Positions 1 through 64,000 of a DNA stretch of 64,000 bases are shown piece by piece. The number at the start of each line of letters is the position of its first letter. Within the stretch, counting starts at the first letter, position 1. The stretch lies in NCBI GenBank assembly GCA_000092065.1, contig CP000600.1; one strand, written 5' to 3'. This DNA is from Ostreococcus lucimarinus. Taxonomy: Eukaryota. A model generated the notes under the pieces. That model saw only the letters and a list, made by a program, of their open reading frames with translations, was not told where the DNA came from and did not search any database. Made by a program: the position numbers and the translations under genes.

Positions 1-657
1 TGACAACATCCATGTCCACGCTCATACCTCGTCCTTTGATCGGCGTCGTTCTCGTCGACAGCGACGTCGGCGGTAGACCGCCGTCGCCGCCCGCTCTCTT
101 CTCCTTGCTCGCGCCGTGCGAAAATCGCCTATCCGCGAGCTCGCCCACGACACCATCGTCCACGGCTCGCACGTGCGACGCGCTCGCGTACGCGTTCAAC
201 GCCGTCCCAGAGCTCTTCCCGAACGACGCTTCCTTCTTCGGCGACGTCATCACTCGACTCGCGCTCGCGGCGCCGCGCGGCGACTCCCCGAGCGCGCGCG
301 CCGACCGTCGCCCCATCCCCGTCCCGACCCGCTCCGCGTTCGTCTGCGCCGCGCGCGACGCGGCGTGTCCATCGCCTCTCCCTCGCGTCGCGTTCGCGCC
401 TTTCCCGCGCGCTCGCTCGCTCGCGCGCGCCCCGTCGTCGACATCGCCGTCTTTGAATTCGAACGCCCGCGCGTCGTCGTCGTTCGTCGTCGCCGTCGTC
501 GTCGCCGTCGTCGTCGAGCGCGGCGACGACGCGTCATCGCGATGCGGTTTCGTGCACGCGCATCCCATGGCGCGTCGTCTTCGCGACGCGACGCGACGCG
601 ACGCGATGTGATGTTTGTCGCGAGGCGTCGTCGGTCGTTACACGTCGTCGCGCCGCG

Positions 658-1458
658 ATGCGCGCGTACTTGGTGCGTCACGCGCAGAGCGAGAACAACG
701 TCCTGCGCGCGCCCGGGCTGGACAACGCCGAGCGAAGCGCCGACCCCGGGGTCACGGCGAGGGGCTGCCGACAGATGGATGCGCTCGAGGCGCGTTTCGC
801 GAGACTGCGCGCCGAGACGGCGAGAGGGATCGCGCTGTACGCGTCACCGATGCGTCGGTGCTTGCTCACGGCGAACGCGATGGCGCGAGGGATGCGGACG
901 CGGGCCAAGGTGATGATCGACGCGCACGAGCACGGCGGATGCTTTCGCGGCGCGCGCGGACGAGACGCGGACGCGGACGGGACGAGTCGAGCGATCGGCG
1001 AGCGCGGGATGACGAGAGATGAGATCGAGAGCGAGTTCGAGCTCGTGGATGCGAGCGATGTGCCGACGATCGGGTGGTGGGACGCCTCGCGAGGGTGCGA
1101 GACGGTGGCGGAGGCGCAGACGCGCGCGCGCGGCGTGGCGAAGTATTTAATGCACAAGGCGCGCGCGATGGCGGCGGGTGAGGAGGAAGAGATGGACGTG
1201 TGCATCGTCACGCACGGAATGTTTATCGATATGCTGCTCAAGACGCTGTTCGATGTGCCGAGAACGCGAGGAAAGCAGGGGGCGCTGTTTTGCTCGCAAA
1301 ACGCGTGCGTGCACGAACTTCATCTTGACATCGCCGAAGACGGCGATTCGGTGGGATTGCAGGTGTTTAACGACGTCACGCACATTCCCGAAGAGGCACG
1401 CTCGGGTGGCACCGTCGACGGGCTCTCGGAGGCGTACACGAACGAAGGTTCGGCGTGA
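658..1458 (+). CDS. histidine phosphatase superfamily (phosphoglycerate mutase-like) protein
   Basis: 266-aa ORF. N-terminal LVRHAQSENN matches the RHG catalytic motif of branch-1 histidine phosphatases. C-terminal CIVTHGMF resembles the second conserved His region. Confidence 0.55.
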   Translation: MRAYLVRHAQSENNVLRAPGLDNAERSADPGVTARGCRQMDALEARFARLRAETARGIALYASPMRRCLLTANAMARGMRTRAKVMIDAHEHGGCFRGARGRDADADGTSRAIGERGMTRDEIESEFELVDASDVPTIGWWDASRGCETVAEAQTRARGVAKYLMHKARAMAAGEEEEMDVCIVTHGMFIDMLLKTLFDVPRTRGKQGALFCSQNACVHELHLDIAEDGDSVGLQVFNDVTHIPEEARSGGTVDGLSEAYTNEGSA

Positions 1459-1495
1459 GACGCGTTCGAGTCGGCGTAAGTTTCGCCGTAATATT

Positions 1496-1500
1496 TTACA
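1496..1500 (-). promoter_or_regulatory. putative poly(A) signal TGTAA for IMP4
   Basis: TGTAA on the minus strand, 63 nt downstream of the IMP4 stop, in an AT-rich 3' spacer. TGTAA is the chlorophyte poly(A) signal. Confidence 0.4.
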
Positions 1501-1562
1501 GTACATTTGATGTTGCAATATATCTAGGTTTGAGCTAAGCACGAGCGCTTGTCGTTTGCGCA

Positions 1563-2438
1563 CTACAGACGAGCCTTCTTCCCGCTTCGCATGAACGGTC
1601 GCAGGCTCCATTCGATGTCGCAATCGTCCATTTCCACCGTCCCGAGCTTGATTTGGTACAAGCGCATCTCGAACCTCGGACCGATTTCCGTGAGCGCGAC
1701 TGATTTCGCCCCTTTCGGCATCTCATACATGTGATGGCGCAAAGAAATATAATCAGCATCGTTCGCAAACGTCACGACGCGCTTTGACTTCGCCTTGGGC
1801 TCGGGGAACAAGTGCTTCAGCACCGTCGCCGTGCGCTTGCCGAGCGGCGACGTAAAATTTTCTAAAATCAAGTGCGGAAACACCTCGCTGACGTGACCGA
1901 TGTCCTGATCCTTGATATCGTGCCGCATCACCGTGTTGGACAACCCAAAGTAACACGTCGGCCCGAACGGTAGGTGCGAAATCACCAACCCATCCGGCTC
2001 GCCCCGGTGTTCGTGCACCATGACTAAATCCGTGAACCCGCCGTTTCGACACAAATCCACCAAATCCGGCAAGATTTGACTCCCGCGGTTGATCCTTTGC
2101 GACGTGGGAAACAACAACTTGAGCTCTTTCGCGAATTGTTGCAACCGACTCGACGGATCTCGCGACGTCGTCAGAAGCACTCTCGGTTCCCGTTCCGCCG
2201 CCTTCGCGTACTCGTCGTCAATCACCCCTCGCGCCCCGTACGACGCCGTCTTCGCGTCTTCCGCGTGCACTTCCTCCCGCAATCGCGCTTCTTCCTTCCG
2301 CAACTCCGTCGGGATCGCCTTGCCGTCCTCCAGGCACTGTCGAATCGTTCGTTTCTTTTCGTACAGCTCGCGCTCCTTGCCTTCGAGCGATTTTCGATAC
2401 ACAAACTCTCGCCGCAGGCGCGCCGTGCGTCGAAGCAT
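1563..2438 (-). CDS. IMP4: U3 snoRNP protein IMP4 (Brix domain)
   Basis: 291-aa ORF starting MLRRTARLRREFVYRK..., the hallmark IMP4 N-terminus. A Brix-domain core (LLTTSRDPSSRL...VMVHEHRGEPDGL) follows. The ATG lies at 2438-2436 on the minus strand. Confidence 0.85.
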   Translation of the reverse strand: MLRRTARLRREFVYRKSLEGKERELYEKKRTIRQCLEDGKAIPTELRKEEARLREEVHAEDAKTASYGARGVIDDEYAKAAEREPRVLLTTSRDPSSRLQQFAKELKLLFPTSQRINRGSQILPDLVDLCRNGGFTDLVMVHEHRGEPDGLVISHLPFGPTCYFGLSNTVMRHDIKDQDIGHVSEVFPHLILENFTSPLGKRTATVLKHLFPEPKAKSKRVVTFANDADYISLRHHMYEMPKGAKSVALTEIGPRFEMRLYQIKLGTVEMDDCDIEWSLRPFMRSGKKARL

Positions 2439-2841
2439 GCCGACGAATCACGGGGCGTTCGAACCCGAACGCGTCGCGCCGTCGCGTCGGTCCGTCGCGC
2501 CGTCGCGTCCGCGTCGACGTCGTCGCCCCGTTCGACGCGTCGCGCACTTCGGCCGCCGCCGCCGCGCGCGACGGCGCGACGTCGCCCGGCGCCGGACGCG
2601 CCGCGCGCGCCGTACGCGACGCGATCGAACCGCCATCAAACGTCGCGCGTCGATCGCATCATAAAACGACGACCGCGTCGAATGATGGCGCCGCGAACCA
2701 TCATTCGCCGCATGGGGTTTACGCGATGGATCGATAAAAATCATCCGCGCGCGATCCGAACGCGCCCGCGTCGTCCCGGCGCGCGCGCGCCCGCGCGGGG
2801 CGTCACAACGCGCGCGCGCTCTCTCGACACACCGATCGATC

Positions 2842-4342
2842 ATGGCGTCTCTCACGCAATCCGCCGTTTTCGGCAAGAAGTTCACGACCGTGAAGGCGTC
2901 CACGAAGCGGTGCGTGCGCGCGCGCGCGTCGACGACGATCGAATCGCCCGCGCGCGATCGATCGCGTATCCCGTTCGCGATAGGGTGATGGCGACGGCGA
3001 TGGCCGGCGCGCCGGCGCGCGTCGTCGCGGCGTCGTCGCGATCGAGCGGAATTCCGCGCGAAAGGAATTTCACGCGTCGATCGCGCGACGCCGCGAGACG
3101 CGAGACGCGTCGCCGTCGCCGTCGCCGCCGTCGACATCGATCGATCCACGTCCACGATCGCGCGTCGCGCTCGATCTCGAGACTGACGAACGTCGTCGCG
3201 TTCGCGCGTCTCGTCCACAGCGCCACCAAGACCACGGTCGCTCGCGCGTCGATGAACGACTTCGCGGAGAAGGTGTCCAAGGCGTCCGTCGCGCTCGGCG
3301 TCGCCGGTGCCGTGCTCGCGCAGGTGCGTCGAACGAATCGAATCCTCGAACGAGATACGAGCGCGCGATACGGTTGGGGCGTGCGCGCGCGAGGGAGAGA
3401 CGACGCGCGCGGGTCGGCGCGTCGGACGTCGAGTGGGCGTTCGTCGGACGCAGAAAATTGCCCGCGACGCGGACGGCGACGCGCGGCGCGCGCGCCGACG
3501 GCGTCGACGTCGCGCGTTCGCGCGTTCGCGCCATCGTGAAACGCCCCGTATCGCGAGAGATCTCTGGACTGACGAATTTGAAACCCTTTTGTATGCGCAA
3601 ACAGTCTGCGGGTGCTGTCACGTACGACGAACTCCAAGGCTTGACGTACTTGCAAGTCAAGGGTACTGGCTTGGCGAACACGTGCCCGGTCGTCGAAGGT
3701 GGTGTGTCCGGCAAGGAAATCAAGGCTGGTGACTACGCCCTCGAGCGATTCTGCATGGAACCGACCTCGTTCACGGTGAAGGAAGAGTCGCAATTCAAGC
3801 AAGGCGAATCCGAGTTCTCGAAGACGCGCTTGATGACGCGCTTGACGTACACCCTCGACGGCATGACTGGCTCCTTCAAGGTTGGCTCCGATGGCTCCGT
3901 CAACGTCCAAGAGAACGATGGCCTCGACTACGCCCCGGTCACCGTGCAATTGCCGGGTGGCGAGCGCGTGCCGTTCTTGTTCACGCTCAAGGAGTTCACT
4001 GGCAAGGGTAACACGTCCCAGTTCGGCGGCGACTTCGTCGTCCCGTCTTACCGTGGTTCTTCTTTCCTCGACCCGAAGGGCCGTGGTGGTTCCACTGGTT
4101 ACGACAACGCCGTCGCCCTCCCGGCGCGCGCTGACTCCGAGGAACTCCAAAAGGAGAACCAAAAGAACACCGCCGCGCTCAAGGGCTCCGCCGTGTTCAA
4201 CGTCGCCAAGTACGACCCGGCCACCGGTGAAATCGCCGGCGTTTTCGAGTCCATCCAGCCGTCTGACACTGATCTTGGCGCCAAGGTGCCGAAGGATGTT
4301 AAGATCACCGGCCTTTGGTATGCCAACCTTGGCAGCAAGTAG
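2842..4342 (+). CDS. psbO: photosystem II oxygen-evolving enhancer protein 1 (PsbO, 33 kDa Mn-stabilising protein), 3 exons
   Basis: Exons 2842..2909, 3221..3323 and 3605..4342. Exon 1 is the stromal transit peptide ([23 protein letters not shown]). Exon 2 is the lumenal targeting hydrophobic domain ([14 protein letters not shown]). Exon 3 is the mature protein, near-identical to Chlamydomonas OEE1 ([50 protein letters not shown]). Both introns have a GTGCGT donor, an ACTGAC branch point and a CAG acceptor. Reading frames join correctly. Confidence 0.88.
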
Positions 4343-4602
4343 ACGACAGGATTACGCTGTATGAGCTGCGCGATGGCGATTTAGTGACGTTGTGCGCGTC
4401 ACGCTGTATGCGAACCGAGTAGTCAATTTGGTGACGTACGAAATAGAGTACCTTAGAATGTGTCGATGATCCGTGACGGGCGGTGTCGCGTCAGCGATTC
4501 CACACGCCGCGATTATTTCGGCGCTTGCGAAACCTGATTTCTCCGCAAAGATATGTAACGAACAGAGTTTCAACTTCCACAATCCTTAAAACGCTAAATC
4601 AT

Positions 4603-5418
4603 CTACTCGCTTCGTCGCTCGCGATAGTATCCGCCTCTCGCAGGATCGAGCGCGGCCAAATTTTGAAACATTTCCCGCGGGTGTTCGTCTCCGAGCGACG
4701 CGAGCGCTAGGAGCGGCCACTTGCACGTCGGCTCGAGATCGCTCACCTCGCGACACGTCTGTCGCTCTCGTTCGAGCAATGATTCACGATCTTTCGCGTC
4801 TTCGATCGCTCGAGCCCGCGACGTGAGCCATCTATGATACATCCACGCGCTCTGATCTTCGGGTTCGGTGTAAAACGCGTTCGAAGCGAGCTCAAACTCT
4901 CGCTCGAGTGTCTCCGCGTCCGCCGCGCCGCGAGATTCCAAAATCGCGCTTCGATAGTGCCACGCGCTGTAATTGCTGAAATTGTTCTCAATCTTCGTCA
5001 GCGTGTACTGCAGCTCCTCATCTACGCCGCGACCGAGTTTCTCCGCCACGAACCGCCTGTACGCCCAGCAATGAAAGTTTCTATCGTCCGCGTTTAACAT
5101 GTCCGCGCACAGCTTTGCCTCGCGTTCGAGCGTCTCTCTCGCCTTTCCCTCCTCCGTCCCGAACGCCTCGATCATCCTTCGCAGGACCCATTTCCTATGA
5201 TACCAGCTCGGATAACTCTTCGGATTATTCCTCAACGCCGTCTCGCTCACCCTGAGTTCGTCGCTCCACCAATCGCCTTCGCCTTCGCCTTCGCCTTCGT
5301 CTCCGCCTTCGCTCGTCGTCGCCGCGTCCCCCGTTCGCGCCTCGATCGTCTCTCGTCGATAATTCCACGCCGTCAAAATCTCTGGACACAAACCTAAGAG
5401 TTTTTCACACGCCTTCAT
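4603..5418 (-). CDS. Rab geranylgeranyltransferase alpha subunit (short, Bet4-like form; prenyltransferase alpha repeats)
   Basis: PFTA repeat motifs are present: NPKSYPSWYHRKWVL, DDRNFHCWAYRRFV, NFSNYSAWHYRS and NAFYTEPEDQSAWMYHRWL. The C-terminal LEPTCKWPLL aligns with RABGGTA. The first ATG is at 5418-5416 on the minus strand. Confidence 0.8.
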   Translation of the reverse strand: MKACEKLLGLCPEILTAWNYRRETIEARTGDAATTSEGGDEGEGEGEGDWWSDELRVSETALRNNPKSYPSWYHRKWVLRRMIEAFGTEEGKARETLEREAKLCADMLNADDRNFHCWAYRRFVAEKLGRGVDEELQYTLTKIENNFSNYSAWHYRSAILESRGAADAETLEREFELASNAFYTEPEDQSAWMYHRWLTSRARAIEDAKDRESLLERERQTCREVSDLEPTCKWPLLALASLGDEHPREMFQNLAALDPARGGYYRERRSE

Positions 5419-5713
5419 CGACGCCTCGTCTCGCGCGCCGGCCGCGCGTCGTCGCAACACGTCCGTCTATCGCGGTCGAGTCGCCCATCGTTCGCGCCAT
5501 CAGTCAGTCCGGTGTTCGCGCCTCTTTCGCGCCTCTTTCGCGCGCTCGCGTCGGCGCACCTCGAGCGCCTTGAACGCGCCGACGCGCGCCGCGTTCGCGC
5601 GCCGTCGCGCGTCGCGTTCGTCGACCGTCTGTCGTCGTCGTCCGTGCATGACGACACGACGCGACGACGAGTGACGCCACAGCGACGCGCGTCGACGCCG
5701 CGGCGCGCGCGAT

Positions 5714-5785
5714 GGCGTCCGCGGCGCGCGCGACGACGGCGTCCGCGGCGCGCGCGACGACGGCGTCCGCGGCGCGCGCGCGAAC
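5714..5785. repeat. 24-bp tandem repeat x3 (ggcgtccgcggcgcgcgcgacgac) in the RGTA/GNAT intergenic region
   Basis: Three head-to-tail copies. The third is diverged at its 3' end. Confidence 0.8.
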
Positions 5786-6097
5786 GCGACGCGCGGCGAA
5801 CGCGACGACGCGAGAGCGTCGACGACGAGGGACGTCGACGACGACGACGACGACGACGGCGCGCGCGCTGAGCGCGCGGACGAGCGACGACGCGGAAGCG
5901 GCGGGGGTGATCGATCCGTATCGTCACGCGCAGGGCGCGTGCGAGGTGAGACCGAAGCGAGCGCGAGCGACGCGATCGAGGGGAGGAGGCGCGACGCGAC
6001 GCGACGCGACGGGCGACTGACGACGCGAGCGGTGCTCGTGAATGGATAGGTGGACATAACGCTGCAGACGACGACGACGGAGAACGGCGCGGTGAAG

Positions 6098-6541
6098 GCG
6101 ATGGTGTTCAGCACGACGGCGCCGGTGGACGTGCTCGAGGTCGAACGGCTGTGCGCGTGCGCGGGCTGGCCGGATAGACCGCGAGCGAAGTTGAAGCGCG
6201 CGCTCGAAAATTCGTTCATGGTGGCGACGCTGTACGAGTGCGACGTGGACGCGAGCACGGGGAACGTCGGAGAGACGTCGCGAGGACGGTTGGTGGGGTG
6301 CGCGCGAGCGACGAGCGACCACGTGTTCAACTCTACGCTGTGGGACATCATCGTCGACCCGGAATATCAGGGCAAGGGTCTGGGGAAAGCGTTAGTGCAG
6401 CAGATGATTCGTTCGCTCTTGGCGCGCGACGTGGCGAACGTGACGCTTTTCGCCGATCAAGACGTGATTCCGTTTTATCGCGCGCTCGGATTCGTGCAAG
6501 ACCCGGAGGGGATCAAGGGCATGTTTTTGTACCCCGAATAG
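6098..6541 (+). CDS. GNAT-family N-acetyltransferase
   Basis: Acetyl-CoA binding motif DIIVDPEYQGKGLGKALV and C-terminal FYRALGF. The upstream frame is closed by a stop at 6065. The first ATG is at 6098. An alternative GTG start at 6050 is possible. Confidence 0.65.
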   Translation, partial: AMVFSTTAPVDVLEVERLCACAGWPDRPRAKLKRALENSFMVATLYECDVDASTGNVGETSRGRLVGCARATSDHVFNSTLWDIIVDPEYQGKGLGKALVQQMIRSLLARDVANVTLFADQDVIPFYRALGFVQDPEGIKGMFLYPE

Positions 6542-6599
6542 ACTCTCTTCACCACGAACCATGCTGTATAATTACCACAAACGATGAATGAACCTATTC

Positions 6600-7414
6600 C
6601 TACGCGCCACCGAGACTCAAGATTTCTCGCGCCAGCGCTTTGCTCGACGTCGTCGTGAGCTGCTCGACGAGCGATCGTTTCGCCTCGCCGTTCCATAGAT
6701 TGCCGCGGCGCTTCACCATGTCGATGGCGTGCTGGCGAACGCGGTCGTCATCGCACGCCAACGCGTACCGAGTCACCCACGCGGTTCCGGTTTGCGCGAA
6801 ACGCTCGCTCGGCGCGGCGAGTAGATTGCTCTCGCACGCGTCGACGATGGACACGCCAAAGTCTTCGTCGACGAATGTTTGATCCTTCCAAAACGACGCA
6901 AACGCCACGATTCCGCACCGACGGTGCCACAGCGACGCGCCTTTGTCGTGCGCCCACGACAAAATTTTCGGCGCCAACTCGGGATTGTGCTTCCACATCT
7001 TCCGCAAAACCTTCGTCGCTAAAGCGTCCGCCACGGCCCAGTCGCCGACGACGGATTTTCCGCGCAACACGTCGCGTTCGAGACGATCGAGCGTCGCCAC
7101 CGTCGCCAACGCGTTCAACGGTTCGCGTTCGCACAATAAAATCACTCCCGCTTGCTTCGCTTCGCCGTGCGTGTGTCTCAACAGCGCCACGGCGTCGTCC
7201 AACCGCGTCGTCATCGCTCGAGCGTCCTCCGTCTCGCCTCGCGCGCGCTTCCTCGTCGGCTTCGGCGCCACCGCGTCGACGCACGCCCGCGTCTGCGGCG
7301 TCGTGCACCCGTAAAACGGCGTCGACCCTTTCATGTACGCCGTCAATCGCGCTCGGACGCTCGCGCTTCCCCGTCGTCCGAGCGCCTCGCATATCGCCTC
7401 CGCCGTCGCCGTCG
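6600..7414 (-). CDS. DNA alkylation repair enzyme (AlkD-like HEAT-repeat DNA glycosylase family)
   Basis: About 270 aa from MTATTATAEA... Motifs TAYMKGSTPFYGCTTPQTR, LWHRRCGIVAFASF and AQTGTAWVTRYALA parallel the B. cereus AlkD segments ARYMK..FLGIRTP, LWLRRAAILFQL and AIGWVLREYAK. The N-terminal 240 aa of the six-frame ORF are low-complexity read-through and were excluded. Confidence 0.65.
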
Positions 7415-7420
7415 TCGCCG

Positions 7421-7798
7421 TCATTCCGGCGCGTACGTCGCGCACCGCTCCAACGCTTCGTCCGCCTCCGCCGTCGTCCGCACGCCGTTCAGCACGCGAC
7501 CCTCGGGCAGGAGTTTCACGTTCGGTCCGTCCGCGCACTCGCTCTGGCACCGCGTCGTCTGCACGCGCACGGCGACGCCGAGCTCGAGCTCGCTCGCGCG
7601 CCGCGTCAGCGTCTCGAGCGTCCGCAGCGCGCCCTTTCGCTTGCACTCCTTGCTCGCGCACACCAGGGCGCAGCGATCGACGTCGTCGGCGGTCGCGGTC
7701 GCGGCGCGCGGTCGCGGTCGCCGCGCGCGGGACGCGCTCGAGCGAGGCGCGGCGACGACGCGCGCGAGCGGACGACGCGCGAGCGAGGCACCGCGCAT
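7421..7798 (-). CDS. thioredoxin-like [2Fe-2S] ferredoxin-domain protein with organellar presequence
   Basis: 125 aa. Cys pattern C-x3-C-x4-C ... C-x3-C (CALVCASKECKRKG ... CQSECADGPNV), typical of NuoE/thioredoxin-like ferredoxins. The N-terminus is Arg/Ala-rich and presequence-like. The true ATG is at 7798. Confidence 0.5.
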   Translation of the reverse strand: MRGASLARRPLARVVAAPRSSASRARRPRPRAATATADDVDRCALVCASKECKRKGALRTLETLTRRASELELGVAVRVQTTRCQSECADGPNVKLLPEGRVLNGVRTTAEADEALERCATYAPE

Positions 7799-7854
7799 GG
7801 ACCGTCGCGGACGCCGGGACGCGCGGCGGCGAGTGAGGACGAGCGAAGACGCCG

Positions 7855-9817
7855 TTACACCGAAGACGCGGCGCCGAGGAGGTCGTCGCCGTATGCGGCG
7901 AGGTAACGCCGGATGATTTCGTCGTCGCCGTCGTCGTCGTCGTCGTCGCGCTCGAGCGAGACGTCGTATTTGATTCTCGGGAAATAGTCCTCTTCTTCGA
8001 CGTCGCGCGCGACCGCGGCGCGCGGCTCGGCGCGAAGCGCGCCGTCGCCGTCGTCGGCGAGGCGACTCGGCGCTCTGAGACGCGCGATGTCTTCGTCGAC
8101 GAGTCGAAGCGCGTCGTCGTACGCCTCGGCTTGCGCTTCATCCGTCGGTAACTTTACGTATCCCAAAGCTTTCGGGTCGAACGACGGCGCGTCGAGCGCG
8201 CGCGTTCGCGCGTCTCCGTCCTCAGACTCGTCCGAAGCCGTCGCGACTTCGAGTCGCGATCGGCGCACGTCGGCGCTCAAATCTTCCGCCAGACGACGCA
8301 CCGTGGCGCTCACGTCGTCGTCATCCTCGTCGTCGACGTAATTACGACGGCGAATGACTTGATACCGGTCGCCGTCGTCTTCGTCTTCTTCTTCGCCGTC
8401 GACGAACGACGCCGATACGATGGCTTCCCGAAGCGAATCGATTTCGCGTTGAAGAAATTCCATTTGAGCCGCGCGTTGCCGGCGTTCTTCCTCGTACTCC
8501 TCGTCGTATTCCTCCTCGTAGTCGTCGTACTCGCCGTCGTCTTCTTCCGTCGCGTCTTCTTCCTCGCCGTCGCCGTCTTCGACGAAGCCGTAGTGCTCGG
8601 CGCCGTACTCTTGCGGGCGAACGCGGTAGTAATTCGGCACCACGCCTTCGTCTATCGGCGTCGCCCGCGCCTCGGCTGGCTCACCCGGGCGAACGATTAG
8701 ATCCACACCGTACGGAACGAACGGCGAGCTCGAATGCGAAGCGCTGACTTCGTAAAACGCGGGTGCGCTCGATCCGGCGAAAAGACGCGCGCACAAAAAC
8801 TTCCCACGCTGCGTGTGCTTGTTCAGGTGTTCCGAGCACGCGAAGCGCACGCACGCCGCCCACGTCGCGGCGTCGTCCACGCGTTTTGATCCTTGAACCC
8901 AAACGCCCGTGATGGGCTCGTCTTCCGTCCCGCGCGCGGCTTCGCTCAGGAAGACGACGCGCCGCGCGCGATCCAACGTCACGAAACCCGTCGTCGCGCC
9001 GCTTTCGTCGCCGCTCGCCGCGCGCGCTTGCGCGGCGACGGATGCGTCGTTTGTGGCCAATCGAGGCGGATGAATCGGCGTCAACTCAAAGCTACAAGAC
9101 GGCACGTTGATGGCGAACGCCACGCGCAGCGCCGCGGCGTCGCCGTCCCCCCCGCCGTCTCGCGAATCGTCCACCAAAGTCGCCACAGCGCGCGTCGGGC
9201 AATACATCGCCGGACACAGAGGCGCGTCGCTCTCGCACGCGGCGTAGAACGCCTCCCGCAGCGTCTCCTCTCGCGCCCACGCCGTCTCGTGCAGCGCGGA
9301 CGCCGCCGAACGCTCGTCCCCCGAAAAATCCCTCGGCAGCGTCTCCATCGCGATCTCCACGCACCCGTCCTCCAACGCGCTCGAGTAGTGCTCGCAATCG
9401 TCCTCCGTCGTCACCGACACGCGCACCGTCTCGCTCGAGTCTCGATTATCCCCGATCAGCGCCGCGCGTCCCGCTTCGTCGTTCCCTCGCGTCCGCGCGA
9501 CTTTCCCTCGCGTCCCTTTCGCCGCGCTGACCCCATCGCGCGCCGTCGACGCGTCCGCGATCGCCCGCGCCAGCGCGCGCGTCGCGTCACCGTCGAGCCG
9601 AACCGTCGTCGGCGCGCTCGTCCCGCTCGACGCCGTCGTCGCCTCGCCCGCGGCGCTCGCGTCCCACAGGATCCCGCGCGTCGACGGGAAGTTCGCGTCG
9701 CTCGCGCGCGTTCGCGTCTCGATTCGCGCGTCGACGCGCGTCTCGACGCGCGCGTCGTCGACGCGACGCGCTTCGCGTCGTTCGAAGTACGCGCTGTCGC
9801 GCGAGACGCGCGACATG
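7855..9817 (-). CDS. hypothetical protein with conserved N-domain and long Asp/Glu-rich coiled-coil tail
   Basis: 654-aa ORF from ATG 9817 (MSRVSRDSAYF...). The N-half is non-repetitive (..FLCARLFAGSSAPAFYEVSAS..NYYRVRPQEYG..). The C-half is extremely acidic (EEDDGEYDDYEEEYDEEYEEE). No family recognised. Confidence 0.45.
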
Positions 9818-9893
9818 ACGCGCGTCGGTGTGCGGCGCATCGGGACGCGCCGCACACCGACGCGCGGCGCGCTCGCGTCGCGACGCGCGCCCG

Positions 9894-11483
9894 ATGACGT
9901 CGCGCGTCGCGCGCGACGTCTTCGCGGTCGCGCGATCGCCGCGCGCGACGCGCGGGACGTCGAGACGGCGCGCGCGATGGGGCGACGCGACGACGTCGAA
10001 AACGCGTCGCCCGCGGACGCGCGCGAGGCGCGACGCGGCGTCGAGCGCGGATCACGACGCCCTGCACGAGTGGTTATCCGCGAACGGCGCGGACGTGGCG
10101 AGCGTGGAGTTTTACGACGCGCGCGCGGGCGACGAGGACGACGGCGGCGACGCGGGGTGGGGCGCGCGAGCGACGCGAGCGCTGGCGCGAGGCGCGAAGG
10201 CGATCGTGGTGCCGAAATCGCTGTGGATCACGCCCGAGGTCGGGATGAACGATGATGAACTCGGGAAGGCGCTGCGGGACGAGGACGTCGCCGGTGGATT
10301 GGCGCGATGGACGACGTTGGCGTTGACGCTGCTGAAGGAACGCGAACGCGGAGAAGAGTCAAAGTACGCGGCGTACGTGAAGACGCTGCCGGAAGTTTTA
10401 CACTCGCCGTTGTTTTGGAACGCGGAGGAATTGAGTGAGATTCAAGGGACGCAGCTGTTGGATAACGCGGCGGGGTACGATGGGTACGTGCGGGGGGTGT
10501 ACGAGACGTTGAGAACGGGGATGTTCGCGAAGCACGCCGACGTCTTCGACGTCGAGGGCGCGTTCAGCGAGGACAACTTTCGATGGGCGTTCGGGATCTT
10601 ACGCTCGCGCACGATGGCACCGTGCGATGGGGCGAACATCGCGCTCGTGCCTGGCGTAGATTTAGTCAATCACAGCTCGTTGAGTCAGGCGAGATGGCGA
10701 GTGAGCGGCGGCGTCGCGGGCGCCGTCGCCGGATTGTTTGGGGGCGGAAAGGGCGACGACGGCGTCTCGGCGCGCGTCGAGTGCGATCGAGCGCTGAACG
10801 TGAACGAGCCGTTGTACGTAAATTACAACCCAGAAGGCACGGACACTTCGTTTGCGCTCGATTTCGGGTTCGTGGACACCATCACCCCGAGCCCCGGGTA
10901 CGCGTTGTCGCTCTCCGTGCCCGAAGACGATCCAAATGTCTTCGACAAGCTCGACGTTTTAGACGTGTGCGGGCTCGGCGAGACCCCGACGTTTACGCTC
11001 CGCGCGTACAGCGATCCAGATCCCGACCTCAGAACGTTTTTGCGATTGCTCAACTGCAAAAATCAGGACGCGTTCTTGCTCGAGGCGTTGTTTCGTCAAC
11101 AGTGCTGGTCGCTCATCTCCGAGCCGCTCTCGCGCGAGAACGAAGCCGACTGCTGCGCGTCCATGACGGACGGCGTCGCCGCCGCCTTATCCGCCTACGC
11201 CTCTCGCGCGTTGGACGAAGAAAAAGCCTACCTCATGTCTCCCCCGAGCGCGCGTCGCGCCGCCGCCGGCGACGACGAGCGCGCGCGCGTTCGCAAGGAC
11301 GTCGCCGTCCGCGTCCGCCTCGCCGAAAAATCCACCCTCATCGAAACCGCCTCCTTCTTCGACGTCATCGCGAGCGGACTGGACGGCATGGAGTACTACC
11401 AAGAGCGTCGGCTTCGCTCGTTAAACTTACTCGACGAAGACGGTTCGAGCACGTACGATCCGTTCAACGAAACCATGGCGTGA
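9894..11483 (+). CDS. SET-domain protein lysine methyltransferase, Rubisco LSMT-like
   Basis: 530 aa. Presequence-like N-terminus. SET core (HEWLSANGADVASVEF, KAIVVPKSLWITPE, ALVPGVDLVNHS, NEPLYVNYNP) followed by an LSMT-type substrate-binding region. Confidence 0.7.
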   Translation: MTSRVARDVFAVARSPRATRGTSRRRARWGDATTSKTRRPRTRARRDAASSADHDALHEWLSANGADVASVEFYDARAGDEDDGGDAGWGARATRALARGAKAIVVPKSLWITPEVGMNDDELGKALRDEDVAGGLARWTTLALTLLKERERGEESKYAAYVKTLPEVLHSPLFWNAEELSEIQGTQLLDNAAGYDGYVRGVYETLRTGMFAKHADVFDVEGAFSEDNFRWAFGILRSRTMAPCDGANIALVPGVDLVNHSSLSQARWRVSGGVAGAVAGLFGGGKGDDGVSARVECDRALNVNEPLYVNYNPEGTDTSFALDFGFVDTITPSPGYALSLSVPEDDPNVFDKLDVLDVCGLGETPTFTLRAYSDPDPDLRTFLRLLNCKNQDAFLLEALFRQQCWSLISEPLSRENEADCCASMTDGVAAALSAYASRALDEEKAYLMSPPSARRAAAGDDERARVRKDVAVRVRLAEKSTLIETASFFDVIASGLDGMEYYQERRLRSLNLLDEDGSSTYDPFNETMA

Positions 11484-11765
11484 GCCGCGTCTCGCGTTCT
11501 CCGCGCGTCCGTCTCCGATTCGCGCGCGCGCGTCGCGTCTTGTCACCATCGCCATCGCGCGCGCATCTTTCTCTTTCTCTCTCTCTTTCTCTTTCTCACC
11601 GCACCGTTCACCTCGTCGCGTTTGTCGCGTCGCGTCTCGCCCTCGCCTCGTCTCGAGTCCCTCCTTCGCCGGTTCGCTCGGTTTAAAGCGACGATCGGGC
11701 GCGCGCGATCTTTCGATGCGTGCGCGACACACGTCGCCTCGCGCGCGGCGCGCGCCGTCGCGGCC

Positions 11766-14700
11766 ATGTTCGCGCGCGCGAATCGCGGTCGCGAGACGGT
11801 CGACGTCGACGCGGGCGCGCCGACGTCGACGCGCGACGTCGGCGCGCGCGACGACGCGCGCGATGGCGCCGACGACGACGCTGATGACGACGACGTCGAT
11901 GACGCGTCGACGATGGGCGCGCTGAACGCGCGAACGCTGGCGACGCTCGCGCGAACGGGATCGCGACCGACGTCGCCGAGCGCGCGCGAACGACGCGCGG
12001 GAACGGCGACGGAGTCGAGGGCGAGCGAGACGCTGGAGATTCCAACGCGAGAGGTGGATTACGGACGCGGCGGCGCGGGAAGGACGGGATTGAAACCGGG
12101 AGACGTCGTGGCGCTCGTGACGCCGGAGGAGGGATACCCGTACGCGTGCGTGAGCGAAATCGACGAGGCGCGAGATGGAGAGCGACGGTATCGATACGCG
12201 ATCGATGCGGGAGGGAAGGGCGGGAACGCGGCGCTGCGGGAACGCGCGGAGACGCAGTTGGAGGTGTTGCAACATAACGGGTTCGTTGGGTTTCGAAGCG
12301 CGTTCGCGAGAGATCGATTGTTGCAAGCGACGCGACACGCGAGAAATCGGTTGGGGTTCGTGAGCGCGAATTTCGGGACGTGGGAGGAGTGGATTTTGGA
12401 CGAGGAGGAGAAGAGAAAGTTGAACGACGGCGCGTGGACGCGTTGCGAGGTGACGCTGAAGCATCGGCGGTTGGATGCGTATAGACTCAGAGTGACGATG
12501 GTGAGGGTCGGCCGCATCGTCGGTGCGGGCGTAGGAGATGGCGAGCAGGAGGAGTATAAGCTTGGCACGAGCGTGTCGCGACAGAGTACGCCGGGCGGGA
12601 CGACGCGAGCGCTCAGCGCTGTGGATCGCTTTCGATTAACGAGAGAGGGCGAAGCCGCCGAGGGTGGGCGCGGTGCTCCGTCGAGACCTCACGCCATGCA
12701 CGCCATGGGTGGCGCACTCATGAAAGAGTGGGCGGCGGCGCTCGAAAAAGAAGTCGCCGCGCGTCGCGTCATCGAGCAGGAACTCCACGACCTTCACGAG
12801 AGCGACGACAAGCTTAGGGAGTGGGCGCTCACGGAGCTCAACCGCCTACGACAGTTTGCGCAATCAGAAGTCGATTCATTAGCGGCCGAGGTTGAAGAAC
12901 GTAACAAAAAGATGGTCGATCTTAAGCAGCAGCGGCGTGCGCTGGAACTTCGAGCGAAGATGCTCGAAAGCCTCGACGAAGAGCGATTAAATTCCATCGT
13001 CGCTTCGTTTCGTGGGATGCAGCGCGGGACCCTGTTGCGACGGGCTTTCTCACACTGGCGCCGGGAGAGTGGTTCCATGGGCGTGATGCACAACAAGTCG
13101 ATTGAAAATGCGTTTGCGAGGTACCAAGCGAAAGACTACAAGAAAAATCTTTTGAAGAGGGCATTGGAAGTGTGGCGGCGCGAAGCGTCAAAGGAGAAGC
13201 GCGCTCGACGAGTGTACAGCTCCGTGCTCAATCGATATTGCCACGTCGCCTTCAGGACCTGGGCAAGCGAGATGCGCAGTAGCAAACTTCGACGTGAGAT
13301 CGCAGAGCGTATTGCACCCAGCCGCCGGATCGGTGTTCACCTGAACAACGCTCTGACGATCGGTTTCCAAATGCGCGGCGCGTTGAAGCAGCATCAGTTT
13401 CGCCGTTGCGTCGTAGCACACGCGCAAAAGATTACGGGCGTGCGCGTTGATCTCGTCGAAGCAGCTTTCGATTGCGGTGAAGAAATGGAAACTGCGGCTA
13501 CATATGCGCTCAGCGACTCGCTCAGCGATCCGCTCGGCTCAATAAACCTCGCCCGGGAAGCCGTTTTGAGACACGTGTCTGGAGACGACGTTGCCTCTGG
13601 CGCCGTTGTGCACGCGTTCGATCAAGGTATCGCCGTAGCGTCGAGAATGATTCAGGTCCGACAATCGTATATATGGATGAACGCAGACACCGTCGAAGAA
13701 GCTGCGGCTCTAACTGTGGCGTACGACCTCGGCGAAAGCTCTGACAACGCGTCAAGTCAAAATCGAGCCATGGCGCGCGGCAAGCTCATCGTCGATGTCT
13801 CGAAGCTACCACCGAGAATTTCTCGCTTAATCTTAGGTGCTTTCTACCGCGGTAATTTCGTACGCGACTACGCCGACTCGAGAATGTCGAATATCGACGA
13901 GAAAGACGCTTTCTGCGCTGGTTTAGAGGCGGGACTGTGTCAATACAAGCGACGTGAGTTTACTTCGCAGGCGAGATCGCCCGAGGAACTTCGACTGGTC
14001 GCCACTGCTTTCGATGGAGGTATCGCGTATGCGTGCTTGTCCTCGACTTCGAACTCGTACACTAAGGTGCAGATGGTTTTAGATTCGGTGGAAGATGAAA
14101 ATCAGCGAAGTGTGAGCTGGATGCGAGAAACACTCATGACGACGGTTGAAGTCGGCGCCGGCAACGTCGCTTCGACGAATACCGAGTTCCTCTTGCACAA
14201 GATTCTCTACCCTCTTCGCACTGATATGATGCGAGCAACACTTCATGCGTGGCGTAAGAAACATCGCGAAAGTAAGGAGGATGAGCTCACGGTGACTCGC
14301 TTCCAGAGGCGAGTCAATCGCCGCTTGGTCAAGGAGGCGTTATTCTCGTGGCGCAACTCGGCGTCGTTGAACAAGAAGCGATTCATGATCCTGCGACGCG
14401 TCGGTCTGAGGATTAAAAATGCATCCATGGCCAAATATTTCGATACATGGTCTGCAAACGTTGACAAACTCAGCGCTGATCGCGTAAGATTGACTCGTTT
14501 TAAGACGCGTTTGACGCATCGACTTCTCGCTGCAGCGTTTGCGGCCTGGGCTGAAGTCTCATCCAAGCGCGATGATCGCCTCGAAAAGATGGCAAACGTG
14601 TTGAACAAGCGCATGCGGCGATTTGAACTCTCTAAAGCTTTCGCGGGATGGGCCGACAAGGCTTTTACCGCGATTTCAAATCGTGAAAAGGCGAACAAGT

Positions 14701-15764
14701 TCATCGCCCGGTATCGCATGAGATTGCTCACGCGAACCCTCTACGGGTGGCACGAAAACGCTCAAAAGTCGAAGTCAAACCGAAAGAAGGTGCAAAAAGT
14801 GATATCGCGCTCGCAAAATCGTCTCGCGGCATCGGCATTTTACAAATGGAGAGAGTTAGTCACTTCCAAGTCGCGTCAATTACTGCTGCTACGACGTTTC
14901 GTCGATCGAATGCGCAACGGCGTAAAGGCGTCGGCGTTTGACAAGTGGTTCGAAGTGACGCAAAACGAAAAGCGTAAACGTGCCGTCATCACAAAAGTTT
15001 TCTCGCGTATCAAGAACGAGCAGATGGCGCACGCGTTCGGGCGCTGGCGCGAGTTCGCCGCGGAGTCGTACGACGCCAAGGTGAACCTACGCAAAATCGT
15101 CAGCCGCATGCTGCGCTTGCGTCTTTCACAAAGTTTCACGCTATGGAACGAAAATGTGGTTGAATTGCGACGCCAGCGCGCCGTTCTTGCTCGATTCGTC
15201 GGTCGCATGCGCAATCGATGCGTCACGGCCTGCTTTTACGCCTGGGTCGAGGCTCTCGAAGAGCGAAAACGCGCTTCGAAACAAGACGCGTACAGAGACA
15301 GACTCGTGGCAAACGTCCTGTGGCGCACGAACCGCTCGACGCTTCGGGCGGCGATGCACCAGTGGCGAATGGTGGTTGAGGAACGCGAGACGCATCGCGA
15401 GCTGATCCGACGCAATTTGCGTTCCAAACGCGTGGCACTGAACTTCTTCATGACTTGGTATTGGGACGCCTTTGATGGCGATATTCAATCCACCGTCGCG
15501 GACATGTTTGGTCAAACTCGTTCGTATATGAACGAAGCGTTCGATGATTTCGATGAAGGTTCCGCACAGGCCGCGCTCAACTTTGTGGGTTATTACGACG
15601 ACGACAAAGATATCGTGATCGACTCTCCGCCGCCGCCAACCTGGGAAGGCGACGCGGCTGGTATCCACGACGACGACGACGACGACGATGACGACGACAG
15701 ACTCTTCCACACGCCCGGGAAAGTCGGCCGTCGAGCCGACGATCAGGACGACTTTACGTATTAG
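11766..15764 (+). CDS. Sfi1-like centrin-binding repeat protein
   Basis: 1332-aa ORF. The C-terminal ~700 aa consist of about 20 spaced repeats of the Sfi1 type (A/L..[FLM]..W[RKAEN], e.g. ALFSWRN, AFAAWAE, AFAGWAD, LYGWHE, AFYKWRE, AFDKWFE, AFGRWRE, FTLWNE, FYAWVE) every ~30-35 residues. Acidic C-terminus. Confidence 0.5.
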   Translation: MFARANRGRETVDVDAGAPTSTRDVGARDDARDGADDDADDDDVDDASTMGALNARTLATLARTGSRPTSPSARERRAGTATESRASETLEIPTREVDYGRGGAGRTGLKPGDVVALVTPEEGYPYACVSEIDEARDGERRYRYAIDAGGKGGNAALRERAETQLEVLQHNGFVGFRSAFARDRLLQATRHARNRLGFVSANFGTWEEWILDEEEKRKLNDGAWTRCEVTLKHRRLDAYRLRVTMVRVGRIVGAGVGDGEQEEYKLGTSVSRQSTPGGTTRALSAVDRFRLTREGEAAEGGRGAPSRPHAMHAMGGALMKEWAAALEKEVAARRVIEQELHDLHESDDKLREWALTELNRLRQFAQSEVDSLAAEVEERNKKMVDLKQQRRALELRAKMLESLDEERLNSIVASFRGMQRGTLLRRAFSHWRRESGSMGVMHNKSIENAFARYQAKDYKKNLLKRALEVWRREASKEKRARRVYSSVLNRYCHVAFRTWASEMRSSKLRREIAERIAPSRRIGVHLNNALTIGFQMRGALKQHQFRRCVVAHAQKITGVRVDLVEAAFDCGEEMETAATYALSDSLSDPLGSINLAREAVLRHVSGDDVASGAVVHAFDQGIAVASRMIQVRQSYIWMNADTVEEAAALTVAYDLGESSDNASSQNRAMARGKLIVDVSKLPPRISRLILGAFYRGNFVRDYADSRMSNIDEKDAFCAGLEAGLCQYKRREFTSQARSPEELRLVATAFDGGIAYACLSSTSNSYTKVQMVLDSVEDENQRSVSWMRETLMTTVEVGAGNVASTNTEFLLHKILYPLRTDMMRATLHAWRKKHRESKEDELTVTRFQRRVNRRLVKEALFSWRNSASLNKKRFMILRRVGLRIKNASMAKYFDTWSANVDKLSADRVRLTRFKTRLTHRLLAAAFAAWAEVSSKRDDRLEKMANVLNKRMRRFELSKAFAGWADKAFTAISNREKANKFIARYRMRLLTRTLYGWHENAQKSKSNRKKVQKVISRSQNRLAASAFYKWRELVTSKSRQLLLLRRFVDRMRNGVKASAFDKWFEVTQNEKRKRAVITKVFSRIKNEQMAHAFGRWREFAAESYDAKVNLRKIVSRMLRLRLSQSFTLWNENVVELRRQRAVLARFVGRMRNRCVTACFYAWVEALEERKRASKQDAYRDRLVANVLWRTNRSTLRAAMHQWRMVVEERETHRELIRRNLRSKRVALNFFMTWYWDAFDGDIQSTVADMFGQTRSYMNEAFDDFDEGSAQAALNFVGYYDDDKDIVIDSPPPPTWEGDAAGIHDDDDDDDDDDRLFHTPGKVGRRADDQDDFTY

Positions 15765-15792
15765 CGCTGCGCGACATCACACCTCGCACGAT

Positions 15793-15797
15793 TGTAA
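15793..15797 (+). promoter_or_regulatory. putative poly(A) signal TGTAA for the Sfi1-like gene
   Basis: TGTAA 29 nt downstream of the stop at 15764, followed by an A-run. Confidence 0.4.
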
Positions 15798-16026
15798 TCG
15801 TCTAAAAAAGTAACTCGCGACGTCGCCTCGTCGAGCGAGGCGCGTGACCTCCTCCCCGACCGATCCCTTAACGATAAAAAATAATAATCCAAGAGGGTTT
15901 TGATCCCCCGACCTTCTCCGCGTTCGCGGTGACGCGCCACACTCGAGCGCGCGCGCCGGAGTCTGGGCGTTCGCCGATGTAAAGGAGACGCGCTTCCACT
16001 GCGCCATCGGATCGAGATAGCGCTTT

Positions 16027-16045
16027 ATGTCGTATTATACGACAT
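16027..16045. repeat. 9-bp inverted repeat with 1-nt spacer (atgtcgtat t atacgacat) in an AT-rich island
   Basis: Perfect arms. It sits in the only AT-rich patch between the Sfi1-like gene and the next gene's start codon. Confidence 0.7.
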
Positions 16046-16175
16046 CATACCAACTAAATGATAAAATTTCAAATTTATCGCCCTCGCGTCGATGATTCGT
16101 CCAAAGTTACGGGTTTTCGTTTCGAGCGCGGCCGGCGACGACCGACGCGCGTCGACGCGATTCGACGGCGCCGCG

Positions 16176-17045
16176 ATGTCCGCGTGGACGTCCCCGCTCG
16201 AGCTCGGGGACGACGGGCACGATTTCGCGCGCACGCGCATCGACGAACGGCTCGAGCGCGCGCTCGCGGGACGTCGCGGGACGTACGCGCGGAAATCTCT
16301 CGCGCGCGCCTTCGTCGCGGACGCGCGCGAGGGCGCTCCGCGCGCGGCGCCGCGCGTCGTCGTCGTCGCCGTGGACAGCGAAGCGGGACGAGAGATCGCG
16401 CGCGCCGTCGTCCGAGGGACGCGAGGAAAGAAGTACGGCGCGGTGCTGAGCGCGGATGCGGATTGCGGCGAGGCGGCGCTCGGCGCGGAGGACGGCGACG
16501 ACGCGTGGACGACGCTGTACGAAAGCGGCGAGGGCGCGCCTCGAGTGGTGATAGCGGAGACGCTGAAGGACATATCGCCGACCGGCGCGCGGGCGTGGGC
16601 GCGAGAGACGCTGCGGGCGTGTGGGTGCGAGGAGGGGGGGGAGACGAAGGTGCTCGCGTTGACGTCGTGTTCGGAACACGAGACGAGCGAGGCGGAGATG
16701 TCGCTCGGGGCGATCGATCGCGTGGTGGCGTACGCGTTGGATACAACTAGAGTTCGCATGGATCGCGATGGGGCGTGGCCGGCGTCGCCGCGACCGTTAC
16801 CGGTGGGACTGTTGCTGCGATCGAACGGCGCGGCGGCCATCGCGAGCGCGTGCGAGGCGCTCGGCGTCGCCGCGCGCGTGATTGCGATTCCAGAGAGCGA
16901 ACCCGTGCGCGTGATCCACGGCGGCGCGGACGTGGGCGCGTCACGAGAGGCGGCGGCGCACGCGAGCGCACTCGTTGGGTGCGCGGTGGAGTGCGAGTTC
17001 AAGCCGCGAATGGCGCCGACTCGCGCGGAAAACTTGTACGCGTAG
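16176..17045 (+). CDS. hypothetical protein
   Basis: 289 aa from ATG 16176 (MSAWTSPLELGDD...). Non-repetitive composition. The codon bias is like the neighbouring genes. No recognised domain. Confidence 0.4.
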   Translation: MSAWTSPLELGDDGHDFARTRIDERLERALAGRRGTYARKSLARAFVADAREGAPRAAPRVVVVAVDSEAGREIARAVVRGTRGKKYGAVLSADADCGEAALGAEDGDDAWTTLYESGEGAPRVVIAETLKDISPTGARAWARETLRACGCEEGGETKVLALTSCSEHETSEAEMSLGAIDRVVAYALDTTRVRMDRDGAWPASPRPLPVGLLLRSNGAAAIASACEALGVAARVIAIPESEPVRVIHGGADVGASREAAAHASALVGCAVECEFKPRMAPTRAENLYA

Positions 17046-17148
17046 TACGTACGTAGGACTTCAAATATTTGTTACAAAACTGGACTTAGATGATACATAG
17101 TCGGCGCAAGCGTCCGCTGGTGTATTCAATTATTTGAGTGGTATTCTG

Positions 17149-18827
17149 CTATTTGACGTAGCCGTCGACCTCGGAGACCGGCAGCGCCGGAGAGTTCGGG
17201 CAGTGTTTCTTTACGATGCGAAGTAAATCGATGAGCACCAGTTCGCGTTTCTTTTTCCAAATCTTTTTGCCATAATGCGCGTCACCGTACATGAACAGCT
17301 CGATTTGAACTGAAAGATGGTCGACATCGATCTTCTTGAGCACGCAAAGCGGTGGCTTGTACGACGCGTGCACGTCGGGATGGTTCGTCAAGAAGGTCGT
17401 GATTTCCTCCGTCAGCGCCGGGATGCCTTCGTAATCAGGAATCGCTATGCGAAGCTGCGGTCCGACGAACTCGTTCGGTTCTCGAGAGGTATTGATGACG
17501 TTGGCGCCGAGAAAATAACCGTTCGGTATGGTGGTGACTTTGCCATCCTTGGGGATGAGTCTGGTTTGATACCAACCGATCTCGTCCACTTTATAATTGC
17601 TGACGTCTTTTTCCTTTGAATCTCGATACTTGCCGCCGCCGCCGGTGAGATAAATCTTTTCGCCAACCTTGAACGGGCGCATCACGGCGAGCACCAAGCC
17701 TCCGATGAGGTTACTTATGAAATCTTTCGCCGCCAAACCGAAAGCCAAACCTCCGAGGCCACCGAAAGAGAAGAGAACTTGGGCTGGAATGCCGAACGCG
17801 GCGAGCGTGAGCATGAGCGTGGCGACGACGACGAACGCGCTCGTGAGACGCGTGATGACGAGTTGTAGCGATGCGTCGTATCGTATCGACGGGAAAAATC
17901 TACCGAGTAATCTCGGTCCGTAGTTTTGAATCACCATCACGACCAAAATTCCCGTCGCGAACGTGTACGATCCTTTATCGAAGCCGAGCTTTATGTTATC
18001 CGGAATGTCCCATTCCGTGGATAACTGATCGATCATATCGCAACCGACGTCGAAGGCGTAGCTCAACACGAAGAGCGCTTGAATGAGCTGCATCGGTTGC
18101 CTGAACCAGTCCAGAAACGACCCTCGAAACGTTTTCGGCGTTCGAGAAGGGTTGAGCGCGTTCTTCGCGCGCTCCGCCGCCTCGAACAATTTTTCGCGTC
18201 CTCGACGGATGCACCAGTTCCACGCCACTAGCACCCACACGTCTTCGATGTGCCAATCCTCTTGCGTCTTCGCCTCGACGCGTCCCATGAAATCGCCCAC
18301 CGTCTGCAGGCTCGTCCGCATGGCGTCCGTCGTCGTCTTCCGCACCCTTCCGCGCAGCGCGTCAAACTCATCCAGCGCCCTCATCGCGCCCGCGCGCTTC
18401 CCCACCACCGTCGACGTCTTCACCCGATCCCCGGTTCCCGCGTTCGCCGCTCGCGGCGTCGCGAGCGCGCCCGTCGACGCCGCGAGCGCGAGCGCCGCCA
18501 ACAGCGCCGCGCGCCCCCCCCCCGGCGCCCTCCTCGCGCCGTCCGCGCGCGTCGTCGCGCCGTCCCATCGCGTCGCCGTTTCCTCGCGCTTCTCCCCCGT
18601 CGCCCTCGTCGCGCCGTCGTCCCGCGCCGCGCGCGCGCCGTCCATCGCGCCGCCGCCGCGTCGATTCCCAATCGTCGCGCGTCCCGTCGCGTCGTGCGTC
18701 GCGCGTCGTCGCGTCGCCGTCCATCGCGTCGCGAAACTCGCGCGCGCGCGTCGCGAAACGCGCGCGCGTCCCGTCGCCGCCGTCGTCGCCGTCGTCGCCG
18801 CCGTCGCGCGTCGCATCGTCGTCGGCG
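17149..18827 (-). CDS. MscS-like mechanosensitive ion channel (MSL family)
   Basis: Pore-lining TM3 and beta-domain signature FGGLGGLAFGLAAKDFISNLIGGLVLAVMRPFKVGEKI. Several upstream TM helices. A C-terminal cytoplasmic vestibule domain. ATG at 18827-18825 (MRRATAATT...) on the minus strand. Confidence 0.85.
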
Positions 18828-18850
18828 TGTGCGGCGAATCGTCGGCACGA

Positions 18851-19140
18851 CCGACCGACCGGTCTATACGTATGGCACGCAGTGACGTATACATTATACC
18901 ACGCGCGCGCGTCTCTTTCATACCGTTCGAAACGCGTGGTGTATACACGGCGACCGACCGGTCTATACGTACGGCACGCAGTGACGTATACATTATACCA
19001 CGCGCGCGCGTCTCTTTCATACCGTTCGAAACGCGTGGTGTATACACGGCGACCGACCGGTCTATACGTACGGCACGCAGTGACGTATACATTATACCAC
19101 GCGCGCGCGCGCATCGCTTTCATACCGTTCGAAACGCGCT
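18851..19140. repeat. 99-bp tandem repeat, ~2.7 copies, in the MscS/coiled-coil divergent intergenic region
   Basis: Copies start at 18861, 18960 and 19059 (ggtctatacgta[t/c]ggcacgcagtgacgtatacattataccacgcgcgcgcg...). Copies 1 and 2 differ at one position. Copy 3 decays after ~50 nt. Confidence 0.9.
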
Positions 19141-19398
19141 CTGTACGCGCGGCGACGCGCGACACCACCGACCGCGCGTCGGCACATCGTCGCGCGCGCG
19201 TCGGCACATCGTCGCGCCTCGCGTCCGCGCCCTCGACGCGTCGCGGCGCGCGCGCTTCCCGCGAACGACGCGGAGATTCGCGTCCCGACGCGCGTTCCCA
19301 TCCCGGACGCGAACGACCCGCGCGACGATCGCGTCCGCGACTCGATTTGATTTCGACAACGATTTGATTCCGATTCGAATCGCGAATCGTCGCGCGCG

Positions 19399-20745
19399 AT
19401 GCCGACGGCGCGCGCGACGCGCGACGAGGACGCGTCGCTCGTGACGCTCGCCGCGCGCGCGACGGCGGGATCGGCGCGGTCGCGGTACGACGCGGCGCGA
19501 GCGACGCTCGGGATGATGACGGGGGAGTGGGACGCGAGGACGCGCGCGGGGGGGAAGAAGACGACGACGGCGCGAGAGCGAAGACGCGCGACGACGCGCG
19601 GGAACGCGGCGCGACGGGAGGGCGGGAAAGGGAACGCGAACGGTGACACGGGGTTGGGGCCGAATCCGTACGAGACGCTGCGGAAGAAATCGAGCGCGGT
19701 GTTGTTCGAGAACGAAGTCGCGTCGAGCGCGCGCGAGGTGGCGACGGCGCGGCGACGCGCGGCGGAGGAGTTGCGCGCGAGCGGATCGAAGAGAGACGCG
19801 ACGAAGGAGGAGAGGGAGGCGTTGATGCGGGCGGAAGAGTCGTTGGTGAAGGCAGAGAGGGCCGCGCGCGAGGTTGAGCGCGCGGCGAAGGCGGAGGCGG
19901 CGCGCGCGGCGAAGGAAGCGGCGGCGGCTGAGAAAGCCGCCGCGGCGGCATCGCGTTCGAGCGCCGCGCCGTCTTCGTCGTCTTCGTCGTCGAAACGATC
20001 CGCGGTTCGAGCGTCGAGCGACGGAAGAGCCACGGATAACGCGATGGGCGTCGTCGTCGAGGTTGGCAAGTTTGTCCTCCCAGCCGTCGTCGCGTGGTTC
20101 GCGCGTCAGCCGACGGTGAGGAAGCTTCGCACGGATTTGAACGCGATGACGACGGCGAAAATTCGCGCGGCGTTGGAAGCGACGAAGCTGCGCGCGCAAC
20201 TCGTCGAACTACGCGAGAAACTCGCCCTGGCCGAGGCTGAATCCGCCGACGTGCAGGCGGCGTCGGAAAAATTGATGACGCGCCGAAACTCCGTCAAGGA
20301 GGTGAAGTGCAAACAAATGGCGGTCGATCACGTGAACTTGGTCAAGAAGGTTCGAGCCGAAGCCGCGAAGGACGTTTCGGACGCCAAGGCCCTGGAAATA
20401 GGCGCGAGATGGCGCGAAGAAGCGTGTAGACGCATGAAGAATCGCGCCGTAGCCGAGGCGGAGACGCTGCGAGCGCAAATCGCCGCGTTGGAAAAGAAGG
20501 TAGACGACTTGGAGCACAAGCGGCACGCGGAGAACGTCGAGGCGGTAAAGAACACCGTGGTCGGGGGATTCGATAAAATCAAGTCGCTCGCGAAACACGC
20601 GTCGATGAAGATCGGCAAGAAGAAAAATGTGACGGAAGCCATCGAACACTTGGCGCCCCTCGCGGTCGAGGCGTCCTCGGGCGACGCGCGAGCGAACCGA
20701 CGGAAAGCGAAGGGAAAGAGCAAGAGCAAGAGCAAGAGCAAGTAG
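19399..20745 (+). CDS. hypothetical coiled-coil protein with C-terminal KS repeats
   Basis: 448 aa. Long Ala/Glu/Lys/Arg heptad-like region. One predicted TM-like stretch (VVVEVGKFVLPAVVAWFA). Ends in (KS)n encoded by (AAGAGC)n. Confidence 0.45.
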   Translation: MPTARATRDEDASLVTLAARATAGSARSRYDAARATLGMMTGEWDARTRAGGKKTTTARERRRATTRGNAARREGGKGNANGDTGLGPNPYETLRKKSSAVLFENEVASSAREVATARRRAAEELRASGSKRDATKEEREALMRAEESLVKAERAAREVERAAKAEAARAAKEAAAAEKAAAAASRSSAAPSSSSSSSKRSAVRASSDGRATDNAMGVVVEVGKFVLPAVVAWFARQPTVRKLRTDLNAMTTAKIRAALEATKLRAQLVELREKLALAEAESADVQAASEKLMTRRNSVKEVKCKQMAVDHVNLVKKVRAEAAKDVSDAKALEIGARWREEACRRMKNRAVAEAETLRAQIAALEKKVDDLEHKRHAENVEAVKNTVVGGFDKIKSLAKHASMKIGKKKNVTEAIEHLAPLAVEASSGDARANRRKAKGKSKSKSKSK

Positions 20746-20877
20746 CGCCGCGTATTTGTTTGTTTGTAATCATCGTCATATGTTATTGGGAAAGTGATTT
20801 GTTTACAGTTGACTTGAGGGGGCGCGCGCTAAAAGTTGGTGGAACATCGTCTGGTGGAATCGTCTGGTGAAGCGAAG

Positions 20878-21900
20878 TCAAGGCAGCGTTTTGATCGTGC
20901 CCGCGTCGCCGAGCTCGCGGAGTCGAGTGAGGAACCGCAATACTTCACCCGAGTCGCGCAGGCTAAACTTGGCCGCGCTCACCTTGGGTGAGCTCGACAC
21001 CAGAAGTCCCACGCCCAAGTGATCGCCCAATTCTTCGTTAATCTCCATAAACGCGTCCTCATCCGTGACGTCGTCGCCGATGTAAATTGTGAAGACGTCT
21101 TCGGGTCTGAACCCCTTCTCGCTCAAGTCTGGGAGCAGGGCGTCTCGCAGGTACGACAGCGCCTTACCCTTATCCCACGCCACGCGTGGCCGAACCTCCC
21201 AAACCATCTTACCGTCGTGCTTGATCAAGCACTCCTCCGAGGCGCAAATCTCATCCACGACGGCTTCGACGCGAGGCCTGAGCTCTTCCGAAACCGCGCG
21301 GTAGTGCGCCGAGACGCAAAACATGTTGTGCTCGATGTTCGTCCCCGGAATGTCCGCACACTTTTCGATCAACTCCTTCGTCACGCGATCCATCACGTCG
21401 CGCGCCCACTGCGCGGGTTGATGCGCCAATTTCTTCTCAATCGGCTCGCCATCCGTCGTCGTCTTCGGCCCCGCGATGTCCAACCCGTGCGACCCGGCGT
21501 AGTACAACTCGTCCAGCTTTACGAACTGCGACACCTTCTGCCTCGATCTACCGCTGATGATCGCCGTGGGAAACCTTTTCGCGCACTGCCGCACCGCTTC
21601 CCGCATCTCGTCGCTCATGAACGCCTTATCCGGCTCCGGCACGATTGGCGCCAGCGTCCCGTCGTAGTCTAAAAACACCGTCAACAGTTTCCCCTCCGCC
21701 GCGTCGACAAACTTGTTTTCCTCGTCGCACGCGTTCGGGTGATACCCTCGCCACTCCTCCTCATCGTTCCAATACTTTTCAATCATCCCGATCGAATCGC
21801 TTCGCTTCATTCCCTGCTCCGCGCGCGGCATCTTTCCGAACGGCGGCCCCCGCGTGCGCACCTCCAGCGGCCCCCCGCGCGACATGTCCTTGTACGACAT
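20878..21900 (-). CDS. TPP: trehalose-6-phosphate phosphatase (HAD superfamily)
   Basis: HAD motifs FLDYDGTLAPIV (motif I), ISGRS (II) and GDDVTDEDAF (IV), plus a TPP-specific YAGSHG. ATG at 21900-21898 on the minus strand (MSYKDMSRG...). Confidence 0.85.
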   Translation of the reverse strand: MSYKDMSRGGPLEVRTRGPPFGKMPRAEQGMKRSDSIGMIEKYWNDEEEWRGYHPNACDEENKFVDAAEGKLLTVFLDYDGTLAPIVPEPDKAFMSDEMREAVRQCAKRFPTAIISGRSRQKVSQFVKLDELYYAGSHGLDIAGPKTTTDGEPIEKKLAHQPAQWARDVMDRVTKELIEKCADIPGTNIEHNMFCVSAHYRAVSEELRPRVEAVVDEICASEECLIKHDGKMVWEVRPRVAWDKGKALSYLRDALLPDLSEKGFRPEDVFTIYIGDDVTDEDAFMEINEELGDHLGVGLLVSSSPKVSAAKFSLRDSGEVLRFLTRLRELGDAGTIKTLP

Positions 21901-22199
21901 CGCGCGCGCGCGCTTCGCGCGTCCGCGCACGCGTCCGCGCGCGCCGTTCGCGAGGGACGACCGCGCTCACGTCGAGCCTCGCCGAGATCGTCCCTCGCGT
22001 CGATATCGCGCCGTCCGTCGCGGAAACGAATCGAATCGACGGTCGATCGATCGTTCGTTCGCGATCGATCGACGACGCGCGGGCGAATCGAATCGATCGT
22101 TCGCGTTCGACCGCGCGCCGATCGCGACGATAAAACGGCGCGCGAAACCACCGAATCGAACGCGCGCGCGCGATCGAACGCCGCGCGCGCGTCTCTGAC

Positions 22200-22230
22200 G
22201 GATGGATGGATGGATGGATGGATGGATGGA
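22200..22230. repeat. (GATG)n / (GGAT)n tetranucleotide microsatellite, ~7.5 units
   Basis: gatggatggatggatggatggatggatgga. In one frame it encodes MDGWMDGW. Confidence 0.9.
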
Positions 22231-23183
22231 ATCGCCCGTCGCCGTCGACCGCGCGCGTCTCTCGTCGACGCGACGCCCGCGCGCGACGCTCGAAACGTCG
22301 ACGATCCGGGATCGCGATCCGTAACGCGATCCGTGACGCGACACGACGCGGACGCGATACCGATTCATCCATCGATCCATCCGCGTCTCTGATTCGTCGT
22401 CGACGGATCGAGCGTCGCGCGGCGCGTCGCGCGCGTCGTTCGATGCGGCGATTCGCGACGACGCGCGCGGCGTCGTCGCGCGAGGCGTCGACGTCGCGCG
22501 CCGCGAGCGACGCGCGCGACGCGCGACGCGCGGACGTCGAGACGACGCGCGCGTTCGGGGGGGTGCTCGGGCTGCCGACGGCGGCGACGACGCGCGCGAC
22601 GGCGACGCGCGACGGCGGCGACGCGCGACGGAGCGTCGCGGTGACGACGGGGGGATTCGCGGGGGTCGGAGAGGCGCGAGCGCGCGCGGGGGGGGGGAGG
22701 GAGGCGGACGCGCGCGCGAGGACGACGGCGAGCGCGAGACGCGCGGGCGACGCGGGAGACGTCGTCGCGCGAGCGTACGCGCAGTTGGCGCAGTATCCGC
22801 GCGTGCTGTTGCCGACGATGGACGCGGCGGTGTACGTGAACGCGAAGCAGTACGACGCCATCGTGCGGCGGCGGCAGAAGCGCGCGAGGGCGAACGCGAC
22901 GAGGACGCCGGGCGTCGTCAACGCGAAACATCCGTCGCGGTCGGCGCACGCGAAGAACAGGATTCGCGGGAAGAATGGGAAATATTTGACCCGCGATGAA
23001 TTGCTGCGCGGGCTGGGGGGGCCCGAGGGACGGGCGCGCGCGGAGGCGCGCGAGCGAGAGATCGCCGAGCGCGAGGCGAAGCGCGTCGAACGCGCCGCGG
23101 TGCGGGAAGCCACCAAGGCGCGCGCGCGCGCGCAGCGCGCCGCCGCCGACGCCGTGCGCGCGGCGAAAAAATCTAGAAAGTGA
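22206..23183 (+). CDS. NFYA: CCAAT-binding factor subunit NF-YA (HAP2)
   Basis: The C-terminal core AVYVNAKQYDAIVRRRQKRAR...KHPSRSAHAKNRIRGKNGKYLTRDE matches the NF-YA subunit-association and DNA-binding helices (YVNAKQYHRILKRRQ / HESRHKHAMRRPRGPGGRFLT). The N-terminal extent is uncertain. The conserved core starts at Met 22817. The upstream in-frame region is Arg-rich low complexity beginning in the (GATG)n repeat. Confidence 0.65.
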   Translation: MDGWMDGWNRPSPSTARVSRRRDARARRSKRRRSGIAIRNAIRDATRRGRDTDSSIDPSASLIRRRRIERRAARRARRSMRRFATTRAASSREASTSRAASDARDARRADVETTRAFGGVLGLPTAATTRATATRDGGDARRSVAVTTGGFAGVGEARARAGGGREADARARTTASARRAGDAGDVVARAYAQLAQYPRVLLPTMDAAVYVNAKQYDAIVRRRQKRARANATRTPGVVNAKHPSRSAHAKNRIRGKNGKYLTRDELLRGLGGPEGRARAEAREREIAEREAKRVERAAVREATKARARAQRAAADAVRAAKKSRK

Positions 23184-23295
23184 GCGCGCGGCGCGGCGTC
23201 TCGCGGCGCGGTCGCCGACGCGCGCGGATTTGTAACGCGCGTTCGTCGTCTCGCCGCCGTCTCGCCGCGTCGTCCCGCAGACCTCGCCTCGCGCG

Positions 23296-24903
23296 ATGCC
23301 TCGCCCGCGCGCCGCGCGCCTCGCCGCGTTCGACGTCGCCGGCGTCGTCGCTCTCGTCGCCGTCGCCGCGGCGTGGTGCGTCGTCCTGTCCACGGCGTAC
23401 GGCGGCGAAAACCGCTGCGACATGAGCTACATGTACCCGAGTTTCTTCCCGGTGACGAACGTCGCGCTGGCGTCGCCCGCGCACGCGCTGTATCGCTACC
23501 GCGACGCGCGCGCGCGCGATGACGACGTCGACGATCGCGCGCGCGCGAGCGGCGACGCGAGCGCGTGCGTGGTGATCAACGTCTTCGTCCCGGGGACGGG
23601 GGGCGGTTACGGGCAAGCGCGAAGCGCGGCGAGCGGGACGCTCGAGAGCGAAGGATGCCGCGTCGAGCACTACGCCCTGGATTTCGCGGAAGAACTGAGC
23701 GCGTATAATGGAATGCTACTCGCGAGACAGGCGAAAAGCGTGGCGCGGGCGCTGGATGGGTTGAGGACGCTCGAGCGCGCGAGGACGGAAAGACGCGTCG
23801 TGGCGGGATGGAGCGTCGTGGGACACAGCGCGGGAGGATTGGCGGCGATGGAAGCCGCGGCGAGCGCTCTGGGAAGTGAGTTAGGGCTGACGATAGTGAA
23901 TCTAGCGACGCCGAGCGCGTGGAATCCGGTGAGTCTGACGTTGACGCAGCGCGCGCGAGAGGCGGGCGTGCGGCGACGTTGGCGAACGAGCGACGCGAGA
24001 CGGAGCGTGGCGCTCGTCAGCGTCGTCGGTGGCGAGCGCGATCGGCAGGTGAGCTCGAGCCCGATGGGTTTTGTCGATGATTGGGTAGAAGAAGGGCTCG
24101 GTGTGAGCGCGAGCGCGAGCACGGCGTCGCGGGTGGGCGTGTCGGCGGATCATCGATGCGCGGCTTGGTGCAAACAGTTAATCGTCGCGATCTCGCGTGG
24201 ATTCGCCGAGGCGTTTCCACGATCGAAGGTTCTCACCGCGCACCAGCGCGCGCGCGCGTTTCGCGACGCACTTGGTGATAAAGACGCGGCGCGCGCGCCG
24301 TCACCGACTTTCGGGGTGCCCGCGCGAGCGTACGAGGCGACGCAAGAGCGCACGCCGAGCGCTCTGGCGGGCGTCGTCGCCAACGTATTAGCGCCGCGGT
24401 CGGTGATGAGCGCCTTCGCGTTCGCGCTCATCGCACACGCAGCATCACCGAGCATACTTCGTGAGCGCGTCGTGGAATCCGTGATCGCGTCGCTCGCGGT
24501 CTACGTCGCGAGTGGGTGGATAGCGAATCGCGCGTTCGACGTTCGCGGCGACGTCAGACGCGCGTTGACGACGTGCATGGTGCTCGCGCACGTCCCATCT
24601 CTCATCGCGTGGGCGCACCACGTTCTTCGCACCTTACCGACGTATGGTTTTCACGCATTGGTGCCGCCGTTCGGTGCGATGGACGCCGTCGCGCTCTGCT
24701 TCGCCGCGGCGTCGACGCGTTTCGGCGCCATCGCTCGCGATCAGTCGTCGGGCGCGTCGCGCGCACGTCAAGTCGCGTGGTGTCTCGCCGCCGGCGCCGC
24801 CGCACCGGGCAACGTCGGTCTCATCCACATCGCCGGCGCCGTCGTTCACTGCGCGGAGACGCTCCGTCTTCCTCGCGCGTCGCTGCCGAAGAAAGTCGCG
24901 TGA
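23296..24903 (+). CDS. GPI inositol-deacylase PGAP1/Bst1-like
   Basis: N-terminal TM helix, then the CDMSYMYPSF motif. Lipase-like GHSAGG nucleophile elbow (VVGHSAGGLAA). Multiple C-terminal TM helices, as in PGAP1. Confidence 0.65.
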   Translation: MPRPRAARLAAFDVAGVVALVAVAAAWCVVLSTAYGGENRCDMSYMYPSFFPVTNVALASPAHALYRYRDARARDDDVDDRARASGDASACVVINVFVPGTGGGYGQARSAASGTLESEGCRVEHYALDFAEELSAYNGMLLARQAKSVARALDGLRTLERARTERRVVAGWSVVGHSAGGLAAMEAAASALGSELGLTIVNLATPSAWNPVSLTLTQRAREAGVRRRWRTSDARRSVALVSVVGGERDRQVSSSPMGFVDDWVEEGLGVSASASTASRVGVSADHRCAAWCKQLIVAISRGFAEAFPRSKVLTAHQRARAFRDALGDKDAARAPSPTFGVPARAYEATQERTPSALAGVVANVLAPRSVMSAFAFALIAHAASPSILRERVVESVIASLAVYVASGWIANRAFDVRGDVRRALTTCMVLAHVPSLIAWAHHVLRTLPTYGFHALVPPFGAMDAVALCFAAASTRFGAIARDQSSGASRARQVAWCLAAGAAAPGNVGLIHIAGAVVHCAETLRLPRASLPKKVA

Positions 24904-25135
24904 AGTGGCGAAGTCGCCTCGCGTCGACGATTTGCTCGACGCGACATTAGACGTACACATTAGACGCGCCATCACGACCGATGGCGCCTCGAAGGACTGA
25001 AAGTAGAACATAGACATAGAACTACGAGCGTTTCATCGTCCCTGAATCGACGCTCCGCGTGAAACATCCGCCGCGGCGTCCGTCGCCTCCGTAAAGCGCC
25101 GCCTCGCGCGTCTCGCGCCGCACAGCGCGCCTCGC

Positions 25136-26377
25136 ATGTTCGCCCGCGCGCGCGCCCTCGCCCTCACCGGCGCCGCGGCCGCGACCGCGACGATGCCGCT
25201 CGTCTCGCACGCGCGCGCGCGCGACGACGCGCGACGCGTCGCGCGCGCGCCGCCCCACGACGCGCGCGAGCTCCTGCTCGTCCAAGCCGTCTTCAGACAC
25301 GGCGACCGCACGCCCATCGCCGGCCTCGGCGCCGGACTCGAGGACCTCGAAGAGACGTGGCGACGATTACTGCCGTCCGCGGCGGACGAAGAGCGGCTGC
25401 GTCGGCTCGCGCGCGTGCGGTCGGAGATGGAGGCGACGTGCGTCCCGCGAGGCGCCGGCGGTTGGGAGGGACGGCTGACGACGCGAGGCGCGACGCAGAT
25501 GCGAGCGTTCGGACGAGAGATCATACGAGAGTGGTTGATCGCGCAAGAGTTTTTGTCGAACGATTTCGCGCGCGCGGTGGCGAAAGGAGAGGTGAAGGTG
25601 CGGTCGACGGCGGCGTCGAGGTGCGTGGCGAGCGCGGCGAACGCGCTCGCGGGCGGATGGCCGGATGCGTGGGAAAACGGTGGTGGAGGCTCGCCTTTGA
25701 TCATCGAGGTTCGAGAGAAAGAGCGAGAGACGATGTTTCCGAAACCGGGATCGGCGTGCGATAGGCTGAGTGAGGTATTTCGAGGCGCGATGGCGTCGAA
25801 CGACGAAAAGTTTACGCACGACGAGACGTTGGCTCGCTTGCGCGAGTCGATCGAAACGGCGCGGGAGAAAAAGGCGGGGTTGCTGGAAGTATGGGACCCA
25901 CTGCAATGTCGCATCAATCACGATTTGCCCCTGCCGCGCGGCGTGACGAAAGATCAAGTGCGGTCTTTGTTGACGATGATGGAGGACAGACATTTCGCGA
26001 CGTTCACGAGCCCGCTCGCGAACGGCATCATGGGTACGCAACTGCTCCGTGAAATTTGCGAAGAAATGGGCGAACACGGCGGAAAAGTCAAGCTAAGTCT
26101 TTACGCGGGTCATGATTCGACGATCATGGCGCTCTTCTCCGCGCTCGGGACGCTCGGATCGACGCTCACGACGTGGCCGCCTACGGGAAGTTCGTTGATT
26201 TTCGAGACGTGGCGCATGAAGGATGGATCCGTCGGCGTGCGCGCGGTGTATAACGGCGAGCCTATGGCGTTGACGCCGAAATCGCGCGAACGCGATGGAT
26301 TGACCTCGTACGCGGACTTCAAGGCGTACGTGAAGACGCGCGTGCCGGAAGACTACGTCGCCGCTTGCAAACTCTAG
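25136..26377 (+). CDS. histidine acid phosphatase (branch 2, lysosomal/prostatic acid phosphatase-like)
   Basis: RHGDRTP catalytic motif (LVQAVFRHGDRTPI) and a C-terminal HD motif (LYAGHDSTIMAL). N-terminal presequence or signal-like region. Confidence 0.8.
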   Translation: MFARARALALTGAAAATATMPLVSHARARDDARRVARAPPHDARELLLVQAVFRHGDRTPIAGLGAGLEDLEETWRRLLPSAADEERLRRLARVRSEMEATCVPRGAGGWEGRLTTRGATQMRAFGREIIREWLIAQEFLSNDFARAVAKGEVKVRSTAASRCVASAANALAGGWPDAWENGGGGSPLIIEVREKERETMFPKPGSACDRLSEVFRGAMASNDEKFTHDETLARLRESIETAREKKAGLLEVWDPLQCRINHDLPLPRGVTKDQVRSLLTMMEDRHFATFTSPLANGIMGTQLLREICEEMGEHGGKVKLSLYAGHDSTIMALFSALGTLGSTLTTWPPTGSSLIFETWRMKDGSVGVRAVYNGEPMALTPKSRERDGLTSYADFKAYVKTRVPEDYVAACKL

Positions 26378-26426
26378 TTTATCCTTCTCGTTGTCGCTAT
26401 CTTATTTCTTGCTATTGAATGTGTTG

Positions 26427-28328
26427 CTATTTCTTTTTCGTTTTCGCCTTCTTCACTTTCTTCGGAATTTTCGTCTTGCGCTTCTCCGCCGCCGCTTGCT
26501 TCTGCAACTTGGCCGCCGCCTTTCGTTCCGCCTTGACGGCGTCCTTGTCCACGACTTCCTTGGGGAATCTCCGTCTGCCCCCGCCATTCTCGGAATCCTC
26601 GTCGGAGTCCGATCCGTCTTCGCTGTCAAAATCGCCCGATTCGTCGTCGTTTTCGTCCTCCTCGTCTTCGTCCTCGTCCACGACGTCGAGTTTCTTCGTC
26701 ATCAACAGCGTCGGCGTCGTGCGCACGCTGCTCAAATCGTCCGCCATGCCTGTGATGGTTTGATAATAAATTCCTTCGCTCTCTCCTTTGCCTTGAATCA
26801 AGCGCTTTTGATCGCGCTCAAACAGATCGACTTCGTCCAGAGCGCGCGGAATAAACGCCTGATGGAACACGTTGGCTTGAATCTCAGCCTCGGCGCGGCG
26901 TTCCATCATCTCGTCGTCGAACTGGGAGTCGGGATCGGCCGAGTTCAGCGCGTTGAGCTGGGCGTTTACGCGCTTGAGTTCAACCGCGTGCTCCTCCGCG
27001 GACTCACTCAGCGCCTCGAGCACGGCCTCCATGTTGTCATCGTTGATCGCCGGGTCGGTGACAAAGTCGAACAATTCGCGAACCGTCGGCACGGCGACGT
27101 CTTGCTTGGCGAAGTATTGAATCACGTGAAGCAAATCTTCGCGCAGGAACTCCAAGCACCGCGGGTGGTCCTGATCGACGCTTTGCGAGACGTCGATGAT
27201 CCAAATGTGTCCGTCGTGAAACAACAAGTTGTACTCGCTCAGATCCGCGTGCACGAGACGACACTTTTGGTACATCATGCGCACGTCGACGATGAGTTCG
27301 GTGAATAACGAACGCATCTTCTTGACTGATATGTCCGCATCTCGCAATCGCGGCGCGGCGATGCCATCGTTCCCGATGAATTCCATCACCAAGACGTGCG
27401 AGCGAAGCATCTCCACCGCGGGCACGCGCAAGCCCGCCTCCTTCAACCGAATCAAGTTCCGCATCTCCTTCTCCGCCCACGTCTGCACCATTTTCCGCGG
27501 ATTCTTCTTTGAATACCCATTCCGCCATCTCCAATCCCCGCTGACGTATCTATCGCGATCCTTGAACACTAAAATTGACGTCTTATACACCTTGACCGCG
27601 AAGTCCGTCACTTCTCTCGCGCCAGTTTCCCCGACGACGACGTCTTTTCGCGCGTGATACACGTTCGCCTCCTTCCCCGTCGACACGCATCCGTGAATCT
27701 CCGTGAACGTCTCCCTGGACAGCATCTTGAACAAAATCAACATCGTCCGCGGATCCAACGCTTGCTCCACCGTCGCGCGGTCTTCCTTATCCTTATTCAA
27801 CGACATCGATTTATCCTCCTTCCGTCTCGCCTCTTTCATCGCGTTCGTCACCTTGGTCTCCGCGCGCGTCGTCCTCGTCGTCCTCGCGCCCGCGCCCGCG
27901 CCCGCGTCGCCGCCGTTCGCGCTTTTCCCTTTCCCTCCAGCGAACGTCACCGCGCGCGTCCTGTTCCCCGCCCCCCCGTTCGCGTTCGGCCTCGCCACGT
28001 TCGCTCGCGTGAGCTTCGCCGCCGCCGACCCCGGCGCCGCGCGCGCGTCCCGCGTCGACGCCTCCCCCCTGTGCGCGCGCATGTCATCCAGCGCGTCCAG
28101 CGCGTCTAAGCGATCGTTCACGTCGTCGTCGTACGCCTCGTCGTCGTCGCGCGCCTCGTCGTGCGCCGTCCAGCCGTCGTTTTCGTCGTTTTCGTCGTCC
28201 TCGTCCGCGGCGGCGGCGTCAAAAACCTCGCGCGTGCGCCCCGACAGCGCCTCGCGAATCGCCAGAAGCGCGTCCTCGCGCTCGCGCATCGCGTTAGCTT
28301 CGTCCTCGACCGCGGTGCGCGGCTCCAT
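26427..28328 (-). CDS. RIOK1: serine/threonine-protein kinase RIO1
   Basis: RIO1 signatures ISTGKEANVYHA and LVHADLSEYNLL, flexible-loop region, acidic N- and C-termini, KKK tail. ATG at 28328-28326 (MEPRTAVEDE...). The upstream part of the six-frame ORF is antisense to PRP4 and was excluded. Confidence 0.85.
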   Translation of the reverse strand: MEPRTAVEDEANAMREREDALLAIREALSGRTREVFDAAAADEDDENDENDGWTAHDEARDDDEAYDDDVNDRLDALDALDDMRAHRGEASTRDARAAPGSAAAKLTRANVARPNANGGAGNRTRAVTFAGGKGKSANGGDAGAGAGARTTRTTRAETKVTNAMKEARRKEDKSMSLNKDKEDRATVEQALDPRTMLILFKMLSRETFTEIHGCVSTGKEANVYHARKDVVVGETGAREVTDFAVKVYKTSILVFKDRDRYVSGDWRWRNGYSKKNPRKMVQTWAEKEMRNLIRLKEAGLRVPAVEMLRSHVLVMEFIGNDGIAAPRLRDADISVKKMRSLFTELIVDVRMMYQKCRLVHADLSEYNLLFHDGHIWIIDVSQSVDQDHPRCLEFLREDLLHVIQYFAKQDVAVPTVRELFDFVTDPAINDDNMEAVLEALSESAEEHAVELKRVNAQLNALNSADPDSQFDDEMMERRAEAEIQANVFHQAFIPRALDEVDLFERDQKRLIQGKGESEGIYYQTITGMADDLSSVRTTPTLLMTKKLDVVDEDEDEEDENDDESGDFDSEDGSDSDEDSENGGGRRRFPKEVVDKDAVKAERKAAAKLQKQAAAEKRKTKIPKKVKKAKTKKK

Positions 28329-28481
28329 GACGCGTCGCGCGCGCGCGCGGGCGCGAAATGCGGCGACGGCGCGACCCGGCGAACGTCGAATCGGCACATC
28401 GCGCCGCGCGCGCCGTCGCCGGGACGCGCCGCTCGCGCCGTGGCGCGCGCGCGCGAGCGCGAACGCGACGCTCGACGCGCG

Positions 28482-29912
28482 ATGACGGACGCCGAGGACG
28501 TCGAACTGCGCGGCGCGGCGGAAATCGCGCGGAAACAGCGCGAGGAGCTGGTGCGCGAATTCGAGTCGCGACGACGTTTGCGCGCGACGCACGCGCCGAC
28601 GCACGATGCGGACGTGCGCGCGATGCTGCGAAAGTACCGCGAGCCGATCACGCTGTTCGGCGAGCGAGAGAGCGAGCGGAGGGATCGATTGCGCGCGCTG
28701 TTGGCGTCGTTGGACGCGCGAGACGGCGGCGAACTCGACGACGGCGCGGGGACGCGAACGGCGACGGATAAATACGGCGCCACGATCGTCGACGAGGGAG
28801 AATATAACGCGCACGCGACGCAGAAGGAGACGTTTTACACCGAAGGCACGGAACGGTTGCTGGAGTGCCGAATAGACATCGCGGAGTGGTCGCTGCCGCG
28901 GGCGGCGAAGCGCGTGGCGACGCAACGCGAGGCGAGAGGTAAGGGAGGGAGAAAAGACGAACGGGCGACGATCGATGCGGTGGTGGCGTCGACGTCGGGG
29001 TTCCAGGCGCAGTGCAGCGAGATCGGCGACGCGTCGCGACCGATCTGTGAGGTGAAGTTTTATAACGGAGGGAGAAACGCGGTGAGCGCGAGTTGGAGCG
29101 GGGAGGCGCGCAAGTGGGCGTGCGACGTAGAGGGAGGAAAATTGACCTCCGAGCTCGTCATTCGAGCGAGTGATCATCGAATCACTGGAATCGACGCGTT
29201 CGACGCGGGCGACGGTCGCGCGCGCATCGTCACCGGGCACGCCGACGGCTCTGCGGCGATTTGGAACGCCGACGGAAGTCGCGCGGCGGAGTTGAAAGGC
29301 CACGCCTCTCGATGCGGGCGCGTGGCGTTTCATCCACACGGGGGAAAGTACGTCGCCACCGCGTCCTTCGACGCCACGTGGCGGCTTTGGAGCGCGGAGA
29401 CCGGGGAAGAGTTGTTGTGTCAAGAGGGCCACGCCAAGGAGGTGTACGACGTCGCGTTCCACCCCGACGGTTCGCTCGCCGCGTCCGTGGGCTTAGACGC
29501 CGTCGGGCGCGTGTGGGATCTGCGCATCGGCAAATCCATCGCCGTCTTACGCGGTCACGTCAAGCAAATCCTCTCCGTGGACTTTTCTCCCAACGGCTAC
29601 CACGTCGTCACCGGCGGCGACGACCGCACCGTCAAGTCGTGGGACTTGCGCAAATCCGCCGAGTGCGCGTACACCAACGCCGCGCACTCCGCCCTGGTCT
29701 CTTGCGTCAGGTACGAAAAAACCTCATCCAACGGCGCCTTCTTCACCAGTTCCAGCTACGACGGTTCCGTCGTCGTCTACTCCGCGCGCGACTTCGCCCC
29801 GCACAAGAAGATCGGCGACGGCGCCGCGGGCAAGCTCACCGCCGTCGACGTCGCCGGCGACGCCCTCATCCTCAGCGGTTTCGACCGCACCCTCAAGTAT
29901 TACACCAAGTGA
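28482..29912 (+). CDS. PRPF4: U4/U6 small nuclear ribonucleoprotein PRP4 (WD40)
   Basis: N-terminal PRP3-binding SFM motif (VRAMLRKYREPITLFGE) followed by seven WD40 repeats (GHADGSAAIWN, WRLWS, VGRVWDLR, TVKSWDLR...). Confidence 0.8.
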   Translation: MTDAEDVELRGAAEIARKQREELVREFESRRRLRATHAPTHDADVRAMLRKYREPITLFGERESERRDRLRALLASLDARDGGELDDGAGTRTATDKYGATIVDEGEYNAHATQKETFYTEGTERLLECRIDIAEWSLPRAAKRVATQREARGKGGRKDERATIDAVVASTSGFQAQCSEIGDASRPICEVKFYNGGRNAVSASWSGEARKWACDVEGGKLTSELVIRASDHRITGIDAFDAGDGRARIVTGHADGSAAIWNADGSRAAELKGHASRCGRVAFHPHGGKYVATASFDATWRLWSAETGEELLCQEGHAKEVYDVAFHPDGSLAASVGLDAVGRVWDLRIGKSIAVLRGHVKQILSVDFSPNGYHVVTGGDDRTVKSWDLRKSAECAYTNAAHSALVSCVRYEKTSSNGAFFTSSSYDGSVVVYSARDFAPHKKIGDGAAGKLTAVDVAGDALILSGFDRTLKYYTK

Positions 29913-30053
29913 AGCGTTCTCGCGCGTCGATTTGTTCGCGCAAATCACCTTTGTGTAAAAAAATGAGCCACAGCGACCCTTCGCGACGCTTTCGACGGGT
30001 CGACACGCGCGCCACATCTCGTCGCCGCACCGCGTCGCGCGCCGTCTCGCGCG

Positions 30054-31247
30054 ATGGTGCTCGCGACGGCGACGACGCCGACGCCGCGCGCGCCGTCTCG
30101 GTCCGCCCCGCGCGCGGCGTCGCGCGCGACGGCGCGACGATTCGCCGCCGCGCGACGATTCGGCGGCGACGACTCGAATCGACGCGCGCGCGCCGCCGCG
30201 CGCGCCGACGGCGGCGGCGACGCGGCGGCGGACGACGCGCTCGACGCGCTCGAGCTGCTGCGCGCGCGAGGGCGCGCGAGGGCGTCGAGCGCGACGACGC
30301 GCGACGACGCGCGCGCGGCGAGGGTGTGCCTGGTGGGCGTCGGACCGGGCGACCCGGGCTTGCTCACGCTTCGCGCGTATCAGCTCATGCAGACCGCGGA
30401 CGTGGTGCTGTACGATCGATTGGTGTCGAACGAGATCCTGAATCTCGCGCGCGCGGAGGCGCGGATGGTGTACGTGGGGAAGCGAGCGGGGTACCACACG
30501 CGGACGCAGGAGGAGATACACGAACTGCTGGCGGCGTTCGCGGACGCCGGGGCGACGATCCTGCGGTTGAAGGGCGGGGATCCGCTGGTGTTCGGGCGCG
30601 GCGGGGAGGAGTTCGAGTTCCTGCGCGAGCACAATCCGAACGTGCGCGTGGAGGTGGTTCCGGGAATCACCGCGGCGGCGGGCGTCGGGAGCGAGCTCGG
30701 CATACCGCTCACGCACCGCGGGGTGGCGACGTCGGTGCGGTTGTTGACCGGACATCTGCGCGAGGGCGCGGGGTCGCGCGAGGACGCCACGGGCGCGGCG
30801 AGCGATCCGGTGGATTTCGCGGTGACGAGCGCCGACGTCGAGACGACGCTCGTCGTCTACATGGGTCTGGGCACGCTCCCGAAGCTCAGCGAAAAGCTCA
30901 TCGCGAGCGGATTTCCGGCCGATATGCCCGCGGTGGCGATCGAGCGCGGCACGACCGTGGACGAACGTCGAGTGTTTAGCTCCATCGAGCACCTACCCGA
31001 AGCCGCGGCGGCGTGCGAGCTCGTGTCGCCGACGCTCCTCATCGTCGGTCGCACGGTGACGCTCAGCCCGCACTGGCCGTACGCCGCGGACGAATCCTCG
31101 TACGATCCCAAGTGGGTCGAACAGCGCGGCTCGCCGCGCGCGGCCGACGACGTGGACGATTGGCGCGCGTGGCTCGACTTGGACGTCGATTTCGCCTCGT
31201 CGCGCCCTCGCGCCGTCGCGCGCGAGATTCACGTCGACGCGTTCTAG
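30054..31247 (+). CDS. UPM1: uroporphyrinogen-III C-methyltransferase (siroheme synthesis), plastid-targeted
   Basis: Tetrapyrrole methylase motifs VGVGPGDPGLLTLRA, VVLYDRLV, LKGGDPLVFGRGGEE and VVPGITAA. The 100-aa Ala/Arg-rich N-terminus is presequence-like. Confidence 0.85.
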   Translation: MVLATATTPTPRAPSRSAPRAASRATARRFAAARRFGGDDSNRRARAAARADGGGDAAADDALDALELLRARGRARASSATTRDDARAARVCLVGVGPGDPGLLTLRAYQLMQTADVVLYDRLVSNEILNLARAEARMVYVGKRAGYHTRTQEEIHELLAAFADAGATILRLKGGDPLVFGRGGEEFEFLREHNPNVRVEVVPGITAAAGVGSELGIPLTHRGVATSVRLLTGHLREGAGSREDATGAASDPVDFAVTSADVETTLVVYMGLGTLPKLSEKLIASGFPADMPAVAIERGTTVDERRVFSSIEHLPEAAAACELVSPTLLIVGRTVTLSPHWPYAADESSYDPKWVEQRGSPRAADDVDDWRAWLDLDVDFASSRPRAVAREIHVDAF

Positions 31248-31396
31248 CCCTCGAACGGTCGCGCGCGTTTGTATCATAATCTTAGTCCGTTCCGCGCGCC
31301 GGTCGTCACGCGCCGTGCACGCTCGCGATTCGATTCGCTCCGCGTCCGCGTCCGCGTTCGCGCCTCGCGCCGTCGCCACTTCGCGCCTCCCTGGCC

Positions 31397-31788
31397 ATGT
31401 CCGCCGCCGAGGAAGACGCCGCCGTGCGCGAGCCCTTGGACCTGATCCGCCTCGCCCTCGACGAGAAGGTTTACGTCAAGCTGCGCGGCGACAGAGAGGC
31501 CAGAGGGCGCTTACACGTGCGTCGTCGCCGCGAATCGACGCGACGCGATCGCGAATCGAACGAGCGATCGCTCGACCGACGACTGACGACTCTTCGCCGT
31601 GGTTTCGCGCGCAGGCGTACGATCAACACTTGAACATGATCCTCGGTGACGTGGAGGAAGTGATCACGAGCACGGAGACGGACGAAGAGACGTTCGAGGA
31701 GTTTACGAAGACGACGAAGAGAAGTGTGCCCTTCTTGTTCATCAGAGGCGACGCGGTGACGCTGGTGTCGCCGCCGCTGCGGAGTTAG
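31397..31788 (+). CDS. LSM3: U6 snRNA-associated Sm-like protein LSm3, 2 exons
   Basis: Exons 31397..31516 and 31615..31788. The spliced product [29 protein letters not shown]|[19 protein letters not shown]...[20 protein letters not shown] is collinear with LSm3. The 98-nt intron has GTGCGT ... CGACTGACG ... CGCGCAG. Confidence 0.88.
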
Positions 31789-31859
31789 AGGGATCGTTAT
31801 TCGGGTATAGCTACTAGATTGTGTAAATTCGTCACTACAAGGTTGCGTCGTTCGGTCGC

Positions 31860-33590
31860 TCACGTCGGCGCCACGAATTCGGCCAAGTATTCGGCGACGG
31901 TGAAAGCCTTACCGGGCGGTTGCGTCGCGAGCTGCTCGGCGCGTTGAGCGTCGTAGGCGGATTTCAAAAGTACGGCACCGCGATCGAGCACACTCTTCGT
32001 CGTCTTGAGCCTGAGGGCGTCCGCGTCCGCGGGCGCGTCGAGTCGACTGAGATCGATGTTGAGCGAGCCGACGGTTTCGCGGTGCGCCTGCTGAAGCACG
32101 TCTACGAGTTCTTTTTCGCTTTGCTGCGCGTCCACACCCGCGGTGAGAAAGATGTCGTCTTCTTCGTCTCCACCATCGGTCGCCAGCGCCGCGGCGGTCG
32201 CCGCCGCGGCTTCTTCTTCTTCCGCCGCCGTCGCCGATCGCTCGGCGGCGCCCGCGCCCATGTCCCAATACGTCGTCAAACGCGTCGGGCGACGACTGAA
32301 TGGATCGCCTGAGCCCGTGTTCAACACGCCCGCCTTGAGTTTCGCCACTTGCTCGGACGCTCGCTTCGAGAGCTTTTCGCTGTTTTGGATTTCGTTGCGG
32401 CGGTTGATGTTCGCGAGGGCGTCCTGCGTCGACCCGCTTCTCTGCTGCAATTTGTCCTTTATCTCTCGATCGACCTCGTCGAAACGTTGACGAAGCTCTT
32501 CAACTTTATCTAAATCGTTTTCCGCCTCGGCGTGCGCGATCGCCGCCTTGATTTGCTCCTTTTCAAACAATAAGTTGTGACGCGTCCCTTGCTTTTCGCG
32601 CTTCTCCGCGAGAATCTTCGTCACGTCGTCGCTCGTGTATCGGTAATTTTTCGCCTCTTCCAACCCTTGAAGACACTTCTTCACATCGCGCGCGGTGATG
32701 GGGGTGCACCCCGCCTGCGCGCAGTGCGCCACCCAGGCTTTCCACTCGGCGTCTTGCACGTCGGAGTTTGAAACCTCGCTCAGTCGAAACGTCTTTTCAG
32801 ACTTTCCCCAGCGCAAAATCAACCACTTTTGCGTCGGCGGTTTGTTGGCCAAGTACTCGTACTTTTTGAGCGAGTATTGCTTGTACTTGCCGTCCGCGAC
32901 GCCCGCGATCTCGACGAGGCGATAGACGTTTTGCCCTTCCTTGTTGAGTCCTATGCCGACGCGCGTCAAACAATTCGTCACCGCGGCTTCAAAGTACGGT
33001 TCGTTCACCCACTGCTCGAGCTGATGTCTCTTCACCGTCACCGACGCGATCTCATCGCGCGTCGCCGGAACGTCGGACGACGCGTATTCAGCCTCAAGAT
33101 CGACGTCCGCTCGGGTTTCGCGTTTCTTCCGCCGAGGTCTCGCGACCCTTTCTTTGTCTTCCGATTCGGAGGCTGCCCCGCCAAATTCTTCCTCGTCCTC
33201 GCTCAGATCACCGAACACGCGTCGACTGCGTTCTTTTCGTTTCTTCGCCTCCGCGATGCGTTCGAGCGCCTCTAACTCGTCCCGCTGTTTACTCGAAATC
33301 GCCCGCGCCCCCGTCTTCTTCCGAGCCAGCTCCAATTCCTTCGATCGCGCCGCCGCGATGATCGCGCGTCGCGATTCCAGCCTCTTTCGCGCGTCCGCGC
33401 GTTCGAGCATGATCTCTTCCCGCTCGAGTTCGTTCAACGACGCGAGGCGCGCGCGATCGGCGGCGTCGCCCATCAAATCTGATCCGTACCCATCGTCGAA
33501 ATCGTCGGCGTCGGCGTCGTCGTCGGAGCTCCCGGCCGCGGCGAGGACGTCGAAATCGTCGTCATCGCGCGCTTCGTCGTCGGACGCCAT
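31860..33590 (-). CDS. RTF1: RNA polymerase II-associated Paf1-complex subunit RTF1 (Plus3 domain)
   Basis: Plus3 domain VTVKRHQLEQWVNEPYFEAAVTNCLTRVGIGLNKEGQNVYRLVEI. Acidic/Ser-rich N-terminus. Coiled-coil C-terminus. ATG at 33590. Confidence 0.7.
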   Translation of the reverse strand: MASDDEARDDDDFDVLAAAGSSDDDADADDFDDGYGSDLMGDAADRARLASLNELEREEIMLERADARKRLESRRAIIAAARSKELELARKKTGARAISSKQRDELEALERIAEAKKRKERSRRVFGDLSEDEEEFGGAASESEDKERVARPRRKKRETRADVDLEAEYASSDVPATRDEIASVTVKRHQLEQWVNEPYFEAAVTNCLTRVGIGLNKEGQNVYRLVEIAGVADGKYKQYSLKKYEYLANKPPTQKWLILRWGKSEKTFRLSEVSNSDVQDAEWKAWVAHCAQAGCTPITARDVKKCLQGLEEAKNYRYTSDDVTKILAEKREKQGTRHNLLFEKEQIKAAIAHAEAENDLDKVEELRQRFDEVDREIKDKLQQRSGSTQDALANINRRNEIQNSEKLSKRASEQVAKLKAGVLNTGSGDPFSRRPTRLTTYWDMGAGAAERSATAAEEEEAAAATAAALATDGGDEEDDIFLTAGVDAQQSEKELVDVLQQAHRETVGSLNIDLSRLDAPADADALRLKTTKSVLDRGAVLLKSAYDAQRAEQLATQPPGKAFTVAEYLAEFVAPT

Positions 33591-33789
33591 CGCGAGGAGG
33601 GCGTCGAAGGTCGCGTCGTGACGCGTCGTGACGCGGAACGCCGGAACGTCGCGCGCCGGAATCCCGAACACGCGAACACGCGAACACGCGCGTCGCCCAT
33701 AACATTGACGCTAGACAGTCGATCGGGGTGGGGTCGATCGTGTTTTCAGTTTTCCCGGTATGTAGCGTTCACCGAACGTTAAGTACGAA

Positions 33790-33950
33790 GGTCCTGTGGC
33801 CCAATGGATAAGGCGCCGGTCTACGGTTGTAGTCACGGTACTTTACCGTGATTTAGAGCCATGAGTGCCGAAACGCACACACAACACTCCGTCGAACGAG
33901 CCGTTCGAGTCGCAAACCGGAGATTCCAGGTTCGATCCCTGGCAGGATCA
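33790..33950 (+). tRNA. trnR-ACG: tRNA-Arg (anticodon ACG) with 88-nt intron at the canonical 37/38 position
   Basis: Acceptor stem GGTCCTG/CAGGATC with one G-U pair. D-arm GCCCAATGGATAAGGC, Arg-type. Anticodon stem CCGGT/ACCGG flanking loop CTACGG^A, anticodon ACG at 33823-33825. Intron 33827..33914. T-arm CCAGGTTCGATCCCTGG. Discriminator A. Confidence 0.7.
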
Positions 33951-34269
33951 CGATTTGTCGCGCACCTGTTAACTTTTTACCTTCGGGAAGCGCGGCGATG
34001 TCAAGCGTCGCTTGCGCGAACGCGTCGCGATACGCCTCAAACGACTCAAATCCTTTCATCCCGACGCGTCGCAAGCGAGCGTTCGCTGTCTCTTGTTCGG
34101 CTTTTTTTCGACTGCCAGAGTTTCCAGGGCGTCCGCTGCTCGATCACGTATAACTCTTCTTTTTTCCCAATATTTTACACATTTTTTTATTTATTGCATC
34201 TCCACAGTTGATCAATACCGTCGTGGTTACAACCGCGGCGCGCGCTGCTACGTCGCGAGGTTCGGTTCG

Positions 34270-34956
34270 CTATTCCATGGGCTCGACGCTCGCGCACCCG
34301 TCGCTCATCTGCGACGCGCCGCCGAGACCGCATCGCGAGATGCCGGCGTACAACGCGTCCGGTCCGGTGTCGCTGAGACGCAACAGCGTCACTTCGTATT
34401 TCAACGCGCTGTTCGCGGGAATCGTCGCGTACGGCGACCGCGCCGCCGCCGACCCGAATCCCAACTCGGGCGGCACCTCGAACGTTCTCGTACCGCCGAC
34501 GCGCATGCCGCGTATGCCCAAGCGCAAGCCCTCGGGCACCCCGGGCACCGGGGCGTCCGAGCTCAGATTGACGACCACCGGTCTCGCCGCCGCGGGCGCT
34601 ATGCTCACCGAGCCCACGCCCGAGGAGCTCGTCGCGTACACTCGCCCGCCCAGGGTGGTGTCGAACACCGCGCCGTCGCTCGCCAGCGTGCCCTCGTACT
34701 TGACCAACACCAAGCTCTTGCTCGTCGCCTCCTTGGCGCCGAATCCCGCGACGTCGCGCACTATTTTCACCGACGCTTCGTCCGCGAAAGCCGCGCGGCG
34801 TCCCAGCGCCGCGGCGACGGACGGGGCGAACAGCAAACACGCGCGGCGGGCGACGTCGCCGACGGCGTCGCTCGAGTCCCGAGCTCGCGTTCCAGCGCAC
34901 GCGACGCGGCGTCGCGGCGTCACCGCGACGGGCGGCGCGCGCGCGACGGGCGCCAT
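34270..34956 (-). CDS. FKBP-type peptidyl-prolyl cis-trans isomerase, likely thylakoid-lumenal
   Basis: FKBP fold motifs VKYEGTLASDGAVFDTT, GLRLGIRGMRVGGTRTFEVPPELGFG and IPANSALKYEVTLL. Bipartite presequence-like N-terminus. Confidence 0.75.
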   Translation of the reverse strand: MAPVARAPPVAVTPRRRVACAGTRARDSSDAVGDVARRACLLFAPSVAAALGRRAAFADEASVKIVRDVAGFGAKEATSKSLVLVKYEGTLASDGAVFDTTLGGRVYATSSSGVGSVSIAPAAARPVVVNLSSDAPVPGVPEGLRLGIRGMRVGGTRTFEVPPELGFGSAAARSPYATIPANSALKYEVTLLRLSDTGPDALYAGISRCGLGGASQMSDGCASVEPME

Positions 34957-35056
34957 GGGTCGAGGTGTGAGGCGTCCGAAAACGCACGCGCGGCTAACTA
35001 GGATTACAATCGCGCGTCGTCGTCTAAAACCACGGACGGGCTCGTTCCGTCTTCCG

Positions 35057-35611
35057 TCAATCGTCTTCCAAGGGAACCTTGACCGCGGGGAGCGTGTCGA
35101 CGCGCGCGAGCAGCGCCGCGAACTCCTCGAACGTCACCCCTCCCGCGTCTTCCTCGCCCCCTCGCATCTTTCGCAGCTCCCCGAACGCTTTAGAGATCAA
35201 TTGATCGAAGTCTTCCTGCGAAATCGAGCTTCCGACCAGGTGTCTCGTGATGGTTTCTAAGTCGCTCCTCGACACGACGCCGTCTCGATCGACGTCGTAG
35301 CAATGAAACATAAATCTCAATCGCTCCTCTCGCGTCGCCTTGGAGCTCAGAGCGCTGATCATGCGCACAAAGTCTTTAAAGTTTTGGTTTTGGAACATCT
35401 GCACGATTCTCGGCGCGAGCGGGGAGATGGCGAGCTCGGGAATCGCCATGAGTTCGTCCTCCGTGATGAATCCTTTGTGCTTCTTGTCGAGCGCGCGGAA
35501 GCGCTGATACAGCGCTTGGATCTCGCGCGAGGTGAATTTACCGCCGCAGTGTTGCTGAACGTCCTCGATGTCGTACTGCGTGAGATTGAGCGAGCTCGCG
35601 GTGAGACCCAT
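35057..35611 (-). CDS. calcineurin B-like / CHP-type EF-hand calcium-binding protein (N-myristoylation consensus)
   Basis: Starts MGLTASS (MGxxxS myristoylation consensus). EF-hand loops DKKHKGFITEDEL and DVDRDGVVSRSDL. About 184 aa. Confidence 0.75.
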   Translation of the reverse strand: MGLTASSLNLTQYDIEDVQQHCGGKFTSREIQALYQRFRALDKKHKGFITEDELMAIPELAISPLAPRIVQMFQNQNFKDFVRMISALSSKATREERLRFMFHCYDVDRDGVVSRSDLETITRHLVGSSISQEDFDQLISKAFGELRKMRGGEEDAGGVTFEEFAALLARVDTLPAVKVPLEDD

Positions 35612-35740
35612 GGCGGCGAGCGCTTTCGGGCGAGAGGCGCGCACTGCGGGACGCGCGTTCGACGACCGCGTTCGACGACGAGGAGGACTTGGGAGTTGTG
35701 TTATTAAAAAATAACTCGTGATTCGTTCGCGCCCGTTCGC

Positions 35741-36988
35741 TCAGAGCTTGCCCGTGATGGACTCGATGAAAATTTCCAAGCTGTCCGGGTCTCGGCGCTC
35801 CGAGCCGAGCTTGACGTACCCCGAGCGGCCTTTCGGGAAGAGCAAGAGCGTCGGGAACGATTTCATCGACAAGTTTTCTTGCGACCACTCCTTTTCGTCG
35901 CGATCGGCGCGGAACTTGGCGAATTTCACGCCCTTCGGCCCGAGACGCTCGGCGGCGGTTTCGAAACCGCTCACCATGCGCTGACAAAACGGACACCACG
36001 GCGCGTACAGCACCGCCAGAGTGGTCTCGCCGTGCGTCTTTTCGTCCTTCAACGCGGCGATGTCGTCTCGAGACAAGTTTCGAATCGAGTCGTGCTCAAA
36101 AATGTCTTCTTCCGTCGCCTCGCGATCGTCTTGCTTCGCCTTTTCCTCCGCCGTCAAGTTGCCGCTGTGCAAGCCGCACTCCTTGTCGCTCGCGTCTTCC
36201 CACCACCACCGTCCTTCGCGCTCTTGCTGTCCCGGAAGCACGGCCCGCGTGCACGGCGCGCATCCGATCGAGACGTACCCACGCTCGTGCAACGCGTTCA
36301 CGGGCGTGCCCATGACGCGCAAGAAATCCCACACCTCTTGCGACGTCGCGTCCGTGAGCGGGTTAAACTTGACCAAACTTCCCGCGCCCCCGGCCGCGCC
36401 CTCGAACACGGGATCGATCTGGCACGCCGGCACCGCGTTTCGCGTACCGGGGCTCTGATCCTTCCGCTGCCCCGTCACCCACGCCGTGAGCGTCGCCAGC
36501 TTCGCCCGCAAAGGCTTCACCTTGCGCACGCCGCAGCACTCCTTGTGTCCGTCCTCGTAAAACGAAAACATCCCCTTCTCGTTCACCAGCGCCTTCACCG
36601 CCTCGCTCTCGGGAAAGCAATACTCAATCTTTATGTCAAAATGTTTCTCAACCTTATCGAACAGCTCGTACGTCTCCGGATTCAACCGCCCCGTGTCGAG
36701 CGAGAAGACGCGATACGGCCGCCCCGTGAGCGCCGCGTACTGAATCACCGCCACGTCCTCCGCCCCGCTGAACGCGATCGCCAGCCCGTCGCCGTGCGTT
36801 TCCAGCGCCTTATCCATGATCTCCAGCGGCGTCGCGCGCGCGCGCTCGAGCGCGTCGCGCATGCCGTCGACGTCCGCCTTCGTCGCGCGCGAGGGCGCGC
36901 GCGTCGTTCGCGCCTTCGTCGTCGCGCGTCGCGCCGCGCGTCGCGCGCTCGGGCCCCGGAGCGCGCCGCGCGCGCGCGCGCTTCGCAT
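35741..36988 (-). CDS. APR: 5'-adenylylsulfate (APS) reductase, plant type with C-terminal thioredoxin-like domain, plastid-targeted
   Basis: PAPS-reductase domain ([24 protein letters not shown], conserved ECGLH near the C-terminus of the reductase domain). C-terminal thioredoxin/glutaredoxin-like domain with WCPFCQ. ATG at 36988 ([10 protein letters not shown]...). Confidence 0.85.
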
Positions 36989-37088
36989 CGCGCGCGCCGT
37001 CGCCGTTCGCGCGCGTCCCGTTCGCGCGCCGCGTCGCCGAGTCGCGACGTCGAGGGCGCGGCGCCGCACTCGTCGACGCGTCGCGACG

Positions 37089-40000
37089 ATGGCGGCGTCC
37101 CGCGCCGCGGTCGTCGTCCGCGACGGCCTGCACGACCTCCTCGGGTACACCGCGAGCGCGCTCGAGGCGTTCGTGCTGGACAAGGCGCGAGAGAGCGGCG
37201 GCGACGCGCGCGCGCTCGAGGCGGCGCTGATCGAGTGCGGATGTCCCGACGACGAAAAGACGCGCGCGTTCGCGCGCGCGGTGTGCGCGAGCGCGTCCGA
37301 CGACGCGAAAGGGAGCGCGGCGGACGCGCGCGGAGGCGCCGCGGCGTCGACGGGCGTCGCGAGGGCGGCGACGAGGGATGATTGGACGGCGACGCGCGCG
37401 GCGGCGACGTACGAGTTGTTGGCGGAGGAGAGCGAGAGCGAGCGCGAACGCGAACGCGAGGAGGACGACAGAGCGAAGCGAAGGGCGACGAAACGAGCGA
37501 AAAAGATGAGGAAGAAACGAGGGAAGGGCGAGGGGGCGAGCGAGAGCGAGGAGGACGCGGAGGCGGTGGAGACGCGTCGGCGAGCGCTCGCGGGGGAACG
37601 CGAAGACGAATCGTACGAGGCGCCGTCGGCGTCGGAGGAAGACGAAGAGACGAGGAAGGCGCGAGAGATGGAGGAAGATTTGCGAGAGCGCGATGAGTTT
37701 GAACAACGCCTGCGGGCGAAGGATGAGGCGAAGACGAAAAAGTTGAGCGGCGATCGAGGACCGACGGAGGCGGAGCGCGCGGAAGCCGAGCGTCGAGGCG
37801 CGCATTTGGAGACGGATGAACAGCGCACAGATTTAGTGCCCGAACTCAGAAAGGTATCGCGGCAAGAGTACTTGAAGAAACGCGAGCTTCAAAAGCTCGA
37901 GGAGCTGAAAGAATCGATCAAAGAGACGGAGTACTTTTACGAAGGCCAAGACGTGACGGAGGAGCAGCGCAAGGATTTAGAAAAGAGGAAGAAGGTTTAC
38001 GAGCTCGCGATGGAGCAAATCAATAGCATTAACGACGCCTTAGAGGAGCGTTACTCTATACCCACGGCGTACGACGATCCGAACAAGCCGAAGTCCACGA
38101 ACGAACGGTTCGCGGTGGCGAGACAACGATACAAGGAGCCCGACCCCGAGGACGACGCGAATCCTTTCAAGGATCAAGACCAGTGGGAGGCGCATCAAGT
38201 CAAACAAGCGCAGGCGCAGTTCGGAGCGAAGAATAAGAAATCTGAAGTCAAGGAGTACGACTTGGTGTACGACGATCAAATCAAGTTCATCAAGGATGAA
38301 ATCATGGCGGGCGACGGCGTGTCGAGCGGAAGCGAGAGCGAGAGCGAGAGCGAGAGCGAGAGCGAGAGCGAGATGGACGAAGAGAAACGCACCAAGCTCG
38401 CTTTGGCGGGAAAACTCGGGAAAAGGGCCAAGATAGAAGCCGATCGCAAGTCGCTTCCGATTTTTCCATACCGCGAGTCTCTCATCAAGGCGGTGGAGGA
38501 TCACCAAGTCGTCGTCATCGTCGGCGAGACGGGTTCGGGCAAGACGACGCAAATTCCGCAGTACATGTGGGAAGCTGGTTTCGGTGGCAAGACGCAAAAA
38601 ATCGGTTGTACGCAGCCGAGACGAGTGGCGGCGATGTCCGTCGCGTCGCGCGTCGCGGAGGAAGCGGGCGTAAAGCTCGGTCACGAGGTTGGCTACACCA
38701 TTCGTTTCGAGGACTGCACCAACGACAAGACGCGAGTCAAGTACATGACGGACGGGATGCTCTTGCGCGAATTCTTGGGTGAGCCAGACTTGTCGTCGTA
38801 TGCGGTGATGATGGTGGACGAGGCGCACGAGCGCACGCTGCACACCGACGTTCTTTTTGGCCTCGTCAAGGATATCGCCAGATTCCGACCGGAGATCAAG
38901 CTTCTCATCTCCTCCGCCACGCTCGACGCGGAAAAGTTTAGCGAGTACTTTGATTTCGCACCGATTTTCAGAATTCCCGGTCGTCGATTTCCGGTGGATA
39001 TTCTCTACACACAGCAACCCGAGGCAGATTACGTGGACGCCACCGTGGTGACGGTGTTACAAATTCATCTCACCCAACCCGAGGGCGACATTTTAGTCTT
39101 TTGCACCGGTCAAGAGGAGATTGAAAGTTGTGAGGAACTGTTGAAGACGCGCATCCACGAGATGGAGAAGAAACCTCCCGAGCTTATCATCGCGCCCATT
39201 TACGCATCGCTGCCAAGCGACATGCAGGCGAAGATTTTCGAGGACACGCCCAAGGGATCGCGAAAAGTCGTCCTGGCGACGAACATCGCCGAGACGTCGC
39301 TCACGATTGACGGCATCAAATACGTGATTGATCCTGGGTTTTGCAAGCAAAAGAGTTATAACCCACGCACGGGGATGGAGTCACTCGTCGTCACCCCCAC
39401 ATCGCAGGCGAGCGCGTTGCAGCGCGCCGGTCGCGCCGGTCGTACATCGGCGGGAAAGTGTTTCCGTCTATACACGGCGTGGAGTTTCCAAAACGAACTC
39501 GACCCGAACACCGTACCCGAAATTCAGCGCACGAACCTCGGGAACGTGGTGTTGATGTTGAAATCACTCGGAATCAACGATTTGATGCACTTCGACTTCA
39601 TGGATCCGCCCCCGGCCGAGACGTTACTTCGAGCGCTCGAACAACTGTACGCCCTCGGCGCGTTGAACGATAGAGGCGAGCTCACGAAACTCGGGCGCAA
39701 GATGGCTGAGTTCCCTCTGGACCCGATGCTTTCGAAGACGCTCTGCGCGAGTGACAAGTACAAAGTAAGCGATGAAGTGATGACGATTTGCTGCATGCTG
39801 TCGTGCGGAAACACGGTATTTTATCGTCCCAAAGACAAGCTACAGCTCGCCGATCACGCGCACAAATCCTTTCACATCGGCAACGTCGGCGATCACATCG
39901 CGTTATTAAACGTATACAACTCATGGCGTGACGCCGACTTTTCTGTCACGTGGTGTTACGAAAACTTTGTGCAGCAGCGGACGATGAAAACGGCGCGAGA

Positions 40001-40394
40001 TATTCGAGAACAGCTCGAAAAGCTCCTCGAGCGCGTCGAAATCGAGCCGTCGTCGAACACAAACGACCTCGACGGCATTAAAAAGTGCATCACGAGCGGA
40101 TTCTTCTACCACACCGCCAAACTGCAAAAGAACGGCAGCTATAGAACGGTGAAGAATCCGCAAACCGTGGCCATCCATCCGTCGAGCGGGCTCGCGAAGG
40201 AGCTTCCGCGCTGGGTCGTGTACTTTGAGCTCGTGTACACGTCCAAGGAATACATGCGGCAAGTAATTGAAATCAAGCCCGAGTGGCTCGTGGAGATCGC
40301 GCCGCACTATTACAAACGGAAAGAAATCGAAGGAGAAACCATCAAGACCGGCAAGGCGGCCGCGGGGAAGAAATCAGACGTCGTCTTGGCGTGA
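37089..40394 (+). CDS. DHX16: DEAH-box pre-mRNA splicing factor ATP-dependent RNA helicase DHX16/PRP2
   Basis: 1101 aa. N-terminal [18 protein letters not shown] as in the DHX16 N-terminus. Helicase motifs [14 protein letters not shown] (MVDEAHERT), SAT and [10 protein letters not shown]2 and OB-fold domains. In-frame (SE)n tract from (GAGAGC)n. Confidence 0.85.
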
Positions 40395-40542
40395 CGCGCG
40401 CGCGCAAAGTAGAAAAATTAGCGAAAATTTGTAGAAAACGTTGAAGGAATGTAGAAAGATATCATTACGGTGACGAAAGAATCGCTCTGCTGGTTGCATG
40501 GTGGTGGTGATGAAACCTAATGAATGAGAAAAACGATATCGT

Positions 40543-41256
40543 CTACTGCGCCGCGTTGGAGATCGTCTCCGCGAGCCCGAACAACACCGGCGGCACGGCC
40601 AGGCACGCGCCGACGACGCCGGCCCCGACGGCCCACTCGGAGGCGTTCTTCATCTCGCCTCGGAGCGCCTTGGCGAACGAAATCTCCGCCGCCGCATCGA
40701 TCGTCGTATCGATCGGCTTCACGATGAACGGAATCGCCGCCAATCCCAACAACGTGGGCAAGATGCGTTCGACGTCGAGTCCCTGCGCCGCGAGCGAGTC
40801 GAACGCGCTCACGTCCGCCTTCGCCAACGCCAAATTCGTCGTCGCCACGACGACGCGAATGAACGATCCCGGCCAAAACACGCTCGCGAGCATTTGCCAA
40901 GTCAGGGTTTCCGTCGCCACCGCCGCGGCTTGGTTCGCGCGATCGCTCGCCCCCTCCGCCTTGTTCCAGCGCTTGACGCCCTTATCCACTGTGTCCGCCA
41001 GCACGTACGTCGCCGCGATTCCATACGTCGCCGGCACGCCCCAAACCGGCAACCACGCCACGAACGCTTCACCGCACTCATTCGCGTACCCCATGTACCG
41101 CAGCAGCGAGTCCCGGAACACGTCGTACTCCTTTTCCTCGGAGACTTCGTGCGGCGGCGCCGCGCCCACCGCGCTCTCCCGCGCCTCCCGTCGCGAGTCC
41201 GCCTCGACCTCGTCCTCGGTCGTCACCGCTCGCGGCGTCGCGCCGCGCGACATCAT
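40543..41256 (-). CDS. mitochondrial fission process protein 1 (MTP18/MTFP1 family)
   Basis: DSLLRYMGYANECGEAFVAWLP matches the MTP18 core (YLRYLGYANEVGEAF). Two TM-like segments. ATG ATG at 41256. Confidence 0.7.
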   Translation of the reverse strand: MMSRGATPRAVTTEDEVEADSRREARESAVGAAPPHEVSEEKEYDVFRDSLLRYMGYANECGEAFVAWLPVWGVPATYGIAATYVLADTVDKGVKRWNKAEGASDRANQAAAVATETLTWQMLASVFWPGSFIRVVVATTNLALAKADVSAFDSLAAQGLDVERILPTLLGLAAIPFIVKPIDTTIDAAAEISFAKALRGEMKNASEWAVGAGVVGACLAVPPVLFGLAETISNAAQ

Positions 41257-41839
41257 TCGCGTCCCGAACGTCGCGCGTCGATCGCGCGCCGTCGCGCCGC
41301 CGCGTCGATCCGTCGCGCATCGCCGCGCCGCCGCTTGGCCTCGAGCCCCGCGCGCCGTTCGCGTCGCCCTCGCGGCGACGACGGCGAGCGCGCGCGCCGA
41401 AATCGCGGTCGTCATCGAGCGCGTAATTCTCCCGAGCGCACCGCGGCGCGCCGTTCCCGATCGACGCGTCGACGCGCGCGCGCGGGTCTGACGACGGCCC
41501 GCGCCGCTTCGACGTCGACCGCGCGCGAGTTCACGAAGATCGACCGCGCGCGTCGTCGTCGCGCCGTCTCGCGCGCTCGAACGCGCGCGCGCGCCGGGAA
41601 TAATTTTGACGCGTCGATCGGCGCGGCGCGCGCGCTCGGGCGCGGCGCGGTCGACGCGCGCGAGGACGCGCGCGGCGCGGTCGACGAATCTTAGACTCTC
41701 GTCGCGTATTGTAGCGCGCGCGTTCGAATCCGACGCCGCACTCGACGCCGCCGCGCGCGCGCGCGTCCTCGAGCGCGCGCGGCGTCGAACGCGACGGCGA
41801 CGACGGGACCGCGCGACGGCGACGCGACGGCGCGGCGCG

Positions 41840-42075
41840 ATGGCGACGAACGAGACGGTGAAGGTGGTGAGAAAGGTGCTGCGCGCGCGAGAGCAAAAGG
41901 CGACGCGCGCGAGCGATGCGGTCGACGCGGGGGACGCGCGCGCGCGCGCGACGGCGACGAACGATGAGTTGGACGCGACGGTGACGGTCGCGGCGCGGGA
42001 GGAGGCGTATAGGTTGGCGCGCGAACGCATCTTTGGCGACGGGGACGAAGGCGAAGGCGACGACGTCGCGGACGA

Positions 42076-42128
<53 letters not shown>

Positions 42129-42502
42129 ACGATGGGAACGATGGGAACGCGCTGGACGTGAGAGGCGATGGCGCGGACGCGTCGATGGGGCGGGAGCGCG
42201 GCAACGGTGGGTCGGGGATGTCGGCGAGCGCGCGGGCGTTCGCGCCGAAGAAGGCGACGCGGAAGGATCGGTGGGCGGACTCGTTCGATCCGGATTTTAT
42301 TCGCCGCGATCCGAGCGTGGGGTCGGCGAGGATGGTGCCGATGAACGTCCCAGGGGTGATGCCGATGATGATGCCGCCGCCGATGGGTGGGATGACGTGG
42401 CAACAAGCGGCGCCGAGCTATTTCGCGCCGCCCATGCCGCCGCCCATGCCGCCGGGACCTCCGCCGCCTCGCCCATCGCGGGAACGAGGCGACGACGTCT
42501 GA
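41840..42502 (+). CDS. SUZ-domain-like protein with poly-Thr tract and Pro/Met-rich C-terminus
   Basis: AREEAYRLARERIFGD resembles the SUZ motif. 18xThr encoded by (ACG)n. C-terminal PPPMPPGPPPP. Confidence 0.4.
42075..42128. repeat. (ACG)n trinucleotide repeat, ~17 units, in-frame poly-Thr
   Basis: Uninterrupted acgacgacg... tract inside CDS 41840..42502. Confidence 0.9.
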
Positions 42503-42845
42503 CCTAGCCGATACTGTAATTTAGTAAGTCAATCTAGTGTTGTCGCGGTGCGTGCGCGCGTGCGCGCGTTAATGAAACAATCTTTGCGTTCCGTTACAAA
42601 GCGTCGAATCCGCGCCTCGCTAAGAGAGGGCGCGTCTCGTCGTGTCGCGCGGCGTGTGACTGTTCTGGTCCCGCGAGCGAATGTAGCGTGACGCGTCCGA
42701 GATGTTCGTCGTCCGCGTGCGCTCGCTCGCCGGTCTTCACCGTGCTAAATGTGTCGCCCCGTTTTGTACAAATGAATTCGCTACGTCGCGACGAATTCTC
42801 CGTGGAGAGCCCCGAGCGCTCTCTTTTCCCCTCAAACGTCCTCAC

Positions 42846-44412
42846 TCACGCCTCGCGTCGCACATTCACGTGACCTTCACGAATCAATTCATCCAAATTC
42901 AACGTTTCGACGTCAGACGTCGCGTAAAGTACCTTGGCGGTGCGATTACGCTCGTTGAGCGAAATCACCTCCGCGCGATACCACAAGTTATCGTCCGGCC
43001 AAAACAACTGTGGAGGCGGCGCGCGCGCGCGATCACGTCAGTCTTCGCATCCTCGTTCATCTTCTCACGCGCATCGCGTCTTGTCGACGCGTGACGCGAC
43101 GCGTGACGAGACAAATCGCCTCGAGTGGGCGTCGGGCTCCCTCGTCTCGAGGGTTCCGAAAACGACGGTTCGCGCTCGCACCTCAATTTGCGCGTTCTTC
43201 AGCGTCGTCAGCGCTTGATCGGGGTCTAGGATGAACCCAGGGGATGGTTTCTTAAAACCTTGTGCGTCCATCTGCGCATCGAACCGAGGCGTCGATCGCG
43301 TCGTCGTCAGTCGTCGTGGTCGTGGTCGTCGTCATCGTCGCGAAGGAGCGAATCGCGTCACGCGCGCATTCGTCACGAAATCGCCGCCAGCGCGCTTCGT
43401 TCGCACGCACCGGGTCCACTTTATGCTTCTTCACCTTGGAACTATTTCCCTTGACGTCCGCGAGCGCGGTTTTCGCGCCCTTCCCCGTCGCGTCGCGCCC
43501 GTTCGCCTGCGCACCGCCATTCTGACGCGCGCCCGCGCTCGTCGGTTTCTCTTCGCGTCCGTGCGCCGCGCTGAGCGTTTCGTACACCGTGGGCACGGCG
43601 TTGATCTGCGCGAAAAGTGCATCACTGATCGTCGTCGTCGTCCCGCGTCGCCGTCAGTCGCGCGCGTCGTCGTCGAACATCGCGTCGCTTCGTCACCCGC
43701 GAGGGTCGCATTCGCGTCGTTTCAGCGGCATCGGCATCGACGACGACAACGCGCTCGACGCTCGACGCACCGTTTCTTGGCGTCAAACTTGGCGCCGTAA
43801 TAAAACGCCACCGCCATCAACCACGCATCGCTGTGCACGGCGACCAACGCGAGCCAATCCTTACGCTGCGTCGTCGAAAGCACCGCGCATCGCGACTTCG
43901 TCAGTCGGTCGTTCGCGCGCGCGGTCGAATCGAATCAAATCGCATCGTCGCGCCGCATTCGCGCCGCGTTCGCGCCGCGCGCCGCGCGGATTCGCGCGCA
44001 TCGAATTTACCTGCATCCCATCGCGCGCGAAATTAATCCCGAGCGCCGGTTCCGGGAGCTCGGGCGGGACTTCTTCGGCGGGTAATTGCACGTCCCACGT
44101 CCCGTCGGGATTGCCGTACAGGCACAAGTTTTCCTTGTCCGGGTCGCACTGCGCGTAGAACGCCTCGACGTCTGCGTGGTTCGACGCGGGTTAATCGTCT
44201 GCGTCGTCGTTCGCGTTCGCGTCGCGCGCGCTTCGTCGCGCGCTTCGTCGCGCGACCGCGATCGCGTCCCGGTCGCGTCCCGGTCGCGCGACGTGCGAAT
44301 CCGTCGATCGGCGCGCGCGCGCGTTCGTACCGCGCGTCAGGGCCTTGACGAGGCCGTCGCGTCGACGGGAAAAGTTTGCGTGGACCTCATCGACCGTGCG
44401 CGGGGCCTCCAT
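42846..44412 (-). CDS. Alfin-like (PAL-domain) chromatin protein, 6 exons, with Tudor-like C-terminal domain instead of PHD finger
   Basis: Minus-strand exons 44412..44331, 44171..44011, 43865..43771, 43624..43411, 43271..43182 and 43007..42846. Exons 1-4 give [28 protein letters not shown]|[53 protein letters not shown]|[32 protein letters not shown]|[17 protein letters not shown]..., collinear with plant Alfin1-like N-termini. Every intron has GT(G/A)CG/GTAAAT donors, an ACTGAC branch and a YAG acceptor. Exons 5-6 encode ...[41 protein letters not shown], a Tudor-like barrel. No PHD finger is present anywhere downstream. Confidence 0.6.
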
Positions 44413-44587
44413 GGGCGCCGGGCAGGCGAGGCAGCGCGGGAATGTCGCGACGGCGCGGTGGGATTTGAAATACGTTTGGGAAACACGTGGATTCGCCATC
44501 ATTTGGCGAAATGTCGATTTGGGACGGGGACTTCGCGTCGCGCGCGCGGAGACGCGATCGGAGAGGGAAGGCGCGCGAAAGCGTGCG

Positions 44588-47500
44588 TTACACGTCATAC
44601 GCGAGTAAATCGTCGACGTCGCCGACGCCGATGGCGATGAAGACGAAGTCGCACAGCGCGGCGACGAGGCGAGGATGGGGGAGAGGGGGGCGGCGGGCGA
44701 GCGTCGCTGCGAAGCGCTCGCGCGCGGGATGGATCGGTTCGAGGGCGTCGATGGCGGTGATGATCCAGGGTGTGACGACGTCGGGGGCGGTATGGAGTAA
44801 AGTGGCGAGGAATGAGGCGGCGGGGCGGAGGCAGGCGCGAGGGGTAATTTCGGCGCACGCCGCGCGGAGGATGGCGTTCGCCGCGAGCGGGCCGCGGGAG
44901 AGGAAGTATTCGTCCACGCGACACGCATTGGCGACCCAGGGTGCGGATCGCTTGGCCTTTTCACCGGGAGAAACGATCGCGTTCAGCAGCGCCAAAGAAG
45001 CGCGCACGGGGGCGTACTCTCGCAGCTCGAGCGCGGCGACGGAGAGATCGAGCACGTCGAACAAGGTTTCGTTCGCCAATCCCTGCGCCGGCGCGAAGAT
45101 AACGAACGCCCTAGCGGTGGAAAATAAAGCTTCAGCGAGATCCCAATCATCTGATCCCGATCGCACGCCACGCACGGTCTCACATGCTATTTGGGAGAAA
45201 GCCGCGCTCAACGTCGCGCCGACGTGCGGGGCGCTTGGCAACAACTCGCTCGTGCCACTCTCGGGCGAGCTGATCGACGCCACCTCTATCGCGGTGGCGA
45301 TCGGCTCGAGCAAGGACGCACACTTAGTCGCCATGAACGTGCGCGCGATGGATTCGAGCATGGGCACGATCATGTTGACTGAACTTTCCTTGGCGCTCAG
45401 AAGCGCCGCGACGTAAATCTCCGCCGCAGCTTTAATCACGCTCGGCGCTTGCCACGTTCGCTTCGCGACGATTTCTTCCAGCGTCGGCCACGCCGCGGCT
45501 AAAACAGAGATGGCAGGGTGCTCACAGCTCGACGCGATCGTCGCACTCGGTAAAAATTCTAAGAATCTCACCGACGCCGCGATCAAGGCGAGTTCAGCCG
45601 CCATCGCTCTCGCCGCCGAGGCGTGCGCGATTTGGTTCGGAGGAATCTGCGGCGCCATTTCGGCAGCGATCCGTTTGCATCGCGCAAGCACAGGAGCTAT
45701 TAACCTCGCGCTTGCTTCCGACGCTTGCTGCACGGGCATCGCCGCAATCACCCGCGCCAATCCTTCGGTGACCGACGCGCGACCGTCCTCGTCGTCTTCG
45801 CTTTCAAAAGTCAATCGCACGTCCGCGATGCATCTTTCGGTGTGTTCTAACAGCGCCGCAAACGTGGATGGTTCCTTCAAATGTCGCGCACACCGCGAAC
45901 ACACTGATTTAAACGCTAAAGCCGCCCGCGACCACGCGGGAGGATGCGGAAAAGACGACGTGATGTACATCAAAACGCCGCGCGCGCGCGCGGCTTGCGC
46001 CGCCGAGTTCGCGGGAGGGCCGCGACGACCGAGCCAGTTGGCGTAAGACGCGATGAGGCGACACGTACCCGCTCGAACGAGCTGATGCGATGAGAACAGA
46101 CCGCTGTTGTCGGTCGTGTGCTCAGAAATCGTCGATAGAAGTTGCGCGAGAAACGTTTCGATCTCCTCCGAGGGTGCGTCTTCCAAATCGTCGTTGACGC
46201 GACTCGCGGGAGCGCGCAATGCGAACGCTCCCGCCTCAGCGGCTTGCCAATTTTGCGCGGCACCTAACGCGCTACCAATTATGCTAAAGTATTGCCCACG
46301 CAAAACGCCGTAACAGTTGTCGAGAAGATCGGCGACGACGTGTTCGCGAAATCGCTCAAACGTGTCCTCGTCCTCGTTCGCGACGGCCCAGGTGGTGAAA
46401 TCGTCGGGCAACGTCGCTTGTTTCAGTAACACCTCCGTCAAACGCGCGTGCATGGGCGCACGCAAGCTTTCGTGCCTCGAAGACACTCCCACAACATCCA
46501 TCATTAAGAAAAAATCAACCGCCACCTCGGTCACCTCGCGACCGTGGCGCTCCATGAGCGACAAGATGAGCGACACGAGCGCCAAGGAATCTTCGTCACC
46601 GCGCGCGAGCACGCTCACGCACCGTTCGCTCAACGCAACGGCGACGAGACAAATATTTCGCGCGAGCGAAACGCCGTCGTCGGAGTCGTTTGCCGCGCTC
46701 GCGTGCGCGAGCAAACCTCGCGTCACCGCGTTCATCGCCTGAAATTCCTCCGCCTCGCCGCCGCTTCGTCCTTGGTGTAAATCCACCAAAAAGTCCACCG
46801 CCGCCGCTCCGCACCCGCCGCTCTCGATCGCCAAGCACTGCAAGACGTCCCCGAAAAGTTGGCCGTGTCGCACGGCGAACTCAGTCGGGGACAATCGCAA
46901 TCCGCCGCCGACGTCGCCCGACGGATCCAACTTTAACCACCCGCGCGCCGCGCGCACGCACGACGCCTTCAACGCGTCCGTCTGTCGCGACCGCGCGCTT
47001 CCACACGCGCTAAACACCTCACGCACCGTAATCAAAACCCTCTCTCCCTCGTTCGCGCACGCCATCGCGAGTTCCCGTCGACTCGACGTCTCCGCCTCGT
47101 CGCACGCCTCCGCCGCGAGCGCCAACAACTCCATCCCCGCCCGCATCGCGCTCGACCCCACCCCGCTCGATCGCACCGCCCCGAACGCCGTCTCCACCAC
47201 CTCCCGCATCTTCGCGCTCCCCATTCGCGCGCCTCCGCGCGCCAGCGCGAGTCCCAACCGTCTCGCCGCCGTCTCCGTCGTCTCGTCGTTCGCCGTCGCC
47301 GCGAACGCCGCCGTCGTCCGTCGCATCATCGCCTCCCGCGCCCCCTCGCTCGCCCCGTTCCACCGCTCCCTCGAGCGCGTCGTCGCGCTCAGCGCGTTCG
47401 CCGCGTAATACGCCACGCACGCGTCCCCTCGCGCGCGTTCGAGCAGTCCGAGCGCGACGCTCGCCGCGCGCGGGTCCTCCGACAGCGCCATCAGACGCGC

Positions 47501-47599
47501 GTTCGCCTCGTCTCGCGTCGCTCGCGTCGACCGCGCGTCGTACAGCGCGACGACCGCGGCGCGCGCGCGCTCGATCGACGCGTCGTCGGCGTCGCGCAT
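44588..47599 (-). CDS. importin-beta family karyopherin (transportin-3/importin-13/MOS14-like)
   Basis: 1003 aa, all-helical HEAT/ARM-like composition. N-terminal importin-N-like segment (IERARAAVVALYD..ANARLMALSEDPRAASVALGLLE..ACVAYYAANAL). ATG at 47599 (MRDADDASIE...). Confidence 0.55.
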   Translation of the reverse strand: MRDADDASIERARAAVVALYDARSTRATRDEANARLMALSEDPRAASVALGLLERARGDACVAYYAANALSATTRSRERWNGASEGAREAMMRRTTAAFAATANDETTETAARRLGLALARGGARMGSAKMREVVETAFGAVRSSGVGSSAMRAGMELLALAAEACDEAETSSRRELAMACANEGERVLITVREVFSACGSARSRQTDALKASCVRAARGWLKLDPSGDVGGGLRLSPTEFAVRHGQLFGDVLQCLAIESGGCGAAAVDFLVDLHQGRSGGEAEEFQAMNAVTRGLLAHASAANDSDDGVSLARNICLVAVALSERCVSVLARGDEDSLALVSLILSLMERHGREVTEVAVDFFLMMDVVGVSSRHESLRAPMHARLTEVLLKQATLPDDFTTWAVANEDEDTFERFREHVVADLLDNCYGVLRGQYFSIIGSALGAAQNWQAAEAGAFALRAPASRVNDDLEDAPSEEIETFLAQLLSTISEHTTDNSGLFSSHQLVRAGTCRLIASYANWLGRRGPPANSAAQAARARGVLMYITSSFPHPPAWSRAALAFKSVCSRCARHLKEPSTFAALLEHTERCIADVRLTFESEDDEDGRASVTEGLARVIAAMPVQQASEASARLIAPVLARCKRIAAEMAPQIPPNQIAHASAARAMAAELALIAASVRFLEFLPSATIASSCEHPAISVLAAAWPTLEEIVAKRTWQAPSVIKAAAEIYVAALLSAKESSVNMIVPMLESIARTFMATKCASLLEPIATAIEVASISSPESGTSELLPSAPHVGATLSAAFSQIACETVRGVRSGSDDWDLAEALFSTARAFVIFAPAQGLANETLFDVLDLSVAALELREYAPVRASLALLNAIVSPGEKAKRSAPWVANACRVDEYFLSRGPLAANAILRAACAEITPRACLRPAASFLATLLHTAPDVVTPWIITAIDALEPIHPARERFAATLARRPPLPHPRLVAALCDFVFIAIGVGDVDDLLAYDV

Positions 47600-47693
47600 G
47601 GCGCGCGCGTCGCGCGTCGCGCCGCGATGTGCCGACCGATGGTCGCGGATGGATGCGACGCGACGCGACCGCAGACGCCGACGCGGCGCGCCG

Positions 47694-48310
47694 ATGCCGC
47701 GCGAGGTGCGCGAGGGCGACATCGCGCTCGCGCGCGGCGCCGCGCATCGGGCGTTCACGCTCGTCGTCGTGCGCGACTACGAGGGCGGTCGAGTGCTGCT
47801 GGGCGAAAAACTGCGCGGATTCGGCGCCGGGTGCGTCCGCGACCGAGACGAGGCGAAACGCGCGATGACTGACGAATGCGCGACGGGCGTAGGTATTACA
47901 ACGGATTCGGGGGGAAGGTGGAGCGCGGGGAGACGGTGGAGGCGGCGGCGGCGCGAGAGCTGACGGAGGAGGCGAACGTCGAGGCGACGAACATGACGCG
48001 GCGAGGGGCGCTGCGATTCGTGTTCGACGATAAACCGCTCGAACCGTGGTTGGTGCACGTGTTTCACTGCTCGCGGTACGACGGGGAGATCGCGGCGAGC
48101 GATGAGATGCGACCGGAGTGGTTCGATTTGGACGACGTGCCGTTTGAAAATATGTGGGCGGACGATCCGTACTGGTGGCCGTTGTTTTTGGAGGAGAAGG
48201 AGTTCGTGGGGACGTTTACGTTCACGAACACGACGACGCTCGTGGATTATTGGATTCGGGAGACGAAGGATCTGATGCTCGACGTCGAGGCGATGACGGC
48301 GAACGAATGA
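47694..48310 (+). CDS. NUDT1: NUDIX hydrolase, MTH1/NUDT1-like oxidised-dNTP pyrophosphatase, 2 exons
   Basis: Exons 47694..47830 and 47893..48310. The spliced product ...FTLVVVRDYEGGRVLLGEKLRGFGAG|YYNGFGGKVERGETVEAAAARELTEEANV... is collinear with human MTH1 ([43 protein letters not shown]). C-terminal DEMRPEWFDLDDVPFENMWADDPYWWPLFL also matches. The 62-nt intron has GTGCGT ... GACTGACG ... GTAG. Confidence 0.85.
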
Positions 48311-48387
48311 CGGTTCGTCGTCGACGACGGCGGAACGCGCGTTCGCGCTCGAATGTAAATCATATGTAAATCATCGCGTCGTCGAAA

Positions 48388-49236
48388 CTAAACGGGCGCG
48401 CTCGACGTCAGTTCTTCGAGCAAGCGCTCGACGTCGACGCGGTCGAGCACGAGCTTCACGCCGACCTGCGCGGCGAGCTGCTCGCGAAGGAACGAGATCG
48501 ATCCTTTCCATTCGATCTCGTCGTCCCGCGTCGCGACGAAAGCCGCGGCGACGCATTCGGCTTGCGATTCGGACGCTTCCCCGTCCGCGGATCGCGACCC
48601 GCGTCTAATAATACCGAGTCGCTCGGGCGAGATGGAGTCCCCGCTTTCGTCGGCGTGCGGCGCCGGCTCGAAGGCGTCGAGAGACTCGCCTTCGATCTCG
48701 CCGCCTTCGATCTCGCCGACGTCCTCGGGCGGCGACTCGTCGATCGAAGATTCCCCGCGATGGACCTCGAACAGCGAATACACGCTCTCCGAAACCCCAT
48801 CACCGTCGTCGCCGTCGTCCTCGATCGCGTCGTCGACGACGCCGCGCGCGCGTTCCGGGCTCTCCGCGCCCACCATCGCGCGCTCCGCGCTCGTCACGTC
48901 GACGCGATACTTTCGCGTCAGCATCGGCGGCGCGTCCGCGCGCTCGTTTCTTCTCGCCACGGCGCCCACGCCGTCGGGCGCGAACGTCAATCGCTCCATG
49001 ATCGCCGATCCATCGACTCGTTTCATCGGATACGCGCGCGCGATGCGCAATCGAACCTCCGCCGTCTTCGTCTCGTCGTCGCCCTTCTCGTCGTCGTCGT
49101 CGCGCAGCACCTCCAGCGGTTTCACGGTCACCGCACGCCTCGACGTCGCCAGCACCAACCCCGCCCAATCTTTATCGTGCTTCCGCATCGACCCCGCGAC
49201 GAGGACGACGCAGTAATGCCGCGATCGCGCGTTCAT
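48388..49236 (-). CDS. hypothetical protein (acidic C-half)
   Basis: 282 aa from ATG 49236 (MNARSRHYCVVLVAG...). Non-repetitive N-half. Asp/Glu-rich C-half. No family recognised. Confidence 0.4.
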   Translation of the reverse strand: MNARSRHYCVVLVAGSMRKHDKDWAGLVLATSRRAVTVKPLEVLRDDDDEKGDDETKTAEVRLRIARAYPMKRVDGSAIMERLTFAPDGVGAVARRNERADAPPMLTRKYRVDVTSAERAMVGAESPERARGVVDDAIEDDGDDGDGVSESVYSLFEVHRGESSIDESPPEDVGEIEGGEIEGESLDAFEPAPHADESGDSISPERLGIIRRGSRSADGEASESQAECVAAAFVATRDDEIEWKGSISFLREQLAAQVGVKLVLDRVDVERLLEELTSSAPV

Positions 49237-49481
49237 CGGGTACGCCGCGCGCGCGTCTGCGCTCGGCGGCGGCGACGCCGCGCGCGCGGTGAGTCCGAGC
49301 GTCCGCGAGTCCGCGCTCGCGCGCCGCGCGTCGACGCACCGTCGAGGAGTCGCGCGCGATGCGCGCGCAGGGACGAGGACGACGCCGCGTCGCCGTCGCG
49401 TCGCGTCGTCGGCGCCGACCCACGCATGGTCGTCTCGCGCGCGCGAGTGCGCTTCGCGACGCCATCGCGCGACGCGCGGCC

Positions 49482-49765
49482 ATGGCCAAGGGCGCGACCA
49501 AGGCGGGCGCGATCCTCGTCAAGCTCGTCAGCGCCGCGCGCACGGGATTCTTCTACGTCAAGCGCAAGAACCCGAAGAAGACGCCGAGGAAGCTCGAGTT
49601 CGTCAAGTACGACCCCAGGGTGCGACGACGACGCGACGGCGTCGCGACGCGAACGCGAGAGCCGTGTAGCGCGGTGACTGACGACGACGCCGCGAAACGC
49701 GGGACGTCGCGCGCGCGCAGGTTCGACGGCACGTGCTGTTCACGGAGACGAAGATTAACAAGTGA
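49482..49765 (+). CDS. RPL33: organellar (bacterial-type) ribosomal protein bL33, 2 exons
   Basis: Exons 49482..49619 and 49721..49765. The spliced product [46 protein letters not shown]|[14 protein letters not shown] (60 aa) is collinear with bL33 (..KL.S.A.TGFFY..KN....KLE.KKYDPVVRQHV...E.KIK). The 101-nt intron has GTGCGA ... GTGACTGACG ... CGCGCAG. Confidence 0.8.
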
Positions 49766-49899
49766 GCGCGCCGAGCGACGACGACGACGACGCGAACGGG
49801 ATCCGTCGCGAACGCGCGCGCGTCGACGACGCGACCGCGAGCGCGTGTATGAATAACTAACGGAGAAATGAAATCGATCGACGAACGACGAACTTGGCG

Positions 49900-50415
49900 T
49901 CACGCGAATTTGACGCCGTCGTCGCCGAAAATCGCGCACCCGGGCGGACGCGCGTCTCGCCGGCGCTCCGCGACGGCGCGCGCGCGCTCGCGATCCGTCC
50001 CGAGCGCCGACGCGAGCTCGTCCATCGTGCACACCTTCCCGCTCAATCCGTACTCTTCGACGCGCGTCGTCAGCGCGTCGTCCAACGCGGCGAGATCGCG
50101 CGCGTCGACGACGCGCGCGCGCGTCGACGCGTCGTCCAACCACCTCGCGTCTCCCGACGCCACCAGCGCGTCGATCACCGCGCGTCGCGCGTCCAGCGGC
50201 AGCGCGCGCGCGAGCGTCGCGTTCACGAACGCGTCCTCGACGTCCGCGCGCACGATGGGGCTCGCGCGGCGCTTCACCGCGCTGTTTTCGCGCGTCCCGA
50301 CGGCCGTCGCGTCGGCGTCAGTCGCCTCGTGCGTCGCGATTCGCGCCTCGATTCGCGCGTCGCGCGCGCGCACCGCTTCAAGAGTTCGCCCCACATCGCG
50401 CGCTGCGCGCGCCAC
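49900..50415 (-). CDS. hypothetical protein
   Basis: 171-aa ORF with non-repetitive composition (..VEEYGLSGKVCTMDELASALG..). No family recognised. It could be spurious given the GC-rich background. Confidence 0.3.
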   Translation of the reverse strand: MARAARDVGRTLEAVRARDARIEARIATHEATDADATAVGTRENSAVKRRASPIVRADVEDAFVNATLARALPLDARRAVIDALVASGDARWLDDASTRARVVDARDLAALDDALTTRVEEYGLSGKVCTMDELASALGTDRERARAVAERRRDARPPGCAIFGDDGVKFA

Positions 50416-50509
50416 GCCTGTTCGCGCGGCTGTCGCGTGTACGACGGCGCGTACGCCGCGAACGCGTCGAGCGCGTCATCCATCGCGCGTCCGCACAGTG
50501 ACGCGCGCG

Positions 50510-51896
50510 ATGCCCGCGACGGCGACGCGCGTCGCGGACGCGCGCGCACGGGCGAACGCCACCGTCGCGCGCCGCGTCCGCGCGCCGCGTGCGGCGCGCG
50601 GGGCGACGCGCGCGCGCGCGACGCGCGAACTGCTCGACCTCGCCGCGCTCGTCGACGTCGTCCCGAGCGACCTCGCGCTGAGCGACGCCGAGGAGGCGCT
50701 GGGGAAGTGCGCGTTCGCGGCGCTGAGCGCGTCGAGCGCGGCGTTCGCGGGCAAGGTGCGGACGCGCGCGACGACGACGCGCGAGCGACGAGGGACGGGA
50801 CGCGCGACGACGGCGCGCGAGGGTTATGCGCGCGAGACGACGAGACGACGAGACGACGACGCGCGATGAAGACGCGAGCGACGCGCGACGACGACGGGAA
50901 AAGACGATAAAAAATACGCGAGACTGACGGGAACGAACGCGCGGCGATGGGCGCGCGCAGGCGATTTTTACGGATGAGAAACGCGCGGGACGGGGCGAAC
51001 AGATTGGAATGTACGTCGGGAACGCGTCGCTGTTCGGACTGCTCGCGGCGCGGTGGATCGAGAGCGGACACTTTCCGCTGAGTAATATGTACGAGTCGCT
51101 GTTGTTTCTGGCGTGGGGGATCACGGCGGTGCACCTGGTGGTGACGGAGCGCGACGGGTTCTCGGAGAGCGCGATTCCGGGGGCGCTCGCGGGACCGACG
51201 GCGGCGCTCACGGTGGCCGGGGCGACGTTAGCGCTGCCGGCGGAGCTGCAGCGCGCCACCGCGCTCGTGCCGGCGTTGAAGAGTAATTGGTTGATGATGC
51301 ACGTGAGCGTGATGATGCTGAGTTACGCCACGTTACTCGTCGGTTCGTTGTCGTGCGTGTCGTATTTAGTCGTCGACGCGTCTCAGGATTGGGCCGCGGC
51401 GAAGGGGGCGCTGGAGAAGCTCGATAAGATGGTGTCCAACGACGGCGAGCGCGTGAGAAATAGGCCAAAAGTGAGCGTCGCCGCCGACGGCGAAACCGTG
51501 GCGGTGGAGACGATGAACGCGAGCGAGGATTACGGCGGCGAGCTCGCCATCGAGGCGACGCGCGACGGCGAACGCATCCTCACCGAGATGGACAACTTGG
51601 CCTACCGTTGCTTGGGCGCCGGTTTCACTTTGCTCACCGCGGGTTTGGTTTCCGGCGCGGTGTGGGCCAACGAAGCCTGGGGTTCGTACTGGTCCTGGGA
51701 TCCGAAGGAGACGTGGGCGCTCATCACCTGGCTCGTGTACGCCACGTATTTGCACTCGCGTCTCGTCGCCGGTTGGAGTAAAAAGGACTCGTGCGCCGTC
51801 GGTGCCGCGGGCTTTTTGGTCGTTTGGGTGTGCTACGTCGGCGTCAACCTCTGGGGCGTCGGCTTACACTCGTACGGTTGGTTCGCCAACAAGTAA
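50510..51896 (+). CDS. ccsA: cytochrome c-type biogenesis protein CcsA (System II heme-handling WWD protein), nuclear-encoded, 2 exons
   Basis: Exon 2 (50961..51896) is collinear with Chlamydomonas plastid CcsA: ARWIESGHFPLSNMYESLLFLAW, ATALVPALKSNWLMMHVSVMMLSYATLLVGSL, and the WWD heme-binding box GAVWANEAWGSYWSWDPKETWALITWLVYATYLHSR, with conserved His residues. Exon 1 (50510..50755) encodes an Ala/Arg/Thr-rich presequence (MPATATRVADARARANATVARR...). The 205-nt intron has GTGCGG ... GAGACTGACG ... CGCGCAG. The frame is open and continuous across the junction (..AFAGK|AIFTDEKRAGRGEQIGMYVGN..). Confidence 0.75.
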
Positions 51897-52134
51897 AAAA
51901 GTGAGCGGTCTGCTCGCGCGCCGCCACCACCCCGCGGCGCACGAGACCCACCCGATCGCATCATCATCATCATTGTTATTTTTTATATGTTTTCCTCGCG
52001 ATTATCAGCATCAGCATTGTCAATACGACGAACCGTTTAGTTTGCGCCGAGTCCTTCGCCGCCGCGCGCGTTCGCGTGACCCCCAGAGCGCGCCTCGCGC
52101 GTCTCTCGACCCCTCGTCCGCGCGTTCGAGCGTC

Positions 52135-53088
52135 ATGCCAGTCATAGCCATCACCCTCACCGTCGTCAGCGCGTGCGCGATCAACGTCGGCAAGGGAATC
52201 CAGAAAAAAGCGTCCAAATCGCTCCCGAAGCTCAGCCTCGCGTCGCTCCGTTCGTACCTGACGGACCCGAATTGGCGCCGCGGGTTGGAGTTGGACGTCA
52301 TCGGCGGCGCGGGAATGCTGCTCGCGCTGTCCATCGCGCCGATGAGCGTGGTGCAGCCCGCGAGCGCGAGCGGGGTGGCGATTTTAGCCGTGGTGAGTCA
52401 CGCGTACTTGGGAGAGAGCCTGACGCTGCGCGAGTGGAAGGGCGTCGCGTCGTGCGGGTTCGGCATCGCGGTGCTGTCGAAATTCGCTCGAGGCGGCGGT
52501 GAAACGCGCGCACTGGGAGCGTTTAGATTGATGGTGGCGATCGGCCTCGGATTCGCGTGCCTGGCGACGCCGAGCGTGATCTCGCACAGGTTTAGAAGCG
52601 GCGCGTCGGCGTCGGCGGCGAAGCGATACGAGTTAATAAAAATCGGTGCGCAGTGCGGGACGTGCTTCGCGCTGAGCGCGTTCAGCGTGAAAGCAGCGAT
52701 GGGATTCTTATACGCGTGGCGGTTGTTCAGCGCCCCGATCGCGTTCGGCGTGAGCGGGACGTTGACGGCGATGGGGCTGTACTTTCAAACAGCCGGCTTC
52801 AGAGAGGCGGGCGACGTCTCCATCGTCGTCGTCTGCGTCGCCGGAAACGTCGCGCAGATGTTCGTCGCCGCGCTGTACGGTCTCATCATTCTCAGCGAAC
52901 CGCTGCCGGAGACCATTCCAGCGTTCATCGGCTGGATCATGTCGTGGGTGTTCATCACGTACGGCGTCGTCGCGCTCTCCGGCGCCGACTCCGCGTCTTC
53001 GTTGGTCAAGGCGCGCGAAGTTCGCGGGGCGCCCATCTTACCCACCGCCATCGGTCCCGGCGCGATGCCGCCTTTCAAAACCAATTAG
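52135..53088 (+). CDS. NIPA-like magnesium transporter (DUF803)
   Basis: N-terminal IAITLTVVSACAINVGKGIQKKA matches the NIPA TM1 signature (SSSIFIGSSFILKKKG). About 9 TM helices. ATG at 52135. Confidence 0.65.
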   Translation: MPVIAITLTVVSACAINVGKGIQKKASKSLPKLSLASLRSYLTDPNWRRGLELDVIGGAGMLLALSIAPMSVVQPASASGVAILAVVSHAYLGESLTLREWKGVASCGFGIAVLSKFARGGGETRALGAFRLMVAIGLGFACLATPSVISHRFRSGASASAAKRYELIKIGAQCGTCFALSAFSVKAAMGFLYAWRLFSAPIAFGVSGTLTAMGLYFQTAGFREAGDVSIVVVCVAGNVAQMFVAALYGLIILSEPLPETIPAFIGWIMSWVFITYGVVALSGADSASSLVKAREVRGAPILPTAIGPGAMPPFKTN

Positions 53089-53222
53089 CCCTGTACAGTT
53101 GTAGTGTTGAGCGAGCGGCTCTCAGCTCTTTTCGCTCGCGCGGCGCGTCCAACCGTCGTCGCGCGCGCGCGCTCCCGCACACGCCGTCGCGTCGCGTCGC
53201 GTCGACGCGCCGCGCGAGCGCG

Positions 53223-55433
53223 ATGTCGAAGGCGTGGCTCGATCACGATAAACTCTCGGCGACGGCGGCGGCGATGGGCGCGAAGCTCAAGGCGCAGGCG
53301 TCGGCGACGGTGCGCGAGCTCGTCGACACGAACGCGGTCGAGCGCGGCGTCGCGACGACGACGACGCGCGCGGACGACGCGATGGACGCCGACCCGCGCG
53401 CGCGCGAATTGACCGAGCTCACCGAGCTGCTGCAAGCGAAGGACGAGGAACTGATGGCGCTGAAGGATGCGCTGCGGCGCGTCGCCGAGGACGGCGGCGG
53501 CGGCGGCGGCGGCGCGACTCGACGCGACGCGGCGCTCGCGACGGGCGCGGTCGAGGGATACGAAAAAGAGATGAAGAAATTACGGGACGGTAAGGCGTGG
53601 GCGGAGGAGGAGGCGAAAGCGTTCGAGAAGGAGTGCGACGAGGCGCGCGCCGAGGCGAGCGAGGCGACGAGGAAGCTCGAGGCGTTGGAGAAGGAACTGG
53701 AACGGGCGCAGAAAGGGGAACGGGTCGAGAGCGAGGCGCGCATACCGAGTGATGGGAACGGTGACGACAACGCGGCGTCGCGTGAGGCGCTGGAATCGAT
53801 GACGAAGGAACGCGACGACGCCGTGGAGAAAGCGCAAAGCATGAAAACCGTAAACGACGGCGTCTTGCAGCAACTGAAGAGCATGAAAGGCGTAAATGAG
53901 ACGCTTCAAAAACAACTCAAAGAGTACGCCGAGCTCGTACCAACGATTCGGAAGGCACTGGATGACGCTCGAGCGGAGACGGCCGAATTGGCCGAGAGTT
54001 TGGCGAGCGCGCGCAAAGAAGCCGAAGACGCGACGACGGCGGTGTCTGATTCGCAAGCCTTGAAGAAGACAAACGAGGCGCTGGAAAGAAGACAAAAGAG
54101 CCTGGAAAACGAGATCGTGGTACTCAAGAATAAAATAGAGAATAGCAAACAGGTGCAGTCTGACGTCGAGGCGGCGAAGGAACGTGTGAGCGCTGGCGCG
54201 TTGAAGAAATCGCTCGCGGCGACGGAGGAGAAACTCGCGGCGGCGAACGCTCAAATCAAGACGTTAAGGACGGATTTATCAGTCAAACATAGCGAATCGA
54301 ACGCACTTGCTGAGTCGAAAGAAAAGGGTGAGTCGGAACTACGACGTCTTCGAGAAGAGTTGAAGTCGCTCACCGGCGCCGTCGCCGAGCGAAACGTCGC
54401 TATGACGGAACTCGCAGAACTTCGCACGGAGCTTGCGGACGCCAAGCGTTCGCTTGAAACGAGCTCATTTGCCGGTTCGAGTATAGAAGACGTCACGTCG
54501 GCGCGCGATAAGGCTGAAAGCGAGCTCTTGACGATGGCGCGTCGCGTCGCGAAGCTTGAGCAACAGTTGTTGGATGCGCAGCGCGCGCAAGACGACGCGA
54601 TGGCGGACGTTGCGAGTAAAGTTGATCAATCGGTGAGAAATGACCGAGACGAGATCGAAAAGTTGAAATCACGCTGCGATGAACTCGAGTCGGCTCGCGA
54701 CGACGCTGTGAAACGTGTGGAGAGCTTATCCGCCGAGGCCAGCGCGTCTCGATCAGCCTTAGCTGAGGCGCAAAAAATCGCCGCTGAAGCCGAAAGTGTT
54801 CGTGCGGAGCTCAATTCCAGAATTGAAGCGGCAGAAATACGCATCATGAACGCAAATGCCCTCGCAGATGCGTCGAAAAATGCGTTAGAGGAGTACAAAC
54901 GCAAATCTACCGAGTCCACTCGAGCGGTGCAAGACGCGCTTCGATCCGAGCGTGACGCCGCGATGACGGCTGCTTCGGCGGCGGAGCGCGATCGCGACGC
55001 GTGGAGTGAAAAGTGCACCGAAGCTCGCGATACGCTCGACAGATGGCGCGAAAAAGCACGCAAGCTAATGGCTGACAAGGATGCCGAACTCGAACTCGCC
55101 CGCGGCGCCGCGGCGCCGTTACGATCAAAGTCTAGACTCTTCGACGACGACGCCGACGATGGGTCAGACGATGCCAAAGTCGAATCTCCATCCATCGCAG
55201 ATGCGAGCAAGCCCGCTCGAGTCGACGACGTTCACGCCGAGTATCTCGCCGCCGTCGTCAAACGCTTCTTGTTGCTGCCGTACGACGCCTACGATCGTGG
55301 CGATGCCCTCGTGCCCGTCATTTGCACCATCCTCGGGTTCGGCAAAGAGGATGAATTTCGTATTCGCGCACACCGCGCTTCTCAGCGCGTCAAGTCATCC
55401 TCTTCCAAGTTTCTCGGCGGCGTCTTCGGTTAG
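53223..55433 (+). CDS. GRIP-domain golgin (trans-Golgi coiled-coil protein)
   Basis: About 650 aa of continuous coiled-coil (Glu/Lys/Ala/Leu-rich heptads). C-terminal GRIP domain HAEYLAAVVKRFLLLPYDAYDRGDALVPVICTILGFGKEDEFRI, with the conserved Tyr. ATG at 53223. Confidence 0.7.
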   Translation: MSKAWLDHDKLSATAAAMGAKLKAQASATVRELVDTNAVERGVATTTTRADDAMDADPRARELTELTELLQAKDEELMALKDALRRVAEDGGGGGGGATRRDAALATGAVEGYEKEMKKLRDGKAWAEEEAKAFEKECDEARAEASEATRKLEALEKELERAQKGERVESEARIPSDGNGDDNAASREALESMTKERDDAVEKAQSMKTVNDGVLQQLKSMKGVNETLQKQLKEYAELVPTIRKALDDARAETAELAESLASARKEAEDATTAVSDSQALKKTNEALERRQKSLENEIVVLKNKIENSKQVQSDVEAAKERVSAGALKKSLAATEEKLAAANAQIKTLRTDLSVKHSESNALAESKEKGESELRRLREELKSLTGAVAERNVAMTELAELRTELADAKRSLETSSFAGSSIEDVTSARDKAESELLTMARRVAKLEQQLLDAQRAQDDAMADVASKVDQSVRNDRDEIEKLKSRCDELESARDDAVKRVESLSAEASASRSALAEAQKIAAEAESVRAELNSRIEAAEIRIMNANALADASKNALEEYKRKSTESTRAVQDALRSERDAAMTAASAAERDRDAWSEKCTEARDTLDRWREKARKLMADKDAELELARGAAAPLRSKSRLFDDDADDGSDDAKVESPSIADASKPARVDDVHAEYLAAVVKRFLLLPYDAYDRGDALVPVICTILGFGKEDEFRIRAHRASQRVKSSSSKFLGGVFG

Positions 55434-55520
55434 CGACGTCGTCGTTCGGCTCGCGCGTAGCGTTGTCGTCCCAGTCACCTCACTCTCTCGCGCAGCTTTC
55501 GAAACATCGCGCGTCCAGCG

Positions 55521-56441
55521 ATGTCGTTCAAAACATTCACGACGACACCCTCGCGCGCGCACGGCGCGACGGCGCGCGCGACGGCGTCGTCGACGCGAAT
55601 TGGACAAAAAAGTGCACGACCGGCGGCGGCTCGAAATCGCGGTGCCACGCGCGCGCACGCGCGCGATGACGCGCCCGCGAGCGAAGGACGCACCGTGGAC
55701 GCTCTGAATAAGCTCTCGTCGCTGTATGAAAGCGAAAGCGAACGAGACGAACGAATCCGGGCGACCCAACGCGAACGCGACGCCATGGAGGGACTGGGGT
55801 TAGCGGACGCGTTCAAGACGGCGAAGCGAGGAAGCAAAACGAGACGAGATTTCGCGCGAAAACGCACGTACGGCGTCACGCGAACGTCCTTTGGGGCGGT
55901 GGTTGAGCTTGGATGCGCGGCAGAAGTGGTGTACGGGTATTGGACCACGCCGGCGGCGTTGGCGGAGACGCTGCCGGAGCTGGAAAAGTGCGAGGCGGCG
56001 GCGGACGGCGGGCGGGCGCGGTGTGAGTGGGTGTACGCGTTCGGAGACATTAGGAAGAAACACGGAAGAACGGCGGTCGATGCGGTGGAGCGACATCTTT
56101 CGGTTGTGAAGGCGACGGAGTTGGAGGCGGGATCGAGCGTGCGATACGAAGCGACGGCTGGTATGCCCGTCGGCGCGGACATCGCGGTGACGTCCACGGG
56201 TGCGAATTCGTGCACTTTAGACATCGACGCGTGGGTGCACCTGCCCCTATCGCTCACGCACACGTCGGGAACGATGGCCGTGGCCCTGGACGTGCAAGAT
56301 AAGTTTTACCAAGCGTTGGCGGCGTTTAAGACGCTTTGCGACGAGGGCGACGCCGCGGCGCGACTGGAAGAAATCAAATCTAGCGCCCGCGACGCGTGCG
56401 CCGTCGGCGATCGACCGAATTTCCAGTTTCGAGGAAAGTAA
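55521..56441 (+). CDS. hypothetical plastid- or mitochondrion-targeted protein, possibly SRPBCC/Bet v1-like
   Basis: 306 aa. Ser/Thr/Arg-rich presequence-like N-terminus. Mixed alpha/beta C-domain. No confident family. Confidence 0.4.
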   Translation: MSFKTFTTTPSRAHGATARATASSTRIGQKSARPAAARNRGATRAHARDDAPASEGRTVDALNKLSSLYESESERDERIRATQRERDAMEGLGLADAFKTAKRGSKTRRDFARKRTYGVTRTSFGAVVELGCAAEVVYGYWTTPAALAETLPELEKCEAAADGGRARCEWVYAFGDIRKKHGRTAVDAVERHLSVVKATELEAGSSVRYEATAGMPVGADIAVTSTGANSCTLDIDAWVHLPLSLTHTSGTMAVALDVQDKFYQALAAFKTLCDEGDAAARLEEIKSSARDACAVGDRPNFQFRGK

Positions 56442-56628
56442 ATCATAGCCAACGAGCGTCGTCGTGTATCTGACAATTAGAGCTGTTTTGACTCGCGTTC
56501 GTCGCCGGGCGCGTTCGCCTCGTCTCGCAGCGCAGCGCACGCGCCGCCGCACACACGCGCGCGCGCTCCGCCTTCGTCCTCGCCGGCGACCGCGCGCGTC
56601 TTCACCGCACTCCTGTCCACCGCGAACG

Positions 56629-57732
56629 ATGTCCGCGCCCGCGCGCGCGTCGCACGCGTCGCCGCAACGCGTCTTTTCAAACGCCGCGTCGAAATTTCGC
56701 GCGCGTCAAACGCCGTCGAAATCCGCCCGCGCGCGCCGCGTTCGCGCGAAGGCGACGCACGATGATGCCCTTCGCAAGTCGCAAGCGCTCGAAGCGCTCG
56801 ATGCGTGCGTGACGGCGTCGGATTTGGGCACGGGGACGAAGTACGAGGGCAAGGTTCGGGACACGTACGTGACGGGCGACACGATGATCGCTGTGACGAC
56901 GGATCGACAGTCCGCGTTCGATCGACACTTGGCGTACATTCCTTTTAAGGGGGCGGTGCTGAATCAGACGAGCCAGTGGTGGTTTAAACAAACCGAACAC
57001 ATCGTGCCGAATGCGGTGGTGGCGACGCCGGATCCAAACGTGACGGTGATGCGAAGGTGCGAGGTGTTCCCGATCGAGTTCGTCGTTCGAGGATATCTCA
57101 CTGGAAGCACGTCGACGTCACTGTGGACGCATTATAAAACCGGGGGTAGGAATTATTGCGGAAACGCGCTGGACGATGGGATGGTGAAGAACCAAAAACT
57201 GCCGGCGAATATCGTGACGCCGACGACGAAGGAGAAGGAACATGACAGACCTATTTCGTTAGAAGATATAGTGAAGGAGGGGTGGATGAAGCAAGATGAT
57301 TTGGACTACTGCGTCGCTAAGACGCTGGAAGTTTTCGCTTACGCGCAAGAAGTCGCGGCGACGCGCGGGCTGATTCTGGTCGACACCAAGTATGAATTTG
57401 GCCGCGACGCCGACGGCACGATTCGACTCATCGATGAAATCAACACGCCAGATAGCTCGAGATACTGGTTGTCGAACTCGTACGTGGAGCGCCACGCTGC
57501 TGGTATGGAGCCCGACATGATCGATAAAGAGTTCTTGCGTTTGTGGTTCGCGGAGAGGTGCGATCCGTACAAGGACGAGACGCTTCCAGAAGCGCCGGCG
57601 GATCTCGTCGCCGAGCTCAGCTCGAGGTACGTCAAGCTTTACGAAATGATCACGGGAGAAACCTTCGATGTGCCACCCGCGGGTGTTGACGTGAACAAAC
57701 GCATGCGCGACGCATTGAAGGGAGTCATTTAA
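56629..57732 (+). CDS. PUR7: phosphoribosylaminoimidazole-succinocarboxamide (SAICAR) synthase
   Basis: SAICAR synthetase motifs GKVRDTY, LILVDTKYEFG and the conserved ATP-grasp-like core. Presequence-like N-terminus. ATG at 56629. Confidence 0.85.
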   Translation: MSAPARASHASPQRVFSNAASKFRARQTPSKSARARRVRAKATHDDALRKSQALEALDACVTASDLGTGTKYEGKVRDTYVTGDTMIAVTTDRQSAFDRHLAYIPFKGAVLNQTSQWWFKQTEHIVPNAVVATPDPNVTVMRRCEVFPIEFVVRGYLTGSTSTSLWTHYKTGGRNYCGNALDDGMVKNQKLPANIVTPTTKEKEHDRPISLEDIVKEGWMKQDDLDYCVAKTLEVFAYAQEVAATRGLILVDTKYEFGRDADGTIRLIDEINTPDSSRYWLSNSYVERHAAGMEPDMIDKEFLRLWFAERCDPYKDETLPEAPADLVAELSSRYVKLYEMITGETFDVPPAGVDVNKRMRDALKGVI

Positions 57733-57748
57733 TACAATCCTGTTCGTA

Positions 57749-59086
57749 TCATCGCCAAAGTCGAGATTCGACAAGAAACGCGCGCAACTCTTTCAACCCC
57801 TTGTCGACGGCCAGCGCGTCGCGCTTGAAACGCAGCGGCTGCCGCATGTTGGGATTCGTCATCGTTTGCATTTCCGACAGCCAATGCTCCTCGCGCTCGT
57901 CCGCCACGCCGGCATCCATGCCCGCCTCTCGAGCACGCGCCCACATAAATCTCAACCACGCGCGGCGAAAATGGAATTCGTGAATCTCATCGTCGCTCAA
58001 CGCGCTCGAGTCGTCCTCGCTCGCTGCGTTACGTGATATGCTCGAAATCGCCGACGCACGACGCACGTCTGCGAGCGAAACGACGACGCGCTCTTCTATT
58101 CTACGTGACGCCAGATAACGCATCGCGATTTCCACGCCGAGCGCGTCTCTGAAATTCCTCGGCCACGATGGGTTCAAACTCGGTGGAAGCGACGTGTGCG
58201 TGGGACCGGCGTGTTCATCGGGTTGCACACCGTTTTCATCGTTCTCTACGGGCTCTTCGGTGTCCATCGCAGACGCCGATGCGGTCACGAGCGAGGTGTC
58301 TACTTCGTACGACGCCACCGGCTTCGCGCCGGCTTCTATCAAGACGTCGCCAATCTTTCTCGCGATCGATGCGTGCGTGTCGTCCTTCTCGAGGGCGATC
58401 CCAAACGCCCGCGTCCACGTTTCGGCTTCTTGTTTGATGTCCTCATCGATCGGCGCTAAGCCAAGGGCAATCATGAGGTTAAAATATCGCGCGCACCATC
58501 CCGCCTTGAGCGAAAACTCTCTCCGCTGCGCGTCGTCTAATACGTACTGGGACGCCGCCATCTTCGCAGCGCGCACCTCATCTCGTGCCTCCTGATCCCT
58601 CGCTAACGCCTCGTTATCGCGCTCGTTCGCCGAGTAAATCGCCGCCTCAAGCTGCGACGAAAGCATTTCTCTATGCGCCTCGAACTCGTGCTCGCGTCGA
58701 CGCAATTGCGCCTCCAGTCTCGTCAACACCCTCGCTTCACCGACGTTCTCCTCCCTCAGCGCGCGCACGCGCTCCTGCAGCTCCACCACCATCTCCGCCG
58801 ACGTCTTCGCCTTCCTTTCCGCCTCCTCCAGCGCTTCCCGCAACCGCGCGTTCTCCTCTCTCGCCGCCCGCTCGCTTTCCCGTCGCCGCTCCGACTCTCG
58901 CGCCGCCGCGTCGTCATCCGGCGACCGCATCCCCTGTCCCTGCGCGCTCGTCCGCCCGTTCCCTCCACCTCCCGTCGTCGTCGTCGTCGCCCGTTCCCCG
59001 CCCGCGGTTCGCCCTCTATTCGGCGATCGCGCCTCGCCTCGTTCGCGTTCGCGTTCCCCAAACTTTAACCGTTGTCGCGCGTCCAT
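57749..59086 (-). CDS. hypothetical coiled-coil protein with conserved C-terminal domain
   Basis: About 445 aa from ATG 59086 (MDARQRLKFGE...). N-terminal coiled coil (REENARLREALEEAERKAK...). Globular C-terminus (..AGWCARYFNLMIALGLAPIDEDIKQEAETW..). The start is uncertain. The ORF extends in-frame to 59341. Confidence 0.4.
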   Translation of the reverse strand: MDARQRLKFGERERERGEARSPNRGRTAGGERATTTTTGGGGNGRTSAQGQGMRSPDDDAAARESERRRESERAAREENARLREALEEAERKAKTSAEMVVELQERVRALREENVGEARVLTRLEAQLRRREHEFEAHREMLSSQLEAAIYSANERDNEALARDQEARDEVRAAKMAASQYVLDDAQRREFSLKAGWCARYFNLMIALGLAPIDEDIKQEAETWTRAFGIALEKDDTHASIARKIGDVLIEAGAKPVASYEVDTSLVTASASAMDTEEPVENDENGVQPDEHAGPTHTSLPPSLNPSWPRNFRDALGVEIAMRYLASRRIEERVVVSLADVRRASAISSISRNAASEDDSSALSDDEIHEFHFRRAWLRFMWARAREAGMDAGVADEREEHWLSEMQTMTNPNMRQPLRFKRDALAVDKGLKELRAFLVESRLWR

Positions 59087-59562
59087 CCATTCGTTCCCTT
59101 TTTTCCCCCGTTCCCGCGCCTCGCTCGCCGATTTCGCCGCGGTCGCGCGCCGCGTCGCGAATCGCTCGCCGTCGCCCTCGCGCGCGCGTTCGCGCGGCGT
59201 CGGCGCCGGCGGTTCGACGTCGACCTTTCGCGCCAACCTGCGTCGTCGAGCGATTCGCGTCAGTCTTCCCTCTCGCGGCGTCGCGCGCGCGTCGCGAATC
59301 GTCGCGCGCGCCGCGCGCGCGTCGCGCGATGTCTCTCGCACCTCGCCGCGACGTCGCGCGCGCGATCGAGCATCGCGCGCGTCGCGACGCGCGTCGAGCG
59401 CGCGTGTGACGTCACAGTCGCGCGCTCAAATCGAACATGCGCGCGCGCGCGTGCGCCTCGCGCGCGATTCCGCGCGCGGCGATCGCGCCGAGACGCGCGA
59501 ACGCGCGGTCGACGACGCGAACGGCGCGCTCGATCGCGGCGCGGGCGTCGAGAGAGGAGGAA

Positions 59563-60535
59563 ATGATGGCGAAACTCATGGGGATGATGGGACTCGGCGG
59601 CGACGGCATCGTCGCCGCGGCGGACGCGCTTCCGGGACGCGCGCAGGCGATGCGCGTGAGCGATCAGCACTACGTCTTGAAGGGGCACGCGATGCGCGCG
59701 CCGTTTCCCGAAAATCTCGAGCGGGCGACGTTCGCGACGGGGTGCTTTTGGGGGACGGAGAAGGTGCGACGACGACGACGCGAGCGCGACGCGGTGAGGG
59801 CGAGGGCGACGATCGAGACTGACGGGAGATTGCGGTGCGCGCGATAGATGTTCTGGCGCGTGCCGGGCGTGTACACGACGGCGGTGGGGTACGTCGGCGG
59901 TCACACGCCGAACCCGACGTACGAGGAGGTGTGCAGCGGACGCACCGGACACACCGAGTGCGTGCAAGTGCTCTACGATCCAGCCGTGGTGTCGTTCGCG
60001 GATTTGTTGGCGATGCACTGGACGTGCCACGATCCGACGCAGGGTAACCGACAAGGAAACGACCGAGGGACGCAGTACAGAAGCGGGATTTATTGCGACA
60101 CCGAGGCGCAGTTGGCCGTCGCGAAGGACTCCGCCGAGGCGTATTCCGAGGCGTTGAAAGCGGCGGGGAAGAATGGGGCGATCACGAGCGAAATCAAGGG
60201 ACCGGGCGATACGTTTTATTACGCCGAGGACTACCACCAGCAGTAGTGCGTGCATCGAACGCTTTCGCGTCTCGTCTCGAGCGTCTCGTCTCGCGAGCGC
60301 GAAGCGCGCCGACTGACCGACGACGCGTCTCGACCACCACAGTTTGGCCAAACCGCGCAGCCGACCGTACTGCTCCGCGCAACCGACGGGCGTGCCCGTG
60401 CCCGAGGCCTGGCTCAAGGCTAACGGCGCCAAATTCGGCGCTGGTTACTGGAAAACCTTCGGCCCCGCGCCCGGCTGCACCATCAACGTGCCCAACGCGC
60501 CCGTGACGCTCGAAGAAGCCCTGGCGGCCAACTAA
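59563..60535 (+). CDS. msrA: peptide methionine sulfoxide reductase MsrA, copy 1, 3 exons
   Basis: Exons 59563..59763, 59848..60245 and 60343..60535. The spliced product ...[13 protein letters not shown]|[45 protein letters not shown]...[11 protein letters not shown]|[18 protein letters not shown]... is collinear with MsrA (GCFWG active site, [29 protein letters not shown]). A Tyr codon is split TA|T across intron 2. Both introns have GTGCG(A/T) ... ACTGAC ... YAG. Confidence 0.88.
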
Positions 60536-60675
60536 CGCGCTCGAGCCGCATCACGCACTCTCGTTGTCATTCAAATCATTCAACGCACGCGAACGGACGA
60601 CGTCACGCGGGAACAACGCGACGCAACGCAATCCATCGTCCCGCCTCCGCGCCACTCTCCGCCTCGCGCGTCCCG

Positions 60676-61431
60676 ATGCAACAGTTGAAGAACATCTTCC
60701 GCGGCGCGTCCGCGTCGCAATCTCGCGCCCCGATCGTCGTCTCCTCGACGCATTACGTGTTGAAAACCGACGTGAAGCGAACGCCGAGCGGGCACGACGT
60801 CGTCGTCGTCGCCACGGGTTGTTTTTGGGGCGCGGAAAAGATGTTTTGGCGACTGCCGGGCGTGCACAGCACGTCGGTCGGGTACGTCGGCGGACGCGCG
60901 ACGAACCCGACGTACGAGGAGGTGTGCTCGGGCTCGACGGGACACACCGAGTGCGTTAAAGTGACGTACGACCCGCGGAAGGTGTCGTTCGCGGATTTGT
61001 TGGCGATGCACTGGACGTGCCACGACCCGACGCAGGGCGACGGGCAAGGCAACGACCGCGGGACGCAGTACAGGAGCGGGATTTATTGCACGACGGACGC
61101 GCAGTTAGCGATGGCGAAAGACTCGGCGAAAGCGTACGGGGAAGCGCTGCGGGCGGCGGGGAAGAGTGGGGCGATCACGAGCGAAATCAAGGGACCGGGC
61201 GATACGTTTTATTACGCCGAGGACTACCACCAGCAATACTTGGCCAAGCCCGGAAGCCGGCCGTATTGTTCGGCGCAACCGACGGGGGTGCCGATGCCCG
61301 TGACGTGGCTCGAGACGAACGGGGCGAAGTTTGGCGCCGGATTTTGGGCGAAGTACGGCCCGAAACCGACGTGCACGATTGGCGTGCCGAACGAACCGAT
61401 TTCGTCGGAAGACGCGTCCGCGGCGCGGTGA
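60676..61431 (+). CDS. msrA: peptide methionine sulfoxide reductase MsrA, copy 2, intronless
   Basis: Single 251-aa ORF with the same MsrA motifs ([28 protein letters not shown]...[23 protein letters not shown]). It lies 140 bp downstream of copy 1. Confidence 0.88.
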
Positions 61432-61505
61432 ATTCCATCGACGTCGATCGCGGTGGGGTGTTGTTTACCATGTTTTTACTTTTTACACGTGAAAGCTCGA
61501 TCAGT

Positions 61506-61510
61506 TGTAA
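61506..61510 (+). promoter_or_regulatory. putative poly(A) signal TGTAA for msrA copy 2
   Basis: TGTAA 75 nt downstream of the stop, in a T-rich 3' region. Confidence 0.4.
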
Positions 61511-61632
61511 CCGAAGATTTAGATCGCTAAGCGTCGCGCGCGCGCGCGTCGTCGAGGTCGCGCGGTTACAATCGCGTCGAGCGTCGTCGAGGTCGCGCGG
61601 TTACAATCGCGTCGAGCGTCGCGTCTCGCGGC

Positions 61633-61872
61633 TCACCCGAAGACCACCTTGACGAAGACGACGATCGCGTTCAGCGCGATCAGGGGCACGCGCAGGTACG
61701 TCGCGGCGTTGATGACGCCGATGATCTGTCCCTTGGCGCTCGCGGGCGCGACCGCGCCGTCGCGGACGTCGCGCGCGGTGAGTCCGCGCTTCGCGAGGAA
61801 GCGCGGCTCGTTGAGGATCGCGACCGCGTTCGCGGCGAGCAGCGCGCTCTGCGTGAGCGTCCAGAGCGTCAT
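61633..61872 (-). CDS. Yos1/IER3IP1-like small ER-Golgi membrane protein
   Basis: 79 aa. MTLWTLTQSALLAANAVAILNEPRFL...RVPLIALNAIVVFVKVVFG parallels IER3IP1 (MAFTLYSLLQAALLCVNAIAVLHEERFL...RVPLIIVNSIAIVLLLLFG). ATG at 61872. Confidence 0.7.
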   Translation of the reverse strand: MTLWTLTQSALLAANAVAILNEPRFLAKRGLTARDVRDGAVAPASAKGQIIGVINAATYLRVPLIALNAIVVFVKVVFG

Positions 61873-62181
61873 GACGCGCGCGGGCGCTCGCGTCGAGGCG
61901 CCGTCGCGGTCGAGGCGCCGCGCGGCGTCGCGCGCGGCGCTGTGGCGTCGCGACGCGCGTTCAACGAATCGTGCGGGGCAATCGACGAGTCGTGACTCGA
62001 GAGGTGGGACGAGAGACACGATGGTGTTCGCGTCGATCGCGCGCGATCGCCGCACACCCGCGCGCGCCTCGACGCGCCGCCGCACGCCGCGCCGAACGCG
62101 CCGCGCGCACGCCCGTTCGCCCGCGCGCTCGCGCGCGAGAGACGCACCGCCCGAGCGCAGGACGCGCGCGCGAGAGACGCG

Positions 62182-63610
62182 ATGTCCGTGCCCGTGTCCA
62201 CGGGATGCGAGGTGAACGTCGCGCCGCGAGAGTATAAATCGGGCGAGATGCAGGCCGGTCTGAGCGACGGTGATCGCGCGCGTAAGGTGGCGTTCATCAC
62301 GGGCGTCACGGGGCAGGATGGGAGCTATCTCGTCGAGCTGTTGCTGTCGAAAGGTGCGAATGGCGCGATGGATAGATCGACCCGGAAAAGTTCCCGCATT
62401 CGCGCGTCGCGCGCGCGCGTCGGGGCGCGGATGGACGCGCGGGGGGGAGAGAACGATGGGAAAGTTTATTATGTCGAAACGTGCGCGCGCGGAGGGCGCG
62501 AAACGCGCGGAGGACGACGTCGTGAGGGAAAGATTATGGGAATTCCGGAAAGACGGCCGCGGTTGAGGTTGAGCGCGCGCGCGAACGGCGACTGACGGTT
62601 TTTAATGTTGCTTGGCGACGCGCGCAGGGTACACGGTGCACGGGATCAAGCGACGATCGTCTTCGTACAACCACCCGCGATTGGAACACATCATGGAGCC
62701 CGGATACCCGAACGGGCAGAATTTCTTCTTGCACTACGGCGACTTGACGGATTTGCACGCCCTCGTGGCGATCTGCCGCGACGTGAGACCGACGGAGGTG
62801 TATAACCTCGCCGCGCAGTCTCACGTGCAAGTGTCGTTCCAAATGCCGATGTACACCGCCGAAGTTGACGGCGTCGGGACGTTGAACTTGCTCGAAGCGA
62901 TTCGCTTGTCCGGGCAAGAGAAGACGGCGCGATTCTACCAAGCGTCCACGTCTGAGCTGTACGGCAAAGTGCAAGAGATCCCGCAGTCGGAGAAGACGCC
63001 GTTTTACCCGCGATCTCCTTACGCGGTGGCAAAAATGATGGCTTTCTGGGCCGTGGTGAACTACCGCGAGTCGTATGACATGTACGCGTGCAATGGAATT
63101 CTGTTCAACCACGAGTCGCCCCGCCGAGGGGAAACCTTCGTGACGCGCAAGATCACCCTCGCCGTGGCGAACATCAAGGCGGGCAAGCAAGAATGCTTGT
63201 ACCTCGGTAACATGGACGCCAAGCGTGATTGGGGCCACGCGCGCGACTACGTCGAGTGCATGTGGAAGATGCTTCAACAAGACACTCCGGAAGACTTCGT
63301 CGTCGCCACCGGGGAAACTAACACGGTGCGACACTTCGTCGACCGCGCGTTCGACGTCGCGGGCATGAAGCTCAAGTTCGAGGGTGAGGGCGTCGACGAA
63401 GTCGGTATCGAAATCGCCACCGGCCGCACTCTCGTTCGCGTGCACGAACGCTACTTCCGCCCCGCGGAGGTCGATCTTCTCATCGGTGATCCGTCCAAAG
63501 CGTTGAACAAGCTGAAGTGGAACCCGCGCACGACGTCGCTCGAGGAGCTCATCAAGGAGATGGTCGAGGCCGACATCGCGCGCATCGAAAACCCGGGCTT
63601 GCGATTCTAG
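62182..63610 (+). CDS. GMD: GDP-mannose 4,6-dehydratase, 2 exons
   Basis: Exons 62182..62353 and 62628..63610. The spliced product ...[24 protein letters not shown]|[21 protein letters not shown]...[13 protein letters not shown]...[35 protein letters not shown]...[11 protein letters not shown]... is collinear with GMD throughout. The Gly codon is split G|GG. The 274-nt intron has GTGCGA ... GCGACTGACGG ... CGCGCAG. Confidence 0.9.
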
Positions 63611-63661
63611 GCTGTGCTAGTTTTGCACGTAATTAAAGAAATATTTTATAGACGAGACGGT

Positions 63662-63666
63662 TGTAA
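63662..63666 (+). promoter_or_regulatory. putative poly(A) signal TGTAA for GMD
   Basis: TGTAA 52 nt downstream of the GMD stop, in the only AT-rich stretch of the region. Confidence 0.4.
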
Positions 63667-63716
63667 TGACGCACGAGGTACACGTTTGAGATGCATTTGA
63701 TGCGATGTGAAAAATA

Positions 63717-64000
63717 TTACACGACTGCCGACGTGAAGGCGGTGAGCCAAAATGTGACGGGAATGATGGCAAAGACGTATTGGCGCAACATCAATGCCGC
63801 TAAGCGAGTCGCCAACGGACGCGTCGCATCTCGCAACTGCGTCAATAGCACGAGGTTCTGCGCCGCAGGCATGCACGACATGGTGAGAAGCACCAACGCC
63901 GCCGAGCGATCGCTCGGAAACCACGGCGAGTTGAGCGCTCGTAGGAAAAGTAATCCGAACAAGCACGCGCCAGGAAGAAACACGAAACGAACTAAACACG
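63717..64000 (-). CDS. 3' end of a membrane-transport gene (possibly auxin-efflux-carrier/membrane transport protein family), truncated by window edge
   Basis: The C-terminal ~90 aa are hydrophobic with an AEC-like pattern (FLPGACLFGLLFLRAL...NLVLLTQL...YVFAIIPVTFWLTAF). The gene continues beyond position 64000. Confidence 0.3.
   Translation of the reverse strand, partial: CLVRFVFLPGACLFGLLFLRALNSPWFPSDRSAALVLLTMSCMPAAQNLVLLTQLRDATRPLATRLAALMLRQYVFAIIPVTFWLTAFTSAVV

Follow-up and report, generated by a model that had tools for sequence, protein, structure and literature searches.

Introduction

Exclusively polycistronic mRNAs have been documented in Chlamydomonas, Chromochloris, Dunaliella, and Auxenochlorella (PMC7896298, PMC11892635). 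The bicistrons described there combine a short ORF1, whose start codon sits in a weak Kozak-like context, with short inter-ORF distances; ATGs located inside ORF1 inhibit ORF2, and at some Auxenochlorella loci the stop and start codons overlap (PMC7896298, PMC11892635). In those works, the surveys of Ostreococcus and Micromonas were confined to orthologues of loci from Chlamydomonas or Chromochloris (PMC7896298, PMC11892635). An Ostreococcus-specific locus would be new, and the gene pair described here is absent from the searchable supplements of the 2025 PNAS bicistron paper (PMC11892635).

The pair lies on a 64-kb stretch of nuclear DNA of Ostreococcus lucimarinus CCE9901 (hereafter, the window), where a ferredoxin-like ORF and an AlkD-like ORF of the minus strand meet at an ATGA stop/start overlap. 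A previous sequence-only reading of the region had left three options: one fused gene interrupted by an indel or a frameshift, a recently transferred bacterial two-gene cassette, or two genes with an extraordinarily short spacer.

Results

Geometry of the junction

ORF1, coding for the precursor of a thioredoxin-like [2Fe-2S] ferredoxin (Fdx), spans 7421..7798 on the minus strand (378 nt, 125 aa). ORF2, coding for an AlkD-like HEAT-like-repeat protein (PF08713, 274 aa), spans 6600..7424 on the same strand and is closed by a TAG at 6602..6600. The 3′ end of ORF1 on the minus strand reads TAC GCG CCG GAA TGA (Y-A-P-E-stop). The ORF2 ATG occupies 7424-7422 and the ORF1 TGA 7423-7421, so that the two coding sequences share the 4 nt of the ATGA at 7421..7424. 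The overlap noticed in the sequence-only reading is therefore real, but it is not limited to one base of the stop: the ATG shares TG with the stop codon and its A with the sense codon GAA. The earlier remark that independent nuclear genes of eukaryotes do not usually overlap in this way is also supported, and the spacers between the other same-strand gene pairs of the window range from ~100 to 430 nt.

A second pair of abutting ORFs in the window (59437-60246) resembled another bicistron. It was rejected as such, being composed of two exons of one MsrA gene.

The ferredoxin-like protein

The O. lucimarinus protein XP_001422637.1 and the ORF1 product are identical. A disordered presequence rich in Arg, Ala, and Ser occupies residues 1-40, and the transit-peptide-like character of this N-terminus supports the presequence already proposed for the ferredoxin. 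The cluster ligands C47, C52, C84, and C88 are invariant among the aligned orthologues, as is the resulting C-x4-C-x31-C-x3-C pattern, which has NuoE-type spacing. The ORF1 profile matches the thioredoxin-like [2Fe-2S] domain of HydB (E 1.9e-5) and also Aquifex Fd4, and the predicted model finds the same folds, namely those of HydB, HydC, Fd4, and NuoE (Foldseek E 2e-4). No Pfam family was matched at E ≤ 0.01, and the NCBIfam match to fdxn_Clost reached 18.8 bits, far under the cut-off of 150. The identification as a thioredoxin-like [2Fe-2S] ferredoxin, made earlier from the letters of the DNA, thus stands at the fold level on the cysteine pattern, the profile matches, and the fold matches, while the cut-off of a specific family is not reached. 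Aquifex Fd4 (1F37/1M2A), NuoE, and the N-terminal domains of HydB and HydC share both the fold and the four-Cys pattern with ORF1; unlike them, the ORF1 protein is eukaryotic, stands alone, and carries a presequence at its N-terminus.

Identity among all the Fdx orthologues aligned is 41-59%, and ORF1 measures 116-125 codons. The homologues are stand-alone proteins, of 75-139 aa in the first search, with cluster variants of 117-161 aa that correspond to alternative N-terminal calls. More in general, the Fdx family comprises 461 representative matches, mostly small stand-alone proteins with algal-looking N-terminal extensions.

The AlkD-like protein

ORF2 matches the Pfam family PF08713 (DNA_alkylation) with E 3.2e-17 and 63.4 bits, against a cut-off of 21. 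Its AlphaFold model (pLDDT 87) has Bacillus cereus AlkD as best Foldseek match (E 6.6e-6), and the nine best PDB structure matches are all AlkD or EF3068. The AlkD-like identity initially assigned to ORF2 is thus confirmed by both the Pfam score and the fold. Searches of PDB chains with the ORF2 sequence and profile gave no true match, AlkD being found instead by the fold search.

The catalytic residues of AlkD are Trp109, Asp113, and Trp187 (PMC8626424). In a weak hhalign alignment (E 0.001, probability 21%), W109/D113/W187 of AlkD are paired with W129/D133/W216 of ORF2, which are invariant in eight ORF2 orthologues. B. cereus AlkD (PDB 3BVS, 5CLB), the best structural match to the ORF2 model with a target-normalised TM-score of 0.74, likewise has Y27 and R148 aligned with ORF2; on the other hand, identity is only 15-17% and AlkD has no motif matching the basic KKRxR loop of ORF2. 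On the basis of family, fold, and catalytic residues, ORF2 can be considered a putative AlkD-type DNA glycosylase.

Within this loop, residues K59-R62 (KRAR; 7239..7250, minus strand) lie in a low-confidence part of the model, with K59, R60, and R62 invariant. The invariant KKRxR loop resembles a nuclear localisation signal, and the N-terminus of Fdx is transit-peptide-like; thus, the two proteins likely reside in different compartments.

The AlkD-like homologues are stand-alone proteins of 240-289 aa. A profile built on the AlkD alignment retrieved only Ostreococcus-level relatives from an index of 5.8 billion proteins, and no NCBI accession for the 274-aa product is present in the protein collection queried.

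Conservation of the gene pair

The gene order STIL_N-like, Fdx, AlkD-like, GNAT (on the opposite strand), and prenyltransferase (PPTA) is shared by O. lucimarinus, O. tauri, O. mediterraneus-type contigs, and 35/35 metagenome loci with enough flank, Fdx always lying directly upstream of the AlkD-like gene. Including the window, the juxtaposition is found in all 46 orthologous loci whose upstream sequence is long enough, and exceeds chance.

The distance from the ORF1 stop to the ORF2 ATG varies among lineages. It is −4 nt in the window and in the metagenome lineage L007, with an ATGA (orthologous junction cgATGA), −1 nt in L009/L029 (TGATG), and +2 nt in O. tauri (TAAtaATG); it then extends to +14 nt in L022, +26 nt in both L002 and O. 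mediterraneus, and +98 nt in L005. The ORF1 stop codon itself differs among the orthologues, being TGA, TAA, or TAG. In the L005-type lineage, which carries the 98-nt spacer, the Fdx gene contains a spliceosomal intron. In the O. tauri annotation, Fdx and the AlkD-like gene are separate genes.

Upstream, a gap of 56 nt (7799..7854, minus strand) separates the stop of the STIL_N-like gene from the ORF1 ATG, a distance of 56-132 nt across the lineages. Between 8138 and the ORF1 ATG, the minus strand is free of ATGs. Either 7799..7854 or the 3′ end of the STIL gene must hold the promoter and the transcription start of the unit. Downstream, the ORF2 stop is followed by 58 nt of AT-richer sequence (6542..6599), up to the stop codon of GNAT, which is a convergent gene (6050-6541, plus strand); this gap is likely the 3′ end of the unit. 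The GC3 is 0.79-0.89, similar to that of the neighbouring genes.

Start codon contexts and ATG content

The ORF1 start codon lies in the context cggtccATGc (7796..7804, minus strand), with T at −3 and C at +4, and the stretch between the two start codons (7425..7795, minus strand) is free of ATGs in any frame. The same signature is found in the six lineages with short spacers (≤26 nt): position −3 of the ORF1 AUG is C or T and position +4 is never G, and the interval between the two AUGs (347-391 nt) contains zero ATG 3-mers in 6/6 lineages. A single ATG is found in this interval in the metagenomic allele L025. For the ORF2 AUG, position −3 is A or G without exception among the lineages. As a background for these contexts, a purine is present at −3 in 56% of the window genes, a value derived from only 32 roughly called genes.

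Random windows of the same length contain on average 3.4-4.0 ATGs, and those free of ATGs make up 7.7% for the 64-kb window and 0.3-7.4% for the remaining loci. Among the 32 roughly called genes of the window, the first 375 nt are ATG-free in two, and internal Met is absent from only 9/65 stand-alone Fdx relatives outside Ostreococcus. When codons were shuffled keeping the Met-free composition, the probability of zero ATGs was 0.10-0.50 per lineage. The ATG depletion thus has only moderate significance in each lineage, and the lineages share ancestry.

The O. mediterraneus-like lineages have neither the pyrimidine at −3 of ORF1 nor the ATG-free interval. In the O. mediterraneus-type lineage, position −3 of ORF1 is A and 7-8 ATGs intervene, together with the 26-nt spacer. 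The L005-type relative also has A at −3 of ORF1 and internal ATGs.

Discussion

Starting from the observed ORF structure, the two protein families, the conservation of the pair, and the sequence features, we infer that Fdx and the AlkD-like gene are separate, functional nuclear genes, which are probably transcribed together as one conserved unit, with leaky scanning as the mode of translation. The locus would be a probable, previously unreported member of the leaky-scanning bicistronic class of green algae. The third option of the sequence-only reading, two genes with an extraordinarily short spacer, describes the arrangement correctly; the other two did not hold, and a bicistronic mRNA with leaky scanning was not among the options.

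The mRNA would measure ~1.3 kb, starting from the 3′ end of the STIL-like gene or just inside it, with the Fdx precursor encoded by ORF1 and the AlkD-like protein by ORF2. The 43S complexes would reach the ORF1 AUG, whose context is poor, with a pyrimidine at −3 and C at +4, and part of them would initiate there, leading to the organelle-targeted ferredoxin. The remaining complexes would scan on through ~370 nt without AUG in any frame and would start translation at the ORF2 AUG, with its purine at −3 and its overlap with the ORF1 stop: for ribosomes passing over the first AUG, that of ORF2 would be the next one met. The genome being very compact, the ATGA overlap would be the remnant of the spacer between the ORFs. 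Terminating ribosomes that reinitiate may provide some extra translation of ORF2, and would not be required. Among the MMETSP records, none with Fdx and AlkD on one transcript was found, the AlkD ORF of O. mediterraneus being the only one on record.

The main rival to this bicistronic mRNA is that the two genes are independent, overlapping transcription units, with the promoter and start of the AlkD-like gene inside the Fdx ORF and the ATGA due to genome compaction only, an explanation that we regard as possible though doubtful. The STIL stop is 56 nt before the Fdx ATG, and in all lineages the spacing is so short that promoters and 3′ ends must overlap coding sequence; thus, a transcription start of AlkD inside the Fdx ORF is not far-fetched. 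Coherently, the two genes are annotated as separate in O. tauri, and O. mediterraneus has a 26-nt spacer despite a strong ORF1 AUG context and 7-8 internal ATGs, which means that tight spacing alone does not require leaky scanning. Independent units, however, leave unexplained the ATG-free ORF1 and the pyrimidine at −3, present in six diverged lineages and absent with longer spacers, and the other same-strand genes of the window are not packed so closely. If the mRNA is instead bicistronic, ORF2 could be translated mainly by termination-reinitiation at the ORF1 UGA, a true translational coupling. Stop and start are within 4 nt in 4/7 distinct lineages (ATGA twice, TGATG, and TAAtaATG), and all spacers but one equal 2 modulo 3. 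Nevertheless, we consider this mechanism unlikely as the main one: reinitiation is inefficient after ORFs as long as 116-125 codons without a dedicated element (PMC11892635), no UGGGA (TURBS-like) is present within 120 nt upstream of ORF2 in any short-spacer lineage, RNA structure at the junction is not conserved, the window having a hairpin of its own with the AUGA in its loop (z = −2.68), a weak ORF1 AUG would reduce the ORF2 output, and spacers of +14, +26, and +98 nt also exist. A rather unlikely variant combines the two mechanisms: ORF2 may be the sole second cistron of a lineage-specific nuclear “mini-operon” placed behind an organellar ferredoxin gene, coupled at AUGA/UGAUG/UAAnnAUG by termination-reinitiation without a TURBS-like element plus leaky scanning. 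Here, the AlkD-type glycosylase, found only in Ostreococcus among the eukaryotes searched, would be its product, and the O. mediterraneus-like clades would represent a state of decay or one preceding its birth. If true, the genus would offer a natural series for the birth and dissolution of eukaryotic bicistrons.

The two remaining options of the sequence-only reading fare much worse. A single fusion gene (presequence, Fe-S domain, and glycosylase), split by a 1-nt error, a programmed −1 frameshift, or an intron at the junction, is highly improbable. It could be suspected from the ORF2 frame, which is −1 relative to ORF1 and open upstream of the ATG in all lineages, from the abutting MsrA ORFs of the window, which are exons of one gene, and from an old 898-aa O. 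tauri model (UPI0000E4C047) that splices both ORFs; yet this model also crosses the antisense strand of the GNAT gene and is thus an artefact. Leaving aside this chimera, the only fused case, the orthologues have two ORFs throughout, and no natural fusion was found among the homologues retrieved or, scanning with the AlkD profile, among the best 150 of the 461 Fdx relatives. Moreover, ORF1 and the junction are identical in four independent metagenome contigs, the orthologues vary in stop codon (TGA/TAA/TAG) and in spacing (−4 to +98 nt), an 8-nt duplication in the L020 variant alters the relative frame, and no X_XXY_YYZ slippery heptamer is conserved. The C-terminal helix of Fdx (109-120) and the N-terminal helix of AlkD (6-18) are both conserved and confidently modelled, and the ~30 nt between them are too few for an intron. 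The likely different compartments of the two proteins also speak against one polypeptide. The idea of a functional Fe-S/glycosylase fusion is not supported. A recently acquired fragment of a bacterial two-gene operon that keeps its prokaryotic translational coupling is extremely improbable, even if bacterial operons typically show ATGA overlaps, the AlkD family is mainly bacterial, and word-indexed searches found AlkD-like relatives only in Ostreococcus. The pair is embedded in a eukaryotic synteny conserved across the genus, its GC3 is like that of its neighbours, Fdx carries a transit-peptide-like extension, its family (461 representatives) consists mostly of small stand-alone proteins with algal-looking extensions, and its gene has a spliceosomal intron in one lineage. 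In addition, no relative of either protein was found in 185,579 prokaryotic genomes or in viral contigs, which is weak evidence as the pattern scans needed near-exact short motifs. Taken together, the varied stops and spacings, the lack of fused homologues besides the chimeric model, and the genus-wide synteny rule out a fusion split by an indel as well as a bacterial cassette of recent arrival.

Once confirmed, the pair would represent a nuclear bicistron discovered de novo in a prasinophyte, which is the smallest free-living eukaryote, with a contrast built into the genus between six lineages that have the leaky-scanning signature and the mediterraneus-type, which does not. O. tauri can be transformed by homologous recombination, thus the mechanism is directly testable. 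Eukaryotic gene finders mishandle such loci, and the annotation of compact algal genomes would gain from allowing overlapping cistrons.

Bacterial ATGA operons share with Fdx/AlkD the 4-nt motif and the gene geometry. Unlike them, the pair lies on a eukaryotic nuclear chromosome, without Shine-Dalgarno logic, its ORF1 encodes a precursor predicted to be organelle-targeted, the Fdx gene has an intron in one lineage, and no bacterial counterpart of the pair was found. Other related systems are the viral termination-reinitiation junctions, namely the AUGA/UAAUG of caliciviruses and the UAAUG of influenza B M1/BM2. With these, the locus shares the overlap of stop and start codons as AUGA or UGAUG, located behind a long upstream ORF of a eukaryotic mRNA; unlike them, it has no TURBS-like UGGGA and no conserved upstream structure, and its orthologues tolerate spacers of +14 to +98 nt. 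The weak context of the ORF1 AUG also fits leaky scanning better than reinitiation of the viral type.

With the green-algal bicistrons (Gallaher et al. 2021, PMC7896298; PMC11892635), the locus shares colinear ORFs lying on one strand, with a very short or overlapping inter-ORF region, a short ORF1 (378 nt) free of ATGs and with a weak Kozak-like context, and a pair maintained between species. That class is defined at the mRNA level, and Fdx/AlkD is likened to it from its sequence features, co-transcription being the probable reading. Unlike the bicistrons described so far, some lineages of Ostreococcus seem to have lost the leaky-scanning features.

The junction and its genomic context

On the minus strand, the thioredoxin-like [2Fe-2S] ferredoxin ORF (ORF1, Fdx; 7798..7421, 125 aa) ends with TAC GCG CCG GAA TGA, and the AlkD-like ORF (ORF2, 274 aa) extends from the ATG at 7424..7422 to the TAG at 6602..6600. 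Direct reading of the sequence confirmed the ATGA stop/start overlap (7424..7421, minus strand) noted in the sequence-only reading; its description as a one-base overlap did not hold, as two bases of the ORF2 ATG (TG) belong to the ORF1 stop codon and the third (A) to the final sense codon of ORF1. A small hairpin is predicted at 7411-7436 (minus strand), with a CGCCG/CGGCG stem and the AUGA in a 6-nt loop, and folding of the 160-nt junction region of the window gave z = -2.68. This hairpin is not conserved among orthologues.

The neighbouring genes are eukaryotic: a STIL_N-domain gene upstream (7855-9855, minus strand; STIL_N E 4e-12), a convergent GNAT acetyltransferase gene downstream (6050-6541, plus strand), and a prenyltransferase alpha subunit gene downstream of ORF2. 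STIL is a centriole-duplication factor family, and Ostreococcus is not known to have a flagellum. Between position 8138 and the ORF1 start, the minus strand is free of ATGs. The GC3 values of the two ORFs (0.89 and 0.79) are similar to those of the neighbours.

The protein encoded by ORF1 matches XP_001422637.1 (ABP00954.1) exactly, a record labelled "predicted protein" from O. lucimarinus CCE9901, and thus the window is O. lucimarinus nuclear DNA. The 274-aa AlkD-like product had no exact NCBI protein accession in the collection queried, and alternative gene callers begin the ORF at Met31 (244 aa). The O. lucimarinus reference annotation may lack this ORF or contain a shortened version of it, owing to its overlap with the Fdx coding sequence; the O. 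tauri annotation has two separate adjacent genes (CEG01954.1 and CEG01953.1). Such overlapping ORFs call for caution in genome annotation. Elsewhere in the window, two ORFs abutting with a 0-nt spacer (59437-60246, plus strand) are the two exons of a methionine sulfoxide reductase A (MsrA) gene (PF01625), separated by an 84-nt GT..AG intron (59764-59847) whose removal joins GCFWGTEK to MFWRVPGV, so abutting ORFs in this genome can be exons. A second MsrA paralogue lies at 60676-61431.

The two encoded proteins

ORF1 had no Pfam match and a weak NCBIfam match. Its orthologue profile matched the HydB thioredoxin-like [2Fe-2S] domain (E 1.9e-5) and Aquifex Fd4, and in a structure search its predicted model (residues 41-125 confident, 1-40 disordered) resembled HydB, HydC, Fd4, and NuoE. 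The four cysteines C47, C52, C84, and C88 (C-x4-C-x31-C-x3-C) are invariant. A search of 1.84 billion library representatives gave 461 matches to the family, mostly small stand-alone proteins with N-terminal extensions, which look algal.

ORF2 matched PF08713 (DNA_alkylation, E 3.2e-17) with residues 13-231 covering profile positions 3-192; thus, the domain starts right at the ORF2 ATG. The AlphaFold model, built with eight orthologues as input, had a pLDDT of 87.2, and its nine best PDB matches were B. cereus AlkD (E 6.6e-6, TM-score 0.74 on the target, 15-17% identity), save the ninth, E. faecalis EF3068. We aligned the B. cereus AlkD sequence, verified against 3BVS (100% identical), to the ORF2 orthologue profile: the catalytic residues Trp109, Asp113, and Trp187 (PMC8626424) aligned with W129, D133, and W216, and Y27 and R148 with Y30 and R169, all five being invariant in the eight orthologues. 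Residues 59-62 (7239-7250, minus strand) form a basic motif, KKRxR in most orthologues with K59, R60, and R62 invariant, and resemble a nuclear localisation signal; the motif lies in a low-confidence loop of the model and has no basic counterpart there in B. cereus AlkD.

Word-indexed searches with the AlkD-like alignment, in which absence is weak evidence, retrieved relatives in Ostreococcus lineages only (at least 49% identity) and no Micromonas- or Bathycoccus-looking matches. Ostreococcus may have acquired the AlkD-like gene on its own, next to an Fdx gene that was already there.

Conservation and variation of the junction

We collected 46 orthologous loci by exact look-up and a single metagenome scan. 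Every locus with enough upstream sequence has an Fdx ORF immediately before the AlkD-like ORF in the same orientation, usually with a STIL-like gene ahead of it. The spacer, from the ORF1 stop to the ORF2 ATG, is -4 nt in the window (gaATGA) and in the locus L007 (cgATGA), -1 in L009/L029 (TGATG), +2 in O. tauri (L001; TAA-ta-ATG), +14 in L022 (TGA), +26 in L002 (TAG) and in the O. mediterraneus type (TAA), and +98 in L005 (TAA). Spacers equal 2 modulo 3 in the window, L001, L002, L005, L007, L009, L022, L029, and L034; the sole exception is the L020 allele (TGA, +22), which carries an 8-nt tandem duplication (gacgcggg). The shared spacing is probably inherited from an ancestor in which the ORFs abutted, the junction being shifted by point mutations that make or remove in-frame stops and starts. 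For example, the L022 TGA stands at a Tyr codon of L002.

Alternative readings of the overlap

A fusion gene split by an indel, as had been proposed, is rejected: four independent metagenome contigs share identical ORF1 and junction, orthologues differ in stop codons and spacings, and a natural fused protein is absent among the homologues retrieved for either protein, with none among the best 150 of the 461 Fdx relatives. The sole fused sequence, an old 898-aa O. tauri model (UPI0000E4C047; CAID01000014.2, 3642-6592), is an artefact that splices Fdx, minus its C-terminus, to the AlkD-like protein, minus its N-terminus, and runs on, antisense to the GNAT gene, as far as the prenyltransferase gene; the chimera joins unrelated proteins in one 90%-identity cluster. 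Relative to ORF1, ORF2 occupies the -1 frame, which stays open past the ORF1 stop in every lineage; a programmed -1 frameshift finds no conserved X_XXY_YYZ site, and the relative frame is altered in one allele. A junction intron was discarded, the last Fdx helix (109-120) and the first AlkD helix (6-18) being conserved, confidently modelled, and about 30 nt apart. Nor did a functional Fe-S/glycosylase unit hold: Fdx has a presequence, whereas the AlkD-like protein lacks one and carries the KKRxR loop, so the two likely reside in different compartments. The recently transferred bacterial cassette is likewise rejected, since the pair is kept in eukaryotic synteny genus-wide, the Fdx family is largely algal-looking, and in the L005/L006/L043 lineage, alone, the Fdx gene is interrupted by a spliceosomal intron (about 3575-3680 of L005; gtgtgt…cgtag, between CSSK and ECKRKG). 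Pattern scans with near-exact short motifs across prokaryotic and viral collections retrieved no relative of either protein.

The main rival that remains, which we regard as rather unlikely, is a pair of overlapping independent transcripts, with an internal transcription start for AlkD. Just 56 nt separate the STIL stop from the Fdx ATG (56-132 nt among the orthologues), so overlapping transcription units exist at this locus. Some ORF2 translation may come from ribosomes that reinitiate at the overlapping codons, although a TURBS-like (viral termination-reinitiation) motif and conserved structure are both absent at the junction.

A candidate bicistron translated by leaky scanning

The best-supported reading, which we favour with some reserve, is that the pair forms a bicistronic unit, conserved in Ostreococcus and translated by leaky scanning, whose co-transcription we infer. 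One mRNA would carry both ORFs, ORF2 would be read by ribosomes passing the ORF1 AUG, and the stop/start overlap would be an inter-ORF spacer shrunk to nothing.

In six diverged lineages with spacers of at most 26 nt, related and hence not independent observations, position -3 is C or T at the ORF1 AUG, where +4 is never G, and A or G at the ORF2 AUG, and no ATG in any frame occurs between the two AUGs (347-391 nt). Randomly drawn windows of equal length contain a mean of 3.4-4.0 ATGs; those without any ATG make up 7.7% in the 64-kb window and 0.3-7.4% in the other loci. In the window, the first 375 nt are ATG-free in 2/32 rough gene calls. Internal Met is absent in only 9/65 stand-alone Fdx relatives outside Ostreococcus, and codon shuffles keeping the Met-free composition gave P(0 ATG) of 0.10-0.50 per lineage; thus, most of the depletion signal consists of missing Met codons. 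The lineages with longer spacers differ: O. mediterraneus and the L005-type relative have A at ORF1 -3, and ATGs intervene before the ORF2 start. These three features covary as the leaky-scanning model predicts. The O. mediterraneus type (L034-L042, L010) has 7-8 ATG 3-mers before the ORF2 ATG, yet a spacer of only 26 nt, or 11 nt from the upstream in-frame ATG of the MMETSP ORF (MDATAMSK).

Green algae make exclusively polycistronic nuclear mRNAs (PMC7896298), and in Chlamydomonas and Auxenochlorella leaky scanning was shown experimentally to bring ribosomes to ORF2; published bicistrons have a short ORF1 with a weak Kozak-like context and short inter-ORF distances, and ATGs inside ORF1 inhibit ORF2 (PMC11892635). 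The Fdx/AlkD-like pair is a probable, unreported case of this known class, testable in a transformable, ultra-compact alga. Some Auxenochlorella bicistrons even have overlapping stop and start codons (PMC11892635), as at the junction described here.

Follow-up and report, generated by a model that had tools for sequence, protein, structure and literature searches.

Near-uniform splice signals in the spliceosomal introns of a 64-kb stretch of the Ostreococcus lucimarinus genome

The splice signals of Ostreococcus lucimarinus were described by Irimia and Roy 2008 (PLoS Genet 4:e1000148; PMC2483917). Among the EST-confirmed introns outside chromosome 2, 87.2% carry the branch hexamer ACTGAC and 66.5% the longer box GACTGACG, and the donor consensus is GTGCGTG (PMC2483917). 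The low-GC half of chromosome 2 has been published as breaking the ACTGAC rule. Introns of this chromosome 2 or BOC1 type, which occur in the same organism and are handled by the same spliceosome, are 40–65 nt long and AT-rich with weak donors, and any one branch-like hexamer is found in at most 4.6% of them (PMC2483917, PMC2367439). The signals were extended to the Mamiellophyceae by the donor AG^GTGCGT (^ marks the splice site) and the branch motif NCTGAC of Micromonas (Verhelst et al. 2013, PMC3879977). In Micromonas, one sequence, the introner, recurs as copies that make up hundreds of introns. The hemiascomycete yeasts (GTATGT...TACTAAC...YAG) form a further comparable system: like the DNA analysed here, they combine few introns with a branch box that hardly varies and a 5′ splice site that is strong but atypical.

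The stretch of 64,000 nt that was analysed (the window) is nuclear DNA of O. lucimarinus CCE9901 with a G + C content of 54–71% per 2-kb bin. An origin from Micromonas, suggested by 64% GC and a match with 65% identity to Micromonas pusilla, is rejected on account of the spliced models that are identical to CCE9901 proteins. In total, 18 introns were placed in 12 of about 45 genes, a count restricted to coding introns. The first-pass annotation had put the proportion of intronless genes above 75%, which is an approximation, as about 73% are intron-free here; its length range of 62–311 nt was reproduced exactly, with the NUDT1 intron (62 nt) and PsbO intron 1 (311 nt) at the two ends. The introns sum up to 2,669 nt and have a G + C content of 64–74%, with 12% T on the sense strand and no polypyrimidine tract.

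The donor GTGCG is found in 15 of the 18 introns (83%), and the extended 5′ splice site of the window reads (A/C)(A)G^GTGCG(T/A). The hexamer ACTGAC is present in 17 introns (94%); it is preceded by G in 18/18 when the one deviating box is included and followed by G in 15/18, and the full GACTGACG box occurs in 14/18 (78%). The branch nucleotide is probably the A in front of the last C of the hexamer, which would place it 19–39 nt from the 3′ end of the intron. All 18 introns have GT-YAG boundaries. Starting about 10 nt past the presumed branch A, the first YAG on the way to the 3′ end is the acceptor, and no other AG precedes it; the zone from 9 nt past this A to the acceptor is free of AG. 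Exceptions are the donors of Alfin intron 1 (GTACGA), Alfin intron 2 (GTAAAT) and the GNAT intron (GTGAGA), as well as one branch box (GATTAAC in Alfin intron 1). Because these three donors and the one box deviate and are evidently still spliced, the signals are preferred and not obligatory. The initial statement that every intron has the same three signals was therefore slightly overstated, with 12 of the 14 introns then placed carrying GTGCG and 13 carrying ACTGAC, Alfin introns 1 and 2 being the deviating ones; the sequence does contain each of the four example strings given for LSm3, bL33, GMD and ccsA.

The LSm3 intron (31517–31614, plus strand, 98 nt) is a phase 0 intron located between the codons for ...RGRLH and AYDQH.... 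According to the sequence and the donor table, its 5′ splice site is GTGCGT (31517–31522, plus strand), followed by the branch-point box GACTGACG (31581–31588, plus strand) with the putative branch A at 31586. At 28 nt from the final base of the intron, the position of this A is typical of the 18 introns, and the 3′ splice site CAG (31612–31614, plus strand) is the first AG past the box. The spliced product of 97 aa is identical to XP_001422469.1 and differs by 1 aa from the product of an MMETSP transcript (P0087), and the Pfam LSM domain spans the junction. One orthologue (L006) is intronless and continuous over the junction (TTACAC^GCGTACGAC).

Excision is directly visible for three introns, which are skipped by transcript contigs. 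PsbO intron 1 (2910–3220, plus strand, 311 nt; GTGCGT, GAGACTGACG, CACAG) and intron 2 (3324–3604, plus strand, 281 nt; GTGCGT, TGGACTGACG, AACAG) are both missing from the contigs L091–L096, which are 98–100% identical to the window, and the spliced PsbO product matches XP_001422458.1 exactly. The intron of the GDP-mannose 4,6-dehydratase gene (GMD; 62354–62627, plus strand, 274 nt; GTGCGA, GCGACTGACG, GCGCAG) is precisely the interval skipped by the contigs L089 and L090, which are 100% identical; Pfam GDP_Man_Dehyd positions 1–332 are collinear with the spliced GMD protein, and the intron position is kept in all related clades.

For LSm3, Alfin introns 1–5, NUDT1, bL33 and msrA-1 introns 1 and 2, excision follows indirectly from annotated or transcript-derived products that are identical to the spliced models or differ by 1 aa. 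The NUDT1/MTH1-like NUDIX gene has an intron at 47831–47892 (plus strand, 62 nt; GTGCGT, ATGACTGACG, CGTAG); its product of 184 aa equals XP_001422472.1, and the Pfam NUDIX domain spans the junction. The intron of the ribosomal protein bL33 gene (49620–49720, plus strand, 101 nt; GTGCGA, GTGACTGACG, GCGCAG) yields a product of 60 aa identical to XP_001422473.1, with Pfam L33 positions 2–47 being collinear, and its orthologous introns of 118–122 nt have identical signals.

The msrA-1 gene contains intron 1 (59764–59847, plus strand, 84 nt; GTGCGA, GAGACTGACG, GATAG) and intron 2 (60246–60342, plus strand, 97 nt; GTGCGT, CCGACTGACC, CACAG), and its spliced product of 262 aa was found exactly on 13 short contigs. 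The tandem paralogue msrA-2 (60676–61431) is intronless and continuous over the site of intron 1, which is also absent in the orthologues L015–L017. The acceptor of intron 2 is the first YAG and not the CGCAG located 18 nt further 3′, because only the former results in ...YHQQYLAKP..., as in msrA-2.

The Alfin-like gene on the minus strand is interrupted by five introns, and the resulting model encodes a 267-aa product identical to XP_001422648.1 and 1 aa apart from the transcript-derived protein P0097. Intron 1 (44172–44330, 159 nt; GTACGA, GATTAAC, ACGCAG) lacks ACTGAC, which its orthologues in L005 and L007 carry; intron 2 (43866–44010, 145 nt; GTAAAT, CCGACTGACG, ACGCAG) has the unusual donor, which is GTGCGC in the orthologues. 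They are followed by intron 3 (43625–43770, 146 nt; GTGCGT, GCGACTGACG, ATCAG), intron 4 (43272–43410, 139 nt; GTGCGT, ACGACTGACG, GCGCAG) and intron 5 (43008–43181, 174 nt; GTGCGA, AAGACTGACG, CACAG). Positions 1–126 of the Pfam Alfin domain are collinear across introns 1–3, and the L005 orthologue has neither intron 4 nor intron 5 and is continuous through the site of intron 4.

The last intron placed initially belongs to a CcsA-like cytochrome c assembly gene (50756–50960, plus strand, 205 nt; GTGCGG, GAGACTGACG, GCGCAG). The Pfam domain does not extend to its junction, and its 3′ exon has no ATG; orthologous introns of 200–203 nt are found at the same codon in L013, L014 and L017.

The first-pass annotation had also proposed the signals as a practical rule for finding cryptic introns, and this held when the window was scanned for ACTGAC: four introns were gained in addition to the 14, at the cost of one false positive (48412, minus strand), and Alfin intron 1 was the one intron missed. 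Three of the four cut off short N-terminal exons. The intron of the RabGGTase alpha gene (PPTA; 5467–5559, minus strand, 93 nt; GTGCGC, CGGACTGACT, GATAG) is followed by a 3′ exon without an in-frame ATG, and residues 1–316 of the spliced protein, which starts with MHGR, align with residues 1–316 of PDB 4ehm_A across the junction at aa 30. The gene of a plastid-type GNAT (NSI/GNAT2-like) has an intron at 5946–6049 (plus strand, 104 nt; GTGAGA, GCGACTGACG, GATAG) and a 3′ exon that likewise has no in-frame ATG; residues conserved in the orthologues P0139 and P0140 (232–242 aa; ...VDPY..Q..E.D..L) span the junction, where E78 is invariant.

The Vps25 (ESCRT-II) intron (50282–50373, minus strand, 92 nt; GTGCGC, GCGACTGACG, AACAG) is placed by reading-frame logic, the 3′ exon having no ATG, and by the Pfam ESCRT-II domain, which spans the junction at aa 37 with residues 11–133 of Vps25. 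In L013/L014, the best candidate at this site measures 84 nt and has GTGCGT and ACTGAC; its junction peptide agrees at 12 of 21 residues, below the 60% cut-off, and gives weak support. The fourth intron (59238–59341, minus strand, 104 nt; GTGCGA, AAGACTGACG, ACGCAG) follows codon 10 of an unnamed gene for a 506-aa coiled-coil protein, whose 3′ exon is again without ATG. Its position is shared by L009–L017, where the introns are 101–112 nt long and have GTGCG and ACTGAC (ATTGAC in L009). The ccsA intron and that of the unnamed gene are based on intron positions kept in relatives and on reading-frame logic rather than on transcripts. A search of the window with one-mismatch branch boxes and GT(G/A)(C/A)G donors gave many chance matches and no further convincing coding intron; weak candidates of this kind are located in 5′ regions at 9794–9855, 49257–49339 and 33711–33878 (all on the minus strand).

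Altogether, seven spliced models are identical to deposited sequences in every residue, five of them (PsbO, LSm3, Alfin-like, bL33 and NUDT1) to proteins that NCBI lists for O. lucimarinus CCE9901 and two to unnamed JGI/Logan/ENA contig entries (GMD and msrA-1). For the RabGGTA, GNAT, Vps25, ccsA and unnamed-gene models, no exact product is present in the protein collection; deposited versions of these five, if any, differ from the present models. Collinear Pfam or PDB matches cross junctions in LSm3, Alfin introns 1–3, NUDIX, bL33, ESCRT-II, GMD and RabGGTA, and an intronless paralogue together with intronless orthologues validates msrA-1 introns 1 and 2, the LSm3 intron and Alfin introns 4 and 5.

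Since four introns were found by means of the motif, the uniformity could be an artefact, either of motif-led intron finding or of chance clustering of the motif in GC-rich DNA. ACTGAC is in fact not over-represented in the window, with 18 occurrences on both strands against 18.3 expected from dinucleotide-preserving shuffles. Its placement, on the other hand, is far from random, as 17 of the 18 occurrences fall on the intron sense strand, i.e., in 2,669 nt of the 128,000 nt scanned (binomial P ~5e-28). For the 14 introns of the first-pass annotation, which were placed independently of the hexamer and for 13 of which annotated or transcript-derived proteins match the model exactly, P is still ~2e-22, and the composite GTGCG..ACTGAC..YAG was found 17 times compared to 3.5 ± 1.7 in Markov-simulated sequence. 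A motif-blind approach in which GT-AG pairs were scored by codon usage produced 57 clusters, with too much noise for a definition of introns. In its place, coding segments lacking a start codon were determined: among the real coding segments, an in-frame ATG is missing solely from the 3′ exons of these introns, so that this motif-blind census leads to exactly the same genes and no others. An artefact is almost certainly not the explanation. The observation is confirmed as real and its interpretation is supported: these are real spliceosomal introns with three real signals.

It is highly probable that they are ordinary U2-type GT-AG introns of the canonical class found in Mamiellophyceae DNA of normal G + C content, whose three signals were driven near a single optimum in an intron-poor genome. 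None of the 18 resembles the U12 type, with an (A/G)TATCCTT donor or a TCCTTAAC branch box 10–15 nt from the acceptor, and none is of the chromosome 2 / BOC1 type, given lengths of 62–311 nt, 64–74% GC and a strong branch box. All are located in normal high-GC DNA outside the low-GC outlier region, in a source record of 549,133 bp.

The box is taken here as the branch point, whereas it might instead be the site of another intronic factor, e.g., a splicing enhancer protein, with the true branch point elsewhere. This is very unlikely. It would suit the invariant G on the 5′ side and the frequent G on the 3′ side, which lie outside canonical U2 pairing, and the branch A is itself assigned by analogy. 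The box, however, fits the universal CTRAY consensus, has no further element of this kind between itself and the acceptor, keeps a narrow distance of 19–39 nt and is separated from the acceptor by the AG-free zone; variants in orthologues retain the TRAC core and the A, and the specialist literature treats the box as the branch point.

For an assessment of conservation, orthologous introns of other Ostreococcus clades were located by protein identity and GT/GC-AG boundaries alone in loci drawn from a metagenome scan, which gave 32 distinct introns. GTGCG is the donor in 24/32 and GTACG in 6/32, and the branch box is ACTGAC in 26/32. The other six have a one-mismatch box at the same place (GCTGAC three times, TCTGAC, ACTAAC and ATTGAC). 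Outside the signals the orthologous introns are unalignable and differ in length, as in the case of NUDT1 with 62 nt in the window and 200 nt in L005 (GTGCGT, GAGACTGACG).

These data also bear on a possible descent of the shared signals from mobile introners of the Micromonas kind, as opposed to independent convergence on optimal signals. Micromonas introners (IE-C / ABC-IE) resemble the window introns, with the GACTGACG box, CAG and GYRAGT-type donors (PMC4540971, PMC3879977, PMC4815162), some of them are ~64 nt long and thereby close to the NUDT1 intron, and intron presence varies among Ostreococcus clades. An all-against-all BLAST of the 18 introns furthermore returned many matches above a mononucleotide-shuffle null. 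The matches are, however, out of register and reflect CGCG/GACG/CGAC low-complexity composition, the best one reaching 41.9 bits compared to means of 36–43 bits for Markov nulls of order 1–3. Introners are repeated copies that can be aligned with each other, whereas the window introns, 62–311 nt in length, share only signals and base composition, and orthologous introns share the three signals only. An introner origin is accordingly regarded as highly unlikely, and the preferred reading remains that of ordinary U2-type introns.

How such introns would be recognized can be outlined from established splicing knowledge. SF1/BBP would be the first to bind the branch box, which could then pair with GUAGUA of U2 snRNA (A-U, C-G, U-A, a G.U wobble, the bulged branch A and C-G). 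The first AG downstream would be taken as the 3′ splice site, which fits the observed AG-free zone. The 5′ splice site may pair imperfectly with a standard U1 5′ end, with G.U at +3 and a C/U mismatch at +4. The U1 pairing sequence has been reported as unchanged in those Mamiellales species in which a candidate was found, as it is in the yeast lineage (bioRxiv 10.1101/2022.06.08.495308). The preference for +3G and +4C would therefore arise elsewhere in splicing, with U6, U5, Prp8 or a protein factor as possible sources. The C at +4 is unexplained by standard U1, and the flanking G's of GACTGACG are unexplained by simple U2 GUAGUA pairing. The observation raises no new biological question. A co-evolution of U1 with GTGCGT has already been examined with a negative answer. 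Rfam detected no snRNA genes in the window; it predicted two intron-containing tRNA genes there, and ARAGORN reported no tRNA.

With respect to the introns of Irimia and Roy 2008 outside chromosome 2 (PMC2483917), there is no difference of substance. The rigid signals are already known from the same genome, and their recognition from the window is a correct rediscovery rather than a new result. What the window adds is the first-AG acceptor at least 10 nt past the box, the lack of a polypyrimidine tract and the four exceptions listed above. The canonical introns of Micromonas commoda and M. pusilla share the donor AG^GTGCGT, NCTGAC and the low number of introns per gene, with 43–52 bp between branch motif and acceptor (PMC3879977) compared to 19–39 nt from the branch A here.

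The likening of the branch point to that of hemiascomycete yeasts is borne out, with ACTGAC in 17/18 introns versus 94% ACTAAC in S. cerevisiae (PMC2483917). Its description as unusual for a photosynthetic eukaryote is justified in relation to plants and Chlamydomonas, but this rigidity is common to all Mamiellophyceae (PMC3879977), and the red alga Cyanidioschyzon has 100% ACTAAC (PMC2483917). Compared to yeast, the box is ACTGAC instead of ACTAAC, with the G at the fourth position forming the G.U wobble with U2, and the donor is GTGCGT instead of GTATGT. The window introns are also GC-rich and T-poor, and about a quarter of the window genes have introns, whereas in yeast about 5% of the genes contain one. 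An intron-poor photosynthetic eukaryote has converged on rigid, yeast-like signals with a different donor (GTGCGT) and branch box (GACTGACG).

The signals carry so much information that the hexamer by itself identifies nearly all introns in DNA of normal G + C content. For the annotation of such DNA in Mamiellophyceae, ACTGAC followed by YAG after 20–40 nt is an excellent intron flag. Outside introns, ACTGAC occurs once versus ~9.6 times expected from codon-order-shuffled exons and Markov-modelled non-coding sequence (rough Poisson P ~7e-4), and in exons alone once versus 6.1 (P = 0.026). It is conceivable, though rather doubtful, that the hexamer, being so decisive in this genome, is purged outside introns, in spacers as well as on either strand of exons, and, in relation to this, that some of the consensus introns are recent gains; if purging were true, the hexamer alone would be an approximately sufficient flag. 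Two introns would be candidates for such gains. The LSm3 intron is missing from another clade, and msrA-1 intron 2, absent in all seven orthologues examined and in the paralogue, is seen only in O. lucimarinus.

In total, 18 coding introns in 12 genes were located in the 64-kb window by frame-consistent gene models. PsbO and msrA-1 contain two introns each and the Alfin-like gene five, while the genes for RabGGTase alpha, a plastid-type GNAT, LSm3, NUDT1, bL33, Vps25, a CcsA-like protein, an unnamed 506-aa protein and GMD have one each, so that about 27% of the approximately 45 protein genes bear introns. The window is compact eukaryotic nuclear DNA with a G + C content of 54-71% (2-kb bins), and its DHX16-like ORF shows 65% identity to a protein of M. 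pusilla and 99% to contigs from marine metagenomes. This similarity at first pointed to Micromonas, a placement overturned by the exact matches to O. lucimarinus proteins given below. Several long genes are located in stretches of markedly lower G + C content (54-60% vs 65-71% in neighbouring stretches) at 11.8-15.8, 26.4-28.3, 38-40 and 54-58 kb. For the 1,380-codon ORF at 11622-15764, the 3′ two-thirds were scored poorly by a codon-usage model trained on the window.

The first-pass annotation, which listed 14 of these introns from the sequence alone, described a uniform architecture of a GTGCG donor, an ACTGAC branch box and a YAG acceptor. This holds for the acceptor in all 18 introns, for the donor in 15 and for the box in 17. 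The deviating donors are GTACGA and GTAAAT (Alfin introns 1 and 2) and GTGAGA (GNAT), and the deviating box is GATTAAC in Alfin intron 1. Among the GTGCG introns, the sixth donor base is T in seven, A in five, C in two and G in one; the last exon base is G in 16/18 introns. The box is preceded by G in 18/18 and followed by G in 15/18, and the distance from the presumed branch A to the 3′ end of the intron is 19-39 nt. Each acceptor (14 CAG, 4 TAG) is the first YAG downstream of the box, and only three AG dinucleotides occur between box and acceptor in the 18 introns, at 4-8 nt from the branch A. A polypyrimidine tract was found between box and acceptor in none of the 18 introns, with pyrimidines accounting for 31-62% of the bases there. 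The sense strand of the introns is T-poor (12% T, 38% G) and is built of low-complexity sequence of the CGCG, GACG and CGAC type.

Seven spliced models agree residue for residue with deposited sequences that are annotated or transcript-derived. Five of these belong to the NCBI protein set of Ostreococcus lucimarinus CCE9901, namely PsbO (XP_001422458.1), LSm3 (XP_001422469.1), the Alfin-like protein with all five introns removed (XP_001422648.1), bL33 (XP_001422473.1) and NUDT1 (XP_001422472.1), and the products of GMD and msrA-1 (the latter a 262-aa form on 13 short contigs) coincide exactly with unnamed JGI, Logan and ENA contig entries. In addition, the intervals 2910-3220 and 3324-3604 (PsbO) and 62354-62627 (GMD) are skipped by transcript-type contigs from Logan and JGI, which are 98-100% identical to the window. 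Single Pfam matches run over the junctions of Alfin introns 1-3 (126 residues, profile positions 1-126), NUDT1 (NUDIX), Vps25 (ESCRT-II), bL33 (L33, positions 2-47 of 47) and GMD (GDP_Man_Dehyd, 1-332 of 332). Both junctions of msrA-1 (59437-60535) are backed by its intronless tandem paralogue msrA-2 (60676-61431), which selects the first possible acceptor of intron 2, CACAG at 60342, and rules out the alternative CGCAG 18 nt further on.

Exact products of RabGGTase alpha, GNAT, Vps25, the CcsA-like gene and the unnamed gene (introns 5467-5559, 5946-6049, 50282-50373, 50756-50960 and 59238-59341) were not found in the protein collection searched; their deposited models may use other starts or miss the 5′ exon. 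Residues 1-316 of the RabGGTase alpha model, starting with MHGR, align with residues 1-316 of rat RabGGTase alpha, and in GNAT orthologues, whose listed products have 232-242 aa, the ...VDPY..Q..E.D..L residues align across the GNAT junction. The introns of the CcsA-like and the unnamed gene have counterparts at the identical codon in related clades. For Vps25, the best candidate orthologous intron with the same signals is present in two related contigs (L013 and L014), but the identity of the junction peptide (12/21) is below the cut-off, so that the main support for this junction is the Pfam match.

The proposal that ACTGAC can serve as a rule for finding introns proved useful. Because every ACTGAC was pursued, four introns beyond the original list could be located (RabGGTase alpha, GNAT, Vps25 and the unnamed gene), and the only site outside an intron lies within the 3′ end of an ORF at 48412 (-). 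That the uniformity of the signals arose by chance or by ascertainment bias is excluded by a motif-blind check and by the hexamer statistics. In the former, the segments with coding-type codon usage but no in-frame ATG at the start coincide with the exons downstream of these introns and with nothing else, except for two short segments of low score that lie antisense to real genes and were set aside as spurious. The hexamer occurs 18 times on both strands (18.3 in dinucleotide-preserving shuffles), and 17 of these sites fall within 2,669 of 128,000 strand-nucleotides (P ~5e-28; P ~2e-22 for the 14 introns first listed, which were not derived from the hexamer). Each of the 18 sites is followed by a YAG at 20-45 nt, and all except one are preceded by a GTGCG at most 400 nt upstream; a loose composite pattern was found 17 times vs 3.5 ± 1.7 times in simulated sequence. 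The single non-intron site compares with about 9.6 expected from codon-order shuffles of exons and a Markov model of non-coding sequence, and with 6.1 expected for exons alone (P = 0.026). In this 64-kb sample with an approximate gene map, this is suggestive of an avoidance of ACTGAC outside introns, where it could act as a cryptic branch site.

The 98-nt LSm3 intron (31517-31614, +) has the donor GTGCGT (31517-31522), the branch box GACTGACG (31581-31588) with the presumed branch A at 31586, 28 nt before the last intron base, and the acceptor CAG (31612-31614). Splicing fuses ...RGRLH to the reading frame of the next exon, the Pfam LSM domain match is unbroken over the junction, and the model differs in one residue from an MMETSP transcript product. 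In a contig of a divergent Ostreococcus clade (L006, 3496-3756), LSm3 lacks the intron, and its DNA reads TTACAC followed by GCGTACGAC, continuous over the junction site.

Syntenic contigs from other Ostreococcus clades were fetched via relatives of DHX16 and via SAICAR synthase, and orthologous introns were located by junction-spanning protein identity and GT/GC-AG boundaries alone. Among 32 distinct orthologous introns, 24 start with GTGCG and six with GTACG, all end in YAG, and the box is ACTGAC in 26; in the remaining six, a box with one mismatch occupies the corresponding position (three GCTGAC and one each of TCTGAC, ACTAAC and ATTGAC). Beyond the signals the introns are unalignable and vary in length (NUDT1 62 nt here vs 200 nt in a relative), as would be expected if functional constraint acted on the three signals alone. 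The closest relative short of identity is L009 (SAICAR synthase 98% identical); there, in the region 7096-7261, the unnamed-gene intron carries ATTGAC instead of the ACTGAC of the window and several indels, with both splice sites unaltered, and thus a natural one-mismatch variant of the branch box. Introns missing in particular clades are those of LSm3, Alfin introns 4 and 5, and both msrA-1 introns. The two Alfin introns are missing in the L005 clade (12162-11698), and L007 and L008 retain all five. The msrA-1 orthologues have intron 1 alone in L010-L014 and no intron in L015-L017, so that intron 2 is found only in O. lucimarinus among the clades compared. Introns confined to certain clades, msrA-1 intron 2 above all, could reflect recent gain or (repeated) loss in other clades.

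The data show the anatomy of the introns, that they are excised and that their signals are conserved. From general splicing knowledge, the box would be recognised by SF1/BBP and then pair with U2 GUAGUA, ACUGAC forming five pairs including one G.U wobble with the A bulged between them, and the first AG downstream would be taken as acceptor. A role of ACTGAC other than as branch site is unlikely, as it fits CTRAY, lies at a fixed distance and is followed by an AG-free zone. This scheme does not account for the G that always precedes the box or for the G that often follows it. In a search of five Mamiellales genomes, each U1 candidate recovered had the standard pairing sequence, and therefore no compensatory change accompanies the atypical donor (2022 preprint, 10.1101/2022.06.08.495308). 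With standard U1, the donor would pair by a G.U at +3 and be mismatched at +4; given this imperfect pairing, the preference for +3G/+4C would have to come from a later step or from proteins.

The introns could also derive from introners, the mobile repeated intron elements known from Micromonas. This origin is not supported: intron-to-intron BLAST scores are high against mononucleotide shuffles but match Markov nulls of order 1-3, and the matches are out of register and reflect the CGCG/GACG/CGAC-rich composition.

For the same genome, the signals were described by Irimia and Roy (2008, PLoS Genet; PMC2483917) in the section 'The Peculiar Case of Ostreococcus'. In EST-confirmed O. lucimarinus introns outside chromosome 2, they reported ACTGAC in 87.2%, GACTGACG in 66.5% and a 5′ boundary with the 'atypical consensus GTGCGTG' (4.8 bits); introns of chromosome 2 are without these signals. 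In canonical introns of Micromonas, Verhelst et al. (2013; PMC3879977) described AG/GTGCGT and NCTGAC, and they cited GACTGACG as the Ostreococcus box; for the introners of Micromonas, Simmons et al. (2015; PMC4540971) gave the branch point as GacUGAC. The first-pass observation is confirmed and its interpretation supported, and the yeast-like rigidity of the box noted there agrees with PMC2483917; in view of this earlier work, the observation, the yeast comparison and the annotation rule are correct rediscoveries of what was already known.

Furthermore, two tRNA genes at 33790-33950 (+) and 15885-16013 (-) were detected as full-model Rfam matches (RF00005, 44.5 and 45 bits). In both, the region of the anticodon loop is interrupted by a very long insertion (93 and 58 unaligned nt, respectively), which looks like an unusually long tRNA intron; ARAGORN reported no tRNA anywhere in the window. 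A 99-nt tandem repeat (18852-19138, 2.9 copies, 96% identity), which is relatively AT-rich and contains GTATAC palindromes, is located just upstream of a (-) gene with coding signal at 17152-18702 and before a divergent (+) gene starting at 19399. Three spliceosome-related genes, PRP4 (U4/U6 WD40 protein, 28479-29909), LSm3 (31397-31788) and a DHX16/Prp2-type helicase (37080-40391), lie within 12 kb, which is probably a coincidence in a very gene-dense genome; their order is kept in the related contigs L001-L006.

Follow-up and report, generated by a model that had tools for sequence, protein, structure and literature searches.

Introns of nuclear tRNA genes are located between positions 37 and 38 of the tRNA and, according to the original prediction, are typically 8-60 nt long. 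In the canonical case they lack a catalytic core, leave the mature domain intact and are removed by the TSEN endonuclease (Sen2, Sen34, Sen54 and Sen15) and a ligase. More distant comparisons are offered by the archaeal BHB introns, which include a long tRNA-Trp intron encoding a box C/D RNA, and by the self-splicing group I introns of bacterial and plastid tRNAs, such as tRNA-Leu(UAA), which exceed 200 nt and have a conserved core. According to PlantRNA, green algae have many more tRNA families with introns than land plants (PMC3531208; bioRxiv 10.1101/2021.12.21.473619). The genus Ostreococcus, with only about 44-48 tRNA genes (44 reported for O. lucimarinus; PMC3673656), possesses cis-spliced as well as permuted tRNA genes and hardly any introns at atypical positions (PMC3978253). 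A relaxed hBH motif with an anticodon-intron (A-I) pair is a recognition feature of eukaryotic splicing endonucleases and is typical of green-algal genes (PMC3978253). For O. tauri, PMC13578239, citing Maruyama et al. 2010, describes tRNA introns of unusual length, about 64 nt.

We describe here a tRNA-Arg(ACG) gene at positions 33790-33950 (+ strand) of a 64-kb stretch of Ostreococcus lucimarinus nuclear DNA, the whole of which is termed the window below. The gene was delimited by Rfam alignment and reading by eye, and we consider it very probable that it is a nuclear tRNA gene with a canonical, protein-spliced intron of 88 nt at position 37/38. Its parts and adjoining signals are as follows.

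33790..33826, + strand: 5' exon, tRNA positions 1-37 (Rfam alignment)
33827..33914, + strand: intron, 88 nt, between tRNA positions 37 and 38 (ARAGORN -i and reading by eye)
33915..33950, + strand: 3' exon, tRNA positions 38-73 (Rfam alignment)
33797-33807, + strand: A-box-like TGGCCCAATGG, in the 5' exon
33929-33939, + strand: B box GGTTCGATCCC, in the T arm of the 3' exon
33974..33978, + strand: TTTTT run, 24 nt 3' of the gene

The 5' exon supplies the acceptor 5' strand GGUCCUG, a D arm GCC(C)/(A)GGC with the loop AAUGGAUA, the anticodon-stem 5' strand CCGGU and the loop CU-ACG-G, and thus ends in C32 U33 A34 C35 G36 G37. The 3' exon supplies A38, the anticodon-stem 3' strand ACCGG, the variable loop, the T arm CCAGG-UUCGAUC-CCUGG, the acceptor 3' strand and a discriminator A, with no CCA encoded at the 3' end of the gene (33950). 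The Rfam tRNA model RF00005 matches 33790-33950 (+) over its full length (1-71) with 44.5 bits (gathering score 29; E = 3.3e-6 for the 64-kb window), leaving a single unaligned block of 93 nt in the anticodon loop. With 33827-33914 removed, the remaining 73-nt sequence is identical to the intronless tRNA-Arg(ACG) gene of metagenome contig L089, which scores 60.1 bits with the same model; the shikimate kinase beside that gene clusters at at least 90% identity with Micromonas commoda XP_002502268.1. ARAGORN reports no tRNA in the whole window when run without intron search, and with introns allowed (-i) it returns a 162-nt gene at 33790-33951 with an intron of 88 nt, from which it follows that no intron-free cloverleaf exists at this site. 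The extent of the gene, its anticodon and the place and length of the intron given in the original prediction hence prove exact in the Rfam alignment, the ARAGORN -i run, the identity to L089 and the covariation described below; its statement that a cloverleaf forms only after intron removal is likewise upheld, and the ARAGORN run that it proposed as a check recovers the 88-nt intron, though under the label Gly(acc).

A scan of metagenome contigs with the 5' half of the tRNA yielded 120 loci, and further contigs (L numbers) were fetched through homologues of Rtf1, the product of a neighbouring gene; the 5'-exon pattern had no match in viral contigs. About 103 of the 120 loci, from plant-associated samples, are intronless and have a CUGGU anticodon stem, in agreement with the earlier assertion that tRNA-Arg(ACG) normally lacks an intron in plants; several others are intronless with a CCGGU stem, and the remainder have an intron after G37. 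Relative to the canonical nuclear case the present gene is thus distinguished by its isoacceptor, intronless in the plant-type genes recovered, and by an intron of more than 8-60 nt. By Rtf1 identity we distinguished at least seven lineages with mutual identities of 52-72%, about the same as that between O. lucimarinus and O. tauri; one Rtf1 relative (P0014) clusters with O. tauri XP_003082833.2. The state of the gene in the lineages in which it was found is listed below.

O. lucimarinus type (window, L001-L006, L047): intron of 88 nt at 37/38
O. tauri type (L134): intron of 61 nt at 37/38, same 3' module
L056: intron of 58 nt at 37/38
L061 / L125: intron of 58 nt at 37/38
L011 / L013 (2661-2786, minus strand): intron of 53 nt at 37/38, unalignable with the other introns; anticodon stem fully compensated
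L010: intron of 38 nt at 37/38
L137 / L051 / L082: no intron; copies at L137 28-101 near Rtf1, and at L051 181-254 and on L082 near PRP4

The Gly(acc) label corresponds to a placement of the intron two bases earlier, after position 35, with ACC as the anticodon of the product (ARAGORN 'tRNA-Gly(acc) i(36,88)'). This solution is returned by ARAGORN -i for the window, L056 and L061, and it does give an anticodon loop of 7 nt. However, the body of the molecule is that of tRNA-Arg(ACG), being identical to L089 and near-identical to L137, L051, L090 and L115, all of which read CU-ACG-GA, and the orthologues on L010 and L134 are labelled Arg(acg) by ARAGORN itself. The earlier placement would also depart from the 37/38 position of nuclear tRNA introns, and we know of no eukaryote that uses an A34 glycine tRNA. 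We accordingly regard a glycine tRNA as scarcely credible and retain the arginine gene with its intron at 37/38. For annotation, the gene is one that bacterial-mode tRNA finders miss and that the intron mode of ARAGORN mislabels as Gly(ACC), with the intron two bases early.

A second reading is that of a dead gene, in which tRNA-Arg(ACG) was disrupted by an 88-nt insertion and fell out of use. The raw Rfam score, 16 bits under that of the intronless version, would agree with this, as would the fact that the locus is broken and rearranged on L138, a contig from a 97%-related strain. Against it, the insertion lies exactly at 37/38 in six diverged lineages whose exons are intact and show only compensatory substitutions, and gene and intron are identical at 161 of 161 positions in the eight O. 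lucimarinus-type contigs. Among 10 distinct spliced or intronless relatives the cloverleaf pairs are kept in 200/200 cells and both sides have changed in 12 of the 20 pairs, neither of which figures is reached by any of 500 shuffles; shifting the pair partners by 1-3 columns lowers pairing to 24-43%. The 5' half was found to be identical in five other intron-containing Ostreococcus lineages, and the two anticodon-stem strands that flank the intron covary, CCGGU/ACCGG being replaced by CAAGC/GCUUG in L011, which fixes the exon boundaries independently. The exons are thus under purifying selection with compensatory changes. A C13-A22 mismatch in the D stem is common to all relatives, plant-type genes included, and is therefore not a defect. 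Of the marks of a tRNA pseudogene, namely broken stems, a low model score and lack of conservation, none was found.

The need for the tRNA points the same way. A tRNA with an inosine-modified ACG anticodon reads CGU, CGC and CGA, and 79% of the arginine codons in five neighbouring genes are of these three kinds; this, and a set of only about 44-48 tRNA genes in the genus and 44 in the species, argue that tRNA-Arg(ACG) is needed, and some 79% of the arginine codons in this genome region are probably decoded mainly by it. From the alignments and codon counts together a pseudogene appears very unlikely, and we assign the dead-gene reading a chance almost as small as that of the glycine tRNA. We proceed with a working gene whose intron is presumably spliced out.

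The intron alignment, which covers six sequences from five alignable lineages, divides the intron into a variable 5' part and a conserved 3' part. In the window these contain the following elements.

33831..33853, + strand: hairpin AGUCACGGUA-CUU-UACCGUGAUU, 10 bp, stem 33831-33840 with 33844-33853 (fold of the intron alone, z = -1.92)
33887..33914, + strand: conserved 3' intron module, about 28 nt (intron alignment)

The 5' part, some 10 to 60 nt long, differs fully from lineage to lineage, in length as well as in sequence. The stable hairpin noticed at first is real and lies in this part, with ACGGTACTTTACCGT at 33835-33849 as the core of its 10-bp stem; it is specific to O. lucimarinus, having neither a counterpart in the introns of the other lineages nor, with up to 3 mismatches allowed, a second copy in the window, and the hairpin that is conserved is a different one, next to the 3' splice site. 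The 3' module comprises, in order, CUCCGU, a 7-bp hairpin (33892-33898 with 33902-33908) and GUCGCA up to the 3' splice site. Across the five lineages it is near-invariant as CUCCGU, a 6-7-bp hairpin UCGAAC(G)/(C)GUUCGA with a variable loop, and GUYGYW. The stem of the conserved hairpin is invariant among the aligned lineages and so gives no covariation signal either way, its structure being a prediction. Conservation of the 3' module thus contrasts with turnover of the 5' part. Among the eight O. lucimarinus-type contigs variation is too scarce throughout to gauge constraint on the intron, with 0/88 variable sites in the intron, 6/119 in the upstream spacer and 3/282 in the Rtf1 coding sequence.

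With the other long introns of Ostreococcus the present one shares genus, position and the habit of length itself, and the O. tauri-type orthologue on L134 (61 nt) has the same 3' module. The O. lucimarinus intron is about 27 nt longer than that of L134 because its variable 5' part, with the 10-bp hairpin, is larger. The 88-nt length is therefore as the original prediction gave it, far above 8-60 nt, and yet it is unexceptional in the genus, given the value of about 64 nt cited above for O. tauri and the 57-nt intron of a tRNA-Val gene in the same window.

The conserved bases at the 3' end of the intron fit the A-I pairing that the eukaryotic splicing endonuclease uses. Possible pairs are C32 with G(-3) (33912), A34 with U(-5) (33910) and C35 with G(-6) (33909), which leaves C(-2), A(-1) and A38 as a predicted 3-nt bulge that holds the 3' splice site; the pairing of position 32 with -3 and the placement of the 3' splice site in such a bulge are as in canonical 37/38 introns. 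G(-3) and U(-5) are invariant in six of six Arg introns, including the unalignable intron of L011, and the G(-6):C35 pair is possible in five of the six. The intron of tRNA-Val(UAC) follows the same rule (U32:A-3, U33:A-4, U34:G-5), so that pairs 32:-3 and 34:-5 can form in 7/7 introns (six Arg and the tRNA-Val). At the level of sequence, then, a relaxed hBH motif with an A-I pair is predicted for the tRNA-Arg intron.

The predicted folds of the precursor are less uniform. Folded without constraint, the 161-nt precursor has a minimum-free-energy structure other than the cloverleaf (-60.6 kcal/mol, against -56.6 kcal/mol with the cloverleaf enforced), and the conserved intron CUCCG can compete for CGGAG in the 3' exon. 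A strict bulge-helix-bulge (hBHBh'), with two 3-nt bulges and a perfect 4-bp helix, formed in none of the constrained folds: the central helix has a mismatch of U33 with C or U at -4 in five of the six lineages, and the 5' splice site falls in a large loop or within a helix, never in a 3-nt bulge. Two alternative pairings, of 32-35 with -6..-3 and of 34-37 with the conserved CCGU, lie 0.1-3.5 kcal/mol apart, the sign of the difference varying by lineage, so that energy gives no choice between them.

The TTTTT run at 33974-33978 is likely to be the RNA polymerase III terminator. T runs are also found 3' of the gene in L134, L137, L010 and L011, and neither the intron at 33827-33914 nor the other introns examined contain any run of four or more T, so that there would be no internal stop for this polymerase; introns free of such runs, together with a T run after each gene examined, fit transcription by RNA polymerase III.

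For expression, transcription signals, pre-tRNA fold, splicing enzymes and inosine formation we infer the following course from established eukaryotic tRNA splicing. Transcription by RNA polymerase III would be directed by the A and B boxes within the gene and end at the T5 run (33974-33978). In the pre-tRNA the mature domain would fold, and the 3' end of the intron would pair with the anticodon loop (C32:G-3, A34:U-5, C35:G-6) in a helix stacked on the conserved hairpin, which would present the 3' site in the 3-nt bulge. A nuclear tRNA splicing endonuclease of the Sen2/Sen34 type, encoded outside the window, would then cut between 33826 and 33827 and between 33914 and 33915, and a tRNA ligase would join the halves, the predicted mature junction being 5'-CUACGG/AACCGG-3' (slash at the joint). 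Finally, A34 would be deaminated to inosine, giving a tRNA that reads CGU, CGC and CGA.

The strength of conservation of the 3' module raises the possibility that splicing proceeds as proposed and that the module has an added task, for example in a stable or circular excised RNA, as a contact for TFIIIC or as a platform for intron-dependent modification of the anticodon. Although the Rtf1 proteins of the five lineages share only about 58-68% identity and the remainder of the intron cannot be aligned, about 28 nt are almost unchanged among them, and the module contains a B-box-like GTTCGAGTC that includes GTTCGA, the core of the B box. This string, at 33902-33911 in the conserved hairpin, resembles the B-box core GGTTCGANTCC, with the true B box 26 nt farther downstream; chance may account for it, as many GTTCGA-like strings occur in the CG-rich window. 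Moreover, the conserved bases, G-3, U-5 and the adjacent helix, are those expected for recognition of the 3' splice site, for which reason splicing alone can explain the conservation of the module. The tRNA gene is also intact where the intron is unrelated (L011) or missing (L137 and L051), and neither an Rfam match nor a C/D box was found in the module. We thus hold an added task to be improbable, though less so than either a dead gene or a glycine tRNA, and regard splice-site recognition within an ordinary protein-spliced intron as the better account of the module.

Several other classes of interrupted tRNA gene resemble the locus in part. The permuted tRNA genes of Ostreococcus (PMC3978253) occur in the same genomes, and their processing at 37/38 likewise relies on an hBH motif and presumably on the same endonuclease; unlike these, the present gene has the order 5' exon, intron, 3' exon on the + strand and is cis-spliced, which rules out a circularly permuted gene. 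With the archaeal BHB introns it has in common a long intron in the anticodon loop and a helix by the splice sites, but a strict hBHBh' cannot be drawn, the C/D boxes are absent and the host is a eukaryote. The intron 33827-33914 contains neither CUGA (D box) nor UGAUGA of the C box (RUGAUGA) and matches no snoRNA family; the absence of the boxes excludes a carrier of a box C/D RNA. Group I introns likewise interrupt the anticodon loop, whereas here the intron is nuclear, only 88 nt long and without a match to any Rfam intron family. A scan of 33700-34050 against Rfam at E <= 1 returned only the tRNA and one chance-level match to a CRISPR repeat (E 0.76), with no self-splicing group I or II core, and on the missing Rfam match and the 88-nt length a group I intron was rejected.

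The intron is present in six Ostreococcus-level lineages and is absent from the Micromonas commoda-like contig, L090, L115, L118 and the plant-type genes. The intron-bearing genes share a RIO1-PRP4-Rtf1 neighbourhood that has been reshuffled by local inversions. The intronless lineage of L137, L051 and L082 is the sister of the L011 lineage, and L082 has two intronless tRNA-Arg(ACG) copies 1.7 kb apart. As the Micromonas-like, plant-type and other algal genes are all intronless, the simplest history would be a gain of the intron on the Ostreococcus stem and a later loss in one lineage. The lineage-specific gain proposed earlier fits this distribution, and has to be supplemented by the loss, an intronless gene being found at the same locus in one lineage. 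Alternatively, two independent gains, one in L011 and one in the remaining lineages, are possible, as the intron of L011 does not align with those of the other lineages. Near Rtf1 in the closest sister lineage (L007, L139, L140 and L141; about 67% Rtf1 identity) the available sequence showed no tRNA.

The flanks of the gene are structurally variable. In the eight O. lucimarinus-type contigs homology ends exactly at the 3' end of the tRNA, and the spacer toward the FKBP gene (33951-~34270) consists of unrelated sequence of other lengths, in at least four versions among the eight contigs; the tRNA-Arg gene thus marks a structural-variation breakpoint.

On contig L138 (1-700; ENA ERZ27296344 k141_321833), whose Rtf1 is 97% identical to that of the window, the tRNA-Arg locus itself is rearranged. 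The complete 5' exon lies beside the Rtf1 spacer on one strand (581-545). The opposite strand carries tRNA positions 22-61 together with the intron (262-388; identity to the window 98.4%); after these come an insertion of 111 nt with GTAAGT...CACAG at its ends, then positions 62-73 and a T5 run. A 16-nt overlap with a GGCGCC palindrome is duplicated in inverted orientation, and the inserted pieces have no match elsewhere among the sequences compared. Either the gene was broken by a real inversion, or L138 is a chimeric contig. We give a slim chance to a bolder view, in which the 3' module would be more than a scaffold for the splice site, whether as a genus-specific element recognised by the endonuclease, as an excised RNA that is stable or circular, or as an intron-dependent guide in modifying the anticodon of the main arginine tRNA, and in which, separately, L138 would come from a natural strain with an essential gene split by an inversion and a GT..AG-bounded insertion.

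The gene is an ordinary member of a class described in reviews and database papers, in a published reference genome, with its 88 nt towards the long end. What it adds is only modestly new, namely the contrast of a frozen 3' splice-site module with a 5' part that turns over, and the loss of the intron in one lineage. It offers a small example of the evolution of a nuclear tRNA intron in which the position is fixed, the anticodon-pairing bases are frozen, the upstream part has changed to give lengths of 38 to 88 nt and one loss has occurred. A possible use lies in the substrate rules of the algal splicing endonuclease; the case opens no new question and has little importance beyond correct annotation.

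The tRNA-Arg gene occupies the Rtf1-FKBP spacer, in divergent orientation to Rtf1 and 85 nt upstream of its start, among tightly packed eukaryotic genes for Rtf1/Plus-3, FKBP, an EF-hand protein, a plant-type APS reductase, the DHX16 helicase, RIO1, PRP4 and a uroporphyrin methyltransferase. Over all of its 228 aa the FKBP (34273-34956, minus strand) matches XP_001422644.1 of O. lucimarinus CCE9901 without a difference, and the window is therefore nuclear DNA of O. lucimarinus or of a near-identical strain. Micromonas had been considered as host on account of the GC content of the window (64%) and of the helicase, which is 82% identical to a protein named 'Micromonas pusilla', and was ruled out by the exact FKBP match. 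The first codons of Rtf1 (33620-33690, minus strand) contain short direct repeats, CGTCGTGACG twice and CGAACACG three times. The window has a second intron-bearing tRNA gene, tRNA-Val(UAC) at 15885-16013 on the minus strand (45.0 bits), whose 57-nt intron (15921-15977) lies after position 37, has 75% GC and is unrelated in sequence to the Arg intron; a T7 run follows closely 3' of this gene.

Follow-up and report, generated by a model that had tools for sequence, protein, structure and literature searches.

The best structurally solved relatives of the two genes considered here are the MsrA proteins of Escherichia coli and cattle (PDB 1FF3, 2GT3, 1FVA), with which both share the full-length domain. 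E. coli MsrA is about 60% identical to them and has in common with them the catalytic cysteine of the GCFWG motif as well as the recycling Cys198, which aligns with the cysteine of RPYCSAQ. At the position of E. coli Cys206, in contrast, both genes encode a proline, and a cysteine located further downstream in PGCTIN (upstream gene, copy 1) or PTCTIG may be the second recycling cysteine. Poplar MsrA (2J89) is a much weaker match, with an E value of 6e-43 as compared with 1e-65 for the bacterial/animal type, and both genes are by homology predicted to be methionine-S-sulfoxide reductases (MsrA) of the latter type. A eukaryotic presequence distinguishes copy 1 from the E. coli and bovine proteins. 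Plants possess compartment-specific MSRA paralogues with plastidial and cytosolic isoforms. Like these, the pair described here consists of one gene with an N-terminal transit-like extension and one without, but unlike the plant isoforms the two genes are chromosomal neighbours between which sequence is still exchanged.

The two genes also differ from each other in their introns. The intron-poor state of Ostreococcus has been discussed along with its splice signals: EST-confirmed introns of O. lucimarinus follow the consensus GTGCGTG / GACTGACG, and ACTGAC is present in 87% of the confirmed introns outside chromosome 2 (PMC2483917). Recent, lineage-specific spliceosomal introns of another mamiellophyte, Micromonas, are known as introner elements IE-A to IE-D, and the short IE-C class of Micromonas RCC299 has the branch motif GACTGACG in common with canonical Ostreococcus introns (PMC3879977, PMC4540971).

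Structure of the two MsrA genes

The window, by which we mean the whole 64,000-nucleotide stretch of O. lucimarinus contig CP000600.1 that was analysed, contains both genes on the plus strand. Its ORF at 23296-24903 matches XP_001422465.1 of O. lucimarinus CCE9901 exactly. Copy 1 consists of exon 1 (59437..59763, encoding the presequence, the mature N-terminus and the GCFWG active site), an 84-nt intron 1 (59764..59847), exon 2 (59848..60245), a 97-nt intron 2 (60246..60342) and exon 3 (60343..60535, stop codon included), which encodes both the RPYCSAQ cysteine and that of PGCTIN and was aligned to 1FF3 and 2GT3. A spacer of 140 nt (60536..60675) separates its stop from the start of copy 2 (60676..61431), an intronless ORF of 251 amino acids without a presequence. 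Joining 59563-59763, 59848-60245 and 60343-60535 yields an uninterrupted MsrA of 263 amino acids. Both proteins match Pfam PF01625 nearly end to end (profile positions 2-152 of 153; cut-off 23.7 bits), copy 1 with 202.5 bits (E 5.5e-60) and copy 2 with 194.8 bits (E 1.3e-57), and the active-site codons, TGC at 59743-59745 and TGT at 60820-60822, specify cysteine and not selenocysteine (TGA). A preceding sequence-only reading of the locus had described two full-length MsrA genes with intact GCFWG, the first split by introns of 84 and 97 nt, one of them inside a Tyr codon, the second a single ORF 140 bp away, with four peptide blocks identical in both; all of this is confirmed.

The N-terminus that it gave for copy 1 is probably wrong. 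ATG 59437 is the first in-frame ATG of the ORF and adds 'MRARACASRAIPRAAIAPRRANARSTTRTARSIAARASREEE' to the N-terminus according to the ORF list, and the ASREEE(L/M) stretch is kept in orthologues; the coding sequence therefore most likely comprises 59437-60535 and 305 amino acids, starting 126 nt upstream of the 263-residue form that begins with MMAKLMG. The predicted organellar presequence (about 59437-59553) is 39 residues long, basic, rich in Arg, Ala, Ser and Thr, and contains 11 Arg/Lys and no Asp/Glu. All copy 1 orthologues have a basic presequence of 36-65 residues that ends in ..ASREEEL(M/V)AKLM, and the short N-terminus of copy 2 is also seen in its orthologues of six other lineages. 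Judged by amino-acid composition and conservation, on which the targeting of both copies is based, copy 1 would be a plastid or mitochondrial form and copy 2 a cytosolic one. Different compartments, as suggested from the N-termini then read, are thus probable, but the actual basis is the presequence upstream of them. Compared with its orthologue in sister lineage L007, copy 1 has a dN/dS of about 0.1 in all three exons (about 0.11 in exon 3), and all three are under purifying selection. The copy 2 protein has an exact match in a JGI metagenome, where one contig (L001) begins at 60546 and carries copy 2 alone.

Intron 1 is a phase 0 intron between Lys and Met of GCFWGTEK|MFWR, with the 5' end GTGCGAC, the branch site AGACTGACG whose branch A lies 25 nt from the 3' end, and a 3' TAG. 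Intron 2 interrupts the Tyr codon of YHQQY in phase 2 (TA|T), begins with GTGCGTG, has its branch site CGACTGACC 26 nt from the 3' end and terminates in CAG; a perfect tandem duplication of 14 nt lies within it (60267-60293). Both introns have the attributes of O. lucimarinus introns outside chromosome 2, namely a GTGCGTG-like 5' end, an ACTGAC branch site, YAG and a restored frame, and their match to the species splice signals together with the exact frames is far beyond chance. We infer that both are spliced in O. lucimarinus. A spliced copy 1 product was not found in the protein collection, where the best match is 80%, and a search of JGI metagenome contigs for the spliced junctions, including the junction without intron 2, gave zero matches. 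In a related sister lineage the same copy 1 protein occurs with the Lys|Met intron (P0150, P0153) and precisely without it (L039-L041). The latter three contigs all end about 50 nt past the stop codon, which fits mRNA-derived contigs, although intron-less genomic alleles could also be the source.

Age of the pair and gene conversion in exon 2

A syntenic tandem msrA pair is found in seven Ostreococcus-like lineages (L002-L005; L007-L011; L012, which is O. tauri; L013/14; L017; L019/20; L021/22) in the same gene order of SAICAR synthase, a coiled-coil gene, msrA-1, msrA-2, Yos1 and GDP-mannose dehydratase, and all 14 msrA gene models compared close in frame. The comparison of the two coding sequences at the nucleotide level, which the sequence-only reading had recommended for dating the duplication, reveals saturation at the gene ends: dS between copy 1 and copy 2 is 1.9 in exon 1 and 2.05 in exon 3, but 0.53 in exon 2, against an orthologue dS of about 0.9. 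Because the syntenic pair is present in seven lineages and dS is about 2 at both gene ends, the tandem duplication is old and took place before at least seven Ostreococcus-like lineages diverged. The recent duplication that had been implied is not supported.

Retroposition, which had been regarded as an unlikely source of the intronless copy, is ruled out for copy 2 by its saturated ends (dS about 2) and its tandem, ancestral site. A processed retrocopy is recognised by its recent derivation from the spliced mRNA of an intron-bearing parent, with near-identity over the whole coding sequence, a poly(A) remnant and a position elsewhere in the genome. Copy 2 does not answer to this description; its N-terminus is its own and is conserved, and its orthologues in six other lineages, which in some cases contain introns, are syntenic.

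The long identical blocks are gene-conversion tracts confined to exon 2. The conversion zone comprises the 398 nt of copy 1 exon 2 (59848..60245), which are homologous to 60841-61238 of copy 2, and includes perfectly shared blocks of 45 nt (59988-60032) and 69 nt (60174-60242). Identical synonymous codons amount to 82/108 in exon 2 as compared with 24/56 in the other exons (Fisher p=6e-5), and their longest run is 26 codons (run test, p=0.0002). Trees built segment by segment group the N-terminal and C-terminal parts by paralogue, and that of the central part alone pairs copy 1 of the window with its copy 2. Clustered identical silent sites and a segment-specific grouping of paralogues are the marks of interlocus gene conversion, and the identical blocks, once read as a sign of recency, belong to a conversion mosaic restricted to exon 2. 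As in the concerted evolution of other tandem duplicates, near-identical tracts lie inside otherwise saturated paralogues, which group by species in the converted segment only; the difference is that here the tracts are situated within one exon bordered by introns of only one partner. It is proposed that this zone has been repeatedly homogenised by ectopic conversion, apparently in both directions, while the gene ends diverged to saturation and the non-homologous introns of copy 1 came to lie at the borders of the zone.

One tract of 141-255 nt appears to be still polymorphic in natural populations. In an alternative haplotype (L002-L005) copy 2 is 100% identical to copy 1 over 60981..61235 on the plus strand. 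In the window, copy 2 has 32 differences from copy 1 over the same segment, all in 61026-61166 and thus between the 45-nt and 69-nt blocks, and the alternative haplotype erases all 32 of them, including a SNP private to its own copy 1. The converted-type protein (P0007) represents a cluster of 80 members with 6 contigs from several samples. Converted copy 2 is present in six short-read contigs and the reference type in at least five, and an assembly artefact is possible. The converted haplotype and a set of single-gene fusion contigs (L023-L028) both come from short-read metagenome assemblies in which chimeric contigs occur, so that either could be an artefact of repeat collapse. The fusion contigs contain a single hybrid gene in which copy 1 exon 2 is joined to the 3' part of copy 2, and could represent an unequal-crossover deletion or such a collapse. 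The mosaic in the finished reference sequence is independent of the metagenome contigs.

Three further sequences were set aside. Contig L006, a candidate allele without intron 2, is chimeric since its first 340 nt belong to an unrelated, AT-richer MsrA that is joined inside exon 3, and P0231, whose C-terminus is bacterial, is another such chimera. P0122 (196 amino acids) was considered as an intron-bearing copy 2, but its contigs either begin 32 nt upstream or are interrupted by an N gap.

Gain and loss of introns

Five different intron positions are occupied across the two genes in the genus. In the window copy 1 has introns at Lys|Met and TA|T and copy 2 has none; in L007 the Lys|Met position is occupied in both copies; O. 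tauri has an intron at P|Y in copy 1 and one at G|CG of an Ala codon in copy 2; and L013 has an intron at G|GA in both copies. There are no msrA introns in L019, L017/L021 or L015, the outgroup, and in about a dozen further Mamiellales-like homologues the full-length ORF is likewise unbroken. The 97-nt intron is confined to the O. lucimarinus lineage: L002-L005 and L035-L038 carry it, as presumably does a 97%-identical lineage (P0230), and it is absent from 12/12 other gene copies (including those of L007, L012, L013, L017/L021 and L019) as well as from the outgroup L015. The species tree used was built from four flanking genes by neighbour-joining with midpoint rooting, and gain and loss were decided by parsimony only.

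On this basis the most likely course is that copy 1 gained introns rather than that copy 2 lost them, and with good though not full confidence we favour an account in which the locus contains two functional MsrA genes that form an old tandem pair with conversion in exon 2, were ancestrally intronless, and of which copy 1 gained its introns. The tandem pair would have been present already in the common ancestor of the sampled Ostreococcus-like lineages, with both genes most likely intronless; the Lys|Met intron would have entered copy 1 before O. lucimarinus and L007 split, the Tyr-codon intron would have followed on the O. lucimarinus branch, and introns at three further positions would have been acquired in other species. 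The sequence-only reading had offered precise, cDNA-mediated intron loss or recent gain in one duplicate. The orthologue comparison that it had recommended has been carried out and separates the two introns: for the 97-nt intron, confined to the O. lucimarinus group, loss is unneeded and the suggestion of recent gain fits, whereas the 84-nt intron, whose site is shared with L007, is open to two scenarios.

The second of these scenarios is that copy 2 once had a Lys|Met intron, which was removed precisely in the O. lucimarinus lineage, for instance through recombination with reverse-transcribed mRNA; this we regard as possible but the less probable course. The Lys|Met intron in both copies of sister lineage L007, together with copy-2-type ORFs that start at MFWR in the related L039-type lineage (P0032, P0092), makes an ancestor with this intron in both copies possible. 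Such a loss nevertheless requires one event more than a gain in copy 1 with conversion into copy 2 on the L007 branch, and the lower paralogue dS (0.6) in the central and C-terminal parts of the L007 genes is consistent with an old conversion. In L019 and L017/L021, moreover, copy 2 lacks introns, the Lys|Met site is unoccupied in O. tauri, a cDNA event has left no visible footprint, and intron 2 would be left entirely unexplained. Alignment of the Lys|Met introns between paralogues and species shows no similarity beyond the splice signals and is for this reason uninformative on a common origin.

Searches for further copies of the introns were negative. Introns 1 and 2 have only partial GAC/GCG low-complexity matches in the 64-kb window (BLAST), none of all eight introns recurs in 315 kb of related loci, and an exact 23-mer of intron 2 occurs in JGI metagenome contigs at this locus only. 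An introner origin is rejected on these grounds, as the repeated-family property that defines introners, many near-identical copies in other genes of the same genome, was not found in the DNA covered by these searches. A repeat at intron 2 reminiscent of a target-site duplication, ACCACCAGCAGT at the exon end and ACCACCACAGT at the intron end, has p 0.02 in a single test but is not significant after 16 flank tests, and the other seven introns have no such repeat.

A more tentative extension of intron gain is that the msrA pair is a hotspot of recent, non-introner gain tied to double-strand-break repair in an intron-poor genus. No fewer than three insertions, and perhaps as many as five, would have occurred independently at two closely defined places on either side of the gene-conversion zone, GCFWGTEK|M and YHQQY-LAKPxxRP|Y, and this co-location would suggest double-strand-break repair as a common source that would produce both conversion tracts and new introns. 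Conversion may in addition copy introns between the paralogues, as the same sites in both copies of L007 and L013 would indicate, and each new intron would already carry the strict GTGCGTG/GACTGAC signals.

That all five positions are instead ancestral and their pattern due to differential loss is unlikely. Precise intron loss is common in intron-poor lineages such as Ostreococcus, and the positions that L007 and L013 share between their two paralogues could be those of introns that predate the duplication. Three of the positions, however, are each found in one gene copy of one lineage, two lineages are intronless, and L015 and about a dozen Mamiellales-like homologues are uninterrupted, so that many parallel losses would be required at each position. 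The genes are furthermore of the bacterial/animal type, at about 60% identity to E. coli MsrA.

Public gene models and significance

The locus has been annotated differently. RefSeq XP_001422479.1 of O. lucimarinus (P0125) combines the beginning of copy 1 with the remainder of copy 2, and the MsrA model of O. tauri in GCA_002158475.1 (P0006) likewise does so at the same locus, with the junction further downstream (GHTEG|CVRV). Taken at face value, the deposited O. lucimarinus model describes a single gene with a 1,077-nt intron that would extend from copy 1 exon 1 to 60841, where the body of copy 2 would follow, and the O. tauri model is analogous. Such a gene is very improbable, as 591 nt of the supposed intron are conserved MsrA coding sequence on which purifying selection acts, and the complete N-terminus of copy 2, itself retained in six further lineages, also lies within it; the 80 nt that precede 60841 contain no CTRAC branch site, and the intronless lineages encode two separate full-length ORFs. 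The public models are chimeric proteins which hide two genes in O. lucimarinus and O. tauri. We give equally little credence to copy 1 as a disrupted pseudogene with unspliced insertions or to copy 2 as an assembly duplication, for which the lack of a copy 1 transcript match in the protein collection and metagenome contigs might speak, but both insertions have complete species-typical splice signals with exact frame restoration, exons 1-3 have the low dN/dS given above, intron 1 is 100% identical across 14 independent contigs, the Lys|Met junction is realised in the possibly RNA-derived contigs L039-L041, and two genes that differ by 15-55% depending on the segment are present in at least eight independent assemblies.

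The gene models are accordingly to be corrected to two MsrA genes in both O. lucimarinus and O. tauri, one of them probably organellar. The same 2 kb provide a compact and datable example of ectopic conversion between ancient paralogues combined with lineage-specific intron gain, set in a genome that is very poor in introns and unusually strict in its splice signals. The view of the locus as a natural experiment on intron turnover is supported, with intron states that differ among lineages; since these lineages are closely related and well represented in metagenomes, population data and a few RT-PCRs may make it feasible to trace when introns were gained, and possibly also how.

Structure and annotation of the two msrA genes

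The window belongs to O. lucimarinus CCE9901, its ORF at 23296-24903 being identical to XP_001422465.1. The two msrA copies lie in tandem on the plus strand. Copy 1 (msrA-1, 59437-60535) consists of three exons (59437-59763, 59848-60245 and 60343-60535) separated by an 84-nt phase 0 intron (59764-59847) between the Lys and Met of GCFWGTEK|MFWR, and a 97-nt phase 2 intron (60246-60342) which splits the Tyr codon of YHQQY (TA|T). Copy 2 (msrA-2, 60676-61431) is a single 251-aa ORF located 140 nt downstream, and the coordinates and exon structures proposed in the sequence-only reading are correct in these respects. Its claim that both copies encode full-length MsrA is borne out by profile matches to PF01625 that cover the whole domain. 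The nearest solved structures for both are E. coli and bovine MsrA, and the catalytic Cys and the Cys198-equivalent, which in copy 1 is encoded by exon 3, are kept in both copies. Purifying selection is evident in exons 1, 2 and 3 of copy 1, with dN/dS of about 0.1 relative to the orthologue in the sister lineage L007.

The start of copy 1 has to be moved, as its exon 1 ORF begins with an ATG at 59437, 126 nt 5' of the start chosen previously. The 42 extra residues (MRARACASRAIPRAAIAPRRANARSTTRTARSIAARASREEE) include 11 Arg/Lys and no acidic residues ahead of REEE, and every copy-1 orthologue has a comparable extension of 36-65 aa leading into the conserved ..ASREEEL(M/V)AKLM.. motif. All copy-2 orthologues start directly at M-x-x-(L/I)-(K/R), with no extension. 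We infer from these sequences that copy 1 may be the organellar and copy 2 the cytosolic form. The earlier suggestion of different compartments is thereby retained, on the basis of the upstream extension of copy 1 instead of the N-terminus originally considered. The short, CG-repeat-rich divergent spacer (59344-59436) between copy 1 and the minus-strand coiled-coil gene (ORF 57749-59341) appears to vary in length between strains, being ~155 nt longer in L002 (4568-4669), a contig of an alternative O. lucimarinus haplotype.

Public annotation merges the two genes. RefSeq XP_001422479.1 (P0125, 256 aa) begins at MMGLGGDG in copy-1 exon 1, passes to copy 2 at MFWRL (59584-59763 joined to 60841-61431, junction 59763^60841) and treats 1,077 nt holding conserved coding sequence as an intron; no branch site is seen before the supposed 60841 acceptor. 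The O. tauri (GCA_002158475.1) MsrA model P0006 (L012 5001-6870; 1,870-bp gene range, 257-aa product) is analogous. Both are chimeras in which the start of copy 1 is fused to the remainder of copy 2, so that O. lucimarinus and O. tauri are each annotated with one gene in place of two.

Age of the pair and gene conversion

Six more lineages (L007-L011; O. tauri, L012; L013/14; L017; L019/20; L021/22) carry the tandem pair at the equivalent locus, with the shared gene order SAICAR synthase, a ~500-aa coiled-coil gene on the opposite strand, msrA-1, msrA-2, Yos1 and GDP-mannose dehydratase. Further O. lucimarinus strains (L002-L005, L035-L038) have the pair too, and this recurrence rules out copy 2 as an assembly duplication. 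The neighbour-joining tree of the flanking genes is ((window, L007), (O. tauri, L019)), L013, (L017, L021). Trees of the N-terminal and C-terminal msrA segments place all copy-1 sequences apart from all copy-2 sequences, and the window's two copies cluster together only in the tree of the central segment. Between the copies, dS is 1.9 in exon 1 (mature part), 0.53 in exon 2 and 2.05 in exon 3, and about 0.9 between window and L007 orthologues. The pair does not represent a recent duplication with a processed or cDNA-converted copy, as the ends are saturated and the same pair is present in six further lineages. It is ancient, probably compartment-specialised, and partly homogenised by gene conversion.

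Identical synonymous codons cluster (longest run 26; permutation p=0.0002) and are concentrated in exon 2, with 82/108 comparable codons identical versus 24/56 elsewhere (Fisher p=6e-5). Perfect blocks of 45 nt (59988-60032 = 60981-61025) and 69 nt (60174-60242 = 61167-61235) are common to both copies. The converted zone in the window coincides with exon 2, a stretch of homology bordered by two introns exclusive to copy 1. When the copies are compared along their length with the orthologue groups, transfers appear to have run in both directions. In L013 the zone differs: the C-terminal 60 codons of both copies (5591 and 6550 regions) are homogenised instead of the central part, with dS of 0.38 and an identical 27-residue stretch.

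Several samples yielded the L002-L005 haplotype, in which none of the 32 paralogue differences between the 45-nt and 69-nt blocks remains; its two genes are identical over 255 nt, and a SNP private to its own copy 1 is also present in its copy 2. The reference-type copy 2 is seen in further natural contigs (L001, L035-L038). The pattern suggests a segregating conversion tract, although its source is short-read metagenome assemblies, where chimeras are known. The mosaic of the finished reference sequence is independent of this haplotype. Thirteen metagenome contigs (L023-L028, e.g. L023 3719-4591) carry a single hybrid gene in which copy-1 exon 1, intron 1 and exon 2 run into the 3' part of copy 2, with the joint within the 69-nt identical block and everything in between absent; it represents either an allele deleted by unequal crossover or an artefact of repeat collapse. 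Chimerism of metagenome contigs is exemplified by L006 (1-340) and protein P0231, in which an unrelated MsrA, in part bacterial in appearance, continues into the Ostreococcus gene at the conserved YHQQYLAKP region; any allele inferred from such assemblies calls for caution.

The interval from copy 2 to Yos1 in the window contains a 35-nt unit repeated 2.4 times (61539-61621). Near this position some natural strains (L002, 6877-8378; L004; L029; L037) have an extra 1.5 kb with a 421-aa minus-strand ORF weakly matching YHYH (PF14240), and a similar gene lies there in L019. The insert is a gene presence/absence polymorphism beside the msrA pair.

Predicted splicing and likely history of the introns

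From ESTs, Irimia and Roy (PMC2483917) obtained a consensus for O. lucimarinus introns not on chromosome 2, namely 5' site GTGCGTG and branch site GACTGACG, ACTGAC being present in 87% of them. In copy 1, the 5' site of intron 1 reads GTGCGAC and its branch site AGACTGACG, the branch A lying 25 nt before the 3' end; intron 2 shows GTGCGTG and CGACTGACC, 26 nt before its own 3' end. Sequence identity is 100% across 14 independent contigs for intron 1 and 98-100% across 7 for intron 2. Intron 2 also holds a perfect 14-nt tandem duplication (60267-60293; GCGTCTCGTCTCGA x1.9). The spliced copy-1 product of O. lucimarinus was not found in the protein collection (best match 80%), nor the exon 2-exon 3 junction in JGI metagenome contigs. 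A sister lineage, that of contigs L039-L041, shows one and the same copy-1 protein in two versions. P0150 and P0153, genomic ORFs that agree in their exon 2-3 protein sequence, read through a retained K|M intron, and in three contigs (L039 3004-3792, L040, L041) this intron is missing precisely at the predicted junction. These contigs, each of which stops about 50 nt past the stop codon, are most simply RNA-derived, the alternative being an intron-less allele; L039 additionally spans two neighbouring genes. Splicing of the predicted copy 1 introns in O. lucimarinus is thus probable, being well supported, if indirectly, by the matching signals, purifying selection, intron conservation and the exact absence of the K|M intron from the L039-L041 contigs.

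An intron map of 14 gene models, all of which close in frame, places K|M introns in both copies of L007 (61 nt in copy 1, 96 nt in copy 2). O. tauri has P|Y in AKPNARP|Y (102 nt) in copy 1 and G|CG, in the Ala codon of YLAKP (62 nt), in copy 2, and L013 has G|GA, in the Gly before CFWG, in both (217 and 66 nt). Neither copy has introns in L019 or L017/L021, nor has the single gene of the GC-rich, non-syntenic outgroup L015, and about a dozen more full-length Mamiellales-like homologues are uninterrupted ORFs. The TA|T intron, absent from all of these, is thus restricted to the O. lucimarinus group, including the lineage of protein P0230 (97% identical in exon 2), whose exon-2 ORF likewise ends at YHQQ. 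One gain on the O. lucimarinus-group branch would account for this distribution; an explanation by loss is less favoured since loss must recur many times.

By the same comparison, the K|M intron is older than the O. lucimarinus/L007 split. It is proposed to have been gained in copy 1 and then carried by conversion into copy 2 on the L007 branch only, so that O. lucimarinus copy 2 would never have received it. Presence in this copy followed by loss is less parsimonious, costing one extra event, and the K|M introns of the paralogues and species are too diverged in sequence to favour either. The intron-bearing copy is most likely the derived one. Between the two routes first considered, recent gain in one duplicate fits TA|T, and cDNA-mediated loss, not needed there, is the less parsimonious of two scenarios for K|M. 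Unlike in introner families, where intron copies are repeated, no second copy turned up for either copy-1 intron in the window, for any of the eight mapped introns in 315 kb of related loci, or for an exact 23-mer of intron 2 in JGI metagenome contigs, so within these sequences the introns are not introner-family-like. The borders of intron 2 show a short direct repeat, which is not significant once corrected for multiple tests.

Overall, the original observation of tandem intron-bearing and intronless copies is confirmed and its interpretation partly supported. Each phenomenon at the msrA locus belongs to a known kind; the novelty lies in the corrected msrA gene models and in an unusual density of lineage-specific intron positions at a single recombining locus of an intron-poor genus.
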